Source: Bryobacterales bacterium
GTDB lineage: Bacteria > Acidobacteriota > Terriglobia > Bryobacterales > UBA6623
DNA: 64,000 nt
Direction of reading: 5' to 3'
Assembly: GCA_965116065.1 (NCBI GenBank)
Contig: OZ220485.1
Span: 3,112,989-3,176,988 of the forward strand
Notes under the pieces: generated by a model
What the model was told of the DNA's origin: nothing
Seen by the model: the letters and a program-made list of their open reading frames with translations, nothing else
Databases searched by the model: none
Shown: piece by piece, positions 1-64,000 of the stretch
Layout of the letters: each line of letters begins with the position of its first letter
How positions within the stretch are numbered: the first letter of the stretch is position 1
Position numbers and translations under genes: made by a program

Positions 1-944
1 AGCGGGCCAACATGCCGGTCTACGCACTGCTGGGCGGCAAGGCTCGCAACGGTGCGGATGTCTACCGGCATGCATCCGGATCGAGCCTGGAGGAGGTGGA
101 GGATTCCGCCCGCGCCTACATCGAGCAGGGTGTTCGCCATGTTCGGATCCAACTGGGCCTCCAAGGGAACGCCAACTACGGTGCCCGCCATGGCGGGGAC
201 AATCCGGGCGGCTTCCTCGGGGCCCCTTCGGGAGGACCTCATGATGAACGCATGTACGAACCGACTCCGTACCTGCTGAGCGTGCCCAAGCTGTTCGCCC
301 ATATGCGGGACAAGCTGGGTGAGCAGATCGAACTCCTGCACGATGTGCACGAACGCATCACGAATGCCCAGGCGATGTGGCTGCTGAAACGGGTCGAGGA
401 GTATCGGCCGTTCTTCATCGAGGATCCGGTCTCGCCGGAGCAGATCGGCTACTTCCGCCACATGAGGTCCCAGACAACAACCGCAATCGCAATGGGTGAA
501 CTCTTCAATTCACCGCATGAGTTCACTGGGCTGATCGCGGACCGACTGATCGACTTCATCCGCGTTCACATCTCGCAGATTGGCGGTCTGACTCCGGCCA
601 GGAAGCTGGCGGCGCTCTGCGAGTGGTTTGGCGTCAGGACAGCCTGGCATGGCCCGGGCGACACGTCGCCAGTGGGGCACTTGGCGAACATCGCGTTGGA
701 TGTGAGCTGCTACAACTTCGGTATCCAGGAAGGTCGGACCTGGCCCGATCCGGTTCATGAGGTATTCCAGGGCTGTCCGCGGCTGGAGAACGGCTTTTTC
801 TTCCCCAACGAGGCACCGGGGTGGGGGATGGAAATCAACGAGGAACTTGCGGCTCGGTACGATTTCGACTCGCGCTACGACACACCGTTCGACTACCACT
901 GGGGCACCACGCGGCGCCGCGACGGATCGATCATCCGTCCCTGA
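1..944 (+). CDS. Enolase-superfamily sugar-acid dehydratase (D-mannonate/D-galactonate dehydratase-like), C-terminal part; the 5' end lies outside the window
   Basis: ORF 12..944 is open to the window edge. The translation (YALLGGKARNG, IELLHDVHERIT, FIEDPV, AMGELF, WHGPGDTSPVG) looks like the mandelate racemase/ManD-RspA family by recall. Confidence 0.8.
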   Translation, partial: RANMPVYALLGGKARNGADVYRHASGSSLEEVEDSARAYIEQGVRHVRIQLGLQGNANYGARHGGDNPGGFLGAPSGGPHDERMYEPTPYLLSVPKLFAHMRDKLGEQIELLHDVHERITNAQAMWLLKRVEEYRPFFIEDPVSPEQIGYFRHMRSQTTTAIAMGELFNSPHEFTGLIADRLIDFIRVHISQIGGLTPARKLAALCEWFGVRTAWHGPGDTSPVGHLANIALDVSCYNFGIQEGRTWPDPVHEVFQGCPRLENGFFFPNEAPGWGMEINEELAARYDFDSRYDTPFDYHWGTTRRRDGSIIRP

Positions 945-1508
945 AGGGACTTGCGAGCACTGCGACGGGGCCCATCTCACCCATGGAACATCAGTGAGCA
1001 ACGATCCGAACTTCGGGCGGACGTAGCCGAGATCAAGGCGGCAGCGGACGCCGCGGAGCGCCGAGAGGTGGAGGCAGGCACAGGAAGCTCCCAAGCCAGT
1101 GCTCCGCGAGACCGGACAGAGATGTCGGGCTTACAAGTAGATTCCCGGGTAGACGGACTCGATCAGTCGAAGGGTATCGGCAACTGCCGTTTGCCGTTTC
1201 TCACATCCCGATCGCGTATGGACGCTCGCCGGTCACGCCTCAGTGCCCGACTCGTCTAGATCCCCGCCGCGCGTAAGCAGTTTCGCGTCCGACCACTCCG
1301 TCAGTACTCGGCCACCTTCCGCCGAATGCGGTGCTGCGGTCGGAGTACCTTCTCGGCGGTGCCTACCCCGCAGCCTCGACCCTGCGCTATGTGGCGATCG
1401 AGCCGGCTTGAAGACCACCTACGTTGCGACTGCGACAATTCCAGCGTCACCGTCCGACAATCAACAGCCCAGTTTCTGAACAACTCAACCCCGACGACAA
1501 GCCAATCT

Positions 1509-1941
1509 CATACATCCTGACCTCGAGGGTAAGATTGTGAACCCGTGCTAGCGGTATGGTGTCGGCCGCGAAGGGCGCCTTGACGTGGAGGCGGGGCTAC
1601 AGGCCCTGTGCCGTCGCGGCACAGTCGGCCATCCTGCGCAGGATGAGCAGTCGGCGGGGCGGCCAGCGCCTGATCCGCTCTTGAGGTGCACGACGGGGAT
1701 GCGCCGGGGCAGTGCCCTGCGTGGCCGCTGGACTGCACACGCTGGTCGACCCGCTCGGGACGGCCGTACCCTGGGCGAGTGGCAGCGTGTTCGCAGGAGC
1801 GCTCGGCATGGTTTCGGGTTCACGATCGTATCTGCAACTCATATCTTCTGCCAAGCCCCCGGCTCCACCGAAAGCCTTGTATTTCAATGGTTTTCAGGCT
1901 ACGATGGGTCAATGATCTGCCCCCGAAGGTCAGGATGTCTG
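1509..1941 (-). mobile_element. Miniature (433-bp) internally deleted derivative of the IS at 20503..22835 (copy A)
   Basis: The termini CATACATCCTGACCTCG (1509) and CGAAGGTCAGGATGTCTG (ending 1941) match both ends of the full-length element. The interior joins the transposase 3' remnant directly to the 5' leader and start region. Confidence 0.75.
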
Positions 1942-1979
1942 AGCCTGTGCGAAGCGAGTGTGGCGCCGGTCGGTGCGAC

Positions 1980-2722
1980 ATGGGGCTGAACGGATCATCC
2001 GAGAGGGCTTGGCGACACCGGTAGCGGAGCCGCCAGCGGTGCCCCTGCCCGCGCCGGTGGTCTATCCCGATTCGGACGGTCACTTCCTGCCAGCGAACCG
2101 CCCGCAGGCGCGCCATCGTCAATCTGCGCAACTCCTTCGACTGTCACTTCACACCCGGCGCCAATGGCGTCGTGGAAGGCGACATGTTCATCTACTATCG
2201 CGAAGGCGACCCCAGCGCCAGTGTCGCACCGGACCTGTTCGTGGTGCTAGATCACGATCTGGGAGAGCGCATGGTCTACAGGTTGTGGGAGGAGGGCAAG
2301 GTGCCGGACTTCGCGGTGGATCTGGTCTCCCCCTCGAGCGAGGAACGCGACGAGCGCAAGAAACTCGCCCTGTACGAGAGGTGGGGGTTCGGCGAGTACT
2401 TCCTGTTCCAGCCGGATCCGAGTCACCCGGAGCCGCGTCTGAAGGGTTATTGGCTGCGCGGGGGACCGACGAGCCGATCCGTCCGGAGCCGAGGGAGCCG
2501 GGCGGCTGGTACAGCAGCCCGGCGTTGGGAGTGCAGTTGCGGGCGGAGGGGACCAACCTGCGCGTGCGCGCCGCGCGGACCGGGGAGGAGTACGCCTGGA
2601 CCCGGGAGTTGCGGCTCAAGTTCGAGTCGATGCGGGAGCTGGTAGCAGCCGGGCTGAGCGGGCAGAAGCTGAGGTTCGGCTGGCGGAATCGGAAGCTCGG
2701 CTGCGTCAGGCCAAGGAGAAGT
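1980..2722 (+). pseudogene. Uma2-family (DUF820) putative endonuclease, frameshifted paralog of 3336..4160
   Basis: It aligns at nucleotide level with 3336..4160. The reading frame is split between ORFs 1958..2842 and 2172..2645. A 2-nt deletion relative to the paralog lies near 2095-2115, and a second frame change follows RLKGYWLRGG. Confidence 0.75.
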
Positions 2723-2849
2723 GTTCTGTCGCTCGTTGATTTCCCACGAGTCGGACTGGCGCTTGCGACGGGCACCAGCCACCGTCAGTTGACCATTCAG
2801 GACTTGGTTGCCGTGTTGGTTCTCAAATTGAGACTGGGGTAAATCGATC

Positions 2850-3102
2850 GGGGATTATATACTCGATTGCCCAAATCGTGATATGATCTTATCCGAATCC
2901 TGACTGAGGACATCGAGATGGCGAATAGGGTCTCCGGCAAAGCCCACCGCGAAGGCATCAGCCTGGTCGAGTTGTTCCAGATGTTCTCGCATGACCAGGT
3001 GGCGCAGGAATGGCTCGAAGAGCAGCGATGGGGCGGCGGGCGGTGGTGCCCGCACTGCGGCTCGTTCAACGTCCGGCTTGGGCAACGAGGTATATAATCC
3101 CC
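2850..3102 (+). mobile_element. 253-bp IS1595-family-derived miniature element keeping only the N-terminal zinc-ribbon stub of the transposase
   Basis: It has perfect 13-bp terminal inverted repeats, GGGGATTATATAC (2850-2862) and GTATATAATCCCC (3090-3102). It is flanked by the 8-bp direct repeat AATCGATC (2842-2849 and 3103-3110). The internal 59-codon ORF 2918..3097 reads MANRVSGKAHREGISLVELFQMFSHDQVAQEWLEEQRWGGGRWCPHCGSFNV, which resembles the IS1595 Zn-ribbon N-terminus. Confidence 0.8.
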
Positions 3103-3335
3103 AATCGATCCAATCGGGGCGCTTTCGCCCACCGGCCCCATCTGTCGCAGGTGCCTGTCCAGAGGGTCTATCCAGGAGGCTCCCGCGAGTGCCTCCAGAT
3201 GCCAACGGAAGTTCGTCGAGCCGGACTCATGGCACCGTCGCAGGCCGCCGCACACTGGCACGTCACGGCGTTGGCAACTCCCGGTGGACCCCGTGATATG
3301 CTACGCCAAGCGGGTGTGGCACCCGTCGGTGCGAG

Positions 3336-4160
3336 ATGGCGGCTGAGCGGATCATCCGACAGGGCTTGGTGGCACCGGTAGCGGAACCGCCACCGGTGCC
3401 CCGGCCCGCGCCGGTGGTCTACCCCGATTCGGACGGTCGCTTCTTGCCAGAGAACCGCTATCAGGCGGACGCCATCGTCAATCTGCGCCTCGCCTTCGCC
3501 GATCACTTCCGGCCCGGCTCCAAGGTCGTCGTGGAAGGCGACATGTTCATCTACTATCGCGAAGGTGACCCCAGCGCCAGTGTCGCACCGGACCTGTTCG
3601 TGGTGCTGGATCACGATATGGGGGAGCGGATGGTCTACAAGCTGTGGGAGGAGGGCAAGGTGCCGGACTTGGCGGTGGAGGTGGTCTCCCCCTCGAGCGA
3701 GGAACGCGACGAGCGCAAGAAACTCGCCCTGTACGAGAAGTTGGGGTTCGGCGAGTACTTCCTGTTCCAGCCGGATCGGAGTTACCCGGAGCCGCGTGTG
3801 AAGGGCTACCGGCTGCGCGGAGGAGCCTACGAGCGGGTCCTTCCGGAGCCGGGGGGCTGGTACAGCAGCCCGGCGTTGGGAGTGCAGTTGCGGGTGGAAG
3901 GAACCAACCTGCGGGTGCGCAACCTGCGGACCGGCAAGGAGTACGCCTGGAGCCAGGAGGTCGGCCCGAAGTTCGACTTGCTGCGGGACCGTGCGGAAGC
4001 GGAGGCCGAGGCGCGCCGAGAGGCCGACAGGAGGGCGGAAGCGGCCGACAGGAGGGCGGAAGTGGCCGACAGGAGGGCGGAAGAGGAGGCCGAGGCGCGC
4101 CGAGCAGCTGAGGTCCGGCTTAAGGAATTGGAAGCGCGGCTGCGTCAGGCCCAGGACTGA
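3336..4160 (+). CDS. Uma2-family (DUF820) putative endonuclease with C-terminal coiled-coil tail
   Basis: The 274-aa ORF contains PDSDGRFLPEN, GDMFIYYREGD, APDLFVV, VPDLAVEVVSPSS, YEKLGFGEYFLFQP and an EAEARR/LKELEARLRQ tail. These are typical of Uma2 proteins by recall. Confidence 0.85.
   Translation: MAAERIIRQGLVAPVAEPPPVPRPAPVVYPDSDGRFLPENRYQADAIVNLRLAFADHFRPGSKVVVEGDMFIYYREGDPSASVAPDLFVVLDHDMGERMVYKLWEEGKVPDLAVEVVSPSSEERDERKKLALYEKLGFGEYFLFQPDRSYPEPRVKGYRLRGGAYERVLPEPGGWYSSPALGVQLRVEGTNLRVRNLRTGKEYAWSQEVGPKFDLLRDRAEAEAEARREADRRAEAADRRAEVADRRAEEEAEARRAAEVRLKELEARLRQAQD
4022..4084 (+). repeat. 21-bp x3 in-frame tandem repeat inside the Uma2 tail
   Basis: GGCCGACAGGAGGGCGGAAG(C/T/A) occurs three times back to back and encodes ADRRAE(A/V/E). 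The frameshifted paralog lacks this repeat. Confidence 0.9.
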
Positions 4161-4390
4161 TGTTCTGTCACTCGTTGATTTCGCGAGAGGCGGACTTGCG
4201 CTTGCGACGGGCACCGGCCACGGTCAGTTGACCATTCAGGACTCGGTTTCCGTGTTGGTTCTCAAATTGAGACCAGGGTGAATCGATCCAATCAGGTCGC
4301 TGCGCCCAACAGGCCCTATCTGTCGCAGGTGCGTGTCCAGAAGGTCCATCCAGGGTGCTCCCGCCAGTGCCTCCAACTACCGATAGTGCC

Positions 4391-4443
4391 ATTGTTAAAC
4401 CCGTGCTAGCGGTATGGTGTCGGCTGCGAAGGGCGGCTCAACC
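4391..4443 (-). mobile_element. Miniature element copy B, short fragment separated from its remainder by an IS insertion; the outer terminal repeat is missing
   Basis: ATTGTTAAACCCGTGCTAGCGGTATGGTGTCGGCTGCGAAGGGCGG matches copy A positions ~1535-1580. The homology stops at 4443 and resumes near 6695. Confidence 0.6.
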
Positions 4444-6694
4444 CTAGTTCGCCATTTTACAAATTTTACAACAGGCAAGTCCTTGTAAATGAACGGCATA
4501 CGGGTTCACGCAGTGCCATTATGGCACTACAGGATTGTGCACGCTGCGCCGTTTTCAGGCAGCCGGTGTCCGCGTGCGTATGCGGTGCAGACCCGGCGTC
4601 ACCCCCGCTGCCCGCGCCAGGGCGGCCGCTGGCGGGTCCGGTCGGCTGTCCTGCCGGCACACGATCTGTGCGCCGGTGTCCGTCTCCAAGGTCGTCGTGA
4701 TCCGTTCCCAGCCGGCCAGCTTGTGCCGGATCGTCGTCCAACTGTCGGTGATCTCATGATCCCGCAGACGCCGGCGCAACAGATGCACCCCGTGATACGC
4801 CAGCACCGCGATGAACAGGTGCGAGCGGATGCGGTCCTTGCGGGCGTGCCAGATCGGTCGCAGACCGATCTCCGACTTCAGACTGCGGAACGTGGCTTCG
4901 ATGTCGGTGAGTTGCCAACAGGTCCGCACGATGCGTTCCAGGTCCCAGTCGGTGTGGCTGGTGCGCAGCACGTAGGTCCCGGCCCGGGCGTCCTTGCGGG
5001 CGTGCTGCTGGTTGCGCTCGAAGCGCACCGCCGTGGCCCGCTCCGGCTCTCGCCGACGCGGTTTGCGCGCACCGCCACGTGGCCCTTTCGCGGGCGCCTT
5101 CTCCGTGGCGCTGGCGGCGGACTCGGGGTCGGTCCCGGGCCCGGCGCGCTCGACCGTGAGCGTGTACTGTCCGGCGACGCGGCGGTAGCGTTCCTTCAGG
5201 CGCCCCAGCCGCTCGACGACCTTGTCGTAGCGCTTCGTGCAGCCCTTCTTGGTCAGACCCGCATCCAGCGCCTGCAACTCCCGCTCGAAGCGCTCCCGCT
5301 GCTGCCCCAGGATCGCCGCGTCCTTCGCCTGCCGCTCCTCGCTCCAGATGCACAGTTCGCTCTCCCCCTCACTCTCTCCTTCCCCCTCACTCTCTCCCTC
5401 CGTGTCGCTGTCCCCCTCGGCGCGGCGCAGTCGCCAGACCCGCGCCTTGCTCCCTTTCCGGGTCGGAAACTCCATCTCCGGGGCCTCGGCGGGCGGATCC
5501 TGCTTGCCCCGCCGCACGCTGATCCAGTCATAGCCCCGCTCCCGCAGCCAAGCCAGCGTCGCCTGCGTCGACAGTCCCGCATCCATCACCACCGTCGGCC
5601 GCGGTCGGTCCCCCCGCAACGCACCGAGGCGCTCGATCGCCGCCGCCAGCGTGGCCGGTTCGGAGACGTTGCCGGGCAGGATCTCGCTGTGGCAGGGAAA
5701 CCCGCTCTCGTCCAGGCTCATGGCCAGCGTGACCAGCGGGCAGTCGTTGCGTTTCTGCTGCGAGCGACCATGGCGCAGGTCGTCGCGGGGACGACCGTGA
5801 TAATGGACGTTGGTGAGATCGTAAAACACAATCGTATCCGGCAGTTGCAGGAGATCCCGTTCCCGCTGGAACAGGGCGTTCTCGAGCGCCTTGCGGTGCT
5901 GCCAGAGCAGGTCGGTGAGGCGGTAGAGCCGGGACAGCGAGGGCGGCAGGGAGTGGGACAGGCCGAGCAGTTCGAGGGTGGCACTGCGCTCGGTCAGCCA
6001 GGCGTGTGCGGCGCGTTCGGAGGAGGGGTGCAGCATGCGGGCGACGACCAGGGCGGTGGCGAGGCGGGCCTGGCGGGAGGAGACGCCGAGGGACTCCAGG
6101 GTCGCGGTGAAACCGAGTTCGGCGAGGGCGTGCAGGGCGAGTCGTTCGGCGCCCACGGAGCGGACCCGACGGTGTGCGAGGGAGTCGAGATGGACCAGGG
6201 CGAGGTCGTTGCCGGCGGGCTCGGCAGGGGCGGTGGAGGCGAGGCGATCGGCGAGGCGCTGAGCGACGGACAGGAGCTGGGGATCGGCGTCGAACAGGGG
6301 CTGCTGACCGGAGCGGAGGGAGTCGATGAGCTGGCAGAGAGTGGGCCATTGTGCGGGAGGGACATCGAAGTGGGAGCCGAGGTTGAGTAGGGTGATTTGG
6401 CGGACGGAGTCGCCGGAGCGGACGGAACGGACGAGTCGGAAGGTGGAGTAGGGCCGGGCGCCGGGGCGGGAGCGGGAGCCGGTCCGGGTTTGGCGAATGA
6501 ACATGCTGCTATCAGCATGGCGCAGAAGAAGCCGCGATGGGGGTATCAGGGGCCAGAAAATTCATTACTTGGCACTACAGACCGCCGATTCATTGTAAAT
6601 CAAATGTAAAGTCACTGATATGGAGTGGTTTAGGAGGTCACCTCGATCTGGGAAGCGCCGAAAATACCGCTATTTCAGGGCTTGGTTGACGAAC
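4444..6694 (-). mobile_element. IS1634-family (IS4-like) insertion sequence nested inside miniature element copy B (exact termini unresolved)
   Basis: This 2.25-kb segment interrupts otherwise contiguous homology to copy A and carries transposase 4555..6504. Candidate imperfect terminal repeats are TTTTACAAATTTTACAA (4455-4471) and TTGTAAATCAAATGTAAAG (6593-6611). Confidence 0.7.
4555..6504 (-). CDS. IS1634-family DDE transposase
   Basis: The 649-aa ORF starts MFIRQTR. It contains VFYDLTNVHYHG, PLVTLAMSLDESGFP, VVMDAGLST and a C-terminal WQLTDIEATFRSLKSEIGLRPIWH (YREK-like) region. Confidence 0.9.
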   Translation of the reverse strand: MFIRQTRTGSRSRPGARPYSTFRLVRSVRSGDSVRQITLLNLGSHFDVPPAQWPTLCQLIDSLRSGQQPLFDADPQLLSVAQRLADRLASTAPAEPAGNDLALVHLDSLAHRRVRSVGAERLALHALAELGFTATLESLGVSSRQARLATALVVARMLHPSSERAAHAWLTERSATLELLGLSHSLPPSLSRLYRLTDLLWQHRKALENALFQRERDLLQLPDTIVFYDLTNVHYHGRPRDDLRHGRSQQKRNDCPLVTLAMSLDESGFPCHSEILPGNVSEPATLAAAIERLGALRGDRPRPTVVMDAGLSTQATLAWLRERGYDWISVRRGKQDPPAEAPEMEFPTRKGSKARVWRLRRAEGDSDTEGESEGEGESEGESELCIWSEERQAKDAAILGQQRERFERELQALDAGLTKKGCTKRYDKVVERLGRLKERYRRVAGQYTLTVERAGPGTDPESAASATEKAPAKGPRGGARKPRRREPERATAVRFERNQQHARKDARAGTYVLRTSHTDWDLERIVRTCWQLTDIEATFRSLKSEIGLRPIWHARKDRIRSHLFIAVLAYHGVHLLRRRLRDHEITDSWTTIRHKLAGWERITTTLETDTGAQIVCRQDSRPDPPAAALARAAGVTPGLHRIRTRTPAA

Positions 6695-7176
6695 CAAGGT
6701 TGAGGTGGAGCGGCTGCTGGCCCTGTGCCGTCGGGGCACGGTCGGCCATCCTGCGCAGGATATCGAGGAACGGTTTGCAGGGCAGCCAGCGCCTGCTCCG
6801 CGCTGAGATGCACGACAGGGATGTGCCGGGGCAATGCCCGGCATTGCCACTGCACTGCACACGTTGGGCGACCCAGGCATCGCTCGCGGGGCCGGTCGGC
6901 GTGGCGCGCTGAAGGGACGACCGGGACCGAAGCCAGCTTGCTGACCAGCCCATCATCGGTGGTGGCGCAGGAGAACTGGGACGAACCGATCGGGACGGCC
7001 GTACCACGGGAGAGAGGCAGCGTGTTCGCAGGAGCGCCCGGCATGATTTCGGGTTCACGATCTTGCCTGGAACTCACATCTCCCGCCAAGCCCTCGACCC
7101 CACCGAAAGCCCTGTATTGCAATGGTTTTCAGGTTACGATGTTCCCATGACCTGCCCCCGAGGTCAGGATGTCTGA
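6695..7176 (-). mobile_element. Miniature element copy B, main part with intact left-end terminal repeat
   Basis: Homology to copy A and to 17247..17690 resumes here and ends with CCGAGGTCAGGATGTCTGA at 7176. Copy B has about 95 bp more internal sequence than copy A. Confidence 0.7.
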
Positions 7177-7401
7177 ATCTACGATGCGCTCCGCCAGGCA
7201 GGTGCCAGCGAGGAACCTGCGTATACTGCAGTGCAGAGGATTTGCGACGTGGCATCTGCAAATCTCATTACCCAGATGTTGGCCAAGATGGACGCCATGA
7301 ACGCGGATATTGCGGCCCTGAACGCCAAACTGAACATGCTGATGTGGATGATCGGAGCCGCTGTTGCGGTGATCGGCCTGATCGTACGGCTGTCGAGTTA
7401 G
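7177..7401 (+). pseudogene. DUF1640-like small coiled-coil/C-terminal-TM protein, 5' end replaced by the miniature-element terminus
   Basis: The frame IYDALRQAGASEEPAYTAVQRICD...LNMLMWMIGAAVAVIGLIVRLSS begins immediately after the in-frame TGA that forms the element end (7174-7176). The first possible start is GTG 7231. This is a paralog of 7606..7854. Confidence 0.5.
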
Positions 7402-7605
7402 CGGTTCCCTCGTCTGTTGCATCCCAAATCACGGAGTTCATAGCCGACCCGTCCCTGCGGAGGCGGTCAGTCGGTCCGTCTGGATCTGCTTGGTCCCCAG
7501 ACCCTGACGGGCATCCGAGGAACTTAGAATAGACACCGTGTCGTCGAGAGCGACGAGATCTCACAGCCGTACCAGTGGTCGGCCCACCGCACTGCTAGTG
7601 GTCGG

Positions 7606-7854
7606 GTGTGCTACGATGCGCTCCGCCAGACAGGCGCCAGCGAGGAACCCGCGTATACTGCAGTGCAGAGGATTTGCGACATGGCAACTGCAGATCTCAT
7701 TGCCCAAATGTTGGCCAAGATGGATACACTGAAGGTCGCAATCTCAGCGCGGAAGGCTGTGATCGCGGCCCAGAACACCAAGCTGAACATGATCATGTGG
7801 ATGATCGGAGCCGCTGTTGCCGTGATCGGCGTGATCGTACGGCTATCGGGCTAG
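7606..7854 (+). CDS. DUF1640-like small protein (coiled coil plus C-terminal TM helix)
   Basis: The 82-aa ORF has a GTG start. YDALRQTGASEEPAYTAV...KLNMIMWMIGAAVAVIGVIVRL follows the DUF1640 pattern by recall (FDT..L..AG..E.QA... then W..G). Confidence 0.6.
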   Translation: MCYDALRQTGASEEPAYTAVQRICDMATADLIAQMLAKMDTLKVAISARKAVIAAQNTKLNMIMWMIGAAVAVIGVIVRLSG

Positions 7855-8126
7855 AAGTTCTCTCGCCTGTCGCATCCTGAATCATGGGGGCACATAGCCT
7901 ACTCGTCGCTGCGAAGGCTGCCAGTTGGCTCGGATGGGCCTGCCTGGTTCCCGGGCTCGGACCAGTATCCAAGGTGTCTGCCATGCATGTCACGCAGCCG
8001 GAAGCGACGAGATCTCGCGACAGCACTGGCGGAGCGTGAATTGCACGGGGACGATCGGAAAGATCCACCGCGCTCGGCAGTCCCTCGCCGTGTCTCTCAT
8101 TCCTTGACTTTCGACCAGACCCGGAC

Positions 8127-10067
8127 TTAACCGCCTAACGCCGCAACGATGGCGTCCACGTCATAGACGCAGCCCGCCCACGTGCCTCCGCTGCATGCCT
8201 GCATCGCGGCCCAGAGCCGGGTGTCATCAGGAATGTCGGGATGCGCCGACAGATCCGGTCGGCTCACACGTCCAGCCAGGATGCGCGAACCCTCTGCGGC
8301 ACCGAACCTGTCCCCTTCGTGCCCCACGAGGTCGACAGTGCCCCGGAGCCGGTTGCAGTCGATCTCGATGCGGAGTATGTCGCCTTCCAGCAGCTTGCCG
8401 AGCGGGCCTCCCGCTAGCGCCTCAGGACCGACATGGCCGATGCAGGCGCCGGTTGACACGCCTGAAAAGCGCGCATCCGTGACCACGGCGATCTCCTTCC
8501 CGCACGATACGTGCTTGAGTGCCGACGTGATCTGGTAGATCTCCTCCATGCCGGATCCGAGCGGCCCACAGCAGATCAGCGCCATGATGTCGCCCGGGCC
8601 GACGGAGCCGTTCTTGAGCGCCTCGATGGCGTGGGCTTCACGGGTGAAAATCCGCGCCCGCCCTTCCTTCCGGTAGACGCCGTCGGAATCGACGACGGAC
8701 GGATCAATGGCCGTGCTCTTCACGACCGATCCTTCAGGAGCCAGGTTCCCGCGGCAGAACGTGATCGTGCTGGTGAGGCCCCTCCGTGCCGCGGATTCCT
8801 GAGAATGGATGACCTCATCGGGGTCAACGTTGTCCGTTTCGTGCAGCAGGTCGCGGAACTTTCGTCGACGCTCGCAGCGCTCCCACTCATCCAGCACCTG
8901 CTCGAGAGGGATACCCGCAGCCGTGAGGACATCAAGGTCCAGCAGTTCAAGGTCGCGGAGCCGGAGCATGACCTCCGGCACCCCGCCCGCCAGGAACACC
9001 CGAACGGTCGGATGGCCCACCGGGCCGTTCGGGAGAACATCGACTAAACGCACGACCCGACGGTTGACCGCTTCCCACTCATCGACCGTCGGCCGGCCCA
9101 GTCCCGCACAGTAGGCCACGGCAGGCAGATGCAGGAGCAGGTTCGTTGATCCCCCGAAGGCCGCATGAGTGACCATGGCGTTCCGCAATGCACCTTCGGT
9201 CAGGATGTCGCGTACCGTCAGTCCGGAAGCCCTCTGTGCCATGACCGCTTCGGCGGCTTGGCGGGCGGCGTGTTTCCACACGGGCTGCCCGGAGGGAGCA
9301 AGTGCGGAATGCGGCAGGGCCAGCCCAAGCGCCTCGGCCACGACCTGGGCTGTAGCCGCCGTGCCCAGGAACTGGCACCCGCCCCCCGGAGATCCGCAAG
9401 CCTTGCAGCCGAATTCCCGGGCCTTCTGCAAGCTCAGTTCACCATGGGAGAAGCGTGCACCGATCGTCTGCACCTTGCCGGCATCCTCCCCGTCCATCGA
9501 CGGCAGCGTGACACCCCCCGGGACCAGCACACATGGCAGATCGTGCATGGATGCCAAGGCCATCATCATCGCTGGCAGTCCCTTGTCGCAAGTGGCGACA
9601 CCCACCACTCCGCGACGGGTCGGCAGAGAACGGATCAGCCGGCGCAGCACCTGGGCTGCGTCATTCCGATACGGAAGCGAGTCCATCATGCCCGGGGTGC
9701 CCTGGGTCCGACCGTCACAGGGGTCACTGCAGAATCCCGCGAACGGGATCGCCCCGCGATCCCGGAGTTCGATCGCAGCCTCCCGCATGAGCAGTCCGAC
9801 CTCGAAGTGCCCGGTGTGGTATCCGAGAGCCACTGGCGCCCCATCCTCGCCCCGGATTCCGCCCTGCGTACTGAGGATCAGGTATTCGTCACGGCCCAGA
9901 TGAGCGGGGTTCCAGCCCATGCCCGCATCCTGTGTCCACCCGAAGATATCGCCGCTGGGAAGCGTGCGGAGCATCGCTGGCGTCAGGGGGAGCTGACCCG
10001 AGGGGCCCGGCGCCGCCGTCTGTATCTCGTAAATCGCGGGATCATCCCCACCGAACAAACTGCGCAT
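8127..10067 (-). CDS. IlvD/Edd-family dehydratase, YjhG/YagF-like sugar-acid (D-xylonate-type) dehydratase
   Basis: ORF 8127..10193. I prefer the ATG at 10067 (MRSLFGG) because the upstream extension is Arg/Gly-rich and would overlap the divergent sulfatase start. Motifs seen are [28 protein letters not shown] and [17 protein letters not shown]. Confidence 0.85.
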
Positions 10068-10153
10068 CGACTTCCAGTGTGGCCGATTCGTAACGGATGG
10101 ACGCTCGGGACGGCCCCCGCCCGGGTCCCCGCGTATTAACCTAGAGCAATATC

Positions 10154-11554
10154 GTGACCTGTGTGACTCGCCTACTCTCGATTCTCGTCGCAAGCACGGC
10201 TTGGGCAGCGTCCCCGAACATCGTCCTGATCATGGTCGACGACCTGGGCCCGGAATGGATCTCCAGCTACGGGGCCGAGGGCATCGAGACCCCCAACATC
10301 GACAAGCTGGCCGAGGGCGGGATGCTCTTCCGCAATGCCTACTCCATGCCCCAGTGCACGCCGACGCGCGTGACACTGCTCACCGGGCAATACCCGTTCC
10401 GGCACGGCTGGACGAATCACTGGGACGTGCCGCGCTGGGGCGCCGGCTGCCATTTTGACCCCCAGCATAACCTCTCGTTCGCAAGGCTGCTCCGCGATGC
10501 AGGCTATGTCACGGCGATCGCCGGCAAGTGGCAGATCAACGACTTCCGCATCCAGCCCCGGATTCTGGATCGCCACGGTTTCGATGAGTGGTCGGTGTGG
10601 ACGGGCGGAGAGGGCGGCAACCCGGTCAGCGACGAGCGGTACTGGGATCCGTACATCTTCACCAACAGCGAGGCCAGCAGGACCTACGCCGGCAGGTTCG
10701 GACCCGACATCTACAACGAGTTCCTGGTCGAATTCGTCCGCAGGAACGCCGGACAACCGATGCTGCTCTATTACCCAATGGCCCTCACGCACGGGCCGCT
10801 CGTCGACACGCCCCACGAGCCGTTCGCGGAGACATCCCTGGAGAAGCACAAGGCCATGGTCCGCTATACCGACTACCTGGTCGGACGACTCGTCAAGGCG
10901 ATTGATTACGCCGGGGTCCGGAACAACACGATCATCATCTTCACGACCGACAACGGCACATCCCGCGGCATCCGTGGCCGGCTCAACGGGCGCCTGATTC
11001 GCGGTGGCAAGGCCCAGTTGACGGAGAACGGTCCGCGGCAGCCCTTCATCGTGAACGGGCCAGGCCTGGTCCCTGCCGGGGTGGAGACGGATGAGCTGAC
11101 CGACTTCTCGGACCTGTTTCCGACCTTCTGCGAACTGGCCGGCGTGGAACTGCCCGATGGCATCGACATCGACGGAGAGTCGATCGCACCGCTCCTGCTC
11201 GGCAAATCAACCAGCGGTCGGCGCGAGTGGATGGCCGCGATGGGGTTCGGACCGGCGAAGCTGGACGAGATGGGTGTGCGGGGTGTCGATGACTACGCTC
11301 CCCGAGTGATTCGGAACAAGCGCTACAAGATTCATGTCCACGACGGGACGATACGGAAACTGTACGACCTCGCCAGAGATCCGGGCGAGACGCGCAACCT
11401 GCTTGCCAGCGAGCTTCCCGAGCACGTTGCGGCCCTCAGGAAACTGCGAGCCGCGAGCGAGACCATGCCCGACAAGGACGCTCGCCCCCGTTATGACCCA
11501 CTACCGCCACAACCGTGGGACGTCACGATCGAGGAGATGAACCGCAAGCGGTGA
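10154..11554 (+). CDS. Secreted formylglycine-dependent sulfatase
   Basis: The 466-aa ORF has an N-terminal signal-like [16 protein letters not shown]. It contains [11 protein letters not shown] and the CTPTR (C-x-P-x-R) signature followed by LLTGQYP. Confidence 0.9.
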
Positions 11555-11600
11555 TCGGGCGGAACGGAAGCAGCAGGAAGGCCGGTTCCGGGGTGCCTTC

Positions 11601-12002
11601 ATGCGGGTGATGGCCCTGGACTGGGGGATGCGCCGCATCGGCATCGCCATGAGCGACGAGCTGGGTATCGCGGCCCATGGACTCCCGACCCTGGTCCGGC
11701 GGAACATCCGTTCGGATCTGGAGACCCTGACGAGCCTGATTCGGGAGCGCGACATCGAGACCGTGGTGGTAGGAATGCCCTTGCATATGGACGGGACGGC
11801 GAGCCGCTCGTCGGACCAGGCGACTCGATTCGGTCGCCGCCTTGCCAAACATGCCGGAGTGTCGGTGGAGATGCGCGACGAGCGCCTGACAAGCTGGGAG
11901 GCACGCCAAGGGGCCGAGGCACTCCCGCGAGCGCCCGGAGAAACGGATCGTCGGGCGGCGGTGCTGCTGCTGGAGGGGTATCTTGCCGAGTTGCAAACGT
12001 AG
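11601..12002 (+). CDS. ruvX: Holliday-junction resolvase-like nuclease RuvX (YqgF)
   Basis: The 133-aa ORF contains MALDWGMRRIGIAMSD, ETVVVGMPLHMDG, DERLTS and AAVLLLEGYL. Confidence 0.85.
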   Translation: MRVMALDWGMRRIGIAMSDELGIAAHGLPTLVRRNIRSDLETLTSLIRERDIETVVVGMPLHMDGTASRSSDQATRFGRRLAKHAGVSVEMRDERLTSWEARQGAEALPRAPGETDRRAAVLLLEGYLAELQT

Positions 12003-12984
12003 CCGTGCACTGATCATTGCTGCGGCGTCGCTCGTCCGCTGCGGTGGGATGGAGTCGCCCGAGAAACCGTTCGACCAGGCGGTGATCGTGCATGTCGAGC
12101 GAGGCAGTTCGTCCCGCCAGATCGCCCAGCAGCTCGAGTCCGCGGGCGTGATCGACTCGCAGTGGAGATTCCTGTGGGTCCGTGCCTGGAATCAGGACCG
12201 GACACTGATGGCCGGTGAATACCGGTTCGAGCACCCCATGCGAGCCGATGAAGCCTTCGCGATGCTGGCCGAGGGCAAGGTGATTCTATACCCGATCACG
12301 ATTCCCGAAGGACTCAATCGACTGGAGATCACGGACCTGGTGACCGAATCCGGCCTGGTGGACGGTCAGGAGTTCCTGGAGCTCACCGCAAATCCGGAAC
12401 CCGTGAGGGAACTGTTCCCAGGGGCGCAGACGCTGGAGGGCTGCCTCTTTCCAGAGACGTACAACCTCGCCAGGACATCGGTGGCGAAGGATCTGGTCGA
12501 CGCAATGATCGCCAATTTCACTGCGGCCCTGGAGGAAGCGCGCAGCCAGAAGACCGCCGACATCGCGGACTGGGACGCACTCATCCTTGCTTCGATGATC
12601 GAGAAGGAAGCCGGGGACATCGAGGAACGCGGACTGGTGTCGTCCGTGTTCCACAACCGGATCCGGCGTGGGATGCTGATGCAGAGTGACCCGACGATCA
12701 TCTACGGGCTGGTCCTTGAAGACCGGTATCGAGGGCGCATCTTCCGGTCCGACCTGTCAGACCCTCATCCCTACAACACGTATGTTCACGAGGGCTTCCC
12801 TCCGGGCCCCATCGCCAATCCCGGATTGCAGTCCCTGCAGGCAGCCTTTGCGCCGGACGAATCGGACTTCCTTTTTTTCGTTGCCAAGCCCGGCATCAAC
12901 GCCGGCCACGCGTTTTCGGAGACGCTCCGCGCCCATAACCGTGCCGTTCGGGACCTGCGCAAGTTCGAGCGGTCGCAACGTTGA
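11983..12984 (+). CDS. mltG: Endolytic murein transglycosylase MltG (YceG-like)
   Basis: The 333-aa ORF contains ITIPEG, LASMIEKEA, SDPTIIYG, YNTYVHEGFPPGPIANPG and FLFFVAKPG..GHAFSET. The start is uncertain: TTG 11983 or ATG 12049. Confidence 0.85.
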   Translation: MPSCKRSRALIIAAASLVRCGGMESPEKPFDQAVIVHVERGSSSRQIAQQLESAGVIDSQWRFLWVRAWNQDRTLMAGEYRFEHPMRADEAFAMLAEGKVILYPITIPEGLNRLEITDLVTESGLVDGQEFLELTANPEPVRELFPGAQTLEGCLFPETYNLARTSVAKDLVDAMIANFTAALEEARSQKTADIADWDALILASMIEKEAGDIEERGLVSSVFHNRIRRGMLMQSDPTIIYGLVLEDRYRGRIFRSDLSDPHPYNTYVHEGFPPGPIANPGLQSLQAAFAPDESDFLFFVAKPGINAGHAFSETLRAHNRAVRDLRKFERSQR

Positions 12985-12990
12985 CAGGCA

Positions 12991-13015
12991 GGCTCCGGTC
13001 TCCGTAATCGGAGCC
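12991..13015. terminator. Stem-loop between convergent mltG and priA
   Basis: GGCTCCG (12991-12997) pairs with CGGAGCC (13009-13015) around an 11-nt loop. There is no clear U-tract. Confidence 0.35.
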
Positions 13016-13056
13016 GATTCGATGTGTGGAGACACATCCGGCACAAAGCCAGCGCA

Positions 13057-15489
13057 TCACAGGAAATCCACGGGATCCACATCCAACACAAGTGCCGATG
13101 CGGGCCAGCGCCGCTCTTCAGCAAAGGCCCTGGCCTTCGCCAGCAACGCAGGGACCGCGGCCCGACGCGAGGACTTGATCAGGAACTGGAAGCGATAGTC
13201 TGTGCGCAGCCGGACCAGCGGGGCGGATGCCGGCCCCATGATATGGACATCGTCCGGGGCGGGCTGCAGGCATTCCGCCAGTTCGCCGGTCCAGGCCGTG
13301 GCCTGCGAGAGATCGGAGCTGCGGACCGTGATCGAGGCCATTGAACTGAAAGGGGGATACCACAGTCCGCGGCGGAACTCCCGTTCCCGACGATAGAACG
13401 CATCGTAATCCTGCCGGGCCGCAAGGTCGATCGCATAGTGGTCCGGATTCATCGTCTGCATGAGGACATGGCCGGGCTTCTCGCCGCGCCCGGCGCGACC
13501 CGCAACCTGGGTCAGCAGCTGGAACGTTCGCTCAGCCGCCCGAAAGTCAGGACGGCCCAGGCCAAGGTCCGCATTCACGACACAGACGAGCGTCACGTTG
13601 GGGATGTCGTGACCCTTGGCGATCATCTGCGTACCGACCAGCAGGTTCGAATCCCCTCGCCGGAACCCGCTCAGGATGGTCTCGTATCGATTCCGCCCTC
13701 TGACCGTGTCACGGTCGAGGCGGGCGATCCTGGCGTGCGGGAAATGGCGGGCGAGTTCGTCCTCGACCTTTTCGGAACCACTCCCCTGGAAGTCGAGAAA
13801 GTCGCGGTCGCAGCCATCGCAGACGCTCGGCACGGGTTCGGAATGGTCACAGTAGTGACAGAGCAGACGCTTCTCGCGCTTGTGGAACGTGAGCGTTACG
13901 GAACAGTTCGGGCATTCTGCCCGCTTTCCGCAGGCCCGGCAGACCACAAATGTGGCAAAGCCCCGTCGGTTGAGCAGGATCATCGCCTGCTCGCCCCTGT
14001 CCAGGCAGTCCCGCACCGCCTGGATCAGGGCCCGCGAGAACAGCTGGCTGCGGCCGGTCTCGGTAAACTCGACACGCATGTCCACCTTCTGCACGGTCGG
14101 CATCGGCCGCTCCAGGATGCGTGTGGGCATCGTCAGCAGGGTGTATTTGCCGGTTTCTGCGTTGTGCCGGCTCTCGACACCAGGAGTCGCGGAGCCTAGG
14201 ATGACGGGCGCATTCGCCGCGCGACTCCGAACGATCGCCACGTCCCGTCCGTTGTAACGGGGCGATTCGCCCTGTTTGTAGCTGCCGTCGTGCTCCTCGT
14301 CGACGATGACCAGACCCAGATCGCGGACCGGCGCAAACACGGCACTGCGGGTTCCCAGCACGACCCGGGCGACCCCGGACCGGATCCGGCGCCACTGGTC
14401 AGCACGCTGGGGGGCAGTCAATCCACTATGCAGGACCGCCATCTGGTTGTCGAACCGATCGAAGAACTGCGCAGCGAGCACGGGCGTGAGTGCGATCTCG
14501 GGGACCAGAAGCAGAGCCGACCGCCCGGCATCCAGGGCCTCCTCAATCGACCTAAGGTAAACCTCGGTCTTCCCCGAGCCGGTGACTCCATGAATCAGGA
14601 ATGTCTCGAAGCGAGCCTCCCGGATCGCCGCCTGCACGGCATCCACGGCCGCCACCTGCGAAGGAGTCAGGTCGGGCCGGGTTCCCTTCCCGGTCCGATC
14701 GTAGTCCAGAAACACGGCTTCCAGACCCACGGCACCGTCTCGGGCCAGTGCGCGGGCGACTCGAACAGCGTCCGGCCTTTCCACGGAAAGCGCTCGCAGA
14801 TCATGACGACCCGGATTGCGTTGCAGGAATTCAAGGAGCCAGCGCTGCCCGGCGTTCGGCTTCTTGGGAAATGCCGACGCATCACCGATCTCAACCAGCA
14901 GCAACGCATCCCGACCGCGAGTGGGATCGCGGTCCTCATCGACCCGCTCTATCCTCACCAATCCGCGTTGACGCAGCTTCCGCAGTGCGACGTTCCCACC
15001 GTCGTGTTTCTTGATCAGGTACCGCAGGGTCAGTGGCCGGACCCGGAGCGACTCCAGCACTTCAGCCTCTATTCCCGCCGGCACGACCATGCTCTCGATC
15101 TCTGCACGGCCTTCCGGCGTCAGGGCGACGACCGACTTCGTCCGCCTCTCGCCCTTGAGTGGCAGCATCGCCTTCAGGATCTCGCCGATGGGCGTGCAGT
15201 AGTATCCGGCAACCCACTGCGCAAGCCCGAGCAGGTCCTCCCCAAGGGAGGGATCGTCATCCAGCAGTTCCTTGACCGGCTTCGGCCGGAAATCCGGTCC
15301 GTTGCAGTGAGTGCTCAGGACGACTCCGACGAGCTGACGGGTCCCGAACGGAACCAGAACCCGGCATCCCGGTCGAACGCGGCCCGACACAGGGCCGGGA
15401 ACGACATAGGTGAACTGCTTGTCGAGGGGGACCGGAAGCGCGACGTCGCAGTACTCGTGCACGCCCCCAGCGGCTGACACCTCTTCCAT
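13057..15489 (-). CDS. priA: Primosomal replication-restart helicase PriA
   Basis: The ~810-aa ORF contains GVTGSGKTEVY, IVDEEHD and the Cys-rich zinc region CRACGKRAECPNCSVTLTFH..LLCHYCDH..CDGC. The ATG at 15489 overlaps the stop of the upstream gene as TGATG. Confidence 0.9.
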   Translation of the reverse strand: MEEVSAAGGVHEYCDVALPVPLDKQFTYVVPGPVSGRVRPGCRVLVPFGTRQLVGVVLSTHCNGPDFRPKPVKELLDDDPSLGEDLLGLAQWVAGYYCTPIGEILKAMLPLKGERRTKSVVALTPEGRAEIESMVVPAGIEAEVLESLRVRPLTLRYLIKKHDGGNVALRKLRQRGLVRIERVDEDRDPTRGRDALLLVEIGDASAFPKKPNAGQRWLLEFLQRNPGRHDLRALSVERPDAVRVARALARDGAVGLEAVFLDYDRTGKGTRPDLTPSQVAAVDAVQAAIREARFETFLIHGVTGSGKTEVYLRSIEEALDAGRSALLLVPEIALTPVLAAQFFDRFDNQMAVLHSGLTAPQRADQWRRIRSGVARVVLGTRSAVFAPVRDLGLVIVDEEHDGSYKQGESPRYNGRDVAIVRSRAANAPVILGSATPGVESRHNAETGKYTLLTMPTRILERPMPTVQKVDMRVEFTETGRSQLFSRALIQAVRDCLDRGEQAMILLNRRGFATFVVCRACGKRAECPNCSVTLTFHKREKRLLCHYCDHSEPVPSVCDGCDRDFLDFQGSGSEKVEDELARHFPHARIARLDRDTVRGRNRYETILSGFRRGDSNLLVGTQMIAKGHDIPNVTLVCVVNADLGLGRPDFRAAERTFQLLTQVAGRAGRGEKPGHVLMQTMNPDHYAIDLAARQDYDAFYRREREFRRGLWYPPFSSMASITVRSSDLSQATAWTGELAECLQPAPDDVHIMGPASAPLVRLRTDYRFQFLIKSSRRAAVPALLAKARAFAEERRWPASALVLDVDPVDFL

Positions 15490-16166
15490 CAATCAAGGTA
15501 GGGTGCGACGAGGTCCGCCCAGATCGCGTAGCCGGCATCGTTGAGGTGCAGTCCGTCATCGACGAACAAATCGGGACGCGGCTTTCCGTCAGGCCCCAGA
15601 ATCCCCGTAGCGGTATCGATGAATCCAAGCAGGGGATGGCCCTCGGCAATCGCCTGAATTCTCGCGTTCGCCTCGCGAACCTCCGCAATCAGATGCCAAC
15701 GCCGGATGCTGGGCTTGACCCCGAAGAACACGATCCTCGTCTCCGGCAGAACCTCGTGGACATTGGCAACGAGTTGCCGGAACTCACGCACGACCGTGCC
15801 CGGACTCTTGCCATTGCCAATGTCGTTGTCGCCTTCATACACGAACAGCATTCGGGGCTTCAGTGGCAGGACTACTCGATCCAGGTACCGCAATGCGTCC
15901 GCCATCTGCGACCCGCCGAAGCCGCGGTTGATCAGGCCCTTGCCGGGAAACCACCGGTCGAGGTCCCAGCGGCGAAAGCTCGAACTGCCGAGAAAGACGA
16001 TTCCGCCTTTCGGACGTGGGTTGATCCGGTCACTCTCCTCGAATGCCTGTATCGCCTGCTCCCAGCGGTCCGGACCGGGCTGGGCGAGGACCGGCATGAT
16101 GACCGTGAAGGCTCCCAACAGCAGAGCGAGCAAGGCGTGGCGAGCGGATGGCGTCTTGTCCGTCAT
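15489..16166 (-). CDS. SGNH/GDSL-family hydrolase, secreted
   Basis: ORF 15489..16241. I prefer ATG 16166 (MTDKTPSARHALLALLLGAFTVIMPVLAQ signal). Motifs seen are IVFLGSSSF, GFGGSQ, VYEGDNDIG and DGLHLN. Confidence 0.75.
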   Translation of the reverse strand: MTDKTPSARHALLALLLGAFTVIMPVLAQPGPDRWEQAIQAFEESDRINPRPKGGIVFLGSSSFRRWDLDRWFPGKGLINRGFGGSQMADALRYLDRVVLPLKPRMLFVYEGDNDIGNGKSPGTVVREFRQLVANVHEVLPETRIVFFGVKPSIRRWHLIAEVREANARIQAIAEGHPLLGFIDTATGILGPDGKPRPDLFVDDGLHLNDAGYAIWADLVAPYLD

Positions 16167-16276
16167 GTCGCTATCCCTACAGCATAGTCCGGGCAGTCCT
16201 GTCGCCCTGCAGTCCGTCGGCTTGCAACAGGAGTTGAACACACGCTCGGGCGGCTGGTCTACACTGGATCGGCGAT

Positions 16277-17242
16277 ATGGATTCGGGGCCGTCCAGGAGA
16301 ATCTGGCTCACTGTCGGGGCGTCCCTGGCCGTTTCCGGCGGATTCGCGATCGTCATCTCCCTCCCCGAAGGCGGACTTCTCCTGTGGTGCGGCGTCGCGA
16401 TGGTGGCGACCGGTTCCCTGGCGCTGCGCGTCAGTCTGAACACGTCAGACGATTCCGATGCATCGGAAACGACGGCCCAGGAGTCTTCGGCACCGCCCGG
16501 GGCAAGGGCATCCATCGAGCCCGAACTGCTTGATGCGGTGCCCCGCAGGGTCGAGATGACTCCCCGCGGGAAACTGGTGGTGGCGGCATGGATGCTGACT
16601 CTCGCTGCCTATGGCACTCTCGCCCAGAAGCACTTCCATCTCCTGCCCCCCATTCCCCAGCAGGACGTCCTTGAAGCCGAGGGCGCCACGTCGACAGCCA
16701 CCGTGCACTCGGTCGAGTCCAGGGAACTCGAGGATGGCCGTGTGCTGTACTTCGTCGGATACAGCTTCACGACCGAGTCTGGTGCTCCGGTGCGCATCAG
16801 TCGCAGCATCCCTGAGCGCATCCAGACAGCCATCTACGAAGGCATGAGGACCGAGGTCGTGTACTTTCCAGGTGGTCCCGAGTTGCACTACCTTCCAGAA
16901 CTGACGTCGCCCGTCTCCACCCGCATCGTGTTCTTCGCTGGCGGCATCCTGTTGGCAGCAGCCGGTTATGCGGAAGCACAACGACGCCTTCACCGGCGTC
17001 TGGTTGTCCGGGGTGTCGCCGTTCCGGGGTTCACGGCCAGTGTCAGGCGCCGGGGCGGCGTGCGTTCGTTCCAAGTGAACTTCGACATCGCCGGCGAGCG
17101 CCGGTCGATCAAGGCCAGCGAGCGCAACCTGCACTTGCGCAATGGCCAGAGTGCGACCGTGCTGTATGATCCCGCGGCAGTCGGCCGCGCGATCGTGTAC
17201 CGTCTTGCCCTGTACCGGGCCGTGGCTGCACATCCCGGCTGA
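16277..17242 (+). CDS. Multi-pass membrane protein with DUF3592-like beta-rich domains
   Basis: The 321-aa ORF has hydrophobic helices at the N-terminus and mid-protein. The segment ATVHSVESRELEDGRVLYFVGYSFTTESG...VVYFPGGP resembles DUF3592 by recall. The stop codon lies 4 nt before miniature element copy C. Confidence 0.6.
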   Translation: MDSGPSRRIWLTVGASLAVSGGFAIVISLPEGGLLLWCGVAMVATGSLALRVSLNTSDDSDASETTAQESSAPPGARASIEPELLDAVPRRVEMTPRGKLVVAAWMLTLAAYGTLAQKHFHLLPPIPQQDVLEAEGATSTATVHSVESRELEDGRVLYFVGYSFTTESGAPVRISRSIPERIQTAIYEGMRTEVVYFPGGPELHYLPELTSPVSTRIVFFAGGILLAAAGYAEAQRRLHRRLVVRGVAVPGFTASVRRRGGVRSFQVNFDIAGERRSIKASERNLHLRNGQSATVLYDPAAVGRAIVYRLALYRAVAAHPG

Positions 17243-17246
17243 AACT

Positions 17247-17690
17247 CAGACATCCTGCCCCGGGGCAGGTCATAGGCCCATCGTAGCCCGAAAACCATTG
17301 CAATACAGGGCTTTGGGTGGGGGCGAGGGCTTGGCGGGAGATGTGAGTTCCAGACAGGATCGTGAACCCGAAATCATGCCGGGCGCTCCGACGAACCCAC
17401 CGCATCTCTCCCGTGGCAAGGCCGTCCCGATCGGGTCGCCCAGTCTGTACAGTGCAGCGGCAACGCAGGACACTGCCCGGCACATCCACATCCCTGTCGT
17501 GCACCTCAGCGCGGATCAGGTGCTGGCTGCCCTGCAAACTGTTCCTCGATATCCCGCGCAGTATCGCCGACCGTGCCGCGACGGCACAGGGCCAGCAGCC
17601 ACCCCGCCCCCACCTTGAGACGCCCTTCACAGCCGACACCATACCGCTGGCACGGGTTCACGATCCTACCCTCGAGGTCAGGATGTCCGA
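17247..17690 (+). mobile_element. Miniature (444-bp) derivative of the IS at 20503..22835 (copy C), same orientation as the full-length element
   Basis: The left terminus is CAGACATCCTG... at 17247 and the right terminus ...CTCGAGGTCAGGATGTCCG lies near 17689. The interior is homologous to copies A and B (reverse-complemented) and to both ends of 20503..22835. Confidence 0.75.
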
Positions 17691-17767
17691 GTCTCGGAAT
17701 CGGCCCGCCGTCAACCTCCAACCCACCCGTCCCGGGAACACCGCCGCGATCCCGCCGTCCATGCCGA

Positions 17768-17799
17768 CTCTGCGCGCCTACACCTCTGCGCGCCTACAC
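17768..17799. repeat. Perfect 16-bp x2 tandem repeat in a C-rich spacer
   Basis: CTCTGCGCGCCTACAC occurs at 17768-17783 and 17784-17799, between miniature element copy C and the 3' end of the caspase gene. Confidence 0.9.
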
Positions 17800-17881
17800 C
17801 CCCCCTCCTCCCTCATCATACCAACCACTCCAACCCTGCCACCCTCTCCCCCCTCCCCATTCCCGCGCACTCCCACCCCTA

Positions 17882-19804
17882 TCACGGCAGCCGTCCCCGA
17901 TACTTCTCCCCCACCTCCCCACGCGAGGCTCCATGCTCCAACAACACCCGCATTGCATCCTCCGCGTCTTTCATCGCCGCCGAGTGCAGCGGCGTCTCGC
18001 CGTCTTTGTCCTTCGCATCCACCGCAGCCCCCGCCCCCAACAGCTCCCGCACCACCCCCTCCGCGTTGCTCCACGCCGCCATGTGCAGCGGCGTCTGGCC
18101 GTACTTGTCCTTCGCATCCACCGCAGCCCCCGCCCCCAACAGCTCCCGTGCCACCTCCTCCGCGTTGTTCCACGCCGCCATGTGCAGCGGCGTCCTGCCG
18201 TCCTTGTCCTTCGCATCCACCGCAGCCCCCGCCCCCAACAGCTCCCGTGCCACCTCCTCCGCGTTGTTCGACGCCGCATCGTGCAGCGGCGTATCGCCGT
18301 ACTTGTCCTTCACATCCACCGCCACCCCCGCCGCCAGCAACTCCCGTGCCACCCCCTCCAAGTTGTTATCCGCCGCCCACTGCAGCCCGGTCTCGCCCTC
18401 GACGGCCCTCGCGTCCGCCAACTCCCGTACCCGCCCCCGCGCCCCCTCCGCATGACGACCCTCCGGATACTCCCGCAAATACCCCATGAAACCCTCCAGC
18501 CTGTTGCCCGCCGTGGCCACCCTCCACGCCTCCTCCTCCCGGTACTGCCCCAGACGCCGCTGCGCCAACTCCACGTATATCCCCCCCGGATACGCCCGCA
18601 CATACGCCGCATAATCCTCCGGATCCCGACTCTCCCTGATCTCCTCCCACAACGCCCGGTCCCCCTCCAGATCCCGCCGCTCCGGATCCGACGAACCGCC
18701 CGCGGAACCGGCGCTCCCTCCTCCCACCGACGACTCCCCCGCACCACCCCCCAGCGACTCCAACCGCCTCCGTGCGAAATCCGCGAACTCGCCCTCCGGA
18801 TATCTCCGCAGATAATCCTCGTAGTCCTCCCCTCTCCCGCCCCTCTCGGCCGACTCCCAGTACCTCAATTCCGTCTGTCTATCCACCACATCCATCCCGG
18901 ACACCGAATCACTAGTTCCCACCCCGCTGGCCGGCCCCTCCGGTTCCCCCGCCAGATAGTACTTCTCCCGTAACGAACTGTACTCGTGCGGAACCTGTGC
19001 CTCCTCCGTCGTCGCCGCCACCTGCTTGCGCACCTCCTGAAACACGTCCCGCAGATCCTGCTGCCGCAGCAGCTGTTCCTTCAGGGCCGCCGTGTACGGG
19101 CTGTTCCGCTGCCCCTCTTCTCCGTCGTCCGCCAGCTTCCCGGCCGCCGCCGCATACGCCACCAGCGTCTCCCTGCCCAGTCGACTCGTTTGCAGTGCAC
19201 CGAAACCGCCGTTGCTCACGCTGCCCGACCGCGTGCGCTTCATCCTCCTGATCGCCGGCAGATTCCGGCAGGCATCCAGGATCACCAGGTGCAGTCCGTC
19301 CCCGGACATGCTCCCCAGCACGTCCTCCCGCAACTGCAGTCCGTCATGCATCAGATCCGTGTCCCGGGACAGCTTCGCATCCACCGGCAGCAGGTAGTTC
19401 ACACCGTCCATCTCCAGACCATGCCCCGCGTAGAAGATCAGCCCTATCCCCGCCTTCTCGCTCCGCTCCGCAAACCCCTTCAGTGCCGACCGGAACTCCT
19501 CATGCGACGCGTCCTCCAACTTCGTCACACGGAAACCCAGTCCCTCCAGCACCTCCGCGATGTCTCTCGCATCGTTGACGGGGTTCGACAACACACCGAT
19601 GTGCTCATAGGCGTTGTTGCCCACCACCAGCGCCACCCGCTTCTCTCCTGCACCACCAGATCCCCCGGATCCTCGCTGGACCGGCTGCCCCCCCTCTTGC
19701 ACCACCGTTCCCGGTTGCCTCGAAAACTCCTCCGGCTGCGTGCAGGCCCCGATCACCACCACCAGCACCGCCAACGCCACGCGCAACCCACCCCTCAACA
19801 CCAT
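17882..19804 (-). CDS. Caspase-like (peptidase C14) lipoprotein with three YxxYPxG-type helical repeats and about five C-terminal ankyrin repeats
   Basis: ORF 17882..20200. I prefer ATG 19804 (MVLRGGLRVALAVLVVVIGAC, lipobox-like). The caspase motifs are ALVVGNNAY, FYAGHGLE (catalytic His) and VILDACRN (catalytic Cys). The helical repeats are YLRRYPEGEFADFARRRL, YVRAYPGGIYVELAQRRL and YLREYPEGRHAEGARGRV. The ankyrin units read DKxGxTPLHxAAxxNAEEVARELLGAGAAVDAK. Confidence 0.85.
   Translation of the reverse strand: MVLRGGLRVALAVLVVVIGACTQPEEFSRQPGTVVQEGGQPVQRGSGGSGGAGEKRVALVVGNNAYEHIGVLSNPVNDARDIAEVLEGLGFRVTKLEDASHEEFRSALKGFAERSEKAGIGLIFYAGHGLEMDGVNYLLPVDAKLSRDTDLMHDGLQLREDVLGSMSGDGLHLVILDACRNLPAIRRMKRTRSGSVSNGGFGALQTSRLGRETLVAYAAAAGKLADDGEEGQRNSPYTAALKEQLLRQQDLRDVFQEVRKQVAATTEEAQVPHEYSSLREKYYLAGEPEGPASGVGTSDSVSGMDVVDRQTELRYWESAERGGRGEDYEDYLRRYPEGEFADFARRRLESLGGGAGESSVGGGSAGSAGGSSDPERRDLEGDRALWEEIRESRDPEDYAAYVRAYPGGIYVELAQRRLGQYREEEAWRVATAGNRLEGFMGYLREYPEGRHAEGARGRVRELADARAVEGETGLQWAADNNLEGVARELLAAGVAVDVKDKYGDTPLHDAASNNAEEVARELLGAGAAVDAKDKDGRTPLHMAAWNNAEEVARELLGAGAAVDAKDKYGQTPLHMAAWSNAEGVVRELLGAGAAVDAKDKDGETPLHSAAMKDAEDAMRVLLEHGASRGEVGEKYRGRLP
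17975..18400 (-). repeat. Tandem 99-bp (33-codon) ankyrin-encoding DNA repeats, about 4 units of high identity
   Basis: The landmark GTCCTTC(G/A)CATCCACC recurs at 18008, 18107, 18206 and 18305, exactly 99 bp apart. The middle units differ at only a handful of positions. Confidence 0.85.
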
Positions 19805-20022
19805 CCCGCTCCGGGCCGGTCTCCGGCACTGCCCGCTCCAACCCCCTGTCACGGCACCGCCACGCCTGCTTCGCTCTTCCATCACTTCACCCGCTCCTTG
19901 ATCCAGCCGATGCACGGCGCCACTCGCGTGTACACCCCGTAGGCCTCCGCCTCTCCCGAGGAAACAACGACACCGCATCCTAGCCATCATACCCCCACCA
20001 CCACTCCACCTCCCTCCAACCA

Positions 20023-20036
20023 CCCCCCCCCCCCCC
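20023..20036. repeat. Homopolymeric C14 tract (G14 on the caspase coding strand) inside a C-rich block
   Basis: I counted 14 consecutive C directly from the sequence. The tract lies ~220 bp upstream of the preferred caspase start, and the surrounding 19985-20040 is ACCCCCACCACCACTCCACCTCCCTCCAACC-rich. Confidence 0.9.
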
Positions 20037-20239
20037 GCGTGCTCCGCTCCGCGCCCAGCGCCCCTCCGACAACCCACGCCCACATCACCCGTCGGAAACC
20101 CACAGCCGCGGCCCCGCGCCCACCACGCCTCGCGATGCCCTCCGACTCTCCGGTGTACCAATGTCTGACCCGACCGATCTCTCCCCGACGGTTCCACCAC
20201 TGCACCACCAACCCCGACCAGACGTATCCCGGCCTAACC

Positions 20240-20502
20240 GGTGGAGTCGTGCATCACCTCACGCTTCGGGACGGCCGCATCAAAGCACATCTGCTCGGAC
20301 CGCAGAATCCGTTCCACAAGTCCCGGCCCGACTCCAACATACCCTTCGCTGTGGACGTGGATGCCAACCACGATGCGGTGCTGGTGACCGTGCAGGCGAG
20401 AGGTTCCTGCTGCAACGAGGCCAGTACAGCCCCTGGATCAAGGTGCGGTTCGACATGGCGTCGTCGCTCGTGGGTGTCGCGGGCATCTGCCGCATGTTCC
20501 TT
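20240..20502 (+). pseudogene. Internal fragment of an alkaline-phosphatase/nucleotide-pyrophosphatase-superfamily gene, frameshifted and truncated by the IS
   Basis: Two frames together read GGVVHHLTLRDGRIKAHLLGPQNPF...IPFAVDVDANHDAVLVTVQ and then ERFLLQRGQYSPWIKVRFDM...VAGICRMFLQ. This resembles the central region of type I phosphodiesterase-family proteins by recall. The frame runs into the IS terminus at 20503. Confidence 0.4.
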
Positions 20503-22835
20503 CAGACATCCTGACCTCGGAAGGCTGGTCATAAGCCCGCCATAGGCTGAATCCCATTGTAATACACGACTTTCGGTGGCGTGGGGAGGCTTGACAGTAA
20601 ATATGGATTTCAGTCAGGATAGTGATACCGGAAACACCCATGAACACCCTGCCACTCACCCCCGGTGCGGCCGTACCGATCGGACAGTCCTGTTCCTCCC
20701 TCACCACTACCGAGGACGGGCTGATGATCTACTTCGCGCACATGGACCCCTTCGATTTTCACGACGCCGAGGATCGGGGAGCGCTGCTGCTGCGGGCGGC
20801 GCGACTGGCGGAAAACGGGGTGCGGCGGGCGGACCTGCAGGCCGCCTTCGGTCTCGGTCGTGCGACCTTGCAGCGGGCGGTGACCCGCTTGCGCCAGGAG
20901 GGGGAAGCGAGTTTCCAGCAGGTGCGTCCAGGGCGCCGGTCTCGCGTGCTGGTGGGTGCCCGGCAGGCGGCGGCGACCCGGCGGCTGGCGCAGGGGCTGA
21001 GCGGAGCGGAAGTGGCCCGGCGGCTGGGGGTGAAAGTCGGGACGGTGAATGCGAATCGGCGGCAGGGGCGCATCGGGCCGGCGAGTGGAGAGGCGCTGGC
21101 CACGACCGCCGGGAATACTGAGGAAGTGGCCGATCCGGATGATGTCATGACGGAACCGGAGGGTGCGAAGGACGGGGCGGAGGCCCCTACGGCCAGCGCC
21201 CGGACGTGTTGGACCGCAGCGCGCCGATGGGCCGGGGTGCCCGGGATCGTGCCGGACGGGTGGCCGCCTCGACGGGTCCGCTGACCGCCATGCAGCCGCG
21301 CTTTCCCGAACGCCTCTCGGCGGTGGTCGGCGGCGGCGTCCTGGCCGCCCTGCCGATGCTGCTGCGCAAGGGGCTGCTCAAGCGCGCCGCCGAGTTCCTG
21401 GAACTGCCCAAGGGGTACTACGGGTTGACCAGCATGCTGCTGTTGCTGAGCTTCCTGTTGCTGGCGCGGGTGCGCAACGCTGAAGCGCTGCGCCATCAGG
21501 CCCCGGGAGAATGGGGGCTCTGCTGGGGCTGGACCGCTGTCCGGAGGTGAAGACCCTGCGGGCCAAGGTGCGGGCACTGGCCGACGATGCACAGCAGGTC
21601 CGGGCCTGGCTGGATGCGCTGGCGCAGGACTGGCTGGCGGACGCTGCGGAGGTGGCGGCCACCCTGGCGGTGGACGGGCACGTCAAGGTCTACACCGGTC
21701 GCAAGGGACGCTTGCCGAAGCACTTCGTGGCGCGGCAGAAACTCTGCCTGCCGGCGACGACCAGCTACTGGGTCAACGCGCTGGGCGGGCTGCCGCTGCT
21801 GTGCCTGCACAAGGATCTGGACCCGCGTCTAACGCAGGCGCTGGAACAGGACATCCTCTCGGCGCTGGAGCGGTTGGGCCACAGGGCGTGGACCTGACCA
21901 CCGACACGGAGGCCGAGCCGGCCCTGACGCTGGTCTTCGACCGGGAAGGCTGGAGTCCGGCCCTGTTCCGGCGGCTCGCCCGCCGGGGCGTCGCCGTGCT
22001 GACCTGGCACAAGAACTTCCGGGGTGCCGACTGGCCGGAGGCCGACTTCCGGACCGCCAGGCTGCCCCTGCACGGACCCGGGAGCACGCGCACGCTCGAG
22101 GTGCGCCTGGCCGAGCAGCGGGTGCGCCTGCCGCAAGGTCCCGAGGTGCGCCAGATCCGCCGGCTGCTGGACGATGGTCGGCAACTCGCCCTGATCACCA
22201 CCAACTTCTCCCTGTCCCGCGAGCAGGCCGCCGGCGCGCTGTTCTCGCGCTGGTCGCAGGAGAACTTCTTCAAGTACATGCGGGAAGAGTTCCGACTCGA
22301 CAGCCTGCCGGTACAGGGTCTGGCCGCCCACGACCCGCAGGCCCGGGTCGTCAATCCCGCCTGGCGGGAGCAGGACCGCGAACTCCGCCGGCTGCGCAGC
22401 CAACTCGGCACCCTGCGCAATCGCCAGGCCGCCCTGCTGCGCGGCACGCCCTCCGCGAGTGCCCGTCAGCGCGCCGAGCAGACCCGCCTCGAGAGCGAGG
22501 CGCTGGTCGCCCGCTGTGACGAGGTGCAGCGGCAATGCGGGGAACTGCCCCGGCCGCGAGAGACTGTTGCTCGATATCCTGCGCATGATCGCCTACCGCG
22601 CCGAGACGCGCATGATGGCCGCCGTGGCGGCGGCCCAAGGCCAGCAGCCCCGGCCCCGCCCGCCCCTCAAGGCGCTCTTCCAGTCCGACGCCGACATCCT
22701 GCCGGGGCCCGAACAGGGCATCCTGCGGGTGCGGATCCTCGGCACCTCCCTGCGCCTGGTCTACGAACTCCCTCCCAACCCCTCCCTCAACCTCGCCTCG
22801 GGCTCACGTTCTTAACCCCGAGGTCAGGATCTCTG
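20503..22835 (+). mobile_element. Full-length (2333-bp) insertion sequence of an IS4-like/unclassified DDE family, the parent type of miniature copies A-C
   Basis: The terminal inverted repeats are CAGACATCCTGACCTCGG (20503) and CCGAGGTCAGGATCTCTG (ending 22835). The transposase reading frame spans the interior. Confidence 0.8.
20622..22815 (+). pseudogene. DDE transposase broken by at least four frameshifts
   Basis: The coding signal hops across ORFs 20622..21284, 21206..21550, 21511..21897, 21801..22889 and 22459..22815 (frames 0,2,1,0,1). It contains an HTH-like N-terminus, VDGHVKVYTG, LVFDREGWS, FSRWSQENFFKYMREEF and DILRMIAYRAETRMM. Confidence 0.75.
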
Positions 22836-22851
22836 AACCTACGGCCGCGGC

Positions 22852-24144
22852 TCACTCGTCGTCGTTCATGCCGTGGAACTCGAGCGTGACATCGACGAGG
22901 CCGCGGGGCTCATCCGTTGCCAGCCGCCAGGACGTGCGCTTGAGATTCTCGAACATTGCGTCCGTCTTGATGCGTTCGAGAAAGTAGGCCGGGTACCGGA
23001 TGTCGAACGGCTCACCCGCCGCCATCCCCCAGCGCTTGCGGACGGCAGGCTCCGAGAGAATATCCAAGCCGTCGATGAGCAACCGGGAGAACCGGTACTG
23101 CGTGCCCGCTGCGATCTGGATCTCCAGATCAACCCGGTGCTCTCCGTGGTCGACATGCTCGTCGAACGTCGCCTGCGCCTTCATGTACCCCTGACGCTTC
23201 ATTCCCTCGCCGATGGCGGCCATCGTGTCATACGCCGCCTTGATATTCGCAACCTGCCCGGAGGTGATGAGGTTCACCTTGCGCAGGCTTTCCTCGTCGA
23301 TGGGCATCGGATCGGGCCAGGCAATGTCACCGAACAGGTACACCTCCCCCTGCTGAACCCGTACGTCGACGAGCAGGCCCGCGGAATCCGGATCCGGACT
23401 CGTCTCGCATGGACAGAAGGTCACGTCCATGTAGCCCCTTTCGGTGTAGAGTGGCCTGGCATTGTAGTGCAGCAGCTCCCGGAAGCGAGCTTCCGAATAC
23501 GGTTCTCCGACCGCCGCCTGGTTGAAGGCGCGCTGCAGGTCCAGGGGATCGACATCCCCCGTGCCATGGAACCGGGTGAACGCGATGTTCATGGTCTCCC
23601 GCTCGGGTCCGATCAACATCTCGTAGTGTCCCTCGCCGGCAGGAACGATGTTGGCGACCACTTCTTCGGTTCCGCCCTGTTCCTTCCACCAGGCCTCCAG
23701 GTGACTGACGAGGGTCCGGACCATCGGCCCCCCGCCCGTCACCAGGCCGACGAACAATGGCATCCGCTCCCTGAGCCTCGCATTGAGCGTCTCGACCGGT
23801 GTGTCGAATCCCTCGAACCGAACCGGGAACAGCTCGGGCACCTCCTGCACGGTGATCGTCAGCAGGTAGCCGTCACCCATCGGACCGAACCGGTACTGCA
23901 GGCGTTCGAAGACACCCGTCTCGTTGAGCCGCCGCAAGACGAGTTCGAAGTCCGCCTTCCGCACGGGTTGGCCCAGTTTCAGCCCGACCACGGGAGCCAG
24001 GTCCTCATCGGTGAACCTCGCGTTGCCTTCGAACTCAATCCCTCGCAAGGGAAACGTGTCCTCCGCCACAGCGCCGGCAGCACAAGCCAACACGAACAGC
24101 AGCAGGCTTTGCGCCGAGGATCGGGCGGGCGGCAACGGCTTCAT
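22852..24144 (-). CDS. Secreted POTRA-repeat protein without an evident beta-barrel domain
   Basis: The 430-aa ORF has the signal LLLFVLACAAGAVA. It has POTRA-like units (IEFEGNARFTDEDLAPVVGLKLGQPV..., LIDGLDILSEPAVRKRWGMAAGEPFD...VDVTLEF). The stop codon lies 17 nt from the IS right end. Confidence 0.7.
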   Translation of the reverse strand: MKPLPPARSSAQSLLLFVLACAAGAVAEDTFPLRGIEFEGNARFTDEDLAPVVGLKLGQPVRKADFELVLRRLNETGVFERLQYRFGPMGDGYLLTITVQEVPELFPVRFEGFDTPVETLNARLRERMPLFVGLVTGGGPMVRTLVSHLEAWWKEQGGTEEVVANIVPAGEGHYEMLIGPERETMNIAFTRFHGTGDVDPLDLQRAFNQAAVGEPYSEARFRELLHYNARPLYTERGYMDVTFCPCETSPDPDSAGLLVDVRVQQGEVYLFGDIAWPDPMPIDEESLRKVNLITSGQVANIKAAYDTMAAIGEGMKRQGYMKAQATFDEHVDHGEHRVDLEIQIAAGTQYRFSRLLIDGLDILSEPAVRKRWGMAAGEPFDIRYPAYFLERIKTDAMFENLKRTSWRLATDEPRGLVDVTLEFHGMNDDE

Positions 24145-24186
24145 CCAGGGTCCCCTCTTGATCGGACAGGCCCGGCGGCCCTCTCG

Positions 24187-25950
24187 TTACGCGTAGAGTC
24201 CCTCAATCTGATCGGCGTACTTCTCGTTGACCTGGCGCCTGCGGACCTTCATGGTCGGGGTGAGTTCGCCACCGTCGATGGAGAACTCGTTCGGGAGTAG
24301 AGCGATCTTCTTGATCCGCTCGTGGGGGGCCATCACCGAGCACAGGCTCTCCACTTCCGCCATCACGTGAGCATGGACAGCGGACTTCGCACACAGGTCG
24401 TCGTTGCCGGAGAACTCGATTCCCTCCGCACTGGCCCAGGCTTGCAAGGCGTCGAAATCGGGAACGATCAAGGCGCTCGGGAAATTCCGCCGCTCGGCGA
24501 TCACGACCGCAGTCTCGATCAACCCGCTGCTCTTGAGTTGGTTCTCGACAGGGGCCGGGGCGATGTACTTGCCGCCCGAAGTCTTGAAGAGATCCTTCTT
24601 CCGGTCCGTGATGGAAAGGTAGCCCTCGGCGTCCAGCAAGCCGATATCACCGGTGAGGAGCCACTCCCCATCCATGACGTCCGCCGTCTGGTCCTCCATC
24701 TTGAAGTACCCCTGCATGATGTTCGGGCCGCGCACCACGATCTCTCCATCGTCGGCGATTCGGACCTCGACGTTCGGAATGATCTTTCCGACCGTACCGA
24801 ACTTGCAATTCTCGACCGTGTTGATGGAGACCAGTGGTGACGTCTCGGTGAGTCCATAGGCCTCGTAGATGGGCAGCCCCAACGCGTGGAAGAACTCGGC
24901 CAGGTGCCGGGCGAGCGGGGCCGCACCGGAAACAAACATGCGGATCCTGCCGCCCAATCGACCCCGCAGCTTCTTGAACACCAGCGCTTCCGCCAGTCCG
25001 TGCTGCAGGGACAGGAGCACCGGAAGCGGCCGGTCGGTGAGCCGGTAGGGTGTAGCAGCCTTGCCAACGCCGACCGCCCAGTGGAAGATCGTCCGGCGGA
25101 GCGCGGGGGCGTCCGCCATCGCTGCCATGACTCTCCCGTACACCTTCTCGAAGAAGCGCGGGACGCCGACCGCGATGGTGGGTTTCACCTCGTTCATGTT
25201 GAGCGGCACGGTCTCGATGGACTCGGCGTAGGCCACGGTGGCCCCCGCGTTGAAATAGACATAGTCGGCCAGTCGCTCGGCGACATGGCACAGCGGCAGG
25301 AAGGACAGGGCCACATCGTCGCTGGCAACCGGGAGGGTCGAATCCCTGACATTAGTGGCGATGTTCCCATGCGAGAGCATGACACCCTTCGGAACACCCG
25401 TGGTACCCGACGTATAGATGATGCTCGCCAGGTCGCCAGGCCGGACGGCTTCGACGGTATCGTCGAACAGAGCCCGGCCGTCGGCGTCGACCTCGGACTC
25501 GCCGATCAGCGTATCGAGACGCGTGACGCCGTCGCTGTCGACCGCATCGAATGCCACGACAAGCTCCAGGTTCGGCAACCTGTCACGAACCTCCAGGATC
25601 TTGTCCACCTGTTCCTGCGTGGAGCAGAAGACCGCCTTGGAGTCCGAATGCTCCAGCAGATAATGGACCTGGTGGGCCGGGAGCGTCGGGTAGATCGGGA
25701 CACTGACGACACCCGCCGTCATCATTGCGAAGTCCGCAACGGCCCATTCCCAGCGATTCTCGGAGATCAGGGCGCACTTGTCGCCGCCCTTGATGCCGGC
25801 TGCACTGAGCGCCAGGTGCAGGTTCGTCACCCGGCGCTCCATCTCTGTCGAGGAGATCGGCTGATACGATCCGTTCTCCTTCGTGAGCATTGCAGCCGAT
25901 TTCCCGTGACTGATGGCAACTCTGTACAGGCTGGCGAGCGTCTCGTCCAT
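24187..25950 (-). CDS. Long-chain fatty-acid--CoA ligase (AMP-dependent synthetase)
   Basis: The 587-aa ORF contains YTSGTTGVPKGVMLSH, YEAYGLTETS, TGDIG..D.EGYLSITDRKKD and GGKYIAP. Confidence 0.9.
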   Translation of the reverse strand: MDETLASLYRVAISHGKSAAMLTKENGSYQPISSTEMERRVTNLHLALSAAGIKGGDKCALISENRWEWAVADFAMMTAGVVSVPIYPTLPAHQVHYLLEHSDSKAVFCSTQEQVDKILEVRDRLPNLELVVAFDAVDSDGVTRLDTLIGESEVDADGRALFDDTVEAVRPGDLASIIYTSGTTGVPKGVMLSHGNIATNVRDSTLPVASDDVALSFLPLCHVAERLADYVYFNAGATVAYAESIETVPLNMNEVKPTIAVGVPRFFEKVYGRVMAAMADAPALRRTIFHWAVGVGKAATPYRLTDRPLPVLLSLQHGLAEALVFKKLRGRLGGRIRMFVSGAAPLARHLAEFFHALGLPIYEAYGLTETSPLVSINTVENCKFGTVGKIIPNVEVRIADDGEIVVRGPNIMQGYFKMEDQTADVMDGEWLLTGDIGLLDAEGYLSITDRKKDLFKTSGGKYIAPAPVENQLKSSGLIETAVVIAERRNFPSALIVPDFDALQAWASAEGIEFSGNDDLCAKSAVHAHVMAEVESLCSVMAPHERIKKIALLPNEFSIDGGELTPTMKVRRRQVNEKYADQIEGLYA

Positions 25951-26038
25951 TCGGGCACCTCCAGAATGGGAATGTTACCACGGGAGAGAGACTTCGGGAC
26001 AAGCCCGTCCCGGACGATAGACTGGCAGTTCGAAGGCC

Positions 26039-26248
26039 ATGTCGATCCAGCAAGAGCACACTGTGCCAATCGATTACGAGAGATCGAATGAGGCCCGCGG
26101 GGTCACCATCTCTCGCGAAGAGGCCCAGCATCTGCAACGTGTTCTGTCACCGCTGGTCGAGGAGTGCCGCACTTGCTTCAGCATCGACCTTGGCCTGGTC
26201 GATCCGATCGGCACGTTTCGGCTCGCCGCTGTCCCCGATCGCGACTGA
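26039..26248 (+). CDS. Hypothetical small protein (69 aa)
   Basis: This ORF sits in an otherwise empty 390-bp gap. Third-position GC is about 75% by hand count. I recognised no motif. Confidence 0.3.
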   Translation: MSIQQEHTVPIDYERSNEARGVTISREEAQHLQRVLSPLVEECRTCFSIDLGLVDPIGTFRLAAVPDRD

Positions 26249-26338
26249 GGAATCACTCACGCCTACAGACGCCGCTCCCGCCGCGAAGCCATCCGGAACC
26301 GGCCCCGATTGAGGGCCAAGCGCCCCGGTGGGGTGCCT

Positions 26339-27907
26339 TCATTGCAGGCGCATGCCGTAGTCGTCGCTGTTGGCAGCGACCTGGCCGACGCCTTCGAGCC
26401 GACATGTCGAAACCAGGCCGGATGTCAGGTCAACCCTGCGGATGACGTGGTTGTTGGTGTCGGCCACATACAGGCAGCCGTCAGCGTATGTGAGCCCGGC
26501 CGGCTCGTCGAACATGGCTTCATCCGCCGGCCCGTCGCGCAGACCGGCCTGGCCTGTTCCTGCCAGCGTCCTCGACTGCATGCCGTCCAGTGATATCGCT
26601 TTCAGCTTGTTGTTGTAGGTGTCGGCCACGTACAACGTGCCGTTCGCAAAGACGATCCCGATCGGGTGCTGCAAGCGAACCGTGTCGCCGACACCATCGA
26701 CATCGCCGAAGTCGAAGAGGCCCTTGCCGACCACCGTACGGACATGTCCGCCACGGGGATCCAGTGACACCGCTCGGACGGAACTGATCTCGCTGTCCGC
26801 CACGAACAGGTGATCCCCGTCACTCGTGAGGCCGCTGGGCTGGGCAAGGGCCGCTGCGAGCAGCGGGCCATCGACATGGTCCTCGCGCCCGCTCCCGGCA
26901 TGCACGGCCATGTAGCCGCCTTCCAGATCGACACCGAAGACCTGATGGCTGCCAGCCATGGCGACGAACAGCACGCCGTGCATGAACTGTAGATCCCAAG
27001 GGGAGTTCAGCCGTCGACCGTCCAGTGGTCCGGGACGGCTCTCCCACTCCGTGTCCTGGATTCCGTCCCCGACAATCGTCGAGACTTTCCCGGACTGGAA
27101 GTCGACGGCCCGAATCGCATGATTGCCCGTGTCGGCAACGAACAGGACCCCGTCGACGAGAGCCATTCCCTGCGGATGGGAAAATCGCGCAATGCAGGAG
27201 GGGCCATCCAGCAAGCCGGGCTCGCCACTGCCGACAACCGCGGAGACCCCGCCATCGCGGAGGGACGTCACGATGATCCGGTGGTGATTCGTGTCGGCGA
27301 CGAACAGGCGCCCGTCATCTTCATCGGCCAGCACCTTCCCCGGGAATGACAGATCAGTCGGCGGCAACCGCTCCACCTCCCGCCGGACCGGCAGCAGGTC
27401 CCGGCGGATACCCCCAGAGCGGTCATAGTGATCGATCATCTGCCCGATCACGCGGTCGAACAGATCGAAGACCTGCTCTCCGGAATGCACCCCGAACACC
27501 TTGCCCAAGGGGTCGATCAGCATGAAGCTGGGCCATGCGCGGACAGCGTACTCCTGCCAGACCTGCATCTCGCGATCATTGACCACCGGGTGCTCGATCC
27601 CGTATCGCATGACCGCCTGACGAACGTTCTCCGTGTCCTTTTCCGCATCGAACTTCGCGGAATGCACGCCAATCACGACCAGCTCCCTCGTGTACTTCTG
27701 CTCCAGCCGCCTCAGATCCTCCAGCGCATGCAGGCAGTTGATGCAGCAGTACGTCCAGAAGTCCAGCAGGACGATCTTGCCGCGAAGATCACGGATCGCA
27801 AGCGGGCGTTCCGTATTGAGCCAATCGAGACCCTCCGGAAACTCCGGCGCGTTGACCGTGCCCGGCTTGATGACTTCCCTGGGGGCCGGGTCCGCCGCAT
27901 CCGCCAT
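26339..27907 (-). CDS. Thioredoxin-like (redoxin) domain fused to an NHL-repeat beta-propeller (NHLRC2-like)
   Basis: The 522-aa ORF contains LLDFWTYCCINCLHALEDL. It has repeated NHL-like units (FVADTNHHRI, FVADTGNHAIR, FVADSEISSVR, YVADTYNNKLK, YVADTNNHVIR). Confidence 0.85.
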   Translation of the reverse strand: MADAADPAPREVIKPGTVNAPEFPEGLDWLNTERPLAIRDLRGKIVLLDFWTYCCINCLHALEDLRRLEQKYTRELVVIGVHSAKFDAEKDTENVRQAVMRYGIEHPVVNDREMQVWQEYAVRAWPSFMLIDPLGKVFGVHSGEQVFDLFDRVIGQMIDHYDRSGGIRRDLLPVRREVERLPPTDLSFPGKVLADEDDGRLFVADTNHHRIIVTSLRDGGVSAVVGSGEPGLLDGPSCIARFSHPQGMALVDGVLFVADTGNHAIRAVDFQSGKVSTIVGDGIQDTEWESRPGPLDGRRLNSPWDLQFMHGVLFVAMAGSHQVFGVDLEGGYMAVHAGSGREDHVDGPLLAAALAQPSGLTSDGDHLFVADSEISSVRAVSLDPRGGHVRTVVGKGLFDFGDVDGVGDTVRLQHPIGIVFANGTLYVADTYNNKLKAISLDGMQSRTLAGTGQAGLRDGPADEAMFDEPAGLTYADGCLYVADTNNHVIRRVDLTSGLVSTCRLEGVGQVAANSDDYGMRLQ

Positions 27908-28057
27908 AAGCCCATCATGGCAAAGCAGGGAACCCGGTGAATCTCCTCCATCGCGGTTCCTTTCCCCGCCATGCCAGAATGAACGGCTGCTGCTCTTTCC
28001 CGTCGCATGGCAACGGTACTGCCAGTCGGGTGGCAGCGCGACTGCGATCCTACGAGA

Positions 28058-28807
28058 ATGTCCGGTTCACCCAGGAGAATCTGTCTTTGGTCGGGCCCGC
28101 GCAACGTCTCGACGGCGCTGATGTACTCGTTCGCACAACGCAGCGACACCGTGGTCTTCGACGAGCCGCTGTACGCTCATTTCCTCCGGGTGTCGGAGGC
28201 ACAACACCCGCTGCGTGCGATCTGCCTGGCCGCGCAGGATTCCGACGGTGCCGGCGTGGTGCGCAACGTGATTCTGGGGCCGACCCCGGCCGATGTCCTG
28301 TTCTTCAAGCAGATGGCCCACCATCTGGTCGACCTGGACCTCGCCTTCATGCGACACACGCTGAACGTGTTCCTGACTCGCGACCCGCAGGAGATGCTGC
28401 CGTCACTGCGGAGCCGGATCGGCACGCCGACGCTCCGCGACACGGGGTATGCGAGGCAGTGCGAGGTGCTCGCCATGCTGGAAGCATGGGGCCAGACGCC
28501 AGCGGTGATCGACTCCCGGGATCTGCTGCTGAACCCGGCGCAGACCCTGCGGTCGCTGTGCGAGCATCTCGGCATCGGGTTCGAGACGGCGATGCTCCGC
28601 TGGCCGGCCGGGCCCAAGGAATTCGATGGTGTCTGGGCATCGCACTGGTATGTCAACGTCCACAAGTCGACGGGATTTCAGCCGTACAGACCGAAGGCGG
28701 AGCGGTTTCCGGTCGAACTGGAACCACTTCTGGATACCTGCAGGCCGTACTACGCCACACTCAGGGAGCGCTGCATTGGCGTTGGCCGCGGCACTGGCGG
28801 GGCCTAG
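28058..28807 (+). CDS. Sulfotransferase-family (P-loop-like) protein
   Basis: ORF 28007..28807, with ATG 28058 preferred. The motifs ICLWSGPRNVSTALMYSF, FDEPLYAHFL, FFKQMAHH and VIDSRDLLLNP match a sulfotransferase-like family by recall. Confidence 0.7.
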   Translation: MSGSPRRICLWSGPRNVSTALMYSFAQRSDTVVFDEPLYAHFLRVSEAQHPLRAICLAAQDSDGAGVVRNVILGPTPADVLFFKQMAHHLVDLDLAFMRHTLNVFLTRDPQEMLPSLRSRIGTPTLRDTGYARQCEVLAMLEAWGQTPAVIDSRDLLLNPAQTLRSLCEHLGIGFETAMLRWPAGPKEFDGVWASHWYVNVHKSTGFQPYRPKAERFPVELEPLLDTCRPYYATLRERCIGVGRGTGGA

Positions 28808-28816
28808 GGAGAGTCC

Positions 28817-29554
28817 GTGCCCTCGCTCAGCCTGGTCATTCCGGCCTTCAACGAAGAACGCCGCATGCCGAACGCCTTCGGCGCCGTGGAGAAGTTCCGG
28901 GCAGTCGCTTCCTGCATCTGCTCGGAGGTCATCGTCGTGGATGACGGCTCAACGGACGCCACCGCCATATGCGCGGAGCCGGCACGGGAGCGACTGGAGC
29001 GGTCCGGAACGGCCGTGCGGGTGCTCCGCAACGCGACCAACCGCGGCAAGGGATTCAGCGTCCGACGCGGCATGCTCGAGGCCCGGGGCGAGTGGATCCT
29101 CTTTTCGGACGCGGATCTCTCCACGCCGCTCGGGGAATTCGAGAGGCTCTACGCCGCTGCCATGGAGGGATCCCATGAAATCGCGATCGGTTCGCGGGCC
29201 TTGGACCGGACGCTGATCGGCGAGCGTCAGCCGCGATACAGGGAGATTTCCGGACGGGCATTCAACCTCCACATGCGAATCCTGCTCGGCCTTGACTTCG
29301 CGGATACGCAGTGCGGCTTCAAGTTATTCAGCCGGCAGGCGGGCCACACGATCGCACGGAAGCAGCGCATCGAGAGGTTCGGATTCGATGTCGAACAGCT
29401 TCTGCTGGCGCATAGACTCGGCTTTACGACAGTTGAAGTCCCCGTTCATTGGAACAATGCAGATGATTCGTCCGTTGCGTTACTGGACGGATTAAAAGCC
29501 TTTACCGACGTGTGGAGCGTGAAATGGCACGACTTCCGGGGTCGTTACTCGTGA
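28817..29554 (+). CDS. Family-2 glycosyltransferase (dolichyl-phosphate beta-glucosyltransferase-like)
   Basis: The 245-aa ORF contains LSLVIPAFNEE, VIVVDDGSTD, ILFSDADLS, DTQCGFKLF and FGFDVE. Confidence 0.85.
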   Translation: MPSLSLVIPAFNEERRMPNAFGAVEKFRAVASCICSEVIVVDDGSTDATAICAEPARERLERSGTAVRVLRNATNRGKGFSVRRGMLEARGEWILFSDADLSTPLGEFERLYAAAMEGSHEIAIGSRALDRTLIGERQPRYREISGRAFNLHMRILLGLDFADTQCGFKLFSRQAGHTIARKQRIERFGFDVEQLLLAHRLGFTTVEVPVHWNNADDSSVALLDGLKAFTDVWSVKWHDFRGRYS

Positions 29555-29585
29555 GAGGCACCGTCGCCAGCGGCGCGCACTGGCC

Positions 29586-30878
29586 CTAGACCAAGGCGCC
29601 GGAATGATCGATCCGCTCGGCGTTCAGGTAGGGGCGAAGAGCGTCCGGAATCACGACGGTTCCGTCGCATTGCTGGTAGTTCTCCACGATCGCAAGCCAG
29701 GTTCGTCCGATCGCAAGGCCGCTCCCATTGAGCGTGTGCACGAATTCCGAGCGGTTCTTCTTGCCCGTTGCGCGCCGGCATCGGATTCCGGCCCTTCGCG
29801 CCTGAAACGCCTCGAAGTTGCTGCAGGAAGAGATTTCCTTGAACTCGCCAAGGCCAGGCAGCCAGACTTCCAGATCATAGGTCTTGGCGGCGCTGAACCC
29901 CATGTCCCCGCTCGACAGGATCATCTTGCGGTAGGGCAGGCCCAGTCGCCGCAGGATGTCTTCCGCGTCTGCCGTCAACCGCTCGAGCTCGTCGTAACTC
30001 GTCTCCGGAGCAGCGATCTTGACCAGTTCGACCTTCTGGAACTGATGCTGGCGGATCACGCCCCGGACATCCCGGCCATACGAGCCGGCTTCGCTACGGA
30101 AACAGGGAGTGAATGCCGTCAGCGAGAGCGGGAGTTCTTCCACTGGAAGCGTCTCACCGGCGTACAGGTTCGTCAAGGGGACCTCGGCGGTAGGCACCAA
30201 CCAATAGTCCGTGCCCTCCAGCTTGAAGAGATCCTGAGCGAACTTCGGCAACTGTCCCGTTCCGAAGAGGCTCTTGGAATTCGCGATGAATGGCGGCAGG
30301 ATTTCGCAGTAACCATGCTCGGAGGTGTGCACATCCAGCATGAAGTTCATCAGTGCCCGTTCCAGCTTCGCTCCGCCATTCCGATAGACTGCGAACCGCG
30401 AACCGGCAAGCTTGGCCGCCCGCTCGAAGTCCACGATCCCGAGTTCGACGCCCAGATCCCAGTGCGGTTTCGGCGTGAACGAGAACGCGGGTGGCTGCCC
30501 CCAACCTGCGACTTCGACGTTCGCTGCCGCGTCCGCTCCCGGAGGGACGCTCTCGTGCGGCACGTTCGGCATGCGACTCAGGAGCGAGTCCAGTGCCTCG
30601 TCCAACGCATGGAGTTCTTCCTCTCGATCACGGATCTCGCGATGGACCTGTCTCGATTCCTTGACCAGGTCAAGGGCGTCGTTGCCACCACGCCGCGCCT
30701 CGGCGACGAGTGCGCTGAGTTCATTGCGCTTCTGCTGGAGCGACTGGATACCAGTGACGGCCGTGCGCCGCTTCCGGTCCGTATCGACGAACTCATCAAG
30801 AATCGTCGTGTCCACGCGATCACCCAAACGGGACTTGATCGTGTCGAAGTCTTGACGCAGGAGTGCACGATCCAGCAT
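29586..30878 (-). CDS. serS: Seryl-tRNA synthetase
   Basis: The 430-aa ORF has an N-terminal coiled-coil arm and then [37 protein letters not shown] and [20 protein letters not shown]. Confidence 0.95.
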
Positions 30879-31104
30879 GAGACGAATGAGAGAGCTCTCT
30901 TGACTGGCAAGTGGGCCTGCGCCACGATCCAGGCCGACTGCAGAAGCCGTACCCCTACCTCCACTTCAAGAGTCCCTTCAAGTATCGCATGCGCCACGTT
31001 CCAGATCCGGAGCGGAGAATCCGACCGGTGGTCTGCGGACGTGCAGCGGCAAGCAGTCCGGCCGACCACGACCATGGTTCAAGTCCGGCTGATAGCATGG
31101 ACGG

Positions 31105-33441
31105 GTGCTGCTGGATGGATCGTACAAGCGATTGAACATCATCTTGCCGACCGTGGCGGCGGTCGGCTTCGCGGTCGGCTTGGCCTGTACAGTACGGGCC
31201 GCCGACTGGCCGGGTGCAGAGCCACTCGACCGGGCGATCAACGAAGCGATCCAGGAGGGACTCACTCCCGGAGCGGTGGTCTGGATCGAGTCCCGTGGCC
31301 GGCGACTCCACTTCGACAGCTACGGAGCGCGAAGCGTGGTGCCGTCCCGGGAGGCGATGACACCCGACACCATTTTCGACTGCGCCTCACTGACGAAGGT
31401 CATGGCGACGGCGCCGTCGGTCATGATGCTGGTCGAGGAAGGCAAGCTCCGCCTGAACGACCCCATTCGGACGTATCTGCCGGCATTCAAGGACCGGAGC
31501 CGCATCACCGTCCTGCAGTTGCTGACGCACTACTCCGGACTGCGTCCGACCCTTGATCAGGAGGCGGTATGGAGCGGCTACGAGACCGGCCTCGCCCTCG
31601 CCCTGCAGGAAGCCCCGGTTGCCGAACCGGGATCGAAATTCATCTACAGCGATATCAACTACATACTGCTGGCCGAGATCGTCCGCCGAGCAAGCGGCGT
31701 GCCGGTCGATCAGTTCGCCCGGGAGCGCATTTTCGGACCGCTCGGCATGCACGACACGATGTATCAGCCACCCGAGACACTGCGGGAGCGCATCGCTCCG
31801 ACGGAGCGACTCGAGGACGGGACGGTACTCCGGGGGGTGGTCCATGATCCCACGACCCGCAAGATGGGCGGAGTTTCCGGACACGCCGGTCTCTTCTCCA
31901 CGGCCGCGGACATTGCCCGGTTCGCGCGCATGATGGACGCTGGCGGCGACCTGGACGGCATGCGCATCCTCAGCCCGCTGAGCGTTCTGCGGATGCGGAC
32001 CCCGCAGAATCCGGCAGGGAAGGCTGCGCGAGGCATCGGATGGGATATCGACACGCCCTATTCGTCCCCCCGGGGAGACCTGTTCGGAACCGCATCCTAC
32101 GGGCACACCGGGTTCACCGGCCCTTCCCTCTGGATCGACCCAACCAGCCATTCGTTCGTCGTCCTGATGACGAATCGCGTGCATCCGGAAGCGCGGACAT
32201 CCGTGGTACGGCTGCGGAGCTTCGTTGCGTCCATTACCGCCGCAAACCTGGACCCCGTCGAGACCGTCGAATCCCGGATCGATCGACCTGCAAGGCGTCG
32301 CCCGGTCACCGCCGTGCGCACCGGCCTTGACAAACTCGTGGACAACGGCTTCGCACCCCTTCGCGGCAAGAGAATCGGCCTGCTCACGAACCACACCGGC
32401 GTAGACCGTACCGGCCGCCGGAACATCGACCTGCTCGCCGGGGCTGCCGATCCGGTCCTGTCGATGATCTTCACCCCTGAGCACGGACTGGACGGACTGC
32501 TCGACCAACCCGAGATCGCCGACGGCGCAGACACCGCAACCGGCATTCCGGTTGTCAGTCTGTATCAGTCCGACCGCCGCAAACCCCCCGTGGAACTGCT
32601 TCGCGACCTCGACGCACTGGTGTTCGACATCCAGGACATCGGAGCCCGCTTCTACACCTACATCACCACGATGGGGTATGCCATGGAGGCCGCAGCGGAA
32701 GCCGGGATCGAGTTCTTCGTGCTGGACCGACCCAATCCGATCAATGGCGTCAGTGTCGAGGGCCCGATGCTCGACGAAGAACTCGAGTCCTTCGTCGGCT
32801 ACCACCCGCTCCCGGTCCGGCATGGAATGACGGTCGGTGAACTCGCCGGAATGTTCAACGAGGAACGAGACATCGGCGTCAAGCTGTCGGTCATTCGAAT
32901 GCAGGAGTGGCGCCGCGAGTCGTGGTTCGACGAAACAGGGCTGCCCTGGATCAATCCCTCACCGAATATCCGGACTCTCGACCAGGCGACCCTCTATCCG
33001 GGGATCGCCATGCTGGAGTGGATGAACGAATTCTCGGTCGGCCGGGGAACCGATACGCCGTTCCAGTTCATTGGTGCCGACTGGATTCGCGGCCGGGAGC
33101 TGGCAGATGCGATTCGCCAAAAAGATCTTCCGGGAGTACGGGCGTACTCCCGGAAACTGCGACCGAGAGGCTCGGCCTTCGAAGGAACCGTCATTGACGG
33201 CGTACAGTTCACTATCGTTGATCGCGATGCATTCAACGCGACCCACCTGGGCCTGACCGTCGCGGCAGAACTCAGGAGGTTGTACCCCGAGCATGTGGAC
33301 TTGGCCACTTCGGGGAAACTGATCGGCAACCGCACCGTCCTGCAACAACTGGTCCAGGGTCTCGACGTTTCGAACCAGGTTCCCACAGACGAAACCCTGG
33401 AGCAGTTTAGGAGCAGACGGAGAGCGTTCCTGCTGTATTGA
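31105..33441 (+). CDS. Fusion protein: beta-lactamase-fold serine hydrolase (AmiE/PBP4-like) plus a DUF1343/NamZ-like exo-muramidase domain
   Basis: The 778-aa ORF has a GTG start. The N-terminal half contains FDCASLTKVM (SxxK), YSDINY and HTGFTG. The C-terminal half contains GLLTNHTGVD, IFTPEHG, FDIQDIGARFYTYI, FFVLDRPNPI and HPLPVRHGMTVGELA. Confidence 0.85.
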   Translation: MLLDGSYKRLNIILPTVAAVGFAVGLACTVRAADWPGAEPLDRAINEAIQEGLTPGAVVWIESRGRRLHFDSYGARSVVPSREAMTPDTIFDCASLTKVMATAPSVMMLVEEGKLRLNDPIRTYLPAFKDRSRITVLQLLTHYSGLRPTLDQEAVWSGYETGLALALQEAPVAEPGSKFIYSDINYILLAEIVRRASGVPVDQFARERIFGPLGMHDTMYQPPETLRERIAPTERLEDGTVLRGVVHDPTTRKMGGVSGHAGLFSTAADIARFARMMDAGGDLDGMRILSPLSVLRMRTPQNPAGKAARGIGWDIDTPYSSPRGDLFGTASYGHTGFTGPSLWIDPTSHSFVVLMTNRVHPEARTSVVRLRSFVASITAANLDPVETVESRIDRPARRRPVTAVRTGLDKLVDNGFAPLRGKRIGLLTNHTGVDRTGRRNIDLLAGAADPVLSMIFTPEHGLDGLLDQPEIADGADTATGIPVVSLYQSDRRKPPVELLRDLDALVFDIQDIGARFYTYITTMGYAMEAAAEAGIEFFVLDRPNPINGVSVEGPMLDEELESFVGYHPLPVRHGMTVGELAGMFNEERDIGVKLSVIRMQEWRRESWFDETGLPWINPSPNIRTLDQATLYPGIAMLEWMNEFSVGRGTDTPFQFIGADWIRGRELADAIRQKDLPGVRAYSRKLRPRGSAFEGTVIDGVQFTIVDRDAFNATHLGLTVAAELRRLYPEHVDLATSGKLIGNRTVLQQLVQGLDVSNQVPTDETLEQFRSRRRAFLLY

Positions 33442-33506
33442 GACCAGTGCCGGCCGGCCTCAGTACTTCTTGGGGTCCAACCAGTGGCAGGAAAGCACCC
33501 GTAATG

Positions 33507-33752
33507 CTATCCCTCTCGGGCTTCCCGGATTTCCTCGATCCAGCCCGGGCGCCTGCCGCGCCGCTTTCCGCTCGCGAGGTTATCGATCGCCAGAACAGCA
33601 GCATCAATGTTGTCGCGTCTCTGGGCATAGCTGTCGAGCAACTTCCGCGCGCCACGGTCCGATTCCGCCTCCAGTGCGGTGATCACGTTCGAGGCCTTTT
33701 CGCGCTCCTGGCGAAGCTCCTCGAGAGTTTCTGAGATTCGTGTGTTGTCCAC
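33507..33752 (-). CDS. Small (81-aa) coiled-coil protein with a basic AT-hook-like C-terminal motif
   Basis: A GTG start is preceded by GAAAGGAAAGGA. The protein reads ETLEELRQEREKASNVITALEAE...GKRRGRRPGWIEEIREAREG. A consensus-like promoter lies upstream. Confidence 0.55.
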   Translation of the reverse strand: MDNTRISETLEELRQEREKASNVITALEAESDRGARKLLDSYAQRRDNIDAAVLAIDNLASGKRRGRRPGWIEEIREAREG

Positions 33753-33876
33753 TTGGTCCTTTCCTTTCAGTTCATGACTCTACCGAGCAATCTTCAGTCA
33801 ATCCGTCGATCACTCCCAAACAGAGAATTGCGTGCAGTGCTTCCGGGTTCTCGGTGAGTGTCACTGCACTACAGCC

Positions 33877-33907
33877 ATATTAGCAGAGTGTCATTATTGC
33901 CTGTCAA
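33877..33907 (-). promoter_or_regulatory. Sigma70-like promoter for the 81-aa gene
   Basis: On the minus strand: TTGACA (33907-33902), a 19-nt spacer, then TGcTAATAT-type extended -10 (TAATAT at 33882-33877). This leaves a ~120-nt leader before the GTG at 33752. Confidence 0.4.
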
Positions 33908-34628
33908 GAGCAGCCGTCACGACTACGATCATGAGAGCCATTGAATCCGCCCCATGCATCTGCCACCCTCACTCAACCCGGTGGATTGACGTCCCGTATC
34001 GAACGGAACAGTGCCGCCGCCTTGCGGCGAGAGTGTCGTGAGATCTTGTCGGCGGCGACGATAGTAATTCGCGGTCGCTGTCACGCGCATACCTGCATCG
34101 ATACCATCCCGACTTCCCGCCACTACCCTCAAGCTCCGATCACGAGTCGAAATCAACGGCAAGATGACAGAGCCAGCGAGCGGGTCCGCGTCCGTCAACG
34201 CTCGGCTTCCCCGGGCGGTGCGAACGGAGTCGATCCATCCTTCGAACGTGCAGCGAAGCCGTCCGCCGTGCCGGGTCGTCCAACGGTATGCGCTACCGCT
34301 CACGCGTGAGCAGGGGCGGCTGCATACGGGGCGCTGCACTGGCGGCGGAGATTCATCCAACTGCGTACCTTTGGAACGGTTCGGGGATGGCCCGGATGTC
34401 CGGTCGAGCCGAGATTCGCGGAGGATGCCGGCCTGCCTTGCCAATGGCCGCGGGGGCACCCGCTCGCGCACCGGAACGGGTGACTGTTGCACTGCGAACG
34501 CGTTTGTCCTATACTCGCTCTGAAACGGCCACTTCACAGCGTCACCGTGGGTCAGAGCCCCCTGCCGTCTGTTGTTTTGTGCCATCATCCCTCTTGCACC
34601 AGACATGGATGCACCAGGAGTTCAAGCA

Positions 34629-35852
34629 ATGAGCCTCAGACACACAACTCGATTCACCCTTGCGGCTTGCCTGCTGCTGATGGTCGCAGCGGTCGCCATT
34701 CCGAACCCGCAGGAGAAAGAGTACAAGGACAGAGCCGAGTACGACATCATCACGAAGGTCTACGGCGAGGCCGACCCTCAGCAGAAGATCGCCCTTCTCA
34801 ACGAGTGGACGGAGAAGTACCCCGAGACGGACTATCACCTGGAGCGCTCGCGGTTCTACCTGGACTCCTATCAGAAAACCGGCAGCATGCCCGAGGCCAT
34901 CGCGGCCGCCAAGGAACTGCTGGGCAAGCTTCCCGGCGACTTCGCGGCGAACTACGTGATTACCCTGTACAGCCCCAACCTCGGAAAGGCGGACGCCGCA
35001 ACACTGAAGGACGCCAGCATCGCCGCGAACGAACTCCTCACGGCGCTGCCGAAGCAGTTCGGTACGAAGCCGGACAGTGTCGCCCAGGAAGCCTGGGACA
35101 ACGCCCGGACGGGAGCTGAAGCCGCCGCACACCAGACCATCGGCTGGACGCAGATGCAGAAGAAGGAAAACATGGCTGCCGAAGAGTCCTTCCGGAAAGT
35201 GCTGGAACTGGACCCTTCCCGCGGTCAGGTATCGTACTGGCTCGGGCAGGTCGTGCTCGCACAGAACGAGGCTTCGAAGTACGACCTGGCGTTCTTCTCC
35301 TTCGCGCGGGCCGCGCTCTACGACGGACCGAACGCGATGAACGCTGACGGACGCCAGCAGGTGCTGGAATACGTGCAGAACATGATGAGGAAGAACTACG
35401 GCGAAGAGAGCTTCAACCTCTATTGGCCCAGGTTCGAGTCGATGGCCAAGGTGGGCGCACTACCATCGGAGAGGATCGAACTGAAGTCGGAGGAACAGCT
35501 GCAGTTCGAGGCGGAGCAGAAATCCCGGAAAGAGAACCCTCTGCTCTGGCAGTTCAAGGACCTGCAGGTGGCGCTGACAGGTGCACAGGGAGACTCGACG
35601 TGGGCCAAGCTGAACGGAGCCCTGACACCGAAGATGCGCCTGTATGTGGTTTCCGCCACCCCTCCGGAACGGCCCGCCACGATCAACTTCACGAGCGAGC
35701 CCGGAGGAGGCGTCGAGGTCGTGCTGAACCTGGAGAACCGTCGTCGCTCGGGAGTGCGATCGGGCACGATGCTGACGTTCGAGGGCGTCGCGGCCGGCTT
35801 GCGGAAGGAGCCGTTCCGCCTGACGCTGAACGACGGCAAGACCATCCCCTGA
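34629..35852 (+). CDS. Secreted hypothetical protein, helical-repeat (TPR-like) N-terminal half
   Basis: ORF 34572..35852, with ATG 34629 preferred (MSLRHTTRFTLAACLLLMVAAVA signal). It has high third-position GC. I recognised no family. Confidence 0.7.
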   Translation: MSLRHTTRFTLAACLLLMVAAVAIPNPQEKEYKDRAEYDIITKVYGEADPQQKIALLNEWTEKYPETDYHLERSRFYLDSYQKTGSMPEAIAAAKELLGKLPGDFAANYVITLYSPNLGKADAATLKDASIAANELLTALPKQFGTKPDSVAQEAWDNARTGAEAAAHQTIGWTQMQKKENMAAEESFRKVLELDPSRGQVSYWLGQVVLAQNEASKYDLAFFSFARAALYDGPNAMNADGRQQVLEYVQNMMRKNYGEESFNLYWPRFESMAKVGALPSERIELKSEEQLQFEAEQKSRKENPLLWQFKDLQVALTGAQGDSTWAKLNGALTPKMRLYVVSATPPERPATINFTSEPGGGVEVVLNLENRRRSGVRSGTMLTFEGVAAGLRKEPFRLTLNDGKTIP

Positions 35853-35863
35853 GCGGAACAGAC

Positions 35864-35888
35864 GATGCCCACACTCGGTGTGGGCATC
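35864..35888 (+). terminator. Perfect 11-bp stem-loop 12 nt after the stop codon
   Basis: GATGCCCACAC (35864-35874), loop TCG, then GTGTGGGCATC (35878-35888). There is no U-tract. Confidence 0.5.
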
Positions 35889-35965
35889 CGCAACCGCACA
35901 GTAGCATGTTAGGCTAAACTTCGGAAAGAATGCGAGGATGTTGCATCCCCGCAATCGACTCAGCC

Positions 35966-36964
35966 ATGACCGGAGCGATCCTATCCCCATTCCCGTTTGC
36001 CGCGGTCTGCATCGCAGCAGTCTTCGTCCCGTCGCTTCCATCGCAGACCGGGGCACCGGAGCCTCCGCCGGCAAACGAAGCCGTGACGCTCGCCTACGAG
36101 CCTGCGGACGCCTCGATTCACGAGATCACGGAGACCTTCTCCTCCGTGACGACGGAGGGGGAGACGACGGTCACCGATGTCTGGGAACGTGTCAGCCGTC
36201 TTCTGGTGACCTGCACCGACGACGGCTACACCAATTCCGTCACGATCAAGTCGCAGACGATCTCCCGCAACGGCAACGTCGTGCCCAGCCCGATGCACAC
36301 GGCACTGGCAGGTCTGGACCTCACCCACACGCTGGGTAAGGACGGCACGCTGACCAGCGTCACGGGCTACGACCTGCTGCCAGGGAAGATGGCGGAGGCC
36401 TTCGCGGCGCCTTTCGCGTCGACAATGAGTGACCTGCTGAACGTCGAGGCGCTCAGGCAGCGTGACGAAGAGACATATCGACAGATCTATGCCGGAATCC
36501 TGGGAGAGGAGATGGCCGTGGGCGTGGCGATGCCGATGGCCGAGAGTCGACTCCTGCCCGAAGAGGGCCAGGTGATCCTGTATGCGGTCTCCACACTGAC
36601 CCGGGATGGGAGCGGGGATGACGCGGTGGTCAAGGTGACCAGGAGACTGAATTCGAACTCGACCGCCTTGGCAACCGAGTTCGACGGCATCGCCGCCGCC
36701 ACACTGAACGCGAAGGGCACCGAGGCAAAGCTGAGCACGATGATCCCGGACGACCTGGCGGCGGTATCGGTCACGGGAACGGACGAGACGGTCATCGACC
36801 TTGACGGCCTGCTGATCGGCAAGCGGACGTTCAGCCTGACCTTCAACCTGACACCGAAGGTCAGCGCCGGCCAGACGGCAAAGGACGTGAGGGTCACCCA
36901 GACGCTCACCTTCACTGCGACACGCGTCGAGGATCTCCCTCCTTCAGGTACTCCCGAGGGCTAG
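35966..36964 (+). CDS. Secreted hypothetical protein
   Basis: ORF 35930..36964, with ATG 35966 preferred (MTGAILSPFPFAAVCIAAVFVPSLPSQ). I recognised no family. Confidence 0.65.
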   Translation: MTGAILSPFPFAAVCIAAVFVPSLPSQTGAPEPPPANEAVTLAYEPADASIHEITETFSSVTTEGETTVTDVWERVSRLLVTCTDDGYTNSVTIKSQTISRNGNVVPSPMHTALAGLDLTHTLGKDGTLTSVTGYDLLPGKMAEAFAAPFASTMSDLLNVEALRQRDEETYRQIYAGILGEEMAVGVAMPMAESRLLPEEGQVILYAVSTLTRDGSGDDAVVKVTRRLNSNSTALATEFDGIAAATLNAKGTEAKLSTMIPDDLAAVSVTGTDETVIDLDGLLIGKRTFSLTFNLTPKVSAGQTAKDVRVTQTLTFTATRVEDLPPSGTPEG

Positions 36965-37016
36965 GGCGCCGCGAGCCGGGCGCAGTCTTCGTTCGACAGG
37001 GTGAAGGCCGGGTGCC

Positions 37017-38672
37017 ATGAAGCTCGCGCTCGCCCAGATCAACCCCACGGTCGGGGATCTGGTTGCGAATACCGACCGCATCATGCGGTTCGCCGAACGG
37101 GCGAACCGACACGGTGTCGATCTGGTCATCTTTCCCGAACTCGCGATCAGCGGGTATCCACCACTGGACCTGATCGAGACTGCCGGATACGCAGACGCCA
37201 ACCTGACCCAGATCAAGAAACTGGCAGGTGCGAGTTCACGCCTTGATACTGCGATGGCCGTGGGCTACTGCGGGCCCGCCGAAGAACCGGGACGAGCAGC
37301 CAACTGCCTTGCCTGCATCCACCGAGGCCGGATCGTCCACACAAGCACGAAGCTGCTGCTGCCGACGTATGACGTATTCGACGAGGCTCGCTATTTCGTG
37401 CCAGGAGTGCATCCCGTCACATGGACGCTGGACGGCGTCCGGATCGGCTTGACGATCTGCGAGGACGGGTGGAACGACAAGCAGTTCTGGGAACGTTCGC
37501 GCTACGTTCGCGACCCGGTGGAGGAGCTGGCTACGCAGGGCATGGACCTGCTGGTGAACATATCCGCGTCGCCATACCACATGGGAAAGCGGCAGCTGCG
37601 GCTCGAAATGCTGCGAGCCACGGCAATGCGGCACCAGGTGCCGGCCGTGCTCGTCAACCAGGTGGGCGGCAACGACCAGTTGGTCTTTGACGGGGCCAGC
37701 TTCGGCGTCGACGGCAACGGCACGGTGCGTGCACGGGCGGGTTCTTTCGAGGAAGACCTAGTGTTCTGGGAACTCGCCGGGGCGGGCGAACTGCATGACC
37801 CGGCCTGGGACTCCACCGAGACCGGCGACATCGGGGCCGCCTACGATGCACTGGTCCTGGGGACGCGGGACTACGTGACGAAGTGCGGATTCCGGAAGGC
37901 GATCGTGGGCCTCAGCGGAGGAATCGACTCATCCCTGACCGTCGTTGTGGCGGCGGAGGCGCTGGGTCCGGAAAACGTCAACGGTGTCGCGATGCCCGGA
38001 CCGTACTCGTCCATCGGCAGCCTCGCTGATGCCAGGCACACGGCCGCCGCATTGGGCATCCGCCTGGAGACGATCGGGATCGGCCCGGCGTTCGACGCAT
38101 TCGAGAACCAGCTGGCTCCGATGTTCGATGGGCTGCCACCGGACGTCACGGAGGAAAACCTGCAGGCCAGGCTCCGCGGGGTGACCTTGATGGCACTCTC
38201 GAACAAGTTCCGGTCCATGGTGCTCACCACCGGCAACAAGAGCGAACTGGCGGTCGGTTACTGCACGATCTACGGTGACATGTGCGGAGGTCTCGCCGTC
38301 ATCAGCGACGTGCCCAAGACGCTGGCGTACCAACTGGCCGCTGTCGCGAACCAGCGGCATCCGGGATCCATCCCGGAGTCGGTGCTCAACAAGCCGCCGT
38401 CCGCAGAACTGCGCCCCGACCAGAGAGACTCCGATTCCCTGCCCCCGTACGAGACTCTGGACCCGATCCTGCGCCTATACGTGGAGGAGAATCTCTCGGC
38501 CAGCGCGATTGCAGCCGAACTGGGCGAACCCGAGGAGTTGGTCCGGCGGATCGCCAAGCTTGTCGACAGAAACGAGTACAAGCGCCAGCAAGCGGCGCCG
38601 GGGCTTCGCGTGACGTCGAAAGCGTTCGGCATCGGACGCAGATTCCCCATCGCGCAGAAGTACGTTCGCTAG
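37017..38672 (+). CDS. nadE: Glutamine-dependent NAD+ synthetase
   Basis: The 551-aa ORF has an N-terminal CN-hydrolase domain (VIFPELAISGYPP, ICEDGW). The C-terminal synthetase domain contains GLSGGIDSS, TGNKSELAVGY, YGDM and the KRQQAAPG tail. Confidence 0.95.
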   Translation: MKLALAQINPTVGDLVANTDRIMRFAERANRHGVDLVIFPELAISGYPPLDLIETAGYADANLTQIKKLAGASSRLDTAMAVGYCGPAEEPGRAANCLACIHRGRIVHTSTKLLLPTYDVFDEARYFVPGVHPVTWTLDGVRIGLTICEDGWNDKQFWERSRYVRDPVEELATQGMDLLVNISASPYHMGKRQLRLEMLRATAMRHQVPAVLVNQVGGNDQLVFDGASFGVDGNGTVRARAGSFEEDLVFWELAGAGELHDPAWDSTETGDIGAAYDALVLGTRDYVTKCGFRKAIVGLSGGIDSSLTVVVAAEALGPENVNGVAMPGPYSSIGSLADARHTAAALGIRLETIGIGPAFDAFENQLAPMFDGLPPDVTEENLQARLRGVTLMALSNKFRSMVLTTGNKSELAVGYCTIYGDMCGGLAVISDVPKTLAYQLAAVANQRHPGSIPESVLNKPPSAELRPDQRDSDSLPPYETLDPILRLYVEENLSASAIAAELGEPEELVRRIAKLVDRNEYKRQQAAPGLRVTSKAFGIGRRFPIAQKYVR

Positions 38673-38719
38673 GCTAGGAGTAGTAGCCTGGTCTCCGACC
38701 CGACGAGGACGAACACATC

Positions 38720-40168
38720 ATGACCATCACATCACGAATCTTGCGCGCAGGCCTGCTGGCACTCTGCGCAATCGTCGTTCTCGCCGCTGGCGGACTCTCC
38801 TACCTCTACTGGACGGACGCCTCGATTGGCCTCAGTGGGTCCGGTCGCGGGATCGTGGTCGAGTACGTCGACACGGAACGTCGCTGGCAGCGGATCGAGA
38901 CGCAGCAGGCACAGGCAGCAGTCGCTGCCGCGCACCCGACCCGACAGGATCTTTCGGGCACGGGGACTCTCGCCAAGCCAGAACCCCAGGGTGCAGAGCA
39001 ACCCGGTACGGCCAACAACTACTGGACAGACTACCGGGGCCCGCGCCGAGATGGTTCCTACACGCAGATGCCCCTCGACCTGACGTGGTCCGCCCAGGGG
39101 CCGCCCGAGATCTGGCGGCGGGAGGTGGGCGGCGGCTATGCCTCCATGGTGGTCGCCGATGCACTGGTCTATACCATCGAGCAACGCAGAGAAACGGAGG
39201 CAGTGACTGCCTACCGGCTGGAAGATGGTCGGCAGGCATGGGAATATTCATGGCCGTCACGCTTCAGCGAATCCATGGGAGGGGACGGACCGCGCGCCAC
39301 ACCGACATGGTCGGACGGGCACCTGTATGCGCTGGGCGCCAACGGAAGACTGGTCTGCCTCGCGGCCACCGATGGAAAGCTGATCTGGGAACGCAACATT
39401 CTGGACGACGCCGGGGCCGAGAACCTGACATGGGGCATGGCAGGCGCTCCGCTGGTCGTGGACGGCATGGTAATCGTGCATCCGGGAGGCCGAAACGGCA
39501 AGTCCGTATTTGCGTATGACCGGGCAACAGGCGAAGTGCGGTGGTCCGCACTCGACGACAAGGCGGGGTATGTGGCACCCCAGATCGCAACCCTGGCGGG
39601 ACGCCGACAGATCCTGCTGGTCACTGGCACGCGTGTCCTTGGTGCATCCATCGAGGACGGATCCGAACTGTGGAGCGTGGATTGGGAGACCAGTTACGAC
39701 GCGAACTGCGCCCAGCCCCTCGTCGTGGATGGAGAGCATGTCTTCGTCTCGTCCGGATACGGTCACGGAGCGGCACTCCTGCGGATCGCGGCATCCGACG
39801 GCCGCTTCGTGGCGGACCAGGTGTGGTTCAACCTCAACATGAAGAACAAGTTCAACCCGTCGGTTCTGGCCGACGGCGTTGTCTACGGGCTGGACGAGGG
39901 AATTCTCGCGGCAGTCGATGTCCTCACCGGCAAGCGCCTATGGAAGCAGGGCCGTTACCGCTACGGTCAGCTCCTCCATGCCAGCGGGCACCTGATCGTC
40001 ATTTCCGAGGAGGGAGAGCTGGCACTGGTCGAGGCAACGCCGGACCAGTACCGTGAGATCGCCCGCTTCGAGTCGATCGCGGGCAAGACCTGGAACGTAC
40101 CTGCCATTGCGAACGGGATCCTTCTCGTCCGCAACCAGACCGAGATGGCTGCATACGACCTTCGATAG
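38720..40168 (+). CDS. PQQ-like beta-propeller repeat protein (BamB-like fold), N-terminal membrane anchor
   Basis: The 482-aa ORF has the TM segment ILRAGLLALCAIVVLAAGGL. It has repeated motifs of the type ALVYTI..., GHLYALGANGRLVCLAATDGKLIWE, GVVYGLDEGILAAVDVLTGKRLW and GILLVRN. Confidence 0.85.
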   Translation: MTITSRILRAGLLALCAIVVLAAGGLSYLYWTDASIGLSGSGRGIVVEYVDTERRWQRIETQQAQAAVAAAHPTRQDLSGTGTLAKPEPQGAEQPGTANNYWTDYRGPRRDGSYTQMPLDLTWSAQGPPEIWRREVGGGYASMVVADALVYTIEQRRETEAVTAYRLEDGRQAWEYSWPSRFSESMGGDGPRATPTWSDGHLYALGANGRLVCLAATDGKLIWERNILDDAGAENLTWGMAGAPLVVDGMVIVHPGGRNGKSVFAYDRATGEVRWSALDDKAGYVAPQIATLAGRRQILLVTGTRVLGASIEDGSELWSVDWETSYDANCAQPLVVDGEHVFVSSGYGHGAALLRIAASDGRFVADQVWFNLNMKNKFNPSVLADGVVYGLDEGILAAVDVLTGKRLWKQGRYRYGQLLHASGHLIVISEEGELALVEATPDQYREIARFESIAGKTWNVPAIANGILLVRNQTEMAAYDLR

Positions 40169-40204
40169 ACGCCGCGTTCACCGATCCTCTTGAGCCCCTT
40201 GGAG

Positions 40205-41212
40205 ATGAGCCCAGCAACCCCGATCCCGGTCGCGGTCATAGGGGCGGGCAACTTCGGACGCCATCATGCCCGCGCCTATGCGAAACTGCCGGAGGCAACA
40301 CTCGTCGCGGTCGTTGACCGCGACATCGACCGCGCGCGTCACGTGGCGGACGAGCATGGCTGCGAGGCGTTGGCCACCGTGGACGGTCTAACGGGACGCG
40401 TTCTCGCTGCCAGCGTTGCAGTTCCGACGCAACACCATGCGTCTGTCGGAGTTCGTCTGCTGGACGAGGGGATCGACATCCTTGTGGAAAAGCCGATCGC
40501 TGACGACATGGAGTCGTCCGGGCATCTCATCGCCGCGGCCGAGCGGAACCGACGCATCCTTCAGGTGGGCCATCTCGAGCGATTCAACCCGGTCGTCGAA
40601 TCGGCGGCGGCCGTGGCCACCGTTCCCCTGTTCTTCGAGGTCCACCGCCTGAGTCCGTTCAGCCCGCGCAGTCTCGACATCGATGTGGTCCTTGACCTGA
40701 TGATTCATGATCTCGACATACTCCTGAGTCTGGTCGACTCCGAGATCTCCCAAGTGGACGCCAGCGGCCTCTCGGTGATCTCCGACCGGACGGACATCGC
40801 GAACGCCCGTGTCCAGTTCGAGAACGGATGTGTTGCGAATCTCACCTCCAGCCGGGTCTCGACGGAACGGATCCGGAAGTTGCGGTTCTTTCAGCCCCGG
40901 GAGTATGTCTCGCTCGATTACATCAGCCGCAAGGGCGTGCGCATCGCCCTGGATCCGGACAACAGGCTCCAGGTCACACCGCTCGCGGGGGCCAACGGGG
41001 AGCCGCTCCTGCGGCAACTGCGGTCGTTCCTGATGCGTGTCGCGGACCGCGCCACACCACAGGTGAGCGGACAGGACGGACAGGAAGCTCTTGGCCTGGC
41101 ACTTAAGATAAGGGAGTCGATCGACGGGCACTCCCTGTTGATCGCGAAGACTCTGGCGGACCGGAAGCAACTTGGAACCAAGACCCAACGTGGATCTGTT
41201 CGTCCTGCTTGA
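40205..41212 (+). CDS. Gfo/Idh/MocA-family NAD(P)-dependent oxidoreductase
   Basis: I prefer ATG 40205 over the TTG at 40190. Motifs seen are VAVIGAGNFGRHHA, LVAVVDRD, ILVEKP and LQVGHLERFNP. Confidence 0.85.
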   Translation: MSPATPIPVAVIGAGNFGRHHARAYAKLPEATLVAVVDRDIDRARHVADEHGCEALATVDGLTGRVLAASVAVPTQHHASVGVRLLDEGIDILVEKPIADDMESSGHLIAAAERNRRILQVGHLERFNPVVESAAAVATVPLFFEVHRLSPFSPRSLDIDVVLDLMIHDLDILLSLVDSEISQVDASGLSVISDRTDIANARVQFENGCVANLTSSRVSTERIRKLRFFQPREYVSLDYISRKGVRIALDPDNRLQVTPLAGANGEPLLRQLRSFLMRVADRATPQVSGQDGQEALGLALKIRESIDGHSLLIAKTLADRKQLGTKTQRGSVRPA

Positions 41213-42563
41213 GGACTATGGCAGGAGCATCGCGACGCGTGCATCCAGAACCAGGTCTTCCGATCTGCCGGGGAGTGATCGGCCCATCTGGCTGCTGACC
41301 GACGAGTTCGGAGCCCGGCAACGGTGGCAGTCATCGCACGGTCCGGCTCCGGCGGTCGTACCTGTCCTGGCGGGCCGTCCACCAGAACTCGAGGTGGCCC
41401 GATTCGATCCGTTCAGCCGCTATCGGAGGGCACCCGGCAACGGGACATGGCCGCCCGACAAGAAGACGCCACTGGAGCTGCAGATCGGGTGGGAGTCGGG
41501 TCGATTCCATGAATGGAGGCCTCACGCACTCGGCGCATCCGTCCTGATGCACATGGTCATGGCCAGCCTGCTGATGGTGCCGGGAACGATGCAACTCGAC
41601 ATGTCCGAACCGGCCGACTGGGATGCGGTCCGCATCACGCTGGCGACGCCTCCGCTCGACGACCTGCCTCCACTGGACGGCCCGAGCCCGTCGAAGCTTC
41701 CCGGTGATGCCGACGACGGTTTCCGGGGATTGCCCGCCCCGGAACCCGACCCCGGCCCTGCGGCATCATCCGAACTGCCCCCGTCTCCCGATCCGGCGAC
41801 GGAGGCAGAGGTCACGCAGCCGCTCGTCCCCGAGGAGCCGGAAGAGGCGGAAGAGTCCACCGCCTTGGCCGATGAACAGCAACCGGAGCCGGAAGAGGCG
41901 GCTCCGTTGGCCAAGAGTCCGGCCCCAGCAGAGTTCCAGGAAGGCACGGAACTTGCCCAAGCACGGGATCCGAGGCTGCTCCCGATGCCCAAGGCACCGA
42001 CTCGCAAGAGGGCAGTCCTGCAACTCGAGACTCCCAAGGCCGCGATGCCGAGCCGGCAAGGTAGCGCCCAGGCGGGGACTCTCGAGTTGACGGCTCGACC
42101 GGATCAGGTGATCGAAGGGGCAATCCGGCAGATGATCCACGGAGGCGGAGCACGGCAAGCCGTAGGTACCGGGTTCAGCGGCATCCCGTCGACGGAGACC
42201 CTGCCATCGGGGCCGGCCGAACCCCGCAGCATGCTGGAACTGCTGAGCGACCCGCGCGGCGTCGACTTCCGTCCGTACCTCACCCAGGTCCTGGCCGCCG
42301 TACGGCGAAACTGGCTCGCGGTGGTGCCCGAGAGCGCCCGGCTGGGCATGAGCCGGGGTCGAACATTGATCCAGTTCTCGGTTGCCCGGAACGGAAGCGT
42401 CCCGAAGCTCGTCATCGCGAAGAGCTCCGGGACGTCGCCCCTTGACCGTGCCGCCGTCGCGGGAATCAGCGCCTCGAATCCGTTCCCGCCGTTGCCCAGC
42501 GAGTACCTGGGCCAGGACATCCGGCTCCAGTTCACGTTCCTGTACAATATCCGCAATCCGTAG
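41172..42563 (+). CDS. TonB-family energy transducer (Pro/Glu-rich linker, C-terminal TonB domain)
   Basis: It has the TM segment ASVLMHMVMASLLMV and a PEPDPGPAASSELPPSPDP linker. The C-terminus reads YLTQVLAAVRRNW...IQFSVARNGSV..LVIAKSSGTSPLDRAAV. The start is uncertain: TTG 41172 overlaps the upstream gene, and GTG 41394 is an alternative. Confidence 0.75.
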   Translation: MEPRPNVDLFVLLEDYGRSIATRASRTRSSDLPGSDRPIWLLTDEFGARQRWQSSHGPAPAVVPVLAGRPPELEVARFDPFSRYRRAPGNGTWPPDKKTPLELQIGWESGRFHEWRPHALGASVLMHMVMASLLMVPGTMQLDMSEPADWDAVRITLATPPLDDLPPLDGPSPSKLPGDADDGFRGLPAPEPDPGPAASSELPPSPDPATEAEVTQPLVPEEPEEAEESTALADEQQPEPEEAAPLAKSPAPAEFQEGTELAQARDPRLLPMPKAPTRKRAVLQLETPKAAMPSRQGSAQAGTLELTARPDQVIEGAIRQMIHGGGARQAVGTGFSGIPSTETLPSGPAEPRSMLELLSDPRGVDFRPYLTQVLAAVRRNWLAVVPESARLGMSRGRTLIQFSVARNGSVPKLVIAKSSGTSPLDRAAVAGISASNPFPPLPSEYLGQDIRLQFTFLYNIRNP

Positions 42564-42658
42564 GTTCGGCTTGCATTTCGCCACGGCGCCGGAATCGGTG
42601 GCATCCGGATGCGGCAGGCACGCCAGCACCTGCCTGTTCGCATCCAGGAGACCAGAGA

Positions 42659-44104
42659 ATGGCAACCACTCGCAGAGACTTCCTTGGCCATATGGCAGCC
42701 GGTGCCGCACTGGGTCTCCCGGGTTGCGGGGCCTCTGGACCAGTCCGATGGAATATCGTCTGGATCATCGCGGATGACCTGTCGCCGGATCTCTCGTGCT
42801 ACGGCAGCGTGGATGTCGACACTCCCAACATCGACCGTCTGGCGTCCGAGGGCGCCCGCTTCACGAATGCGTATGTGACCTGTCCGGTCTGCTCGCCATC
42901 ACGGTCCGCCCTGATCACGGGCATGTACCAGACGAGTATCGGTGCCCACGCCCACCGCAGTCACCGGGATGACGGATTCGCCCTACCTCCACCGGTACGC
43001 CTGATCACGGAGTACTTTCTCGAAGCGGGCTACTATACCGTCAACGACCATGAGAGCGGCTTGGGCGGGCGCAACAAGACCGACTTCAACTTCGAACACG
43101 CCCGTCCCTTCGACGGAACGAATTGGCGGGATCGCGCACCGGACCAGCCGTTCTATGCGCAGGTGAACATCTTCGAACCCCATCGAGGGCGTCCACCCGA
43201 CATCTGGTCCTTCACGGACGGAGCCGAGGCACCCACCGACCCCGACTCCGTCAAGCCTCCCCGCTATTACCCGCAAACCGACATCGCAAGGACCGACTGG
43301 GCCGGCTACCTGGACGCGGTTCGCCTGCTGGACGAGAAGGTCGGCCGCGTACTTGATCGCATTGACGAGGACGGGCTGGCCGAGAACACGGTTGTCATGT
43401 TCTTCGGCGATCACGGTCGACCGTTTCCGCGGGACAAGCAGTTCCTGTATGACGGCGGCATTCGCGTCCCGCTGATCATCCGCTGGCCCGGACAGTTCGA
43501 GCCGGGCAGTGTCCGCGACGAGCTCGTGAGTTCCATCGACCTGTCGGCCACTTCGCTGTCGATTGCCGGTATCGATGTGCCGGATCATGTCGAGGGGCGC
43601 GTGTTCCTTGGTGATGGGAAAATGCCAGACCGGGAATACGTGTTCGCAGCCCGCGACCGCTGTGACGAGACGGTCGACCGGATCCGTGCCGTTCGCGACA
43701 AGCGCTACAAGTACATCCGGAACTACCACCCGGATCGGCCCTACATGCAGCTCAACCGCTACAAGGAAGTTTCCTACCCGATCTGGCGGGAGATGCTCCG
43801 GCTCGAAAAGGCGGGCGAGATTACAGCCGCAGACTTCCCCTTCCTTGCCAAGACCCGCCCAGAAGAGGAGCTCTACGACACTGTGGAGGATCCCGAGGAA
43901 CGGAACAATCTTGCCGGTTCCGGGGAACACCTGCAGACACTCACGAAGATGGCGTCGGCACTCGACCTCTGGATCCAGCACACCGGCGACAAGGGCGAAC
44001 AGGCCGAGGATCCCGCAATCGCGGCAGACTGGGAAGAGCGCATGTCCGGGACATACACCGATGCGTACGCAGCGCTCGCCGAACGGGAAGATCCCTGGAA
44101 GTGA
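42659..44104 (+). CDS. Tat-exported formylglycine-dependent sulfatase
   Basis: The 481-aa ORF has the twin-arginine signal MATTRRDFLGHMAAGAALG. It contains NIVWIIADDL and the CPVCSPSRSALITG signature. Confidence 0.9.
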   Translation: MATTRRDFLGHMAAGAALGLPGCGASGPVRWNIVWIIADDLSPDLSCYGSVDVDTPNIDRLASEGARFTNAYVTCPVCSPSRSALITGMYQTSIGAHAHRSHRDDGFALPPPVRLITEYFLEAGYYTVNDHESGLGGRNKTDFNFEHARPFDGTNWRDRAPDQPFYAQVNIFEPHRGRPPDIWSFTDGAEAPTDPDSVKPPRYYPQTDIARTDWAGYLDAVRLLDEKVGRVLDRIDEDGLAENTVVMFFGDHGRPFPRDKQFLYDGGIRVPLIIRWPGQFEPGSVRDELVSSIDLSATSLSIAGIDVPDHVEGRVFLGDGKMPDREYVFAARDRCDETVDRIRAVRDKRYKYIRNYHPDRPYMQLNRYKEVSYPIWREMLRLEKAGEITAADFPFLAKTRPEEELYDTVEDPEERNNLAGSGEHLQTLTKMASALDLWIQHTGDKGEQAEDPAIAADWEERMSGTYTDAYAALAEREDPWK

Positions 44105-44508
44105 ACGCTACCCGTGTGGCGGTCCTGATCGGGACCGGGGCCGTTGCCGCTCTGGGAGCGGGCTTCGCCGGTAGCGGCGTTCTGCTGGGAATGATCGCCG
44201 TAGTGCTGATCGTTCTGCTGGCAGTCCTGGGGCTGCCGGCAGGGGGACAGCGATCCCTTGTCGTCATGGGCGCACTTGCGACATGGGGAATCGCCTTCTG
44301 CGTCCTGATCGCGCTTGCTTACGGTCTGCACGATCCGTACCGGGAGCTGGCGATGATCGGCGGCTTCCCGGCTGCAACGGCGATCCTGGTCTACGGAACC
44401 ACGCCCGTCGGAATCGCGATGGGACTGATCTACGGATTCGCGTTCGACCGCACGATCCTCCCTGAACAGCGACAGCACGACTTCCTCGCCCGCTTCGGCA
44501 AGGAATAG
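44101..44508 (+). CDS. Small four-TM membrane protein upstream of the SSS transporter (possible accessory subunit)
   Basis: The 135-aa ORF has a GTG start that overlaps the sulfatase stop. It is almost entirely hydrophobic helices. I recognised no family. Confidence 0.55.
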   Translation: MNATRVAVLIGTGAVAALGAGFAGSGVLLGMIAVVLIVLLAVLGLPAGGQRSLVVMGALATWGIAFCVLIALAYGLHDPYRELAMIGGFPAATAILVYGTTPVGIAMGLIYGFAFDRTILPEQRQHDFLARFGKE

Positions 44509-44522
44509 TTGGCCAGACCTTC

Positions 44523-45995
44523 ATGCCGACCAGCGACTCCCACCTGATCCTCGGCTGCGTGGTCGTCTATCTTGCCAGCTGCGCCATCGTGGGCACATGG
44601 GCCCTACGACGGACATCCTCGTCATCGGATTTCTTTCTGGCCGGCAAGTCGCTCGGCATCGTCGTCGTGGTGATGGCAACGATCTCCAGCGTGATGAGCG
44701 GGTTCGGCTTCGTGGGCGGTCCGGGGTTGGTCTACGAGTCGGGCAGCAGTTCCCTCTGGATGGTCTTCGTGGCGACATTCAGCCTGCCGCTGGCTTTCTT
44801 CCTGACCGGGAAGCGGCTGCGCCTTCTCGCAGAGGTCCGCCCGATCCTCACGCTACCCGAAGCCGTCGCGGCTCGGTACGGCGGCCGCATGCCGGCGATC
44901 TCGATGAGCGTAGCGATCACTCTCGGGGTACTCGGGTACCTCGGCACCCAGGTCCTCGCGATCGGCACCGTACTGCAAGCCGTGCTCGGGGTCGATCTCA
45001 TCGTGGCACTCGTCATCGGCCTGGGCGTGCTTGCCTTCTATGCGATCGCGGGAGGCATCGTGGCCGGGGTGTACACCGACCTGTTCCAGGGAGTCCTGAT
45101 GCTCGGTGCCGCAATCGCCGTGCTGGCCCAGTGCGTAAAGGTCGGAGGGGGCATGTCGGCGATTTCGGAAACGTTGTGGGCGATGGACCCGGAGTTCATC
45201 GGGCCCTGGGGCACTCGCGGGGACCTCGCAGCGATGAGTTGGATGCTGCTGTTCGGAATCGGCGCTGCCGGACAGCCCCATGCCATCACGAAGCTGATGA
45301 TGCTCAAGGACATTCGCCAACTCAAATGGGGAGCGATCGCGACCGGCGCGAGTTACATGGTGCTGGCGATGCTCTGGATGGGGATCGGACTGGCGATGCG
45401 GACTCTGGTCGCCCGTGGCGACCATCCTCCCTTGCAGAATCCGGACCTGGCCGCACCGACATTCCTTCTCAACTACACACCGGAGATCCTGGCCGGAATC
45501 GTGTTCGCGGGCCTTCTGGCGGCGATCATGTCGACAGCCGACTCATTCCTCAACCTGGGAGCGGCCGCCATCGTGCGGGACATTCCCATGGCACTCCGCG
45601 GGAAGCCACTCCCCCGTGAGTTGCTCTGGTCCCGCCTGGCAACGGGCGCTCTGCTGCTCCTTTCGGCGGTGTTCGCGCTGTACATGGAGAACCTGATTGC
45701 CCTGCTCGGCACGTTCGGGTGGGGTACGTTCGCAGCAGCGATCGTGCCGAGTGTCTGTATCGGCATGAACTGGAAGCGGGCCACCGGGCCGGCGTGCGTC
45801 GCATCAATCGCAGCCAGCATCATGCTGAACTTCGTGCTCGAGGTGTCCGCGAGACACGGCAACCCGTTGCTGCCGCCGGGGCTCGCCGTCGGAGCGGTTG
45901 CCTTGCTGGCATCGACGGCGATATTCGTTGGTGTCTCCCTGGTCAGCAGGCCCCGAGAGTTGGCACCCGACGTGGATGCGCTCCTGGAAATCTAG
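44523..45995 (+). CDS. Sodium:solute symporter (SSS) family transporter
   Basis: The 490-aa polytopic ORF contains FFLAGKSLG, GGPGLVY, YTDLFQG and ILAAIMSTADSFLN. Confidence 0.9.
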   Translation: MPTSDSHLILGCVVVYLASCAIVGTWALRRTSSSSDFFLAGKSLGIVVVVMATISSVMSGFGFVGGPGLVYESGSSSLWMVFVATFSLPLAFFLTGKRLRLLAEVRPILTLPEAVAARYGGRMPAISMSVAITLGVLGYLGTQVLAIGTVLQAVLGVDLIVALVIGLGVLAFYAIAGGIVAGVYTDLFQGVLMLGAAIAVLAQCVKVGGGMSAISETLWAMDPEFIGPWGTRGDLAAMSWMLLFGIGAAGQPHAITKLMMLKDIRQLKWGAIATGASYMVLAMLWMGIGLAMRTLVARGDHPPLQNPDLAAPTFLLNYTPEILAGIVFAGLLAAIMSTADSFLNLGAAAIVRDIPMALRGKPLPRELLWSRLATGALLLLSAVFALYMENLIALLGTFGWGTFAAAIVPSVCIGMNWKRATGPACVASIAASIMLNFVLEVSARHGNPLLPPGLAVGAVALLASTAIFVGVSLVSRPRELAPDVDALLEI

Positions 45996-46612
45996 CTGAC
46001 GAATCACAGCCGGTTTGACTACCACCGGCCTTCGGCACCATGGGACGGGATGGGGACGGTCAGAAACGGAACCGCAACATGTTCCTTGTCTGGTGGGACA
46101 ACGATTCCCCGGAGACTTACCGTTGCCTTCGAGTCCGGTCGTACTCCGGGCGGATTCAATGCGTCTGCCTGCTGCCTGAACCAGCGATTGCAACGCAAGA
46201 AGTGTCGCGGTAGCCGGTCAGCATGGCCCAATCTGTCGCCGAAGGCGCCAACCAGCTCAACGCAGAGTATGGGTCGAAAGAGCTGCCGTGCATATCGTTG
46301 GCAATGGTCGGACGCACCTGGTGTTGCATCAACCGCAACATTGCTGGTAGCCGAGTTGACTCGACCGGAAGATCTCGTCGGACTGCTTCCGCCGGGAGGG
46401 CACCTTCAATAACGTGCGACAGCCATAGCACGGCAGTTGCCGAAACGTTGCCGATTGCAAGCCGCTGGCTCGGACGCAGCGATCTTCACAGGCCGCGTCT
46501 GGACTACTGGACTATCGAGGCGGCGACTGGACTCCAGCCCCCTCTGAGCGGGCAGCCGGAGACCATCAGGAATTCCGGCCGCCATGGACTCGCTCTGGCG
46601 GGGCGGAACTGG

Positions 46613-47203
46613 CTACGGAGGCACTGGTGCCGGGGGCGACACTCGCGGTGGCCGGACCGGAGGCCAACTTCCCTTGATCACGTTGTCGTTGGCGGACACG
46701 CCACAGGCTGCTCGCTCAATTCGAGATTGACAGAATTCCTCCCACCGACAGAATTCCTCCCACCGGGCGACAGCCTTCTGATCCCACGGTACTCCCGCGC
46801 TGGCAATCACCCCCAGATCGCTCGCCCGGCGCTGCAGCGCCGCAAACCGGGCCTCAGCATCGTCCACATACCAACTCGACCAGAGCTCGCCATACTCAAG
46901 ACGCAGATTCTCCCACGCCGTCCGCAACATGACCAGCGTCGCGTGGGTCTGATGCAGGTTGGTGGCCAATGCCCAGATGTTCGCACCGACTGCGACAGCC
47001 GCACAGAAGGCCCCCACAAGCGGCCACGGGTCCCCGATCAGCGTGACGAACACACCCGACGTGAATCCCAGCGACAGGCCCTGCACCCAATGCTGGCGTT
47101 TGCTGTAACGCCCCGCCATTTCCCCGAAATACAGCGACCGGACACGCGCCTCTCGCAATGCCTTCCAGACCTGCCCCGCCTCGTCTTGGGAAAGCCGTGC
47201 CAC
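46613..47203 (-). CDS. Two-TM membrane protein with SLATT-like architecture (N-terminal helix, TM hairpin, C-terminal helices)
   Basis: Within ORF 46613..47569, coding-like third-position GC (~80%) begins near GTG 47203, while the upstream part is ~60% GC3 and Gly/Arg-rich. The protein reads ALREARVRSLYFGEMAGRYSKRQHWVQGLSLGFTSGVFVTLIG..PLVGAFCAAVAVGANIWALATNLHQTHATLVMLRTAWENLRLEY. The resemblance to SLATT/DUF4231-type effectors is by recall only. Confidence 0.5.
   Translation of the reverse strand: MARLSQDEAGQVWKALREARVRSLYFGEMAGRYSKRQHWVQGLSLGFTSGVFVTLIGDPWPLVGAFCAAVAVGANIWALATNLHQTHATLVMLRTAWENLRLEYGELWSSWYVDDAEARFAALQRRASDLGVIASAGVPWDQKAVARWEEFCRWEEFCQSRIERAACGVSANDNVIKGSWPPVRPPRVSPPAPVPP
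46731..46766 (-). repeat. 18-bp x2 in-frame tandem duplication (RWEEFC RWEEFC)
   Basis: CAGAATTCCTCCCACCGA is followed by CAGAATTCCTCCCACCGG (17/18 identical), read directly from the sequence. Confidence 0.9.
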
Positions 47204-47211
47204 AGTATCGC

Positions 47212-47242
47212 ATTGTATGGCATGTAGCCGGACTGAACTCAA
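47212..47242 (-). promoter_or_regulatory. Sigma70-like promoter abutting the SLATT-like start codon
   Basis: On the minus strand: TTGAGT (47242-47237), a 19-nt spacer, TACAAT (47217-47212), then 8 nt to GTG 47203. No Shine-Dalgarno sequence lies in between. Confidence 0.3.
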
Positions 47243-47623
47243 TGGCCGGTGACAGCGCGAGCCCGGCGTGACGCCGTCAGTGGGCCCATTCGGGACAGCC
47301 GGACGAAGCCCTTGCCCACACCCTTGGAAGTCGCTCCCGCCTTCCACCAGAGACCGTTGCGAAATTTCCGCCCCTTCGGGGCCTGCTTCCCCGGGGCCGG
47401 GCTTGACGGTCAACACGGAAGCTCCGGCCAGGATTCCGTGTTCGACACCCAACCCGAATTTCTGTCCATTTGTCCATTGTCCGCCACGCCTCCGCAACCT
47501 CTGCCTTCCGATCTCATCGATTCGATGACCAACACCGGCTCTTCTTCCGAGTCGCAGTTCGAAGTTCAATGGACGCGTTCCTTGGCGCAGTACCGACCCC
47601 GAGGACGCTGTGAGGGCCGGATT

Positions 47624-48598
47624 CTAGAAATGTGAGAATCCCTCGCGTGGCAGCCGATCAAGACCGTCCGCTGACTCCGTCCAGACGCCATCTCCTTCGT
47701 CCACTCGCCCGATCACGGTGACTGCGGCACCATCAGGTAGCTTGTTCGGGCTAGCGACCGTAAAGAGCAATTCATGCTCCTCGCCGGACCGGATCGCGTC
47801 CTCGCTGCTGGCGCCCGGAAACAGAGGCAACGACAGGGGATCAATGATGACAGCGACACCGCTGGCACTCGCAAGTCGATTCGCATCAATCGCCAGACCA
47901 TCGCTCAAGTCGATCGCCGCAGTCGCCGGTATTGCGCGGAGCAGCCGCCCCAACTCCAAACGAGCACCGGGTTCGCAGTGTCGACGAACTGCGGGATGTG
48001 TCCAGTCCGGACAGTCCCGTGCAAGTACCATTGCCAGGCCCATTCCAGCTCCGCCAAGAACCCCGGAAACGCAGACGGCGTCGCCAGGGCGGGCTCCGCT
48101 TCGCCGTAGGGCCGTGCCACTCTCGATTCTCCCCACAACGGTCGTCGTCGCGACGAAACGGTCCCCACCGGCGACGTCCCCCCCTGCCAGTGCAAGGTCA
48201 CCAGCCCCAGACAAGTCGGCCGCCTGGCGCATTCCCTGCTGGAATTTGTCGTGCCAATCCCCCACCGCCCAGTCCGGCAGGCACACGGTCTGCAGAAAGC
48301 AGGCAGGCGTTCCGCCCATCGCCGCAATATCGCTGAGGGACCGGACCAGTGCCTTTCGCCCGACCGAGTCCGGTGGGTGTTTCTGGCGCAGAAAGTGCTG
48401 ACCTTCAATGACTTGGTCGGTTGTCAGCAATAAGTCGTCGCGGCTTCCGCCGCGCAGCACGGCGCAGTCATCGCCTCCAGCCAATCCAACCAGGGGATTG
48501 GTTCGGCCCGTCCAGAGAACCTCAATGGCCGCAATCAGACGGTCCTCAATACCACCCCCAGCCGCGTCGCCGCCGTGGTCGCGAAATCCGTTCAGCAT
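47624..48598 (-). CDS. thiL: Thiamine-monophosphate kinase
   Basis: ORF 47624..48631, with ATG 48598 preferred. Motifs seen are GEDRLIAAI-like N-terminus, GGDDCAVL, LLLTTDQVIEGQHF, SLSDIAAMGG, LAGGDV and IDLSDGL. Confidence 0.85.
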   Translation of the reverse strand: MLNGFRDHGGDAAGGGIEDRLIAAIEVLWTGRTNPLVGLAGGDDCAVLRGGSRDDLLLTTDQVIEGQHFLRQKHPPDSVGRKALVRSLSDIAAMGGTPACFLQTVCLPDWAVGDWHDKFQQGMRQAADLSGAGDLALAGGDVAGGDRFVATTTVVGRIESGTALRRSGARPGDAVCVSGVLGGAGMGLAMVLARDCPDWTHPAVRRHCEPGARLELGRLLRAIPATAAIDLSDGLAIDANRLASASGVAVIIDPLSLPLFPGASSEDAIRSGEEHELLFTVASPNKLPDGAAVTVIGRVDEGDGVWTESADGLDRLPREGFSHF

Positions 48599-48754
48599 TG
48601 CGGTCGCTTTCCTCCGATCCAATCGGACCATTGACAGGGCCTTGTCGAATCGCTATACTCTCTGAATATCCTGCCGGGAAGGTGTGCGCGCGGATCCCGT
48701 GAACATCCGAGGTCTTCGCCAAGCGTAGCTGAACCCCTGACAGCCAGCCAAACC

Positions 48755-49624
48755 ATGCGGAACAACCGCTTCCTCCTACTCATCGCACATCCCGTGCACG
48801 GGCGCGTAATGCGCCTCAAGGCTCCCGGGTGGGTTTTTCATGTCCTTGTGGCCGCAGGATGCGCCTTTGCCATCGCCCTGATCGGACTGAGTACGAGCGT
48901 TGGTCGGTATGAGGCCGACAACAGCCGGCTCCTCGCCGAGAATGATGCGCTGAAACAACAGTACGAAAACCTGCAGATGACCGTCGACGAGCGGGATCGG
49001 CAGTTGGAATCCCTGACCCAATTGGCCTACGATGTCTCGATCGCCTATGGATTTCGCCGTGACGAGGCGGAAATCGAGGCCGTCTACGGCATTGAGGCAC
49101 GCCCCGCGTTCTACGCTTCCGTGGATCGGTACGACCGAATCAAGGATGCCTTGGCGAACTCCCACCCCGGATCCTCGATGCAATCGCTCCGGGCGAGCAC
49201 GACTCCTTCGATCTGGCCGGTCAAGGGACACATTACCAGTGCTTACGGGATGCGCAAGGATCCGTTCCACGGCAAGGGTACGTTTCATCCCGGTCTCGAC
49301 ATCAGCGCCCCATACGGAACACCGGTTGTAGCGGCGGCCGACGGCAACGTGCTCTCGGCGGAATGGGAAGGGGCCCTCGGACACTGCATCAAGATCACGC
49401 ATGGCGCAAGCGGCTTCGAGACAGTGTACGGACACCTGAAGGAGTACTTCGTTCGTTCAGGCCAAGCTGTGCGACGTGGCGAGATCATCGGCTTGGTCGG
49501 GCGCTCGGGACGCACGACCGGAAAACACCTCCACTACGAGGTGCACTACAACCGGATGAACGTCAACCCATACCGATACCTGCAGAATCGATCCCGCACC
49601 TACGAAACATCCCTCGCGGACTGA
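48755..49624 (+). CDS. M23-family metallopeptidase (murein DD-endopeptidase-like) with N-terminal TM and coiled coil
   Basis: The 289-aa ORF contains HPGLDISAPYGTPV, GHCIKITH, YGHL, GLVGRSGRTTGKHLHYEV and NPYRYL. Confidence 0.85.
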   Translation: MRNNRFLLLIAHPVHGRVMRLKAPGWVFHVLVAAGCAFAIALIGLSTSVGRYEADNSRLLAENDALKQQYENLQMTVDERDRQLESLTQLAYDVSIAYGFRRDEAEIEAVYGIEARPAFYASVDRYDRIKDALANSHPGSSMQSLRASTTPSIWPVKGHITSAYGMRKDPFHGKGTFHPGLDISAPYGTPVVAAADGNVLSAEWEGALGHCIKITHGASGFETVYGHLKEYFVRSGQAVRRGEIIGLVGRSGRTTGKHLHYEVHYNRMNVNPYRYLQNRSRTYETSLAD

Positions 49625-50436
49625 CCAGGGCATCCACCTCTCCGGGCCATGCCATCGTCCGGCGGGACGGCCATCACCTTATCTCCGGTTTGCACATCGA
49701 GTTCCCGTGCCGCGGAGCCTTGATTGAGAGAGATTTCCAGATAGCCTGAGCTACCCACGATGAGGAAAAGTCTCTTGGGGTGCATCGCTGCGTACGAGTC
49801 CGCCCTGGCGGCGACAGACGCTCCTGCCATCACAAGCGCTGTACCGACCGGCACGTCACGGGGCCGGAAGTTCGTCACGATGTTGCCGAACACATCGATG
49901 TGCAGCACTCTGCCCTTCCCGTTGACGACCCTGACCGGAGTCTGACGGACCGGGTCCGGCACCGGCGGACCAACCTCCGCGAACGGAAGACCGTTCGCCA
50001 GTCGCGCCCCGGACGGCGCAAACAGATCCCGTCCATGGAATGTCTGGCTCAACCTGTCCAGTCCATGCCGAACATCGATGCATCGTGTCTCGGAAGCGTC
50101 CTCCTGGTCGAGAACCTGCGACAGCACACCGTTGTCCGGTGCAATGAAGCAGTGCCCACCGACAGCCGCCGCCAACGGCCGACGACCAGACCCGACGCCC
50201 GGGTCTACGACCACCACGTGGACAGTCCCGACAGGGAAGTATCCGCAAGCCTGGGAGACGGCAAACGCCCCTTCCCTGATATCGAATCGAGGGATCTCGT
50301 GGCAGATGTCGACTACCTTCACGTGGGGTGCGATCGAGGCCACGACACCCTTCATAACCCCGATGTAATGGTCCTGTGTGCCGAAATCAGTTGTCAGTGT
50401 CAGGAATCCTGAAGGACGGCCGAATCCCGAACTCAT
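49600..50436 (-). CDS. SAM hydroxide adenosyltransferase/SAM hydrolase family (DUF62)
   Basis: ORF 49600..50493, with ATG 50436 preferred. Motifs seen are LTLTTDFGTQDHYIGVMKGV, VVDICHEIP, VVVVDPGVGS and FHGRDLFAP. Confidence 0.85.
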   Translation of the reverse strand: MSSGFGRPSGFLTLTTDFGTQDHYIGVMKGVVASIAPHVKVVDICHEIPRFDIREGAFAVSQACGYFPVGTVHVVVVDPGVGSGRRPLAAAVGGHCFIAPDNGVLSQVLDQEDASETRCIDVRHGLDRLSQTFHGRDLFAPSGARLANGLPFAEVGPPVPDPVRQTPVRVVNGKGRVLHIDVFGNIVTNFRPRDVPVGTALVMAGASVAARADSYAAMHPKRLFLIVGSSGYLEISLNQGSAARELDVQTGDKVMAVPPDDGMARRGGCPGQSARDVS

Positions 50437-51131
50437 CACGAAGCCTCCGAATCCTGATCCGCCACACGTCCACGGCCAAGGCCGCGTCGGCAACGGCCGC
50501 GGTACTCCATCGCACGATACGCAGCCATCAGGGCTCCCGGCAAGGCCAGCGATGCAACGAATGCAAGCAGGAACGTCCGGGCTTCAAGGGCATATGCCCC
50601 GACCGCAGCATAGACCAGCGCGACCCCGGCATTCGAGAGTCCGGTCAGCCACACGAACTGGCGGAAGGACATGCGGACGGCCCCGGCCACCATGACGGAA
50701 CTCTCTGCCAGCACGGGCACGGCGCGGCAGGCCAGCAGCGAAACCGCTCCCCAACGACGATGGAGCCGCTCGGCCCGTTCCATCTCGGATGGACCCACCA
50801 ACCTGCGTACAGCCGGAACACCGATGGCTCTTCCCAGCACGTACCCCATCACAACGCCGAGTTGCAGCCCCAGCCAGGAAACGCTCGCCCCCAGCCCGAG
50901 CCCCAGAAACGCTCCCGAGGCCGTAGCCACGACACTCGACGGAATCGGCAGGACCGTGTCCAGTGTCAGAAGAACAGGGACCGTGGCCGCAATGAGGAGA
51001 CGGCCAGTTCCGGCCCGCAGCCATCGTTCCGCCAGCGCCGCAACCGACTCGTCCATCACGACAAACGGCACCAGAATCAGGCCCAGCAGTACGAGCCCTG
51101 CCAAGGACCAGCGCATCACGGTCCCGTGCAT
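50436..51131 (-). CDS. DedA/VTT-family membrane protein
   Basis: ORF 50436..51254, with ATG 51131 preferred. It contains LPIPSSVVATASGAFLG and multiple TM helices. Its stop overlaps the next start as TGATG. Confidence 0.8.
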   Translation of the reverse strand: MHGTVMRWSLAGLVLLGLILVPFVVMDESVAALAERWLRAGTGRLLIAATVPVLLTLDTVLPIPSSVVATASGAFLGLGLGASVSWLGLQLGVVMGYVLGRAIGVPAVRRLVGPSEMERAERLHRRWGAVSLLACRAVPVLAESSVMVAGAVRMSFRQFVWLTGLSNAGVALVYAAVGAYALEARTFLLAFVASLALPGALMAAYRAMEYRGRCRRGLGRGRVADQDSEAS

Positions 51132-51417
51132 GCTTCGAGTGTACCTGTCCGACTGGAACACCCGGGTTCCGGATTCCGAGCCTCCGGGGAATCGGATGCA
51201 GGCTGATCGACAGACTCTCCTGGCACTGCCCGGACTGATCGGATTCGAGCGCATCCGGACATCGGGATCAGCGTTTCTCCATCCGGTCGTCGCGGACGGG
51301 AGAAACCGACCTCCTGCAAACAGCCGGGCGCACCATGAGGCGCTTCCGGAAGGTCGAACGGCACGATCAATCGAAGCTGCCCGGGACGCTTCTCATTTCT
51401 GCGGTCGGAACCCGCGA

Positions 51418-54400
51418 TCACAGGGAGTCGAACTGCACTTCGTTGCTCTTGACACCATCGACGGCAATCTTGAGCGTGTGCGTCCCGGCCGCCAGATCGT
51501 CCGGCAGCGCGATCACCACTTCGTAGACACCAGCCTCGAACACTGCCAGTGCGCTGGACCTCACATCGACAGACCGGTCGTCCACCCAGGCTGTCGTCAC
51601 ACCGGTCACCAGGTTCGGCGGCAGGGCCTGGCCGGAACGGCCAGTTGTCGCGGCCGGCGTCACGGATCCGAGTCCCGTGGCGTAGGCATACAGGTCGTCG
51701 CCGGCCATCGGCAGCTTACCGCTGCCAGCCTGGGACAAGACGCCCGTCCTCGGAGCAGCCCCGACCCGGTCCGCAAACAGGCCTGGCTGGACGGGACTGA
51801 TCTGCACGGCGGCAAACTCGCTTCTCCCGTACGGAGTCTTGACGACGATATCGGTCGAGCCAGCAGGTACGCCGAACGGAATCTGAAACGTCACCTCACC
51901 GGGCGCCACCGACAACAGTGGTGCACCCGCTCCTCCAACCTGGACCTGGGTACCTCCAAGCCGCCTAGGAAGTGCTAGATTCCCGAACACGAGCAGCGTC
52001 GTCGCCGATTTCGTCTCTGCCGCCAGTCCAGCACCCCGGATCGTTGCCAGGCTGCCGGGCGCGAAACCACGACCAGCGGAAGGGGCCTCCCCACTAGCGG
52101 CATTGACGATTCCGGAGGCAACCATCCAGGGTTGCTGCTCCGCAACGGAGGCTGTCGTCAGGACAAAGGTGGATGGCTCCCCCTTCAGTTCCGCTTTCAG
52201 CACTTGGGTTCCCGCCCGATCCCCGAGCGGCCATTCGACCGTGCCTCGGCCGCTGAAATCCGTCACGACACTCGGAATCTCGATGCGCTCGGAGGTACTC
52301 GCGGAAAATGCCAACTCGACTCCGCTGTACGGAACATGGTTCTCGTCGAGTACGCGATACTGCACAGGTTCGGTCACGGCGGTTCCAGCGATTCCGTACA
52401 CGCCTGAGGACTGCGACAACAGCTTCAATCCGCTCAAGCCTTCCCTGACCTTCAGTCTGGTGGCCGCAGTATCATAACCGGGCTCGGCAGCCCGTGCGGT
52501 GAGCGTCGTCACCCCGGCCTCCAACCCGGAAAGCGAGAATTCCGCGAACAGATCTCCAGCCGGGATCACCACGGAATTCGGTACGGTTGCGATGGCGTCC
52601 CGCAGATCAAGCAACACCGTCAGATCGGTGTCACGAGCCTCGGAGATGATGACGCGAGCGGTCCCGCTGGATCCCTGGATCAGGCCCCCCGCCGGAAAGG
52701 TCGACAGATGGAGCATCCGAACGAGTTCGGTTGCCGTGGTGGCGGCATCCCCGAATTGCACTCGCGCGTATGCGCGCCAGTTTCCACGGAGCTGATTGAG
52801 CCGTCGGATCGACTCCTGGCCCGGCGACGCTGCATCGTCAACGAGAAGAAGAAATGCGTAACGGAACTGCCTTTGCGAGACCGTCGAATCCGGACGGCGC
52901 TCTCCGGCGGCTGCAATGATGTCCTCGAGCCGAACTTCCTTGCGAACACCGTCAAACCAGACATCGGGTTCGGGGGACCTGGCGGCGTTTCCGAAGTGCA
53001 CCCCTCCCTTCGCGTCCTGCACAAGGAAGGTTGCCGGCACCTCGCTCGGGGCAACCAACCCCATGAGGTACTTGTCGAGCTGGCTGTAGCCCTGCGAGGA
53101 AGCGGTCGTCTGGAACCGCGGCGAAGCGTCCGGTCCGTGGTCCTTGATTGCATTGCCCTCGAGTACTGATGCGTCGGAATTGAAGTAGAAGCTCCAGTGG
53201 GAGGACTGCCTTCCCAGCAGATCCTTGGAATCCAGTCCCGACTCCGGGTCTTTCCATGTCGCATACGCGAGGAAGCGGTGGCCCAGTTCATGGGCGAGGA
53301 CGGTCAGCAGCGACGAGTTGTCAGGCAGTGTACTGATGCGAGCAAGTGGACTGGCCGGATAGCTGGAAGTCGCCCCCATGTTGACGAATGCAGCGAGCCT
53401 CCTGGGGGAGCCGAAGTACTCCCCGGCGTCAATGATGGAATCGCCGATACCCTCCACATAGTTCCGGATCGGCCAGGCATGAGCCAGGGAAGCCCTGCTG
53501 GCCGGTAGGCTAAGATCATTGAAGAGAATTAGGGTGTCGTAGGCATCCTCGTGGTGCCTGTAGAACTCCTGCACGATCGCAAACTCATCCATGCCCTCTT
53601 TGTCGGAGAACACTTCCGCGATGATCGCGCCGGCGGGGACCGTCTCCGGAGCCGTGTCGCTCCAGTTCACGTAAACCGCATCTCGGTCCACCGGCCCGGG
53701 AAAGATCCCCACGACACCATGGGGACTATCCAGGCTTCCATAGCGGAACTCGATGCTGCCATCGGACTTCAGTGTCATCTGAAACGTCTGGCGGCTCCCG
53801 AGCCCGGTATCCTGCCACAACGGAATGTCGTACCAGGTGACGGTCACGCTGCTGCCTTCCACGATGGTCGAGACCTGACCTCCCTGGCTGGGATCCAGAT
53901 CCTGGAAGAACGGGGCTATGCGTGGGGGGCCTCCGACCGCACGAGAATAGTTCCGTTCCCGTCGACTCGCTTCCGGGATCACGAACGTGAAATTCCCGTC
54001 TGAATGCACGAAACCGCGGTCATAATTCTCCTCGTAGTACGGAAACGCGAACGGAAACTCGACGACCGCGAAATCGTCATCGTCCATGGGGATCGGAATT
54101 CCGGTCGGCTCGACCGCCATTCCAGCCGACAACGCACTTCCCTGCACCGTGAATCCAGCGGGGCCCGGCTTGATCGTGACCATTCGACCGGACATGTCGA
54201 CCTGATTGGGAGCACGAAGCAATGCCGGCGCCGCTTCGATCAGGGCGATGTCACCGGACTTGATCGGGCGCGGTGAATCGATCTCCAATGTGCGCGGCGA
54301 CTCCGGGGGGAGTGGAAACCGCTGCCAGTCCTCGTACTTCGTCGCTACCTTGGTGTTCTTCTCGGGGGCGGTTCCGTGCTCCAGGTGGAGCCGCTGCTGG

Positions 54401-54573
54401 TGCAGGAAGAGAACCTCTTGCGGGCTGCGAGAAGTTCCACATACGGCGATGGGCCCTTCGTGGTCGGGAGCGGCCCACACTGGCTGCGAGACCAACGCTG
54501 CCAGTGCAGTCATCCCCAACAGGGCGCCGCGCGGAAATCGGGACTCCATGGTGAACTTGCCTAATTGTCGCAT
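51418..54573 (-). CDS. Large secreted HExxH zinc-metalloprotease-like protein with C-terminal Ig-like repeats of the TIGR03437 type
   Basis: ORF 51418..54687, with a probable start at ATG 54573 or 54549 (signal ALLGMTALAALVSQPVWA). It contains LTVLAHELGHRFLAY. The C-terminal repeats include GSLATIRGAGL, VQVGGAGAPLLSVAPGEVTFQIPFGVPAGSTDIVV and PVQPGLFA. Confidence 0.8.
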   Translation of the reverse strand: MRQLGKFTMESRFPRGALLGMTALAALVSQPVWAAPDHEGPIAVCGTSRSPQEVLFLHQQRLHLEHGTAPEKNTKVATKYEDWQRFPLPPESPRTLEIDSPRPIKSGDIALIEAAPALLRAPNQVDMSGRMVTIKPGPAGFTVQGSALSAGMAVEPTGIPIPMDDDDFAVVEFPFAFPYYEENYDRGFVHSDGNFTFVIPEASRRERNYSRAVGGPPRIAPFFQDLDPSQGGQVSTIVEGSSVTVTWYDIPLWQDTGLGSRQTFQMTLKSDGSIEFRYGSLDSPHGVVGIFPGPVDRDAVYVNWSDTAPETVPAGAIIAEVFSDKEGMDEFAIVQEFYRHHEDAYDTLILFNDLSLPASRASLAHAWPIRNYVEGIGDSIIDAGEYFGSPRRLAAFVNMGATSSYPASPLARISTLPDNSSLLTVLAHELGHRFLAYATWKDPESGLDSKDLLGRQSSHWSFYFNSDASVLEGNAIKDHGPDASPRFQTTASSQGYSQLDKYLMGLVAPSEVPATFLVQDAKGGVHFGNAARSPEPDVWFDGVRKEVRLEDIIAAAGERRPDSTVSQRQFRYAFLLLVDDAASPGQESIRRLNQLRGNWRAYARVQFGDAATTATELVRMLHLSTFPAGGLIQGSSGTARVIISEARDTDLTVLLDLRDAIATVPNSVVIPAGDLFAEFSLSGLEAGVTTLTARAAEPGYDTAATRLKVREGLSGLKLLSQSSGVYGIAGTAVTEPVQYRVLDENHVPYSGVELAFSASTSERIEIPSVVTDFSGRGTVEWPLGDRAGTQVLKAELKGEPSTFVLTTASVAEQQPWMVASGIVNAASGEAPSAGRGFAPGSLATIRGAGLAAETKSATTLLVFGNLALPRRLGGTQVQVGGAGAPLLSVAPGEVTFQIPFGVPAGSTDIVVKTPYGRSEFAAVQISPVQPGLFADRVGAAPRTGVLSQAGSGKLPMAGDDLYAYATGLGSVTPAATTGRSGQALPPNLVTGVTTAWVDDRSVDVRSSALAVFEAGVYEVVIALPDDLAAGTHTLKIAVDGVKSNEVQFDSL

Positions 54574-55517
54574 TGTAACGGAGAGACGGATGATCGGTTC
54601 GGCCAACCGGAGCCAGCGCCCATGGTTTGCTTCGGGCTCTGGCCGATTGTAAGGGCCGCACGAACACAGATCGGGGATACGCCCCACCTGTCTTCCGTTG
54701 CTAGCGAGTCACTGCGACATGGTGCTGGCTAGGCTCGGATGTTGTGCAACCCTTCAGCGGTTGCTGTGGCGTATTGCATGCAGGTGAGTGCCACAGCACG
54801 GTAGCTGGCTCAGCGTGACCGCGCGAGAACGGGGTGGCCGAAGCAGGTCATGCCTGCGGGGCCGTCGGAGCGGGGACCCGTAGGAGTTGCGGGTAGACGT
54901 GGTGAGGTCGTCGTCGAATGTCCATGCGCGGCTGCGTGGCGGCGCAGGACGCGGGAGAGTTGGCGATGCCATTGCAACTGCATCTCCATCGACCCGACGA
55001 CCCCCACTTGACGGATCACCAACGCGTTGTATCTCGGTCACGGCACGAAGTTCGTCCAGCACCCGATCGCTCCGACACAACAGGAGAGGCAGCCGAAGAC
55101 CCGCATGTAGGCTATGAGGCCCATCGGACAACCTCCCATGCGCACGTTCGCATGTTGAGTCTCCAGCACGTAACCGGTCATGCGCCGACGCGTTGCTCCC
55201 GGACGGCAAATCTGCGCGCGTCTTCGTGGTTGCGGTACGACCACCGCCACTGGAACAGCGGAACTCTGCCCGTACCACCGATACACTCCGGAGGCGTGGA
55301 AGCCCCCCGCACACGAGATGTCCGCGGCAGTCCGACAACGGGAAGCGACTTCGATCCAGCCATTCGCCCTCGGCAATCCGGAAGTCTGCCTCTCTTCCCC
55401 GCACGCCATGAAGGTTGCTCCTGCACTCCGCAGAACGGAAACATCTCGACGCCCACAGTGGATGGTTACACGGCCCTCCTAGAGATCGAGTACGGAACAT
55501 TCAACACCTCCGGACGG

Positions 55518-57569
55518 GTAAACGTTCGAGTGGGCAGTGGAAGGCAGGCAGTGAGGAGGAGCGCCGGAGGCTGGCCAGCCGCTGCGGGCTGAGGGGTGGG
55601 CGGCCCACAGCGTCCTTGGCCGGGCCACCCGAGCGGCGGGCAGGTCGCCGGGGTCAGCCGGGCCGGAGCAGCGCCTGGCGGCGGTCCGGGGGCATGCCCC
55701 ACGGCAGCCACTCCTGCGGCTCCGGCACGGTCGCGCCCGGCCCCTGCCGGGCGCACTCGCCCAGGAAGGCCTCCAGCCAGCGCTCCAGATCGATGCCGGC
55801 CATGTCGAGCGTGCTGCACACCGACAGCAGCAGGCCCTGCAACTCCGCCCCGGTCGCACTGTGCGAACCGTGGCTGAGCTGGCGCCCGATCACGACCGGG
55901 CGCAGGGCCCGCTCGACACGGTTGTTGTCCATAGGCACGCACGGCTGCTGCACGCAGACCGACAGGCCCGTGCGATAGCGCAGCAGCGAAGTCAACGGTC
56001 CCAGGCGCGGGTCGCCCGCAACCGGGGCGCTCGCCGCCACGCTCTGCTGCTCGCTTTCGACGTACGCGAAGAACGCACTCATCGCGGTGGCGAACTGCTC
56101 CTGCAGCGCCTGCCACCGCGCCGACTGGTGCTCACCGTCCCGCTCGGGCTGCCAGTGCCGGTGCCGCTCGCGGTGCAGCCGGTACAACTCCCCGATGCGC
56201 CGCACGATTCCCTCCGCCCAGGTCCGCCAGGGCGGATGACGGTCGGCCAGGCGCACGAAATCGCGCCGGGCGTGGGCCCAGCAGATGGCCAACTCCAACT
56301 GGCCGGCGTGGTCCCGCGCCAGCTTGTCGTAGGCCGCATAGCGATCGCACACCAGCACCGCCCGCCCGCTCTGTCCCAGCGGCCCGAACAGGACCTTCGC
56401 TGCGGCCGCGCTGCGCGCCGGATCGACCCGGAAGCGCACCGCCTCGGACGTCAGGCAGGCCCACAGCCAGCAGCGCGGATTGTGCCCCTGCTCGCCCCGC
56501 GCCTGCACCCTCCACGACGTCTCGTCCCCATGTACCAGCAGCGCCTGCCGTTGCTGCACCCCGATGGCCTGCTCCAGCGGTGCGAACCAGTGCACGAAAT
56601 CCTGCTGATGCCCCAGCAGACTGCTCGCCGGCAGCGCCAGCCCCCGCTCGGCCCACTCCCGCTCGAAGGCCCGCACCGGCCGGCGTTGCCAGTACACCTG
56701 CAGCAGGAACTCCACCCACACGCTCAGACCGTAGCAGGTTCCCCGGAACAGCGTCGGCGGCAACCCCGCCTGCACCGTGGGCGCCTGCTGGCCGCGGGCC
56801 TGCGCGCACTCGCAGGCCGCCCGATAGCGGGGCCGCCGGATGCGCCGTCGGTAGCTGCGCACCTCCACCTCGACCCGCTCGCTGACCGCCACCCCGTGCC
56901 GCTGGAAGGGCCGCCCGCAGTCCCCGCACACCCGCCTCTCCGCCGGCAGGTCCCGCTCCTCGGTCCGCTCCTCCAACTCGGGCCGGGCCACCCGCGGATG
57001 GGCTTTCGCTCCCGGTTGCCCGCCCCGCGCCCGCCGGCCCGACCGCCCCGCCACCGCATCCGCCTCGCCCGCCTCTGGCTCCGGCGCCCGCTTCTCACTC
57101 CTCGCACCAAAGGCCGCCCGCAGCAGATCGGCCCGATTCGGCGGCTGTCCGGCCGCCGCCTGCCGCCACTCCGCCACCTGCTGCTGCAGCGCCTCCCGCT
57201 CCTGCTCCCCGACCACCGCCTGCCGCTGCAGTGCCGCGCACTCGGCCTGCGTCTGCACCAACTTCTTCCGCATCACACGGTGCTGCGCCTGCTCGGCCCG
57301 CAACCGCTCCCGCAGCCGCTCCCCGCGTTCCTTCGCCCGACCGTGCTGACTCTTCCAGTACCCCGCCTGCCGCTTCCACTCCCACCTCTCCGCCGACCGC
57401 TTCCGACACTCCCGCTCTCCTCCGCACCGCTCCACCGACTGCCTCTGCTCCGCCACCTGCCTGCGCCCGCACTGAAAACATATCATCCTTCCTGTGTTCT
57501 GTGCAACTCCTCGCCCTCCTTGCCGTCACCTGGCCCCGTCCTAGCCCCACTGCCCGCTCGAACGTTTAC
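55518..57569 (-). mobile_element. IS66-family insertion sequence, single-ORF type, 2052 bp
   Basis: The terminal inverted repeats are GTAAACGTTCGAGTGGGCAGTGG (from 55518) and CCACTGCCCGCTCGAACGTTTAC (ending 57569), with one mismatch. They are flanked by the perfect 8-bp direct repeat CCGGACGG (55510-55517 and 57570-57577). Confidence 0.9.
55654..57486 (-). CDS. IS66-family transposase (TnpC-like); no tnpA or tnpB present
   Basis: The 610-aa ORF has an N-terminal CFQCG zinc finger and a coiled coil. It also contains CGDCGRPF, HGDETSWRV, CDRYAAYDKL, CWAHARRDF and PMDNNRVERALRP. Confidence 0.9.
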   Translation of the reverse strand: MICFQCGRRQVAEQRQSVERCGGERECRKRSAERWEWKRQAGYWKSQHGRAKERGERLRERLRAEQAQHRVMRKKLVQTQAECAALQRQAVVGEQEREALQQQVAEWRQAAAGQPPNRADLLRAAFGARSEKRAPEPEAGEADAVAGRSGRRARGGQPGAKAHPRVARPELEERTEERDLPAERRVCGDCGRPFQRHGVAVSERVEVEVRSYRRRIRRPRYRAACECAQARGQQAPTVQAGLPPTLFRGTCYGLSVWVEFLLQVYWQRRPVRAFEREWAERGLALPASSLLGHQQDFVHWFAPLEQAIGVQQRQALLVHGDETSWRVQARGEQGHNPRCWLWACLTSEAVRFRVDPARSAAAAKVLFGPLGQSGRAVLVCDRYAAYDKLARDHAGQLELAICWAHARRDFVRLADRHPPWRTWAEGIVRRIGELYRLHRERHRHWQPERDGEHQSARWQALQEQFATAMSAFFAYVESEQQSVAASAPVAGDPRLGPLTSLLRYRTGLSVCVQQPCVPMDNNRVERALRPVVIGRQLSHGSHSATGAELQGLLLSVCSTLDMAGIDLERWLEAFLGECARQGPGATVPEPQEWLPWGMPPDRRQALLRPG

Positions 57570-57730
57570 CCGGACGGAGCCAACCCCAGACAAAATGATC
57601 GTACATCGCACTTAGCGTCCCACAGATCCTCGCTCACCCCGTGAACGGCGGAGATTCAGGGCAAGAACATGCCCATGTCAAGGGAGTTGATCAGTTATAC
57701 TCGTAACTGAGAATAAGCGGACCCATACCT

Positions 57731-59050
57731 TCACTTTACCATCCATCCGTTTTTCTTGTTCAATCTCCTGAGACCCGACAGTGTGTATATGTTGCTTTTG
57801 GCACGGTTACACGGGCCACAGAGCAAAATGCGATTCGAGATATGATTCAGCCCACCATCCGCCCGAGGCGTGTTGTGGTCGAGCTGCAGATAGCGCGAGT
57901 CATCGAACATTCTGTCACAACCTTGACATTTGGAGCCGTACTGATCTAATAAGAACTCGTACATATCAGATCGGCTCATTCGCTGCGAATCCGGTTCCCT
58001 GATGCGTTCACGTACTTGAAGAAAGGCCACAGTATTCGTGTCATTATCAGTGCGAATCGGCGGAATATTCTGGTAATGTACGTCGCCAAACGCCAGCATT
58101 TCTCCGCTGGTTCCATCCGCTGAAAGTCCCTCTTTTCGCAGTCGATCGAGAACCACCTCGTGTGCCCGATTCCAAATATCGATTCCAACCCATTGACGGC
58201 CTAGCCGCTCTGCGGCCACACAAGTCGTAGCACATCCGGCGAACGGGTCAAGCACGATGTCACCTTGGTTGCTGGAAGCCTTGATGATGCGCTCGTACAG
58301 GGCTATTGGTTTCTGCGTAGGGTAGCTCGTCGACTCATGTTGATTCCCTCGCAAGGCTGGGATATCCCAGTAGTCTCGCATGCCCACCATGGTGTAGGCA
58401 CCGATTTCGTCTTCGAGAATATTCACGTTCTTGAATCCGTATCGATGAGACAGATAGGACTTTTCGTGCAATTGATTGAATTGGTAGCGGTTCGATTTCG
58501 AATAAAACAACAATAAATCGTGCTTTCGACTGAACCAGCGTGTGCTTGTTCCGCCAGTCTTGTAACACCATACGATCTCGTTTCGGAACTGTTTACGCCC
58601 GAAAACTGCATCCATCAATTGCTTCAAATAGTGACTTGCAGTAGGGTCACAGTGCATGTATATCGAACCTGTTGGCTTTAGAATCCGTCGCATTTCCAGC
58701 AATCTGACTGCCATGAAGCAAAGAAACGCACCCATGTCGTCACCGTAGCTTGAACGGGATCCATTGACTACATTCATGACGTTCGGATAGTCATCCGTGA
58801 TCTGGTCTACCCAATTCTGGTGAACATCACGATCCCACGACCAGCGATCCTGAAACCGCGCACCTGCCGCAAGGCTATCGGGTGTGGCATGAAAATCGCG
58901 CCCTTTGTTGAATGGTGGATCGGTAGCGATAAGGTCCACAGATTCACTGCACATCCCGCGGAGAAATTTCAGATTGTCTCCATGAAACAGCGTGCGGTTT
59001 TCCCAATTGGAACCACCTGATGTACGTGTGTCTTTGCTTGGTTTGGCCAC
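57731..59050 (-). CDS. Beta-class N6A/N4C DNA amino-methyltransferase fused to a C-terminal HNH nuclease domain
   Basis: The 439-aa ORF has a GTG start. Motif IV (VDLIATDPPF) precedes motif I (IVLDPFAGCATT), which is the beta-class order. The C-terminal ~80 aa read CQGCDRMFDDSRYLQLDHNTPRADGGLNHISNRILLCGPCNRAKSN (CxxC...DH-N...N...CxxC-N HNH pattern). The gene is ~42-43% GC in three hand-counted lines, against ~67% in the flanking peptidase gene. Confidence 0.9.
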   Translation of the reverse strand: MAKPSKDTRTSGGSNWENRTLFHGDNLKFLRGMCSESVDLIATDPPFNKGRDFHATPDSLAAGARFQDRWSWDRDVHQNWVDQITDDYPNVMNVVNGSRSSYGDDMGAFLCFMAVRLLEMRRILKPTGSIYMHCDPTASHYLKQLMDAVFGRKQFRNEIVWCYKTGGTSTRWFSRKHDLLLFYSKSNRYQFNQLHEKSYLSHRYGFKNVNILEDEIGAYTMVGMRDYWDIPALRGNQHESTSYPTQKPIALYERIIKASSNQGDIVLDPFAGCATTCVAAERLGRQWVGIDIWNRAHEVVLDRLRKEGLSADGTSGEMLAFGDVHYQNIPPIRTDNDTNTVAFLQVRERIREPDSQRMSRSDMYEFLLDQYGSKCQGCDRMFDDSRYLQLDHNTPRADGGLNHISNRILLCGPCNRAKSNIYTLSGLRRLNKKNGWMVK

Positions 59051-59058
59051 GCAATGAC

Positions 59059-59087
59059 AGCATAGCGGATCTTCACAGTGGCGTCAA
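59059..59087 (-). promoter_or_regulatory. Sigma70-like promoter abutting the MTase-HNH start codon
   Basis: On the minus strand: TTGACG (59087-59082), a 17-nt spacer, TATGCT (59064-59059), then 8 nt to GTG 59050. No Shine-Dalgarno sequence lies in between. Confidence 0.35.
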
Positions 59088-59490
59088 TGCTGTCTTGAAA
59101 CGCACCTCCGATTCTCAATGTAGATGTTCGGTTCTGTCCATGCCGCTCAGATTCGCATCCCAGTGTCTTGCATTAGAGCATATCAATCGTCGTGCTTGAC
59201 GTCGCAACCTTGGCGGCCGGAGAGTGGAATGCCAAATTCCCGGTGGTCAGTGAGTCCGCCAGCCCCACTGACCGCTCCAGTCCACCCTGTTGGCGCCATT
59301 CATTCCCCGCCATTGCTGATCTTCATGTAGTTCGCTGTCAACGTACTTCGAGAGTACCTCATCAAGTTCCGCTACGCAGCGAAGCACTGCAGTTGGATCA
59401 ACGTGGCCGCGTGCAGTCCGACTTGCCTGACATGGTGGGCCCCGCAGGTCGCTGACTTCGGGGAAGCCGACCGCCAACCCGGTCTCCGGC

Positions 59491-60972
59491 TCAGTGCGGC
59501 CCGGGGCCGGAAGACTCAAGAGACGGTAGCCAATCCTCCCGGACACCGAGGAACTCGAGGTGTCGCACCAGGCCCTGGCGGTTCGCCCGTTCAAGCAGTT
59601 CGCCGTGCTCCAGACGGCTGCCGAACCGGTCCGCGCCGTCGGCAATGCCGAGCATCACTCCCGCGGCCACGACCGCCGACTCGATCACGTTTTCCACACG
59701 CACGTTGTCATAGGTGTCCGCGGCCGAGTGGTAAGTCCGATAGAACGCCGATGTGTCCTGCACACCAAACAGCGACGGCACGCCGTGCAGCATGAACGTG
59801 AAGTTGTCGCTGAAGAAGAACGGGTCGTCCGTGTGCCGCAACCGACCCGCTGGATCCACGGGATCAAGGATCCGTCGTAGCTCGGAAAGGAGTTCGCGAC
59901 GGCCCCCCACCGAGTATCCCGTGAGCTCCCCGTTGCCCATGTCATGAACGATGGTCGCGACATGATCGTCCATCTCGTCCCGGTATGCCGCAGCGTATGC
60001 CCTGGATCCGAACAGCCCGAACTCCTCGCCACCGAACAGAGCGAAGCGGAGCGTCCGCCGGGGTCGCACGCCGCCCTCGACGATGGACCGCGCCACGTGA
60101 AGGACCAGGGCGACATTGACGGCATTGTCCTGACATCCGGTCCCGATGTCCCAGGAATCGAGATGCGCCCCCAGAAGGACCACTTCGTCCGGCAGGTTGT
60201 CGCCGGGAATCTCGGCCAGCACATTCGCAGTGCTGTAGCTTCCCCTGATCCGGTTCGGCAGGCGGATACGGACCCGGACCCGTTCACCACCCTGCAGAGT
60301 TCGCACCAGTCGCAGGCCGTCCTCGCGAGCCACAACTGCAGACGGGATCGGATCAAGCCCGCCAGAGATGCTGTTGACGTGCCTGTACATCAGTCCATCG
60401 CGTCGGGTCGACACGAACAGCACGGCCAGCGCACCGGCCTGGGCAGCTTCCCGCAGGGCCACCACCGCATCCCGCTGTTCCACTCCGAGGTCTTCAAACG
60501 ACCCGACCTCGTCGAGCGTGATGATTGGAATCCTGTCCCGGAAGCGCTCGGGGGACCGGGCGATATGGCCTGGGTACCCTTTGCCACCGTCCACGAGTTC
60601 GGCCTCACGAGCTTCCGCCAGCGCGGGCGAGAGCCCGGATGACAAGGCCCGGACACGGTACTCGGACGGCTCAAGGACATTGATCGCGGTCTCACCCTCT
60701 TCCCATCGCAATGGCATGGGCACGGGCTCCAGACGAACGCTCTCGAGCCCTGCTTGGGCGAACGAGGTACGGGCCCACTCCAGGGCCCGGTCCATCGCAT
60801 CGGTGCCGGCCATCCTTGCCCCGATACCGTCGCACAGTGCCCGCACATCGGATTCGAGGCGCCCGGAAGCCCTCAGCGCAGCCGAAACCCGCTCCGCTTT
60901 GGTGGAGTCCGACGCGCCCGCGGCGACACCGAGGGAAAGGATCCATCCGGCTGCAAGACCCGCGAAGCGCAA
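59491..60972 (-). CDS. M28-family aminopeptidase, secreted
   Basis: The 493-aa ORF has the signal FAGLAAGWILSLGVAAGA. It contains VVLLGAHLDSWDIGTGCQDN and FALFGGEEFGLFGSRAY. Confidence 0.85.
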   Translation of the reverse strand: MRFAGLAAGWILSLGVAAGASDSTKAERVSAALRASGRLESDVRALCDGIGARMAGTDAMDRALEWARTSFAQAGLESVRLEPVPMPLRWEEGETAINVLEPSEYRVRALSSGLSPALAEAREAELVDGGKGYPGHIARSPERFRDRIPIITLDEVGSFEDLGVEQRDAVVALREAAQAGALAVLFVSTRRDGLMYRHVNSISGGLDPIPSAVVAREDGLRLVRTLQGGERVRVRIRLPNRIRGSYSTANVLAEIPGDNLPDEVVLLGAHLDSWDIGTGCQDNAVNVALVLHVARSIVEGGVRPRRTLRFALFGGEEFGLFGSRAYAAAYRDEMDDHVATIVHDMGNGELTGYSVGGRRELLSELRRILDPVDPAGRLRHTDDPFFFSDNFTFMLHGVPSLFGVQDTSAFYRTYHSAADTYDNVRVENVIESAVVAAGVMLGIADGADRFGSRLEHGELLERANRQGLVRHLEFLGVREDWLPSLESSGPGPH

Positions 60973-61028
60973 GAACCCGAAGCTACCACATATTCCCCAG
61001 ACGGCCGCACTGTAGTAGTCTGGTCCGC

Positions 61029-62339
61029 ATGGAACATCAAAGCCGGAGGCTGATCCTGAAAGGTGCTGCAGCGGCGGTAGCGACGCGCGCGCTCCCCATT
61101 CTGGGCGCCAATGATCGCGTGAACCTCGCCGTGGTCGGCACGGGCGGGAGGGGCCGCGGCCATCTGCAGTACTTCTCCGATGTTCCGGGCACGCGGATTG
61201 CCGCGATCTGCGACGTCAACCAGGAGGCTCGGGAACGTGCGGCGGCCATCGTCCGCAAGACACAGGGACACGACCCGACAGAGTACTCCGACATGCGAGC
61301 CCTGTTCGACGACGGCGAAGTGCAGGCCGTCTCCGTCGCCACACCCAACCACTGGCATGCACTGACGACGATCTGGGCGTGCCAGGCGGGCAAGGACGTG
61401 TATGTGGAGAAGCCTGCCAGCCACAACGTCTTCGAAGGTGAACAGATGATCGCGGCCGCCCGCACCCACAAGCGGATGGTCCAGGTGGGTTCGCAGAGCC
61501 GGTCGATCGGCCACAAGCGCGTGGCCATGCAGATGCTGCGAGAAGGCGCAATCGGGGAGGTCTACATGGCGCGGGGACTCTGCTTCCGCCGCCGGAAATC
61601 GATCAGCCGCACTCCCCGGGAACCGGTACCGCCAGGGCTCGACTGGGACCAGTTTCTGGGGCCGGCACCGATGCAACCGTACTCGAAGAACCGGTTCGCA
61701 TACAACTGGCACTGGTTCTGGGACACTGGCAACGGGGACATCGGCAATCAGGGCGTCCACGAGATGGACATCTGCAGGTGGGGGCTGGGCGAATACGGCA
61801 GACCGGATTCCGTCTCGTCCACCGGGGGCAAGTTCGTCTGGCAGGACGACCAGGAGACCCCGAACACGCAACAGGCCCACTTCCAGTTCAAGCGTTCGCA
61901 GGTCGTCTTTGATGTGCGCAATCTCTCCAGTCCCAACGAGGGCGGCACCCCCATCGCCGGCAGCAATTACACCGGCAACATCTTCTTCGGTGACCAGGGC
62001 TACATGGTGGTCGAACCGAGCGGGTTCCAGATCTACATGGGAGACGAGCGGGAGAAGACTCACGACGAGCAGCGGCACGAAGAGCGTGTCTGGGATCCGA
62101 CCCCGCACATGACGAACTTCATCGAGGCCGTCCGGTCACGGAACCAGTACGCTCTCAACGCCGACATCCGGATCGGTGCGGCCGCGGCGGAGCTCTGCCA
62201 CCTCGCCAACATCAGCTACCGCTGCCAGCAGCAGTTGCACATCGACTCGGAATCCGGATCGTTCGTCGGAAACGGGACGGCTAACGAAATGCTGACACGG
62301 CGCTATCGCCCGCCGTACGTCGTGCCGAAACACCTGTAG
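61029..62339 (+). CDS. Tat-exported Gfo/Idh/MocA-family oxidoreductase
   Basis: Within ORF 60711..62339 I prefer ATG 61029 (MEHQSRRLILKGAAAAVATRAL twin-arginine signal). It contains NLAVVGTGGRGRGH, VYVEKP and a C-terminal dimerisation-type region. Confidence 0.85.
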   Translation: MEHQSRRLILKGAAAAVATRALPILGANDRVNLAVVGTGGRGRGHLQYFSDVPGTRIAAICDVNQEARERAAAIVRKTQGHDPTEYSDMRALFDDGEVQAVSVATPNHWHALTTIWACQAGKDVYVEKPASHNVFEGEQMIAAARTHKRMVQVGSQSRSIGHKRVAMQMLREGAIGEVYMARGLCFRRRKSISRTPREPVPPGLDWDQFLGPAPMQPYSKNRFAYNWHWFWDTGNGDIGNQGVHEMDICRWGLGEYGRPDSVSSTGGKFVWQDDQETPNTQQAHFQFKRSQVVFDVRNLSSPNEGGTPIAGSNYTGNIFFGDQGYMVVEPSGFQIYMGDEREKTHDEQRHEERVWDPTPHMTNFIEAVRSRNQYALNADIRIGAAAAELCHLANISYRCQQQLHIDSESGSFVGNGTANEMLTRRYRPPYVVPKHL

Positions 62340-62423
62340 GCATTCCTCAGAACCGGGCAGACCCTCGTCATCAAAGGCCGGGCGCCCGGGGCGGACCAGT
62401 TCGGCACCCGCACGCCGTCCGAA

Positions 62424-62780
62424 TCAGAAGTAGCCCGTATGCCAGGCGGCCGCCAGACCGGCAATGCCGCCCAGCACGGGAAACACTGCGAAGACTGCAA
62501 GGGCCCGCCACCATCCGAACCGCCCCGGCCCCAATGCGAGGCCAGCTTGCACGACGCAGATCCCGGTCAAGGACCACCAGCCGATCATCCCGTCGTGGAG
62601 ACACCAGGGACAGTGAGGTGGTGCCGGAGCGTGGATGTTGCATGACGAGGAACCCCCCGCCCAAAGGGACTGACAGCCGCACCCGAAGATCAGATCACAG
62701 TAGTCGATGAACAGGACGCAGGTCACGACGAGAGCCAGTGCGAGGCAGGCGAGTCTGGGGAACAGTGGTCGGAACATCAT
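62424..62780 (-). CDS. Cys-rich small membrane protein (hypothetical)
   Basis: ORF 62424..62825, with ATG 62780 preferred. It has three or four TM helices, and the loop CDLIFGCGCQSLW...CNIHAPAPPHCPWCLH holds eight cysteines. Confidence 0.55.
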   Translation of the reverse strand: MMFRPLFPRLACLALALVVTCVLFIDYCDLIFGCGCQSLWAGGSSSCNIHAPAPPHCPWCLHDGMIGWWSLTGICVVQAGLALGPGRFGWWRALAVFAVFPVLGGIAGLAAAWHTGYF

Positions 62781-62841
62781 GACACCCTCGGAACTACGAT
62801 AGCCATCGCGGCGCCTGCACGCCACCGGAAGCAGTCGGCAC

Positions 62842-63678
62842 TCACCGGCCCTCCATGGCCTGCCTCAGGAATCCGGGTCGATCGGTCGTGATGCCGGCCA
62901 CCCCGAGGTCGCGCAGGCGGCGCCCCTCGGCTGGATCGTTGACCGTGTAGACATACACGGACTTGCCGACCGCTCCCAGTGCCTGCGTCAGTTCTTCGAC
63001 CCACGGACCGTCGTGGCGAAGATCCAGCCCGTCCAGGCCCGCCTCCTGCACTCTCTGCAGCAGATCGTCCGGACTCCGGATTCGATAGTGCTCCACCTCG
63101 CGTTCCGAGAACCCGTAGAGCCAGTAGGCGGGCCTGCCTGGCATCCGGCGCTTGGACTCCGCGATCGTGTCGTAGTCGAATGCGATGAGCATGACGCGGG
63201 TCCCGTCGGGCGCGTGTCGCAGAACCCTTTCAAGATCCGGCAGCACGGTCCGGGAACACTTGATCTCCACCACCAGTGTCCTGCCGGAAGGTACCGTGGC
63301 CAGCACTTCGTCAAGCGTCGGCATGCGGGTGCCTTGCCAGCGAGTGCCCTTCCACGCACCGACATCCAGTCGCCGCAGCGTCCTCAGCGACATTTCGGCG
63401 ACAAGCCCGGGCCGACCGGTCACGCGATCCGTACTCCTGTCATGAATGGCCACGATCCGTCCGTCGCGTGTCTGGTGAATGTCGATCTCGACGGCATCGG
63501 CACCACGCTCCCATCCAAGCCGGACAGCAGGAAGGGTGTTCTCCGGGGCATCGTACGATGCTCCGCGATGGGCGACGATCTCGACGCCGGTTGCCGTCCA
63601 CGGTACGAACAGGACCGCACACACCGCCCGCGGCGCTCTTTGGCGCCATCTGAGGGCCCAGGCTCCGAACCGGTCCAT
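62842..63678 (-). CDS. Glycerophosphodiester phosphodiesterase (GDPD) family
   Basis: The 278-aa ORF contains IVAHRGASYDAPENT, AVEIDIHQTRDGRIVAIHD, LVVEIK and YVYTVND. Confidence 0.85.
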   Translation of the reverse strand: MDRFGAWALRWRQRAPRAVCAVLFVPWTATGVEIVAHRGASYDAPENTLPAVRLGWERGADAVEIDIHQTRDGRIVAIHDRSTDRVTGRPGLVAEMSLRTLRRLDVGAWKGTRWQGTRMPTLDEVLATVPSGRTLVVEIKCSRTVLPDLERVLRHAPDGTRVMLIAFDYDTIAESKRRMPGRPAYWLYGFSEREVEHYRIRSPDDLLQRVQEAGLDGLDLRHDGPWVEELTQALGAVGKSVYVYTVNDPAEGRRLRDLGVAGITTDRPGFLRQAMEGR

Positions 63679-63718
63679 ACCCGGCCTATACTACAGGAAC
63701 TGAGGAATATCGACTGCG

Positions 63719-64000
63719 ATGCGCTATTGCACGAACTGCGGCGCCCGCATTGCTGGCGGACGGTACTGCGGGCAATGCGGTGCTCCAGTCGACTCTGCAT
63801 TCGGTGGCAGCGTACAGGGTGCCGGATTCGACATCGGGGACTTCCATCTGACGGACCGGCATCTGGGAGTCCTTGCGTACCTGACTCCGCTCCCGGCCAT
63901 CGTGTTCCTCTTGATCGATCCCTACCGGACCAGCCCATTTCTCCGCTTCCACAGCTGCCAGTGTCTGCTGCTGACAGCGGCCGCAGTCCTGATGGCGCTG
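63719..64000 (+). CDS. Zinc-ribbon plus DUF4870-like membrane protein, N-terminal part (runs off the window)
   Basis: An ATG at 63719 opens a frame that stays open to the window end. It reads MRYCTNCGARIAGGRYCGQCGAP and then HLGVLAYLTPLPAIVFLLID...FLRFHSCQCLLL. Confidence 0.6.
   Translation, partial: MRYCTNCGARIAGGRYCGQCGAPVDSAFGGSVQGAGFDIGDFHLTDRHLGVLAYLTPLPAIVFLLIDPYRTSPFLRFHSCQCLLLTAAAVLMAL

Follow-up and report, generated by a model that had tools for sequence, protein, structure and literature searches.

A MALT1-like protease gene with helical and ankyrin repeats in a transposon-bounded patch, and the envelope operon of its relatives

In the 64,000-nucleotide stretch of DNA analysed here (the window), a single gene was found to code for a clan CD cysteine protease followed by helical and ankyrin repeats. 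On balance, we consider it rather probable that its product is an exported, probably lipid-anchored, MALT1-like protease, that its family belongs with an envelope operon and that the copy in the window is an orphan. Most discussion of bacterial caspase homologues concerns cell death or defence, with the proteases placed in the cytoplasm. The family of the window gene is large and fast-diversifying, is predicted to be exported and has a protease domain nearest to that of animal MALT1; it is embedded in an operon with a trypsin-like zymogen and with DUF4384 proteins that have no assigned function. The envelope-anchored protease with an ankyrin targeting array proposed in the initial annotation is plausible, and it fits the family pattern of near-universal export signals and interchangeable C-terminal modules described below.

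Layout of the protein and its active site

The open reading frame spans 17882..20200 on the minus strand and, read from the ATG at 19804, gives a 640-aa protein with the N-terminus MVLRGGLRVALAVLVVVIGAC. This translation was 100% identical to the database gene model P0001, which lies on a 5.79-Mb contig. Spurious ORFs of 466 aa overlap the gene on the opposite strand. The features of the gene and its surroundings are collected in Table 1.

Table 1. Features of the caspase gene and of the patch that carries it (window positions).
Feature	Position	Strand	Remarks
Inserted 5.6-kb patch	17222..22845	.	replaces ~45 bp of the syntenic relative L083
MITE-like, internally deleted derivative of the Transposase_29 IS	17245..17691	.	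identical terminal repeats
Caspase-helical-ankyrin CDS	17882..19804	-	640 aa; database gene model P0001
Five ankyrin repeats, residues 470-631	17912..18397	-	Pfam, fold match and 99-bp DNA array
Three ~41-aa helical repeats	18416..18874	-	18752-18874, 18542-18664, 18416-18538
Peptidase_C14 (MALT1-like) domain, residues 55-283	18956..19642	-	Pfam
Catalytic codons	His128 19421-19423; Cys179 19268-19270	-	
Acidic residues of the C14 domain	Asp78, Asp177, Asp227	-	
Putative signal peptide, lipobox-like VIGAC (Cys21)	19742..19804	-	from the sequence pattern
3' relic of a trypsin-like (S1) gene	19882..19956	-	GEAEAYGVYTRVAPCIGWIKERVK and its stop codon; a further stop codon before it
Homopolymer, 14 G as read on the minus strand	20023..20036	-	upstream of the caspase gene
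Phosphodiest-family gene fragment, frame-broken	20129..20517	+	about aa 181-320 of the L001 homologue
Degraded Transposase_29 (PF21804) family IS	20501..22837	+	20-nt terminal inverted repeats at 20501-20520 and 22818-22837

The protease domain was matched by the Pfam profile Peptidase_C14 (PF00656) over its full length (1-233 of 233) with 124.8 bits against a cut-off of 21.4 (E 5.8e-36). A C14 core with a His/Cys dyad had been read from the sequence initially, its loss from a profile alignment being named as the observation that would count against the reading; instead, YAGHG (His128) and LDACRN (Cys179) have YAGHG and LDMCRK as their counterparts in an alignment with the MALT1 paracaspase, and His and Cys are each kept by at least 90% of the 120 homologues compared. 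The domain is nearest to the MALT1 paracaspase by sequence and by fold. In sequence, the top match was MALT1 (E 9e-14); with Foldseek, the protease domain of the full-length model was matched best by the MALT1 structure 3v4o_A (TM 0.81, 26% identity). When a sub-model was searched, the best 31 matches were all MALT1, followed by caspases. A metacaspase or orthocaspase identity was set aside, as the motif is DACRN and none of the top 50 fold matches of the sub-model, all of them MALT1 or caspases, is described as a metacaspase. In the AlphaFold2 prediction the domain adopts the caspase/hemoglobinase alpha/beta fold with pLDDT above 90.

Two further residues, Asp78 and Asp177, did not vary among the 120 homologues; in the alignment with MALT1 they correspond to the Asp of the motifs 'PLVDV' and 'LLDMCRK'. 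Asp227 is a candidate for the third S1 residue, which in MALT1 is the acidic pocket residue Glu500; the sequence alignments to MALT1 end at the catalytic Cys. MALT1 stringently requires Arg at P1 (PMC3304489), and orthocaspases likewise cut after basic residues (PMC6426788). Since two acidic residues of the S1 pocket are conserved, cleavage after Arg or Lys is predicted for the window protease.

Bacterial lipoproteins, the substrates of SPase II, carry a positive n-region, a hydrophobic h-region and a lipobox Cys at about 15-35 residues from the start. From the ATG at 19804, the protein has Arg4, an h-region peak of 3.67 and the sequence VIGAC with Cys21, in agreement with the initial reading of a lipobox-like signal at this start. 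The pattern is a permissive lipoprotein one in which the Gly at -2 is atypical. The lipobox-like Cys is retained in the six closest paralogues, and a hydrophobic N-terminal peak just ahead of the caspase domain was present in 119 of 120 homologues; overall, the protein is probably lipid-anchored. The start itself is plausible, although not the sole candidate, as in-frame alternatives exist at ATG 19882 and GTG 19885 and are where the closest homologues are modelled to start. It had been suggested that a true start further upstream would leave the protein without a signal peptide. Upstream starts do exist, but they place 26-27 additional residues before an unchanged hydrophobic segment and Cys, which moves the Cys to position ~47-48, beyond the usual lipoprotein range.

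A 33-residue Gly/Gln-rich tether separates the lipobox Cys from the protease domain. Behind the latter, three helical repeats had been claimed at about 45 aa each; three were indeed found, slightly shorter, at residues 311-351, 381-421 and 423-463, with the consensus W..[IA]..S....D[YF]..Y[LV]..YP.G..A..A..R[LV] and a low-complexity Gly/Ser linker between the first and second. Each was modelled as a three-helix unit with pLDDT above 90. In the Pfam comparison, which recovered the Peptidase_C14 and Ank profiles, YfiO/BamD matched these repeats weakly in the window protein (E 0.03) and above threshold in the homologues P0015 (E 3e-7) and P0016 (E 2e-8). The ankyrin repeats, put at about five initially, are exactly five tandem units of 33 residues (Ank_2 E 2.4e-57, Ank E 7.8e-36); as DNA they form a tandem array of a 99-bp unit (4.1 copies, 89% matches), and DARPin structures match the predicted model of this part with a TM of ~0.9. 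In the full-length model the individual domains are confident, but the pTM is 0.51 and residues 293-305 and 354-372, both linkers, come out disordered; the orientation of the ankyrin array relative to the protease is not predicted.

The ankyrin array also collects NCBIfam matches to T4SS_AnkY, AnkH and AnkG, as might be expected if the protein were an effector directed at eukaryotes and the repeats a eukaryote-like domain, comparable to the Ank effectors of the Legionella Dot/Icm system. We regard this as extremely unlikely: the T4SS_Ank matches span the ankyrin part alone, the best reaching 144 bits against a cut-off of 600, the signal is of the Sec/lipoprotein type rather than pointing to a Dot/Icm context, and the nearest named relatives are Acidobacteriota MAGs of soil and wastewater type.

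For the preferred reading of an envelope protease, we propose the following mode of action. The exported protein would be held flexibly behind the lipobox Cys, which is presumably lipidated; its catalytically intact C14 domain would cut after Arg or Lys; and the three three-helix repeats would be followed by the five-repeat ankyrin array on flexible linkers. Most likely, this array would bind a protein, whether partner or substrate, at the outer membrane or within the periplasm and present it to the protease.

A transposon-borne copy

The patch that holds the gene separates a DUF3592 gene from a POTRA gene, whose convergent stop codons are at 17242 and 22852. In the syntenic relative L083, where the order POTRA - DUF3592 - ... 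- GDSL - PriA is kept and PriA is 82% identical to that of the window, the two stop codons are 28 bp apart, as against 5.6 kb in the window. The host was assigned from relatives of its PriA that bear the name Acidobacteria, at 56-57% identity. The same 20-nt terminal repeats are found at both outer ends of the patch: at one end they belong to the degraded IS, whose transposase is split into at least five frame segments by at least four frameshifts, and at the other to the MITE-like element, which retains a piece of the transposase 3' end. Within the patch, window positions 20089-17244 (2.85 kb) are 82-95% identical to locus L001, whose genomic context differs, and this L001-like block stops exactly at the outer end of the MITE. 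The window gene is hence a stray copy brought in by a transposon within an IS/MITE-bounded patch. No target-site duplication was visible at the outer ends of the patch, where the flanks read AAC and ACC; the intact IS copy in L001 has a 3-bp GGA duplication. A simple insertion of the IS beside a resident gene was rejected, as the site occupied by the IS in L001 is empty in the window and the IS of the window is inverted and located elsewhere. Locus L001 had been considered planctomycetal from its PSCyt1, PSD1 and DUF1501 genes; this assignment was dropped because related trypsin and caspase genes sit in Vicinamibacterales.

Directly upstream of the caspase gene, 24 codons remain of the 3' end of a trypsin-like gene, the TGA of which overlaps the in-frame ATG at 19882. 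Further upstream, the G homopolymer has 14 residues compared with 9 at the homologous locus L001, and the Phosphodiest fragment is truncated by the end of the IS. An Rfam scan of the window gave no RNA families. We suggest that the orphan copy arrived inside the patch together with the trypsin stub, and that the rest of its operon was lost.

This history raises the question of whether the gene is merely a decaying passenger, severed from its operon and partner, unexpressed or useless, with an open frame that is a remnant. Several observations would agree with such decay. The partner trypsin is down to its stub, and the Phosphodiest fragment and frameshifted transposase adjoin the gene. No sigma-70-like promoter was found upstream of the caspase gene, the lost operon having presumably supplied transcription. 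The dN/dS ratios against the closest homologue are 0.74 for the caspase domain, 1.13 for the helical repeats and 0.85 for the ankyrin part in a comparison that is mosaic, values compatible with relaxed constraint. High-GC DNA yields long chance ORFs, such as the spurious ones on the other strand, and inactivated family members exist, namely P0011, with Cys replaced by Ser, and a trypsin-caspase fusion in which all sites are replaced. We nevertheless judge decay unlikely. Compared with the 82.5%-identical homologue in L001, the caspase frame shows in-frame indels only over its 1.9 kb and is free of frameshifts, whereas the adjacent transposase, itself 86-92% identical to the L001 copy, has accumulated the frameshifts described above. 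His128, Cys179, Asp78 and Asp177 have all been kept. Lastly, a dN/dS of 0.74 was also obtained between P0003 and P0004, two paralogues of a large array, and the high ratio is therefore taken as a trait of the family and not as a sign of decay here.

The family and its envelope operon

In the relatives, caspase genes are normally the last genes of a conserved envelope operon with the order DUF4384 - DUF4384 - OmpA-like - (DUF4384 - trypsin zymogen) - caspase-X, where X is an ankyrin, FGE-sulfatase or other binding module. The operon was present in L080, L081 and L082, which derive from three samples, and about 20 loci have the cassette upstream of their caspase genes, among them L004, L006, L016 and L019, which are caspase-Ank loci of Vicinamibacterales; in L005 an OmpA match alone was detected. 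The caspase and helical-repeat core of the window protein is 37-75% identical to the operon members. Overall, the family is large and was found here mainly in Acidobacteriota genomes, with the architecture signal peptide - caspase - helical repeat(s) - variable binding module, the C-terminal modules Ank, FGE-sulfatase, Sel1, PG_binding_1 and PDZ being interchangeable among homologues. A full-length search of a library of 1.84 billion representatives returned almost exclusively giant ankyrin proteins in its top 150 and gives no architecture count. In the literature searched, we found no experimental study of the caspase-X family or of its operon.

The gene had been described as a singleton without partner genes, and a survey of neighbourhoods had been suggested. 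The description holds for the copy in the window, where tblastn gave no match to the DUF4384 or OmpA-like genes at E 1e-6 and just the 3' relic of the trypsin gene is left. It does not extend to the family: the relic lies upstream, the IS/MITE patch is absent from L083, and the survey placed the caspase genes of the relatives in the conserved multi-gene operon with DUF4384, OmpA-like and trypsin genes.

The coupling of trypsin and caspase genes is conserved at the junction GTGAAGTGATGGAAGAG. The activation site of the trypsin zymogen is conserved as R-x-V-S-R|IVGG, with P3-P1 residues that are those of the optimal MALT1 motif LVSR. In the wider trypsin subfamily Asp189 occurs in 95 of 103 members; it was rejected for the partner trypsins of L002 and L003, in which residue 189 is Gly. 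As a tentative extension, it is possible that Acidobacteriota possess an extracytoplasmic two-protease cascade, in which an Arg-specific MALT1-like protease activates the co-encoded trypsin zymogen, or the reverse, while the DUF4384 and OmpA-like proteins provide a scaffold on peptidoglycan. The variable C-terminal module, ankyrin here, would then target the caspase, the cut would fall at the conserved zymogen site, and what the window carries would be one module of the system, mobilised on its own. For the reverse order, the caspase has an Arg-rich loop behind its catalytic Cys, at residues 180-202. Since the genome of the window supplied none of the 120 best homologues of the trypsin partner, the window protein may lack such a partner. 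If two proteases do act in sequence, the system would be a bacterial counterpart of the extracellular zymogen cascades of eukaryotes, and DUF4384 would gain a context.

The constant association with DUF4384 and with an OmpA-like peptidoglycan binder could also be taken to suggest a fixed assembly, to which the protein would be held by its repeats as a non-degradative envelope component, either a scaffold or an enzyme of processing or transpeptidase type. Some clan CD enzymes outside the cytoplasm do act as processing enzymes, and catalytically dead paralogues persist in arrays. Such a role appears decidedly improbable to us, given that at least 90% of members keep the dyad and the acidic pocket, that the varied C-terminal binding modules argue for varied targets, and that the window copy has no DUF4384/OmpA assembly nearby.

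Many bacterial caspase homologues belong to conflict or cell-death systems, and the initial annotation had placed the gene in this frame. Read in that way, it would code for a cytoplasmic caspase, whether gasdermin-activating, EACC1/CATRA-like or CRISPR-associated, with the ankyrin repeats sensing an invader. Weak matches to the NCBIfam model caspase_w_EACC1 (E 3e-12) and to two models of PADLOC, 'caspase' and 'Ankyrin', lean in this direction. The framing was not borne out and is largely refuted, leaving it highly improbable. The caspase_w_EACC1 model (NF047832) scored 46.4 bits against a cut-off of 140; PADLOC gave generic Ank and weak caspase matches and no defence system, and the operon proteins gave it nothing beyond a generic OmpA/MotB-like match. 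Neither the window nor the loci with genes listed showed a gasdermin, NTPase or CRISPR neighbour; the neighbours are IS elements in the window and exported DUF4384, OmpA-like and trypsin proteins in the relatives, and nearly all homologues carry the export signals noted above.

We retain the reading of an envelope protease. The window gene is real and intact, yet it is an orphan carried by a transposon, and for functional work it is less suitable than complete operons such as those of L080, L081 and L008.

Comparison with known systems

The patch resembles IS-flanked composite transposons in that related elements with shared 20-nt repeats bracket passenger genes and that the site is empty in a relative. 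It differs from them in one of its flanks, which is no more than a MITE-like element derived by deletion, in the frameshifts of its transposase and in showing no target-site duplication at the outer ends.

As in the bacterial caspase homologues surveyed by Asplund-Samuelsson et al. in 2012 (PMC3501461), the C14 domain of the window protein is followed by interaction repeats. N-terminal helices were read as signal peptides in that survey, and the fusions with FGE-sulfatase, Sel1 and PG-binding modules which it describes are exactly those borne by the nearest relatives of the window protein; its main text has no occurrence of a word starting with 'ank'. The active-site motif of the window protein, DACRN, is caspase/paracaspase-like, as distinct from that of metacaspase-like proteins and orthocaspases.

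Defence caspases (gasdermin-associated, EACC1/CATRA and Csx29) are likewise clan CD proteases fused or linked to repeat modules. They are cytoplasmic and tied to NTPases, gasdermins or CRISPR, whereas the window family is predicted to be exported and is tied to DUF4384, OmpA-like and trypsin genes.

The closest parallel is MALT1 itself (MEROPS C14B; PDB 3V4O, 3UO8), with which the window protein has in common YAGHG, LD-x-C-R and two aligned acidic S1 residues. MALT1 has death and Ig domains, which are absent from the window protein, where Pfam gives Peptidase_C14 and Ank families only and the C-terminus consists of helical and ankyrin repeats. MALT1 is activated by dimerisation and is cytosolic, while the window protein is predicted to be exported and is probably lipidated.

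Architecture and start of the caspase-ankyrin gene

The initial annotation had read the gene as a C14 caspase core followed by three repeats and an ankyrin array, and both Pfam profiles and an AlphaFold2 prediction bear this out. Each of the three repeats is predicted as a three-helix unit with pLDDT >90, with disordered linkers at residues 293-305 and 354-372. The repeats match BamD/YfiO-type TPR hairpins below threshold in the window protein (E 0.03) and above it in the homologues P0015 and P0016. The DNA of the five ankyrin repeats is a 99-bp tandem array (4.1 copies, 89% matches); P0002, the closest homologue, has only about two repeats, so repeat number changes quickly. Among the 120 top clusters at 90% identity, no fewer than 30 pair C14 with Ank. 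At 18001-20000 the GC skew (-0.40 on the plus strand) is stronger than elsewhere in the window, because the coding strand of the caspase-Ank gene is G-rich and uses codons for Gly, Glu, Ala and Arg often. A 16-bp sequence, CTCTGCGCGCCTACAC, is repeated perfectly in tandem (x2.1) at 17768-17800, just downstream of the stop codon.

An N-terminal hydrophobic peak stands immediately ahead of the caspase domain in 119 of 120 family members, and is followed by a lipobox-like Cys only in the six closest paralogues, P0001-P0006. Read from 19804, the signal has a classical length (Arg4, Cys21) but carries Gly at -2. Alternative in-frame starts upstream (ATG 19882 or GTG 19885) would add 26-27 residues, MEERSRRGGAVTGGWSGQCRRPARSG; P0002 has these residues unchanged, P0003 and P0006 have them in recognisable form, and the gene models of these three homologues begin at the equivalent position. 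Since the h-region and Cys are kept with either start, the concern that an upstream start would remove the signal does not apply; lipidation of the Cys is putative.

Features of the window and domains of the caspase-ankyrin protein
Feature	Location	Strand	Details
MITE-like deletion derivative of Transposase_29 IS	1507-1943		~440 bp
Transposase_29 IS remnant	~6778-7177		ending at 7177
MITE-like deletion derivative of Transposase_29 IS	17245-17691		~440 bp
Caspase-helical-ankyrin ORF	17882..20200	-	ATG at 19804 gives 640 aa, identical to database gene model P0001 on a 5.79-Mb contig
Peptidase_C14	residues 55-283		full profile covered; Pfam E 5.8e-36, 124.8 bits vs cut-off 21.4
Three helical repeats	residues 311-351, 381-421, 423-463		
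Ankyrin families	residues ~470-631		Pfam Ank_2 E 2.4e-57
Degraded Transposase_29 IS	20501-22837		transposase in at least 5 frame segments
IS66-family transposase	55654-57486	-	
DNA methylase-HNH fusion	57731-59050	-	adjoins IS66-family transposase

An inserted patch with a trypsin relic

Six copies of the 20-nt sequence TTCAGACATCCTGACCTCGG lie in the window, where 0 would be expected. It forms the terminal inverted repeats of an IS of the Transposase_29 family, four copies or remnants of which lie inside 23 kb. The caspase gene sits between the second MITE-like derivative and the degraded IS. In L083, a syntenic relative whose PriA is 82% identical to that of the window and which shares the order NHL/thioredoxin - AMP-binding - POTRA - DUF3592 - ... 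- GDSL - PriA, the POTRA-DUF3592 stop codon spacing is 28 bp, as against 5.6 kb in the window; the whole patch (about 17222-22845), which also contains a frame-broken Phosphodiest gene fragment, is therefore an insertion. It is composite-transposon-like and not a textbook case, because no target-site duplication is visible at its outer ends. A 2.85-kb block (20089-17244) made of upstream spacer, trypsin relic, caspase gene and MITE is 82-95% identical to L001, a homologous locus, in a different genomic setting, and stops exactly at the outer terminus of the MITE. An intact copy of the IS, with its 3-bp GGA duplication, occupies a site in L001 that has no insertion in the window. The window caspase gene lies outside its native context.

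A 1.15-kb direct duplication in L001 (5981-7127 and 16545-17691, 96% identity, DUF1501 and Phosphodiest sequence) brackets a 9.4-kb segment with the IS, the caspase-Ank gene, the MITE and a DDE_Tnp_1/DruA element, as if this block had been mobilised a second time in a different way. A 14-G homopolymer (20023-20036, minus strand reading, about 140 nt upstream of ATG 19882; 9 G at the homologous position of L001) may reflect either a hypermutable tract or a wrong length from sequencing or assembly. Elsewhere, the stretch at 55654-59050 is probably a further piece of mobile or foreign DNA, because GC content falls to 0.55 at 58-60 kb, and a 1089-aa ORF at 51418-54687 (minus strand) had no Pfam match at E 1e-5.

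Upstream of the caspase gene, 19956-19885 (minus strand) translates to GEAEAYGVYTRVAPCIGWIKERVK and a stop, the canonical C-terminal end of S1 proteases with the chymotrypsin fold, 79-87% identical to trypsin-like gene ends in the contig sampled by L001, L002 and L003. A stop codon precedes this relic, so only 24 trypsin codons survive, and its TGA overlaps ATG 19882. The window and these three loci have the same junction, GTGAAGTGATGGAAGAG, through which intact trypsin genes are coupled to caspase genes in L002 and L003. The gene had been described as a singleton with no partner genes, which needs amending for this trypsin-partner relic and holds in so far as nothing more of the partner is left in the window.

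The contig of L002 and L003 (ENA ERZ24894574 ctg6297l) carries an about 30-kb one-strand array in which at least 8 caspase(-Ank) genes alternate with at least 7 trypsin-like genes, plus DUF4384 genes, several gene pairs being joined by 4-nt stop/start overlaps. Within it, L002 2508-4286 encodes a single 592-aa trypsin-like and caspase fusion with Ser195, His and Cys motifs all replaced (GFGGSP, YAGYG, DAAGN), which looks like a double pseudo-protease kept within the array. In P0011 the Cys is replaced by Ser.

The envelope operon in relatives

The order DUF4384 - DUF4384 - OmpA-like - DUF4384 - trypsin - caspase-X, where X is a variable C-terminal module, is common to the contigs L080, L081 and L082, each of which comes from a different sample; L081 has an additional trypsin gene and a caspase-only gene in between. 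L080 and L081 have Ank as X, with a small hydrophobic protein following caspase-X, and L082 has FGE-sulfatase. When the operon proteins were searched by tblastn against 79 further loci, the full cassette was found in L007, L008, L010, L011, L017 and L018 and, more distantly, in L040. A trypsin-less cassette of two to three DUF4384 genes and an OmpA-like gene, on the same strand directly upstream of the caspase gene, was found in L004, L006, L009, L015, L016, L019, L025, L047 and L057, including the Vicinamibacterales caspase-helical-Ank loci (L004, L006, L016, L019); L005 gave an OmpA match only. Seven contig sizes are common to the best 120 caspase and best 120 trypsin matches. All cassette proteins have signal-like N-termini, with LAGGC in one DUF4384 protein, and the OmpA-like protein matches peptidoglycan-binding anchors. 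DUF4384 is uncharacterised, and its frequent fusion to domains of proteases has been noted (bioRxiv 10.1101/2022.08.17.504292). No published study of a caspase-X/DUF4384/OmpA-like operon was found in the literature searched; a 2012 survey of prokaryotic caspase homologues recorded probable signal peptides as well as FGE-sulfatase, Sel1 and PG-binding fusions, with zero occurrences of the term 'ank' in its main text.

The window copy, an orphan, may still work without the operon. Its frame is free of frameshifts against an 82.5%-identical homologue while the neighbouring transposase has at least four, and all catalytic and predicted pocket residues are retained; however, dN/dS against the closest homologue is 0.74-1.13 in a comparison that is mosaic, no promoter-like site was found upstream of the gene, and no close partner trypsin from the window genome was among the best 120 trypsin matches. 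The mosaic dS (N-terminal 81 codons almost identical, 0.46 in the caspase domain, ~0.1-0.14 in the rest) points to recombination among paralogues. P0003 and P0004, paralogues within the large array, have a similar dN/dS of 0.74, suggesting that the family as a whole evolves fast. Being an orphan makes the window copy less interesting in itself, and the better lead is the operon to which it points.

Protease type, proposed role and known systems

In a sequence search with the protease domain alone, the best solved-structure match was the MALT1 paracaspase (E 9e-14), YAGHG aligning with MALT1 YAGHG and LDACRN with LDMCRK. Foldseek matched the domain to 3v4o_A (TM 0.81, 26% identity; both predicted models agree); the 31 best matches of the sub-model were all MALT1, followed by caspases-11, -4, -3, -7 and CED-3, and none of its top 50 was described as a metacaspase. 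Across 120 homologues Asp78 and Asp177 are invariant, and His128, Cys179 and Asp227 at least 90% conserved. In sequence alignments that end at the Cys, Asp78 pairs with the Asp of MALT1 'PLVDV' and Asp177 with that of 'LLDMC'. These MALT1 residues are D365 and D462 of the S1 pocket. MALT1 has a stringent P1 Arg requirement and is activated by dimerisation (PMC3304489); this requirement, with the aligned Asp pair, predicts Arg/Lys specificity for the window protease. Its most likely role would be that the ankyrin array binds a partner, which the protease would cleave after Arg/Lys.

In 105 homologues of the partner trypsin the activation site is [KR]-R-x-V-S-R|I-V-G-G (P1 Arg in 98, P2 Ser in 73, P3 Val in 78), and Asp189 is present in 95/103. 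Its P3-P1, VSR, equals that part of LVSR, the preferred tetrapeptide of MALT1 (PMC3304489), and the caspase family has an Arg-rich loop after the Cys (residues 180-202) that is folded with less confidence; this agreement and the loop make a two-protease activation cascade in the envelope conceivable, if rather unlikely.

Judged by sequence and predicted models, the window protein is most similar to, and would work like, a paracaspase-type C14 protease, but it has neither the death domain nor the Ig domains by which metazoan paracaspases are defined. It falls below the thresholds for Dot/Icm ankyrin effectors and for EACC1-type defence caspases, the latter speaking against the conflict and cell-death framing of the initial annotation, and belongs to a large family of exported caspase homologues from bacteria that is uncharacterised.

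Follow-up and report, generated by a model that had tools for sequence, protein, structure and literature searches.

The 64-kb stretch of DNA analysed here (the window) carries, between an IS66-family insertion sequence and an M28 peptidase gene, one gene that encodes a DNA methyltransferase (MTase) domain and an HNH domain in a single polypeptide. The features of the locus are as follows.

57731..59050, minus strand: methyltransferase-HNH fusion coding sequence (CDS), 439 aa, with GTG start at 59048-59050 and TGA stop at 57731-57733; Pfam PF01555 and PF01844.
58154..58939, minus strand: predicted beta-class N6-adenine DNA methyltransferase domain, aa 38-299; Pfam PF01555, E=5e-46.
58904-58927, minus strand: methyltransferase motif IV, ATDPPFNK, aa 42-49.
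58331..58498, minus strand: putative target-recognition domain, a hypervariable segment at aa ~185-240 delimited by column entropy and indels.
58223-58261, minus strand: methyltransferase motif I, DIVLDPFAGCATT, with VLDPFAGCATT at aa 266-276.
57929..58153, minus strand: inter-domain linker, aa 300-374, partly conserved (PP.RTD, EP.G.kMsR..MY..LL), with no Pfam match.
[quoted passage not shown]
59051..59490, minus strand: upstream intergenic region, with a promoter-like site, TTGACG-17-TATGCT, at 59059-59087, just ahead of the start codon.
57578..57730, no strand: downstream intergenic stretch between the stop codon of the fusion gene and the IS66 insertion junction.
55510..57577, minus strand: IS66-family insertion sequence (element 55518-57569, transposase 55654-57486) with 33-nt inverted repeats; PF03050 DDE_Tnp_IS66, E=3e-48.

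An earlier note on this DNA, made from the letters alone, had the fusion standing alone between the IS66 element and the M28 peptidase, and this holds: the small open reading frames (ORFs) there belong to no Pfam family, those in 59051-59490 and 54754-55592 giving no Pfam match even at E<=1, so that no controller protein is evident at the locus. The genes within 13 kb upstream are housekeeping genes and, as the same note stated, the surroundings are free of any gene for restriction, specificity, a helicase or a controller. Integration linked to a tRNA gene was rejected, as no tRNA gene was found anywhere in the 64-kb window. The reading frame runs uninterrupted for 439 codons, encloses both domains and retains every residue that is invariant in the family. 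The database protein for this gene, P0001, has 407 aa and begins at M33; since it thereby omits the segment N15-L27, which is invariant in homologues, the GTG at 59050 is the likelier start. The promoter-like site comes from a consensus scan, in which such sites were not enriched relative to shuffled sequence, and is statistically no different from chance.

The gene is foreign in composition, as had been proposed. Its GC content is 49.8% (GC3 55%), whereas the window as a whole has 64% and the M28 peptidase gene 65% (GC3 76%), and it forms the lowest-GC 1.3-kb stretch of the window (z = -6.2). The figure of 42-43% put forward earlier is accurate for the lines that were counted (58441-58680), but these are the minimum of the gene and not its average. 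Among the relatives described below, the gene has a lower GC content than its host in 21 of 50 loci; the window copy lies 14 points lower.

Profile comparison places the N-terminal domain in the beta class of DNA methyltransferases, as the motifs had suggested. PF01555 (N6_N4_Mtase) scores 157.7 bits against a curated cut-off of 26.7 bits, and motif IV (DPPF, aa 44-47) stands ahead of motif I (DPFAGCATT, aa 268-276) with a variable segment between them, which is the permuted order of this class; residues D44, P45, P46 and F47 and D268, P269, F270 and G272 are invariant among 48 homologues. The best sequence and fold matches to the domain are CcrM, M.BceJIV, M.RsrI, M.MboIIA and the EcoP15I Mod subunit, those of fold including RsrI, MboIIA and CcrM, and its best PADLOC matches are the MTase_II and MTase_III models, the orphan-methyltransferase model being weaker. 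The Asp of DPPF and the nearest structural relatives point to N6 of adenine as the probable target.

The C-terminal HNH motif, likewise read from the sequence in the earlier note, is supported by PF01844 at E=1.5e-9 (38.3 bits against a cut-off of 21.4 bits). Its signature is CQGC...DHNTPRADGG...NHISNRILLCGPCNRAKSN, in which D391, H392, N406 and N415 are the catalytic candidates, and C375, C378, D391, H392, N402, N406, C411, C414, N415 and K418 are invariant across 48 homologues and the distant paralogues, so that the general-base His with its preceding Asp, the structural and metal-ligand Asn residues and the zinc-binding Cys4 set are all fixed. NCBIfam matches to this region are to the HNH of IscB and Cas9d. 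The HNH family profile aligns with the catalytic HNH domains of Cas9, IscB, TagI and Gmet_0936 (E from 5e-10 to 3e-8 for Cas9, IscB and TagI), and the closest solved relatives include the endonuclease domain of a group II intron maturase. The AlphaFold2 model contains two strands (388-390 and 409-411) followed by a helix (412-418), with pLDDT of 44-84 there and low to moderate confidence (32-84) in the linker and parts of the HNH domain; it is uninformative as to where the nuclease would sit with respect to the cleft that binds DNA. Foldseek matches to the whole model cover the methyltransferase part only, and this search returned no solved structure that spans the fusion. Since the HNH catalytic and zinc-binding residues and MTase motifs IV and I are invariant among 48-120 homologues of 62-78% identity, both predicted activities are under purifying selection. 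The same HNH module also stands behind bacterial PH and ankyrin-repeat N-terminal domains, and hence behaves as expected of an effector module.

The fusion is widespread. The same two domains occur together in more than 120 protein clusters, at 62-78% identity, and in at least 221 genome loci, in many bacterial phyla and in archaea; many of the carriers are metagenome-assembled genomes, a good number of them apparently long-read assemblies, of bacterial and archaeal lineages typical of sponge symbionts, and the family seems to occur above all in host-associated communities, of which sponge microbiomes are an example. When the ORFs within 5 kb on either side of the gene in 80 loci were clustered all against all, no conserved partner emerged; the clusters consisted of shadow ORFs, host genes and, in 18 loci, an IS1595 transposase, a result that agrees with the earlier description of a self-contained single gene. 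Copies in at least six other loci are frameshifted. A phage origin was rejected: viral contigs hold nine relatives, of which one bears the HNH domain.

Variation within the family is concentrated in one place. High column entropy and numerous indels are confined to aa ~185-240 of the alignment, between the catalytic halves of the methyltransferase, and in about ten loci this segment is exchanged for longer, unrelated segments in frame. Tandem paralogues, in arrays of 2 to 11 or more copies such as the one at L044, are 0-15% identical inside this cassette and 85-100% identical elsewhere. Clustering on the trimmed core, with the conserved flanks excluded, gives at least 28 cassette classes, some of them common to scaffolds that carry different nucleases. 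The class found in the window is the largest, being common to about 100 family members in many hosts, and would for that reason be weaker as a barrier between those hosts. The C-terminus is exchangeable also, as paralogues on the same methyltransferase scaffold have either a T5orf172/MUG113 (GIY-YIG-like) or an Mrr_cat domain where the HNH would be; the Mrr-type tails match, in addition, a profile named for inactive restriction endonucleases. As three unrelated nuclease-type folds occupy the same position, we argue that the job of the C-terminal module is probably DNA cleavage.

The closest relatives carry the gene as passenger on a transposon of the IS1595 family, ~2.9 kb long, with terminal inverted repeats and 8-bp target duplications. 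At loci L006, L030, L046, L089 and L090, IS1595-type inverted repeats enclose both the gene and a PF12762/PF12760 transposase, the target duplications being perfect in L006, L046, L089 and L090 and imperfect in L030. A passage in PMC3129680 credits the first definition of passenger-carrying insertion sequences to work on the IS1595 family (Siguier et al. 2009). While the relatives' gene sits in the manner of these 'transporter' elements, the window copy falls outside their definition, having neither enclosing inverted repeats nor a transposase. Queries with DNA, transposase and small ORFs found no significant IS1595 ends or transposase beside the window gene or across the reconstructed pre-IS66 junction, and 57578..57730 has no DNA or protein similarity to the IS1595 small ORFs, transposase or right end. 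The promoter-like core upstream bears a loose likeness to the inner portion of the left inverted repeat in L090 and L089, at the same spacing; the terminal GGGAATTATAA end is absent. L090 comes from a relative of this genome and has the gene in the same neighbourhood, but on the opposite side of the M28 gene and within an IS1595 transposon that is intact and flanked by a separate target duplication. It is therefore a separate insertion and not a conserved native locus, which leaves intact the proposal that the gene was acquired horizontally. Our literature search found no report of a methyltransferase-nuclease passenger in IS1595.

The neighbouring IS66 element is bounded by two perfect 8-bp copies of its target, CCGGACGG (55510-55517 and 57570-57577); because the second copy ends at 57577, the left edge of the island as first drawn (57578) is exactly the IS66 insertion junction. 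A composite transposon that would include this element was rejected, since the element has a target duplication of its own and a GC content of 73%, against 50% for the fusion gene, and represents an independent insertion. Positions 59261-59277 resemble the IS66 end (57543-57559) over 17 nt, but this similarity leaves out the terminal part of the repeat and was taken as chance.

We give about an even chance to the reading that the gene, solitary and acquired horizontally, specifies a restriction-modification (RM) enzyme made of a single polypeptide, Type IIC-like in function and unusual in build. The N-terminal domain would read a short DNA motif through its internal target-recognition domain and, with AdoMet, would methylate adenine at N6 within that motif, thereby marking the host genome as self. 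The HNH domain, without a recognition module of its own, would be tethered to the methyltransferase reader and would cut at or near unmethylated copies of the motif. With one active site per HNH domain, two protein molecules would be needed to break both strands; dimers are known for several beta-class enzymes. Exchange of the cassette would re-target methylation and cleavage together, and a single module that set both specificities would explain the diversity of cassettes and the tandem arrays of multiple specificity. The gene would usually travel as an IS1595-family passenger; at this locus the transposase and transposon ends would have been lost, and the IS66 element would have landed alongside later.

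A one-polypeptide RM or defence module was the first suggestion of the earlier note. Its structural parts stand, in that both domains are real, the composition is foreign and the gene is self-contained; its functional part remains a prediction, which is favoured by the hypervariable cassette on a constant scaffold, the replacement of the HNH by two other nuclease-type domains and carriage on transposons. The behaviour of the gene, as IS1595 cargo that has spread over phyla and into archaea, with frameshifted copies and a GC content below that of the host, is selfish and mobile in a manner typical of RM genes. More tentatively, and with somewhat less than an even chance of being right, we propose that the family is an uncharacterised class of miniature (~430 aa) single-chain RM enzymes. 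These would combine a beta-class methyltransferase having an exchangeable internal cassette with an interchangeable nuclease at the C-terminus (HNH, Mrr-type or the GIY-YIG-like T5orf172), would be spread by IS1595 across bacterial phyla and archaea, apparently with a concentration in host-associated communities (sponge microbiomes, for example), and could grow into tandem arrays in which as many as 11 or more enzymes are alike in all but specificity. The earlier note knew of no characterised enzyme with exactly such a layout, and we too found none in the searchable literature or in the PDB; nor did the literature yield a specific precedent for methyltransferase arrays in sponge symbionts.

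The mobility of the gene allows another, unlikely, explanation, in which the HNH domain serves the element itself, nicking DNA to promote spread (through recombination, through gene conversion, through tandem duplication or by assisting IS1595 to transpose), while the methyltransferase is an orphan or protects the element and foreign DNA is not restricted. Carriage by IS1595 transposons is consistent with this, as are the homogenised constant regions of the tandem arrays, which imply frequent recombination or gene conversion, and the kinship of the HNH with a group II intron maturase; the classic folds of homing nucleases include, moreover, the HNH and GIY-YIG types (PMC4081073). A homing endonuclease gene in the strict sense, which the earlier note had offered as an alternative, was rejected: the gene is free-standing, its flanks and insertion sites differ among loci, which excludes site-specific homing, and DNA similarity ends at the CDS. 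What moves the gene in the relatives is instead a DDE transposase of the IS1595 family, with its own inverted repeats and target duplications; this is a complete enzyme and adjoins the gene in only 18 of 80 loci. Further against a role in spreading the element, diversification of the recognition cassette has no obvious bearing on mobility, and an Mrr-type domain can take the place of the HNH.

Rather more doubtful is the possibility that the protein only methylates, in epigenetic regulation or to shield mobile DNA from restriction, the HNH-like tail being a zinc-ribbon module for DNA binding or dimerisation that is no nuclease in vivo. Solitary methyltransferases are common, and many Cys4 zinc motifs are structural (PMC4081073); the best PADLOC models are those of plain Type II and Type III methyltransferases, and sponge-associated viruses and symbionts have been reported to be rich in methyltransferases (PMC11410982, PMC6697440). 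Yet the invariant residues extend beyond the cysteines to the general base H392, to the Asp before it and to the Asn residues that serve as metal ligands; the tail can be aligned with HNH domains of proven catalytic activity and is exchangeable with two other nuclease-type folds, and the family is rare on viral contigs.

It is improbable, though a little less so than the last alternative to be considered, that the window copy is a stranded and possibly silent remnant, an intact reading frame that has lost its transposon, sits beside an IS66 element and may be heading for decay. The lack of adjoining IS1595 ends or transposase, the frameshifted copies elsewhere and the weak promoter evidence would fit such a history, but the frame is intact with all invariant residues kept, and the promoter-like core near the start is preserved at the spacing of intact elements. 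Least probable is a guard or abortive-infection effector, whose nuclease would be held inactive while the methyltransferase is engaged (AdoMet bound, sites methylated) and freed when a phage depletes AdoMet or blocks the methyltransferase: the HNH module is promiscuous and AdoMet control of cleavage is known in combined RM enzymes (PMC4081073), but the idea is purely inferential, no sensor-specific feature was found, and cassette diversity suggests sequence-specific targeting over a generic alarm.

Should a single recognition module direct both methylation and cleavage, the protein would rank with the smallest RM enzymes that are complete in themselves, and would be the first combined RM type in which a beta-class methyltransferase is joined to an HNH nuclease. 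Borne on a scaffold that hardly varies, the cassette classes, many of them side by side in some arrays, would amount to a ready-made library of specificities, in which new enzymes for restriction or nicking might be found and from which the way that DNA is read by the beta class might be learnt; the MmeI family has provided a comparable library for gamma-class enzymes. Enrichment of RM and methyltransferase genes in sponge microbiomes has long been noted, and a transposon-borne, one-gene RM unit that moves across phyla and domains in dense symbiont communities would be a concrete vehicle for it. Were the gene an RM unit, the insertion sequence and the addictive RM gene would reinforce each other's persistence.

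Each part of the protein has known relatives, from which the whole differs. With the beta-class N6-adenine methyltransferases and Type III Mod subunits (CcrM, M.BceJIV, M.RsrI, M.MboIIA and EcoP15I Mod) it shares the Pfam family, the order of motifs IV and I, DPPF and a recognition domain between the catalytic halves, but none of these has a fused nuclease. Recognition domains are documented to move between Type III mod genes in Helicobacter pylori (PMC3467074). A Type III system was rejected for the window gene in spite of its Mod-like domain, because such systems require a separate Res helicase-nuclease subunit, and no helicase or Res gene lies near it or is conserved across the 80 loci. [quoted passage not shown] In those proteins, in contrast, the HNH is paired with a recognition domain of its own, an SRA or EVE reader or an RNA guide, and is not fused to the cognate methyltransferase.

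The nearest functional parallel is with the Type IIC/IIG enzymes (MmeI, BpuSI, Eco57I and BtgZI). Their canonical build is an N-terminal PD-(D/E)XK nuclease, a gamma-class (NPPY/F/W) methyltransferase and a C-terminal or separate specificity module (PMC4081073), and the window protein departs from it in its beta-class DPPF methyltransferase, internal recognition domain and C-terminal HNH. MmeI, BpuSI and Eco57I are gamma-class enzymes (BtgZI is alpha-class), usually with the PD-(D/E)XK domain at the N-terminus and a separate C-terminal specificity domain, and are roughly 900-1000 aa or more in length. The well-studied combined RM enzymes all pair a gamma-class methyltransferase with an N-terminal PD-(D/E)XK nuclease (PMC4081073), and this counts against, and so weakens, the RM reading of the window gene; such a build would also have to spare a host genome that is still unmethylated when the gene arrives. 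There is one characterised precedent for its domain order in a combined enzyme, BtgZI, with the methyltransferase N-terminal and the nuclease C-terminal (PMC4081073). The window protein nevertheless unites, like all of these enzymes, a methyltransferase and a predicted endonuclease domain in one ORF, which is the single-polypeptide criterion of Type IIC/IIG, and a separate specificity or restriction gene would be unneeded, as it is for MmeI. As in these enzymes, one recognition module would set both activities, so that specificity would be free to diverge within the family.

The methyltransferase-HNH gene lying between an IS66 element and an M28 peptidase gene encodes both of its domains in one polypeptide, and its principal features and those of its neighbour are as follows (window coordinates, or residues of the protein).

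57731-59050, minus strand: methyltransferase-HNH open reading frame, 439 codons, uninterrupted, GTG start, TGA stop
58955-59050, minus strand: codons 1-32 of this gene, missing from the public protein P0001
aa 38-299: N6_N4_Mtase domain PF01555, Pfam E=5e-46
aa 375-420: HNH domain PF01844, Pfam 38.3 bits, cut-off 21.4 bits
55518-57569 (55510-57577 with target duplications): complete, single-ORF IS66-family element, 33-nt inverted repeats, 73% GC

DNA methyltransferase identity was also given by NCBIfam, PADLOC and PHROGs, and the HNH part was also picked up by NCBIfam (IscB/Cas9-type models) and PHROGs. Motif IV (ATDPPFNK) precedes motif I (VLDPFAGCATT), the permutation of the beta class, and the solved relatives ranking best by sequence and fold are CcrM, M.BceJIV, M.RsrI, M.MboIIA and Type III Mod subunits. 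A structural model of the protein has a mean pLDDT of 76, with values of 32-84, and so no more than moderate confidence, in the linker and HNH regions; a search of the PDB returned no structure spanning both domains. P0001 (407 aa), the public protein identical to the window gene, begins at Met33 without the conserved N-terminal segment. Since residues 15-32 are kept in homologues, with N15, R19-L21 and H23-L27 invariant, the GTG at 59050 is a likelier start than Met33, and the database annotation probably places the start too late.

The earlier note had described a solitary methyltransferase-HNH gene of low GC content, and this observation holds: both Pfam domains fall in one ORF, and the small ORFs of the gaps flanking it matched no Pfam family. 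The fusion gene has 49.8% GC (GC3 55%), where the whole window has 64% and the neighbouring peptidase gene 65% (GC3 76%). No other 1.3-kb stretch of the 64 kb is as low in GC (z = -6.2), although the 42-43% lines cited previously are extremes rather than the average. Upstream, the genes within 13 kb have ordinary metabolic or envelope functions, and a search of the whole window for tRNA found none. The IS66 element has termini GTAAACG...CGTTTAC and is flanked by a perfect 8-bp target duplication, CCGGACGG; a composite of this element and the fusion gene was rejected, the former being its own, separate insertion beside the gene. The roughly 800 bp between the IS66 element and a 1089-aa gene (54690-55510) have host-like GC and only ORFs without a Pfam match, and until the IS66 element inserted they adjoined the sequence downstream of the methyltransferase gene. 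For the 1089-aa ORF itself (51418-54687) Pfam gave no match at E<=1e-5. The first ~380 aligned residues of its product (55-436) are 44% identical to the start of a protein of at least 1022 aa at L090:14254-15353, in a related genome, whose gene runs past the locus end. It is therefore a conserved lineage-specific protein.

Searching 5.8 billion proteins recovered at least 120 clusters at 62-78% identity to the window protein, all with both Pfam domains and ~400-475 aa long. Across 120 clusters the methyltransferase motifs and the entire HNH core (consensus CQGC..DHNtPRsDGG..NHisNR.LLCgPCNr.KSN) are more than 90% conserved, and the zinc-ligand cysteines, D391-H392, N406, N415 and K418 are invariant, also when distant paralogues are added. 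By profile, the closest solved relatives of the C-terminal module are the catalytically active HNH domains of Cas9, IscB, TagI, Gmet_0936 and a group II intron maturase, with which the HNH signature of the family aligns residue for residue. The same module, 47-67% identical over ~100 aa, also occurs behind ankyrin repeats (P0138), bacterial PH domains (P0173, P0177) and unassigned N-termini.

Residues ~185-240 are hypervariable and rich in indels across the 120 clusters, and match the position at which beta-class enzymes carry their target-recognition domain. In about ten loci this cassette is swapped in frame for a longer unrelated segment, with 50-78% identity to the query kept on both flanks. 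The variable cores of 192 family proteins were sorted into at least 28 cassette classes; the window's cassette belongs to the largest (103 members), and three classes were found on scaffolds with different nuclease types. HNH is the C-terminal domain in most loci sharing the methyltransferase scaffold, while paralogues end in T5orf172/MUG113 (GIY-YIG-like) at L044, L050, L051, L062 and L069, and in Mrr_cat (PD-(D/E)XK) at L064, L066 and L072, with the caveat that these last tails score against a profile named for inactive restriction endonucleases as well. Several loci carry head-to-tail arrays.

L044:1-12414 (Dehalococcoidia CAXXBX010000034.1): at least 11 copies
L051:9992-17718: 6 copies
L062:6026-11284: 4-5 copies
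L064:8978-19508: 4-5 copies
L041:8835-12459: 3 full methyltransferase-HNH copies

Within one array the catalytic halves and nuclease are 85-100% identical and the recognition segments 0-15%, the latter differing also in length, so that the arrays look like multi-specificity batteries kept uniform by gene conversion. Nuclease swapping, the arrays and the occurrence of HNH behind other N-termini together indicate that the C-terminal position accommodates a DNA-cleaving effector, that specificity resides in the internal cassette and that selection favours diversity of specificity. Decay is also frequent in the family, since copies are frameshifted or split in L028, L038, L039, L040, L045 and L046 (match regions near 10001-11300, or 2713-4019 in L045).

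Clustering of all ORFs within 5 kb of the gene at 80 loci revealed no conserved partner gene. The sole recurrent neighbour, in 18 of the 80, is an IS1595-family transposase (PF12762 and PF12760), which sits immediately upstream in the same orientation in some and immediately downstream, convergent, in others. At five loci, including those of the two closest long-contig relatives (L089 and L090), long terminal inverted repeats with GGGAATTAT-type termini bracket transposase and methyltransferase.

L089:6941-9939: element encoding a protein 75% identical to the window protein, inverted repeats 68 nt
L090:6947-9826: element encoding a protein 72% identical to the window protein, inverted repeats 45 nt, 98% complementary
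L046:8673-11477: element with GGGAATTAT-type termini
L006:8581-11591: element with GGGAATTAT-type termini
L030:8901-11584: element with GGGAATTAT-type termini, imperfect target duplication

Junctions were examined at five elements, and all except L030 have perfect 8-bp target duplications (TTTGGATT for L090; AATGCAAG, ATTCGTAA and AAAATTTG among L089, L046 and L006); the copy in L046 is decayed, yet still lies within an element with intact ends. In L031, L038 and L079, too, the two genes are flanked by matching pairs of end motifs. The gene therefore travels as passenger on an IS1595-family transposon of ~2.7-3.0 kb. Passenger-bearing 'transporter' ISs are known (Siguier et al. 2009, as cited in PMC3129680); we found no literature report of methyltransferase-HNH cargo on an IS1595-family transposon.

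In the window, DNA similarity to all other loci ends at the ends of the coding sequence (57731-59017), and neither the gene's immediate surroundings nor the pre-IS66 junction, once reconstructed, yielded any transposase, small-ORF or end remnants. This makes the window's copy a stranded passenger. The one likeness is a promoter-like core (TTGACG-17-TATGCT, 59059-59087) that loosely recalls the L089/L090 left end, in its inner part, and is equally spaced from the GTG start. Separately, and 55 kb from the gene, a stretch resembling the IS1595 transposase zinc-ribbon (2888-3154, tblastn E=6e-11) comes after an IS1595-type end motif (GGGATTATATACTCGATTGCCC, 2851-2872), so an IS1595-family element or remnant is present elsewhere in the genome.

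The L090 organism is a relative of the window's organism, with orthologues 78% (GFO_IDH oxidoreductase), 68% (GDPD), 59% (M28 peptidase), 55% and 44% identical. There the transposon lies between the oxidoreductase and M28 genes, with intact ends and its own target duplication, whereas the window gene is on the opposite side of M28; a conserved native locus is rejected on these grounds, and the shared neighbourhood is variable and has been hit more than once. Adjoining the L090 transposon is a three-gene block (L090:3493-6968; 227-aa unknown protein, AAA ATPase, S8 peptidase) that the window lacks; it may represent a further accessory or defence module, with the interval from GFO_IDH to M28 as a variable hotspot. 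The L090 fusion gene has 60% GC in a background of 62-66%. Among 50 intact loci gene GC only partly tracks host GC (r=0.78, slope 0.65), falling short of it by over 5 points in 21; the window gene, 14 points short, has one of the largest deficits, pointing to a fairly recent arrival.

With one genome scanned per species, 221 relatives were found, the best 79 loci spanning many bacterial phyla (including Chloroflexota/Dehalococcoidia, Proteobacteria, Nitrospirota, Poribacteria, Latescibacterota and Bacteroidota) and Nitrosopumilaceae archaea. Sponge symbionts are indicated by many of the record names (Poribacteria, AqS3, Cenarchaeum symbiont of Oopsacas); AqS3 is a confirmed Amphimedon symbiont, and for the anonymous MAGs the habitat is a presumption. 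Weaker relatives (~40% identity) come from a MAG whose record title names a deer rumen sample (L059) and from bins taken, from their isolate labels, to be of termite gut (L056, L057). Viral contigs hold only nine relatives, just one with HNH. The window gene belongs to a widespread, apparently uncharacterised family carried by IS1595 transposons, and features of the whole family add to the interest of this single gene: diverse cassettes, exchanged nucleases, tandem arrays and spread across domains.

Of the readings considered, that of a solitary single-chain restriction-modification enzyme has the most support. Its methyltransferase half would recognise a motif through its internal cassette and methylate adenine at N6, the DPPF motif and nearest relatives pointing to adenine, and the tethered HNH would cut at or near unmethylated sites. 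Several beta-class methyltransferases act as dimers and HNH has one active site, so two molecules would probably be needed for a double-strand break. This reading accounts for the lack of a partner gene, for two catalytic centres that never vary, for diversified cassettes and an interchangeable nuclease, and for the arrays and selfish mobility. Four rivals have less support: the nuclease may serve the spread of the element itself, the protein may only methylate and use its zinc ribbon structurally, it may be a guard-type effector, or in this genome the gene may be a silent remnant. The earlier note's alternatives, a one-polypeptide restriction-modification or defence module and a selfish methyltransferase-homing nuclease, are borne out in part; the context of the gene is not that of a homing endonuclease gene.

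We found no description of a beta-class methyltransferase-HNH fusion in the literature, REBASE, which may already list or characterise one, being outside the scope of the search. Functionally the closest class is Type IIC/IIG, which likewise has both domains in one chain. Those enzymes mostly combine an N-terminal PD-(D/E)XK nuclease with a gamma-class methyltransferase, BtgZI being a named exception with an N-terminal alpha-class methyltransferase and a C-terminal PD-(D/E)XK variant (Pingoud et al., PMC4081073); the window protein departs from this canonical build in joining a beta-class methyltransferase to a C-terminal HNH. It resembles a Type III Mod subunit, but the Res gene is absent here. 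The protein is a candidate combined restriction-modification enzyme of unusual beta-methyltransferase/HNH build, an assignment that is partly supported.
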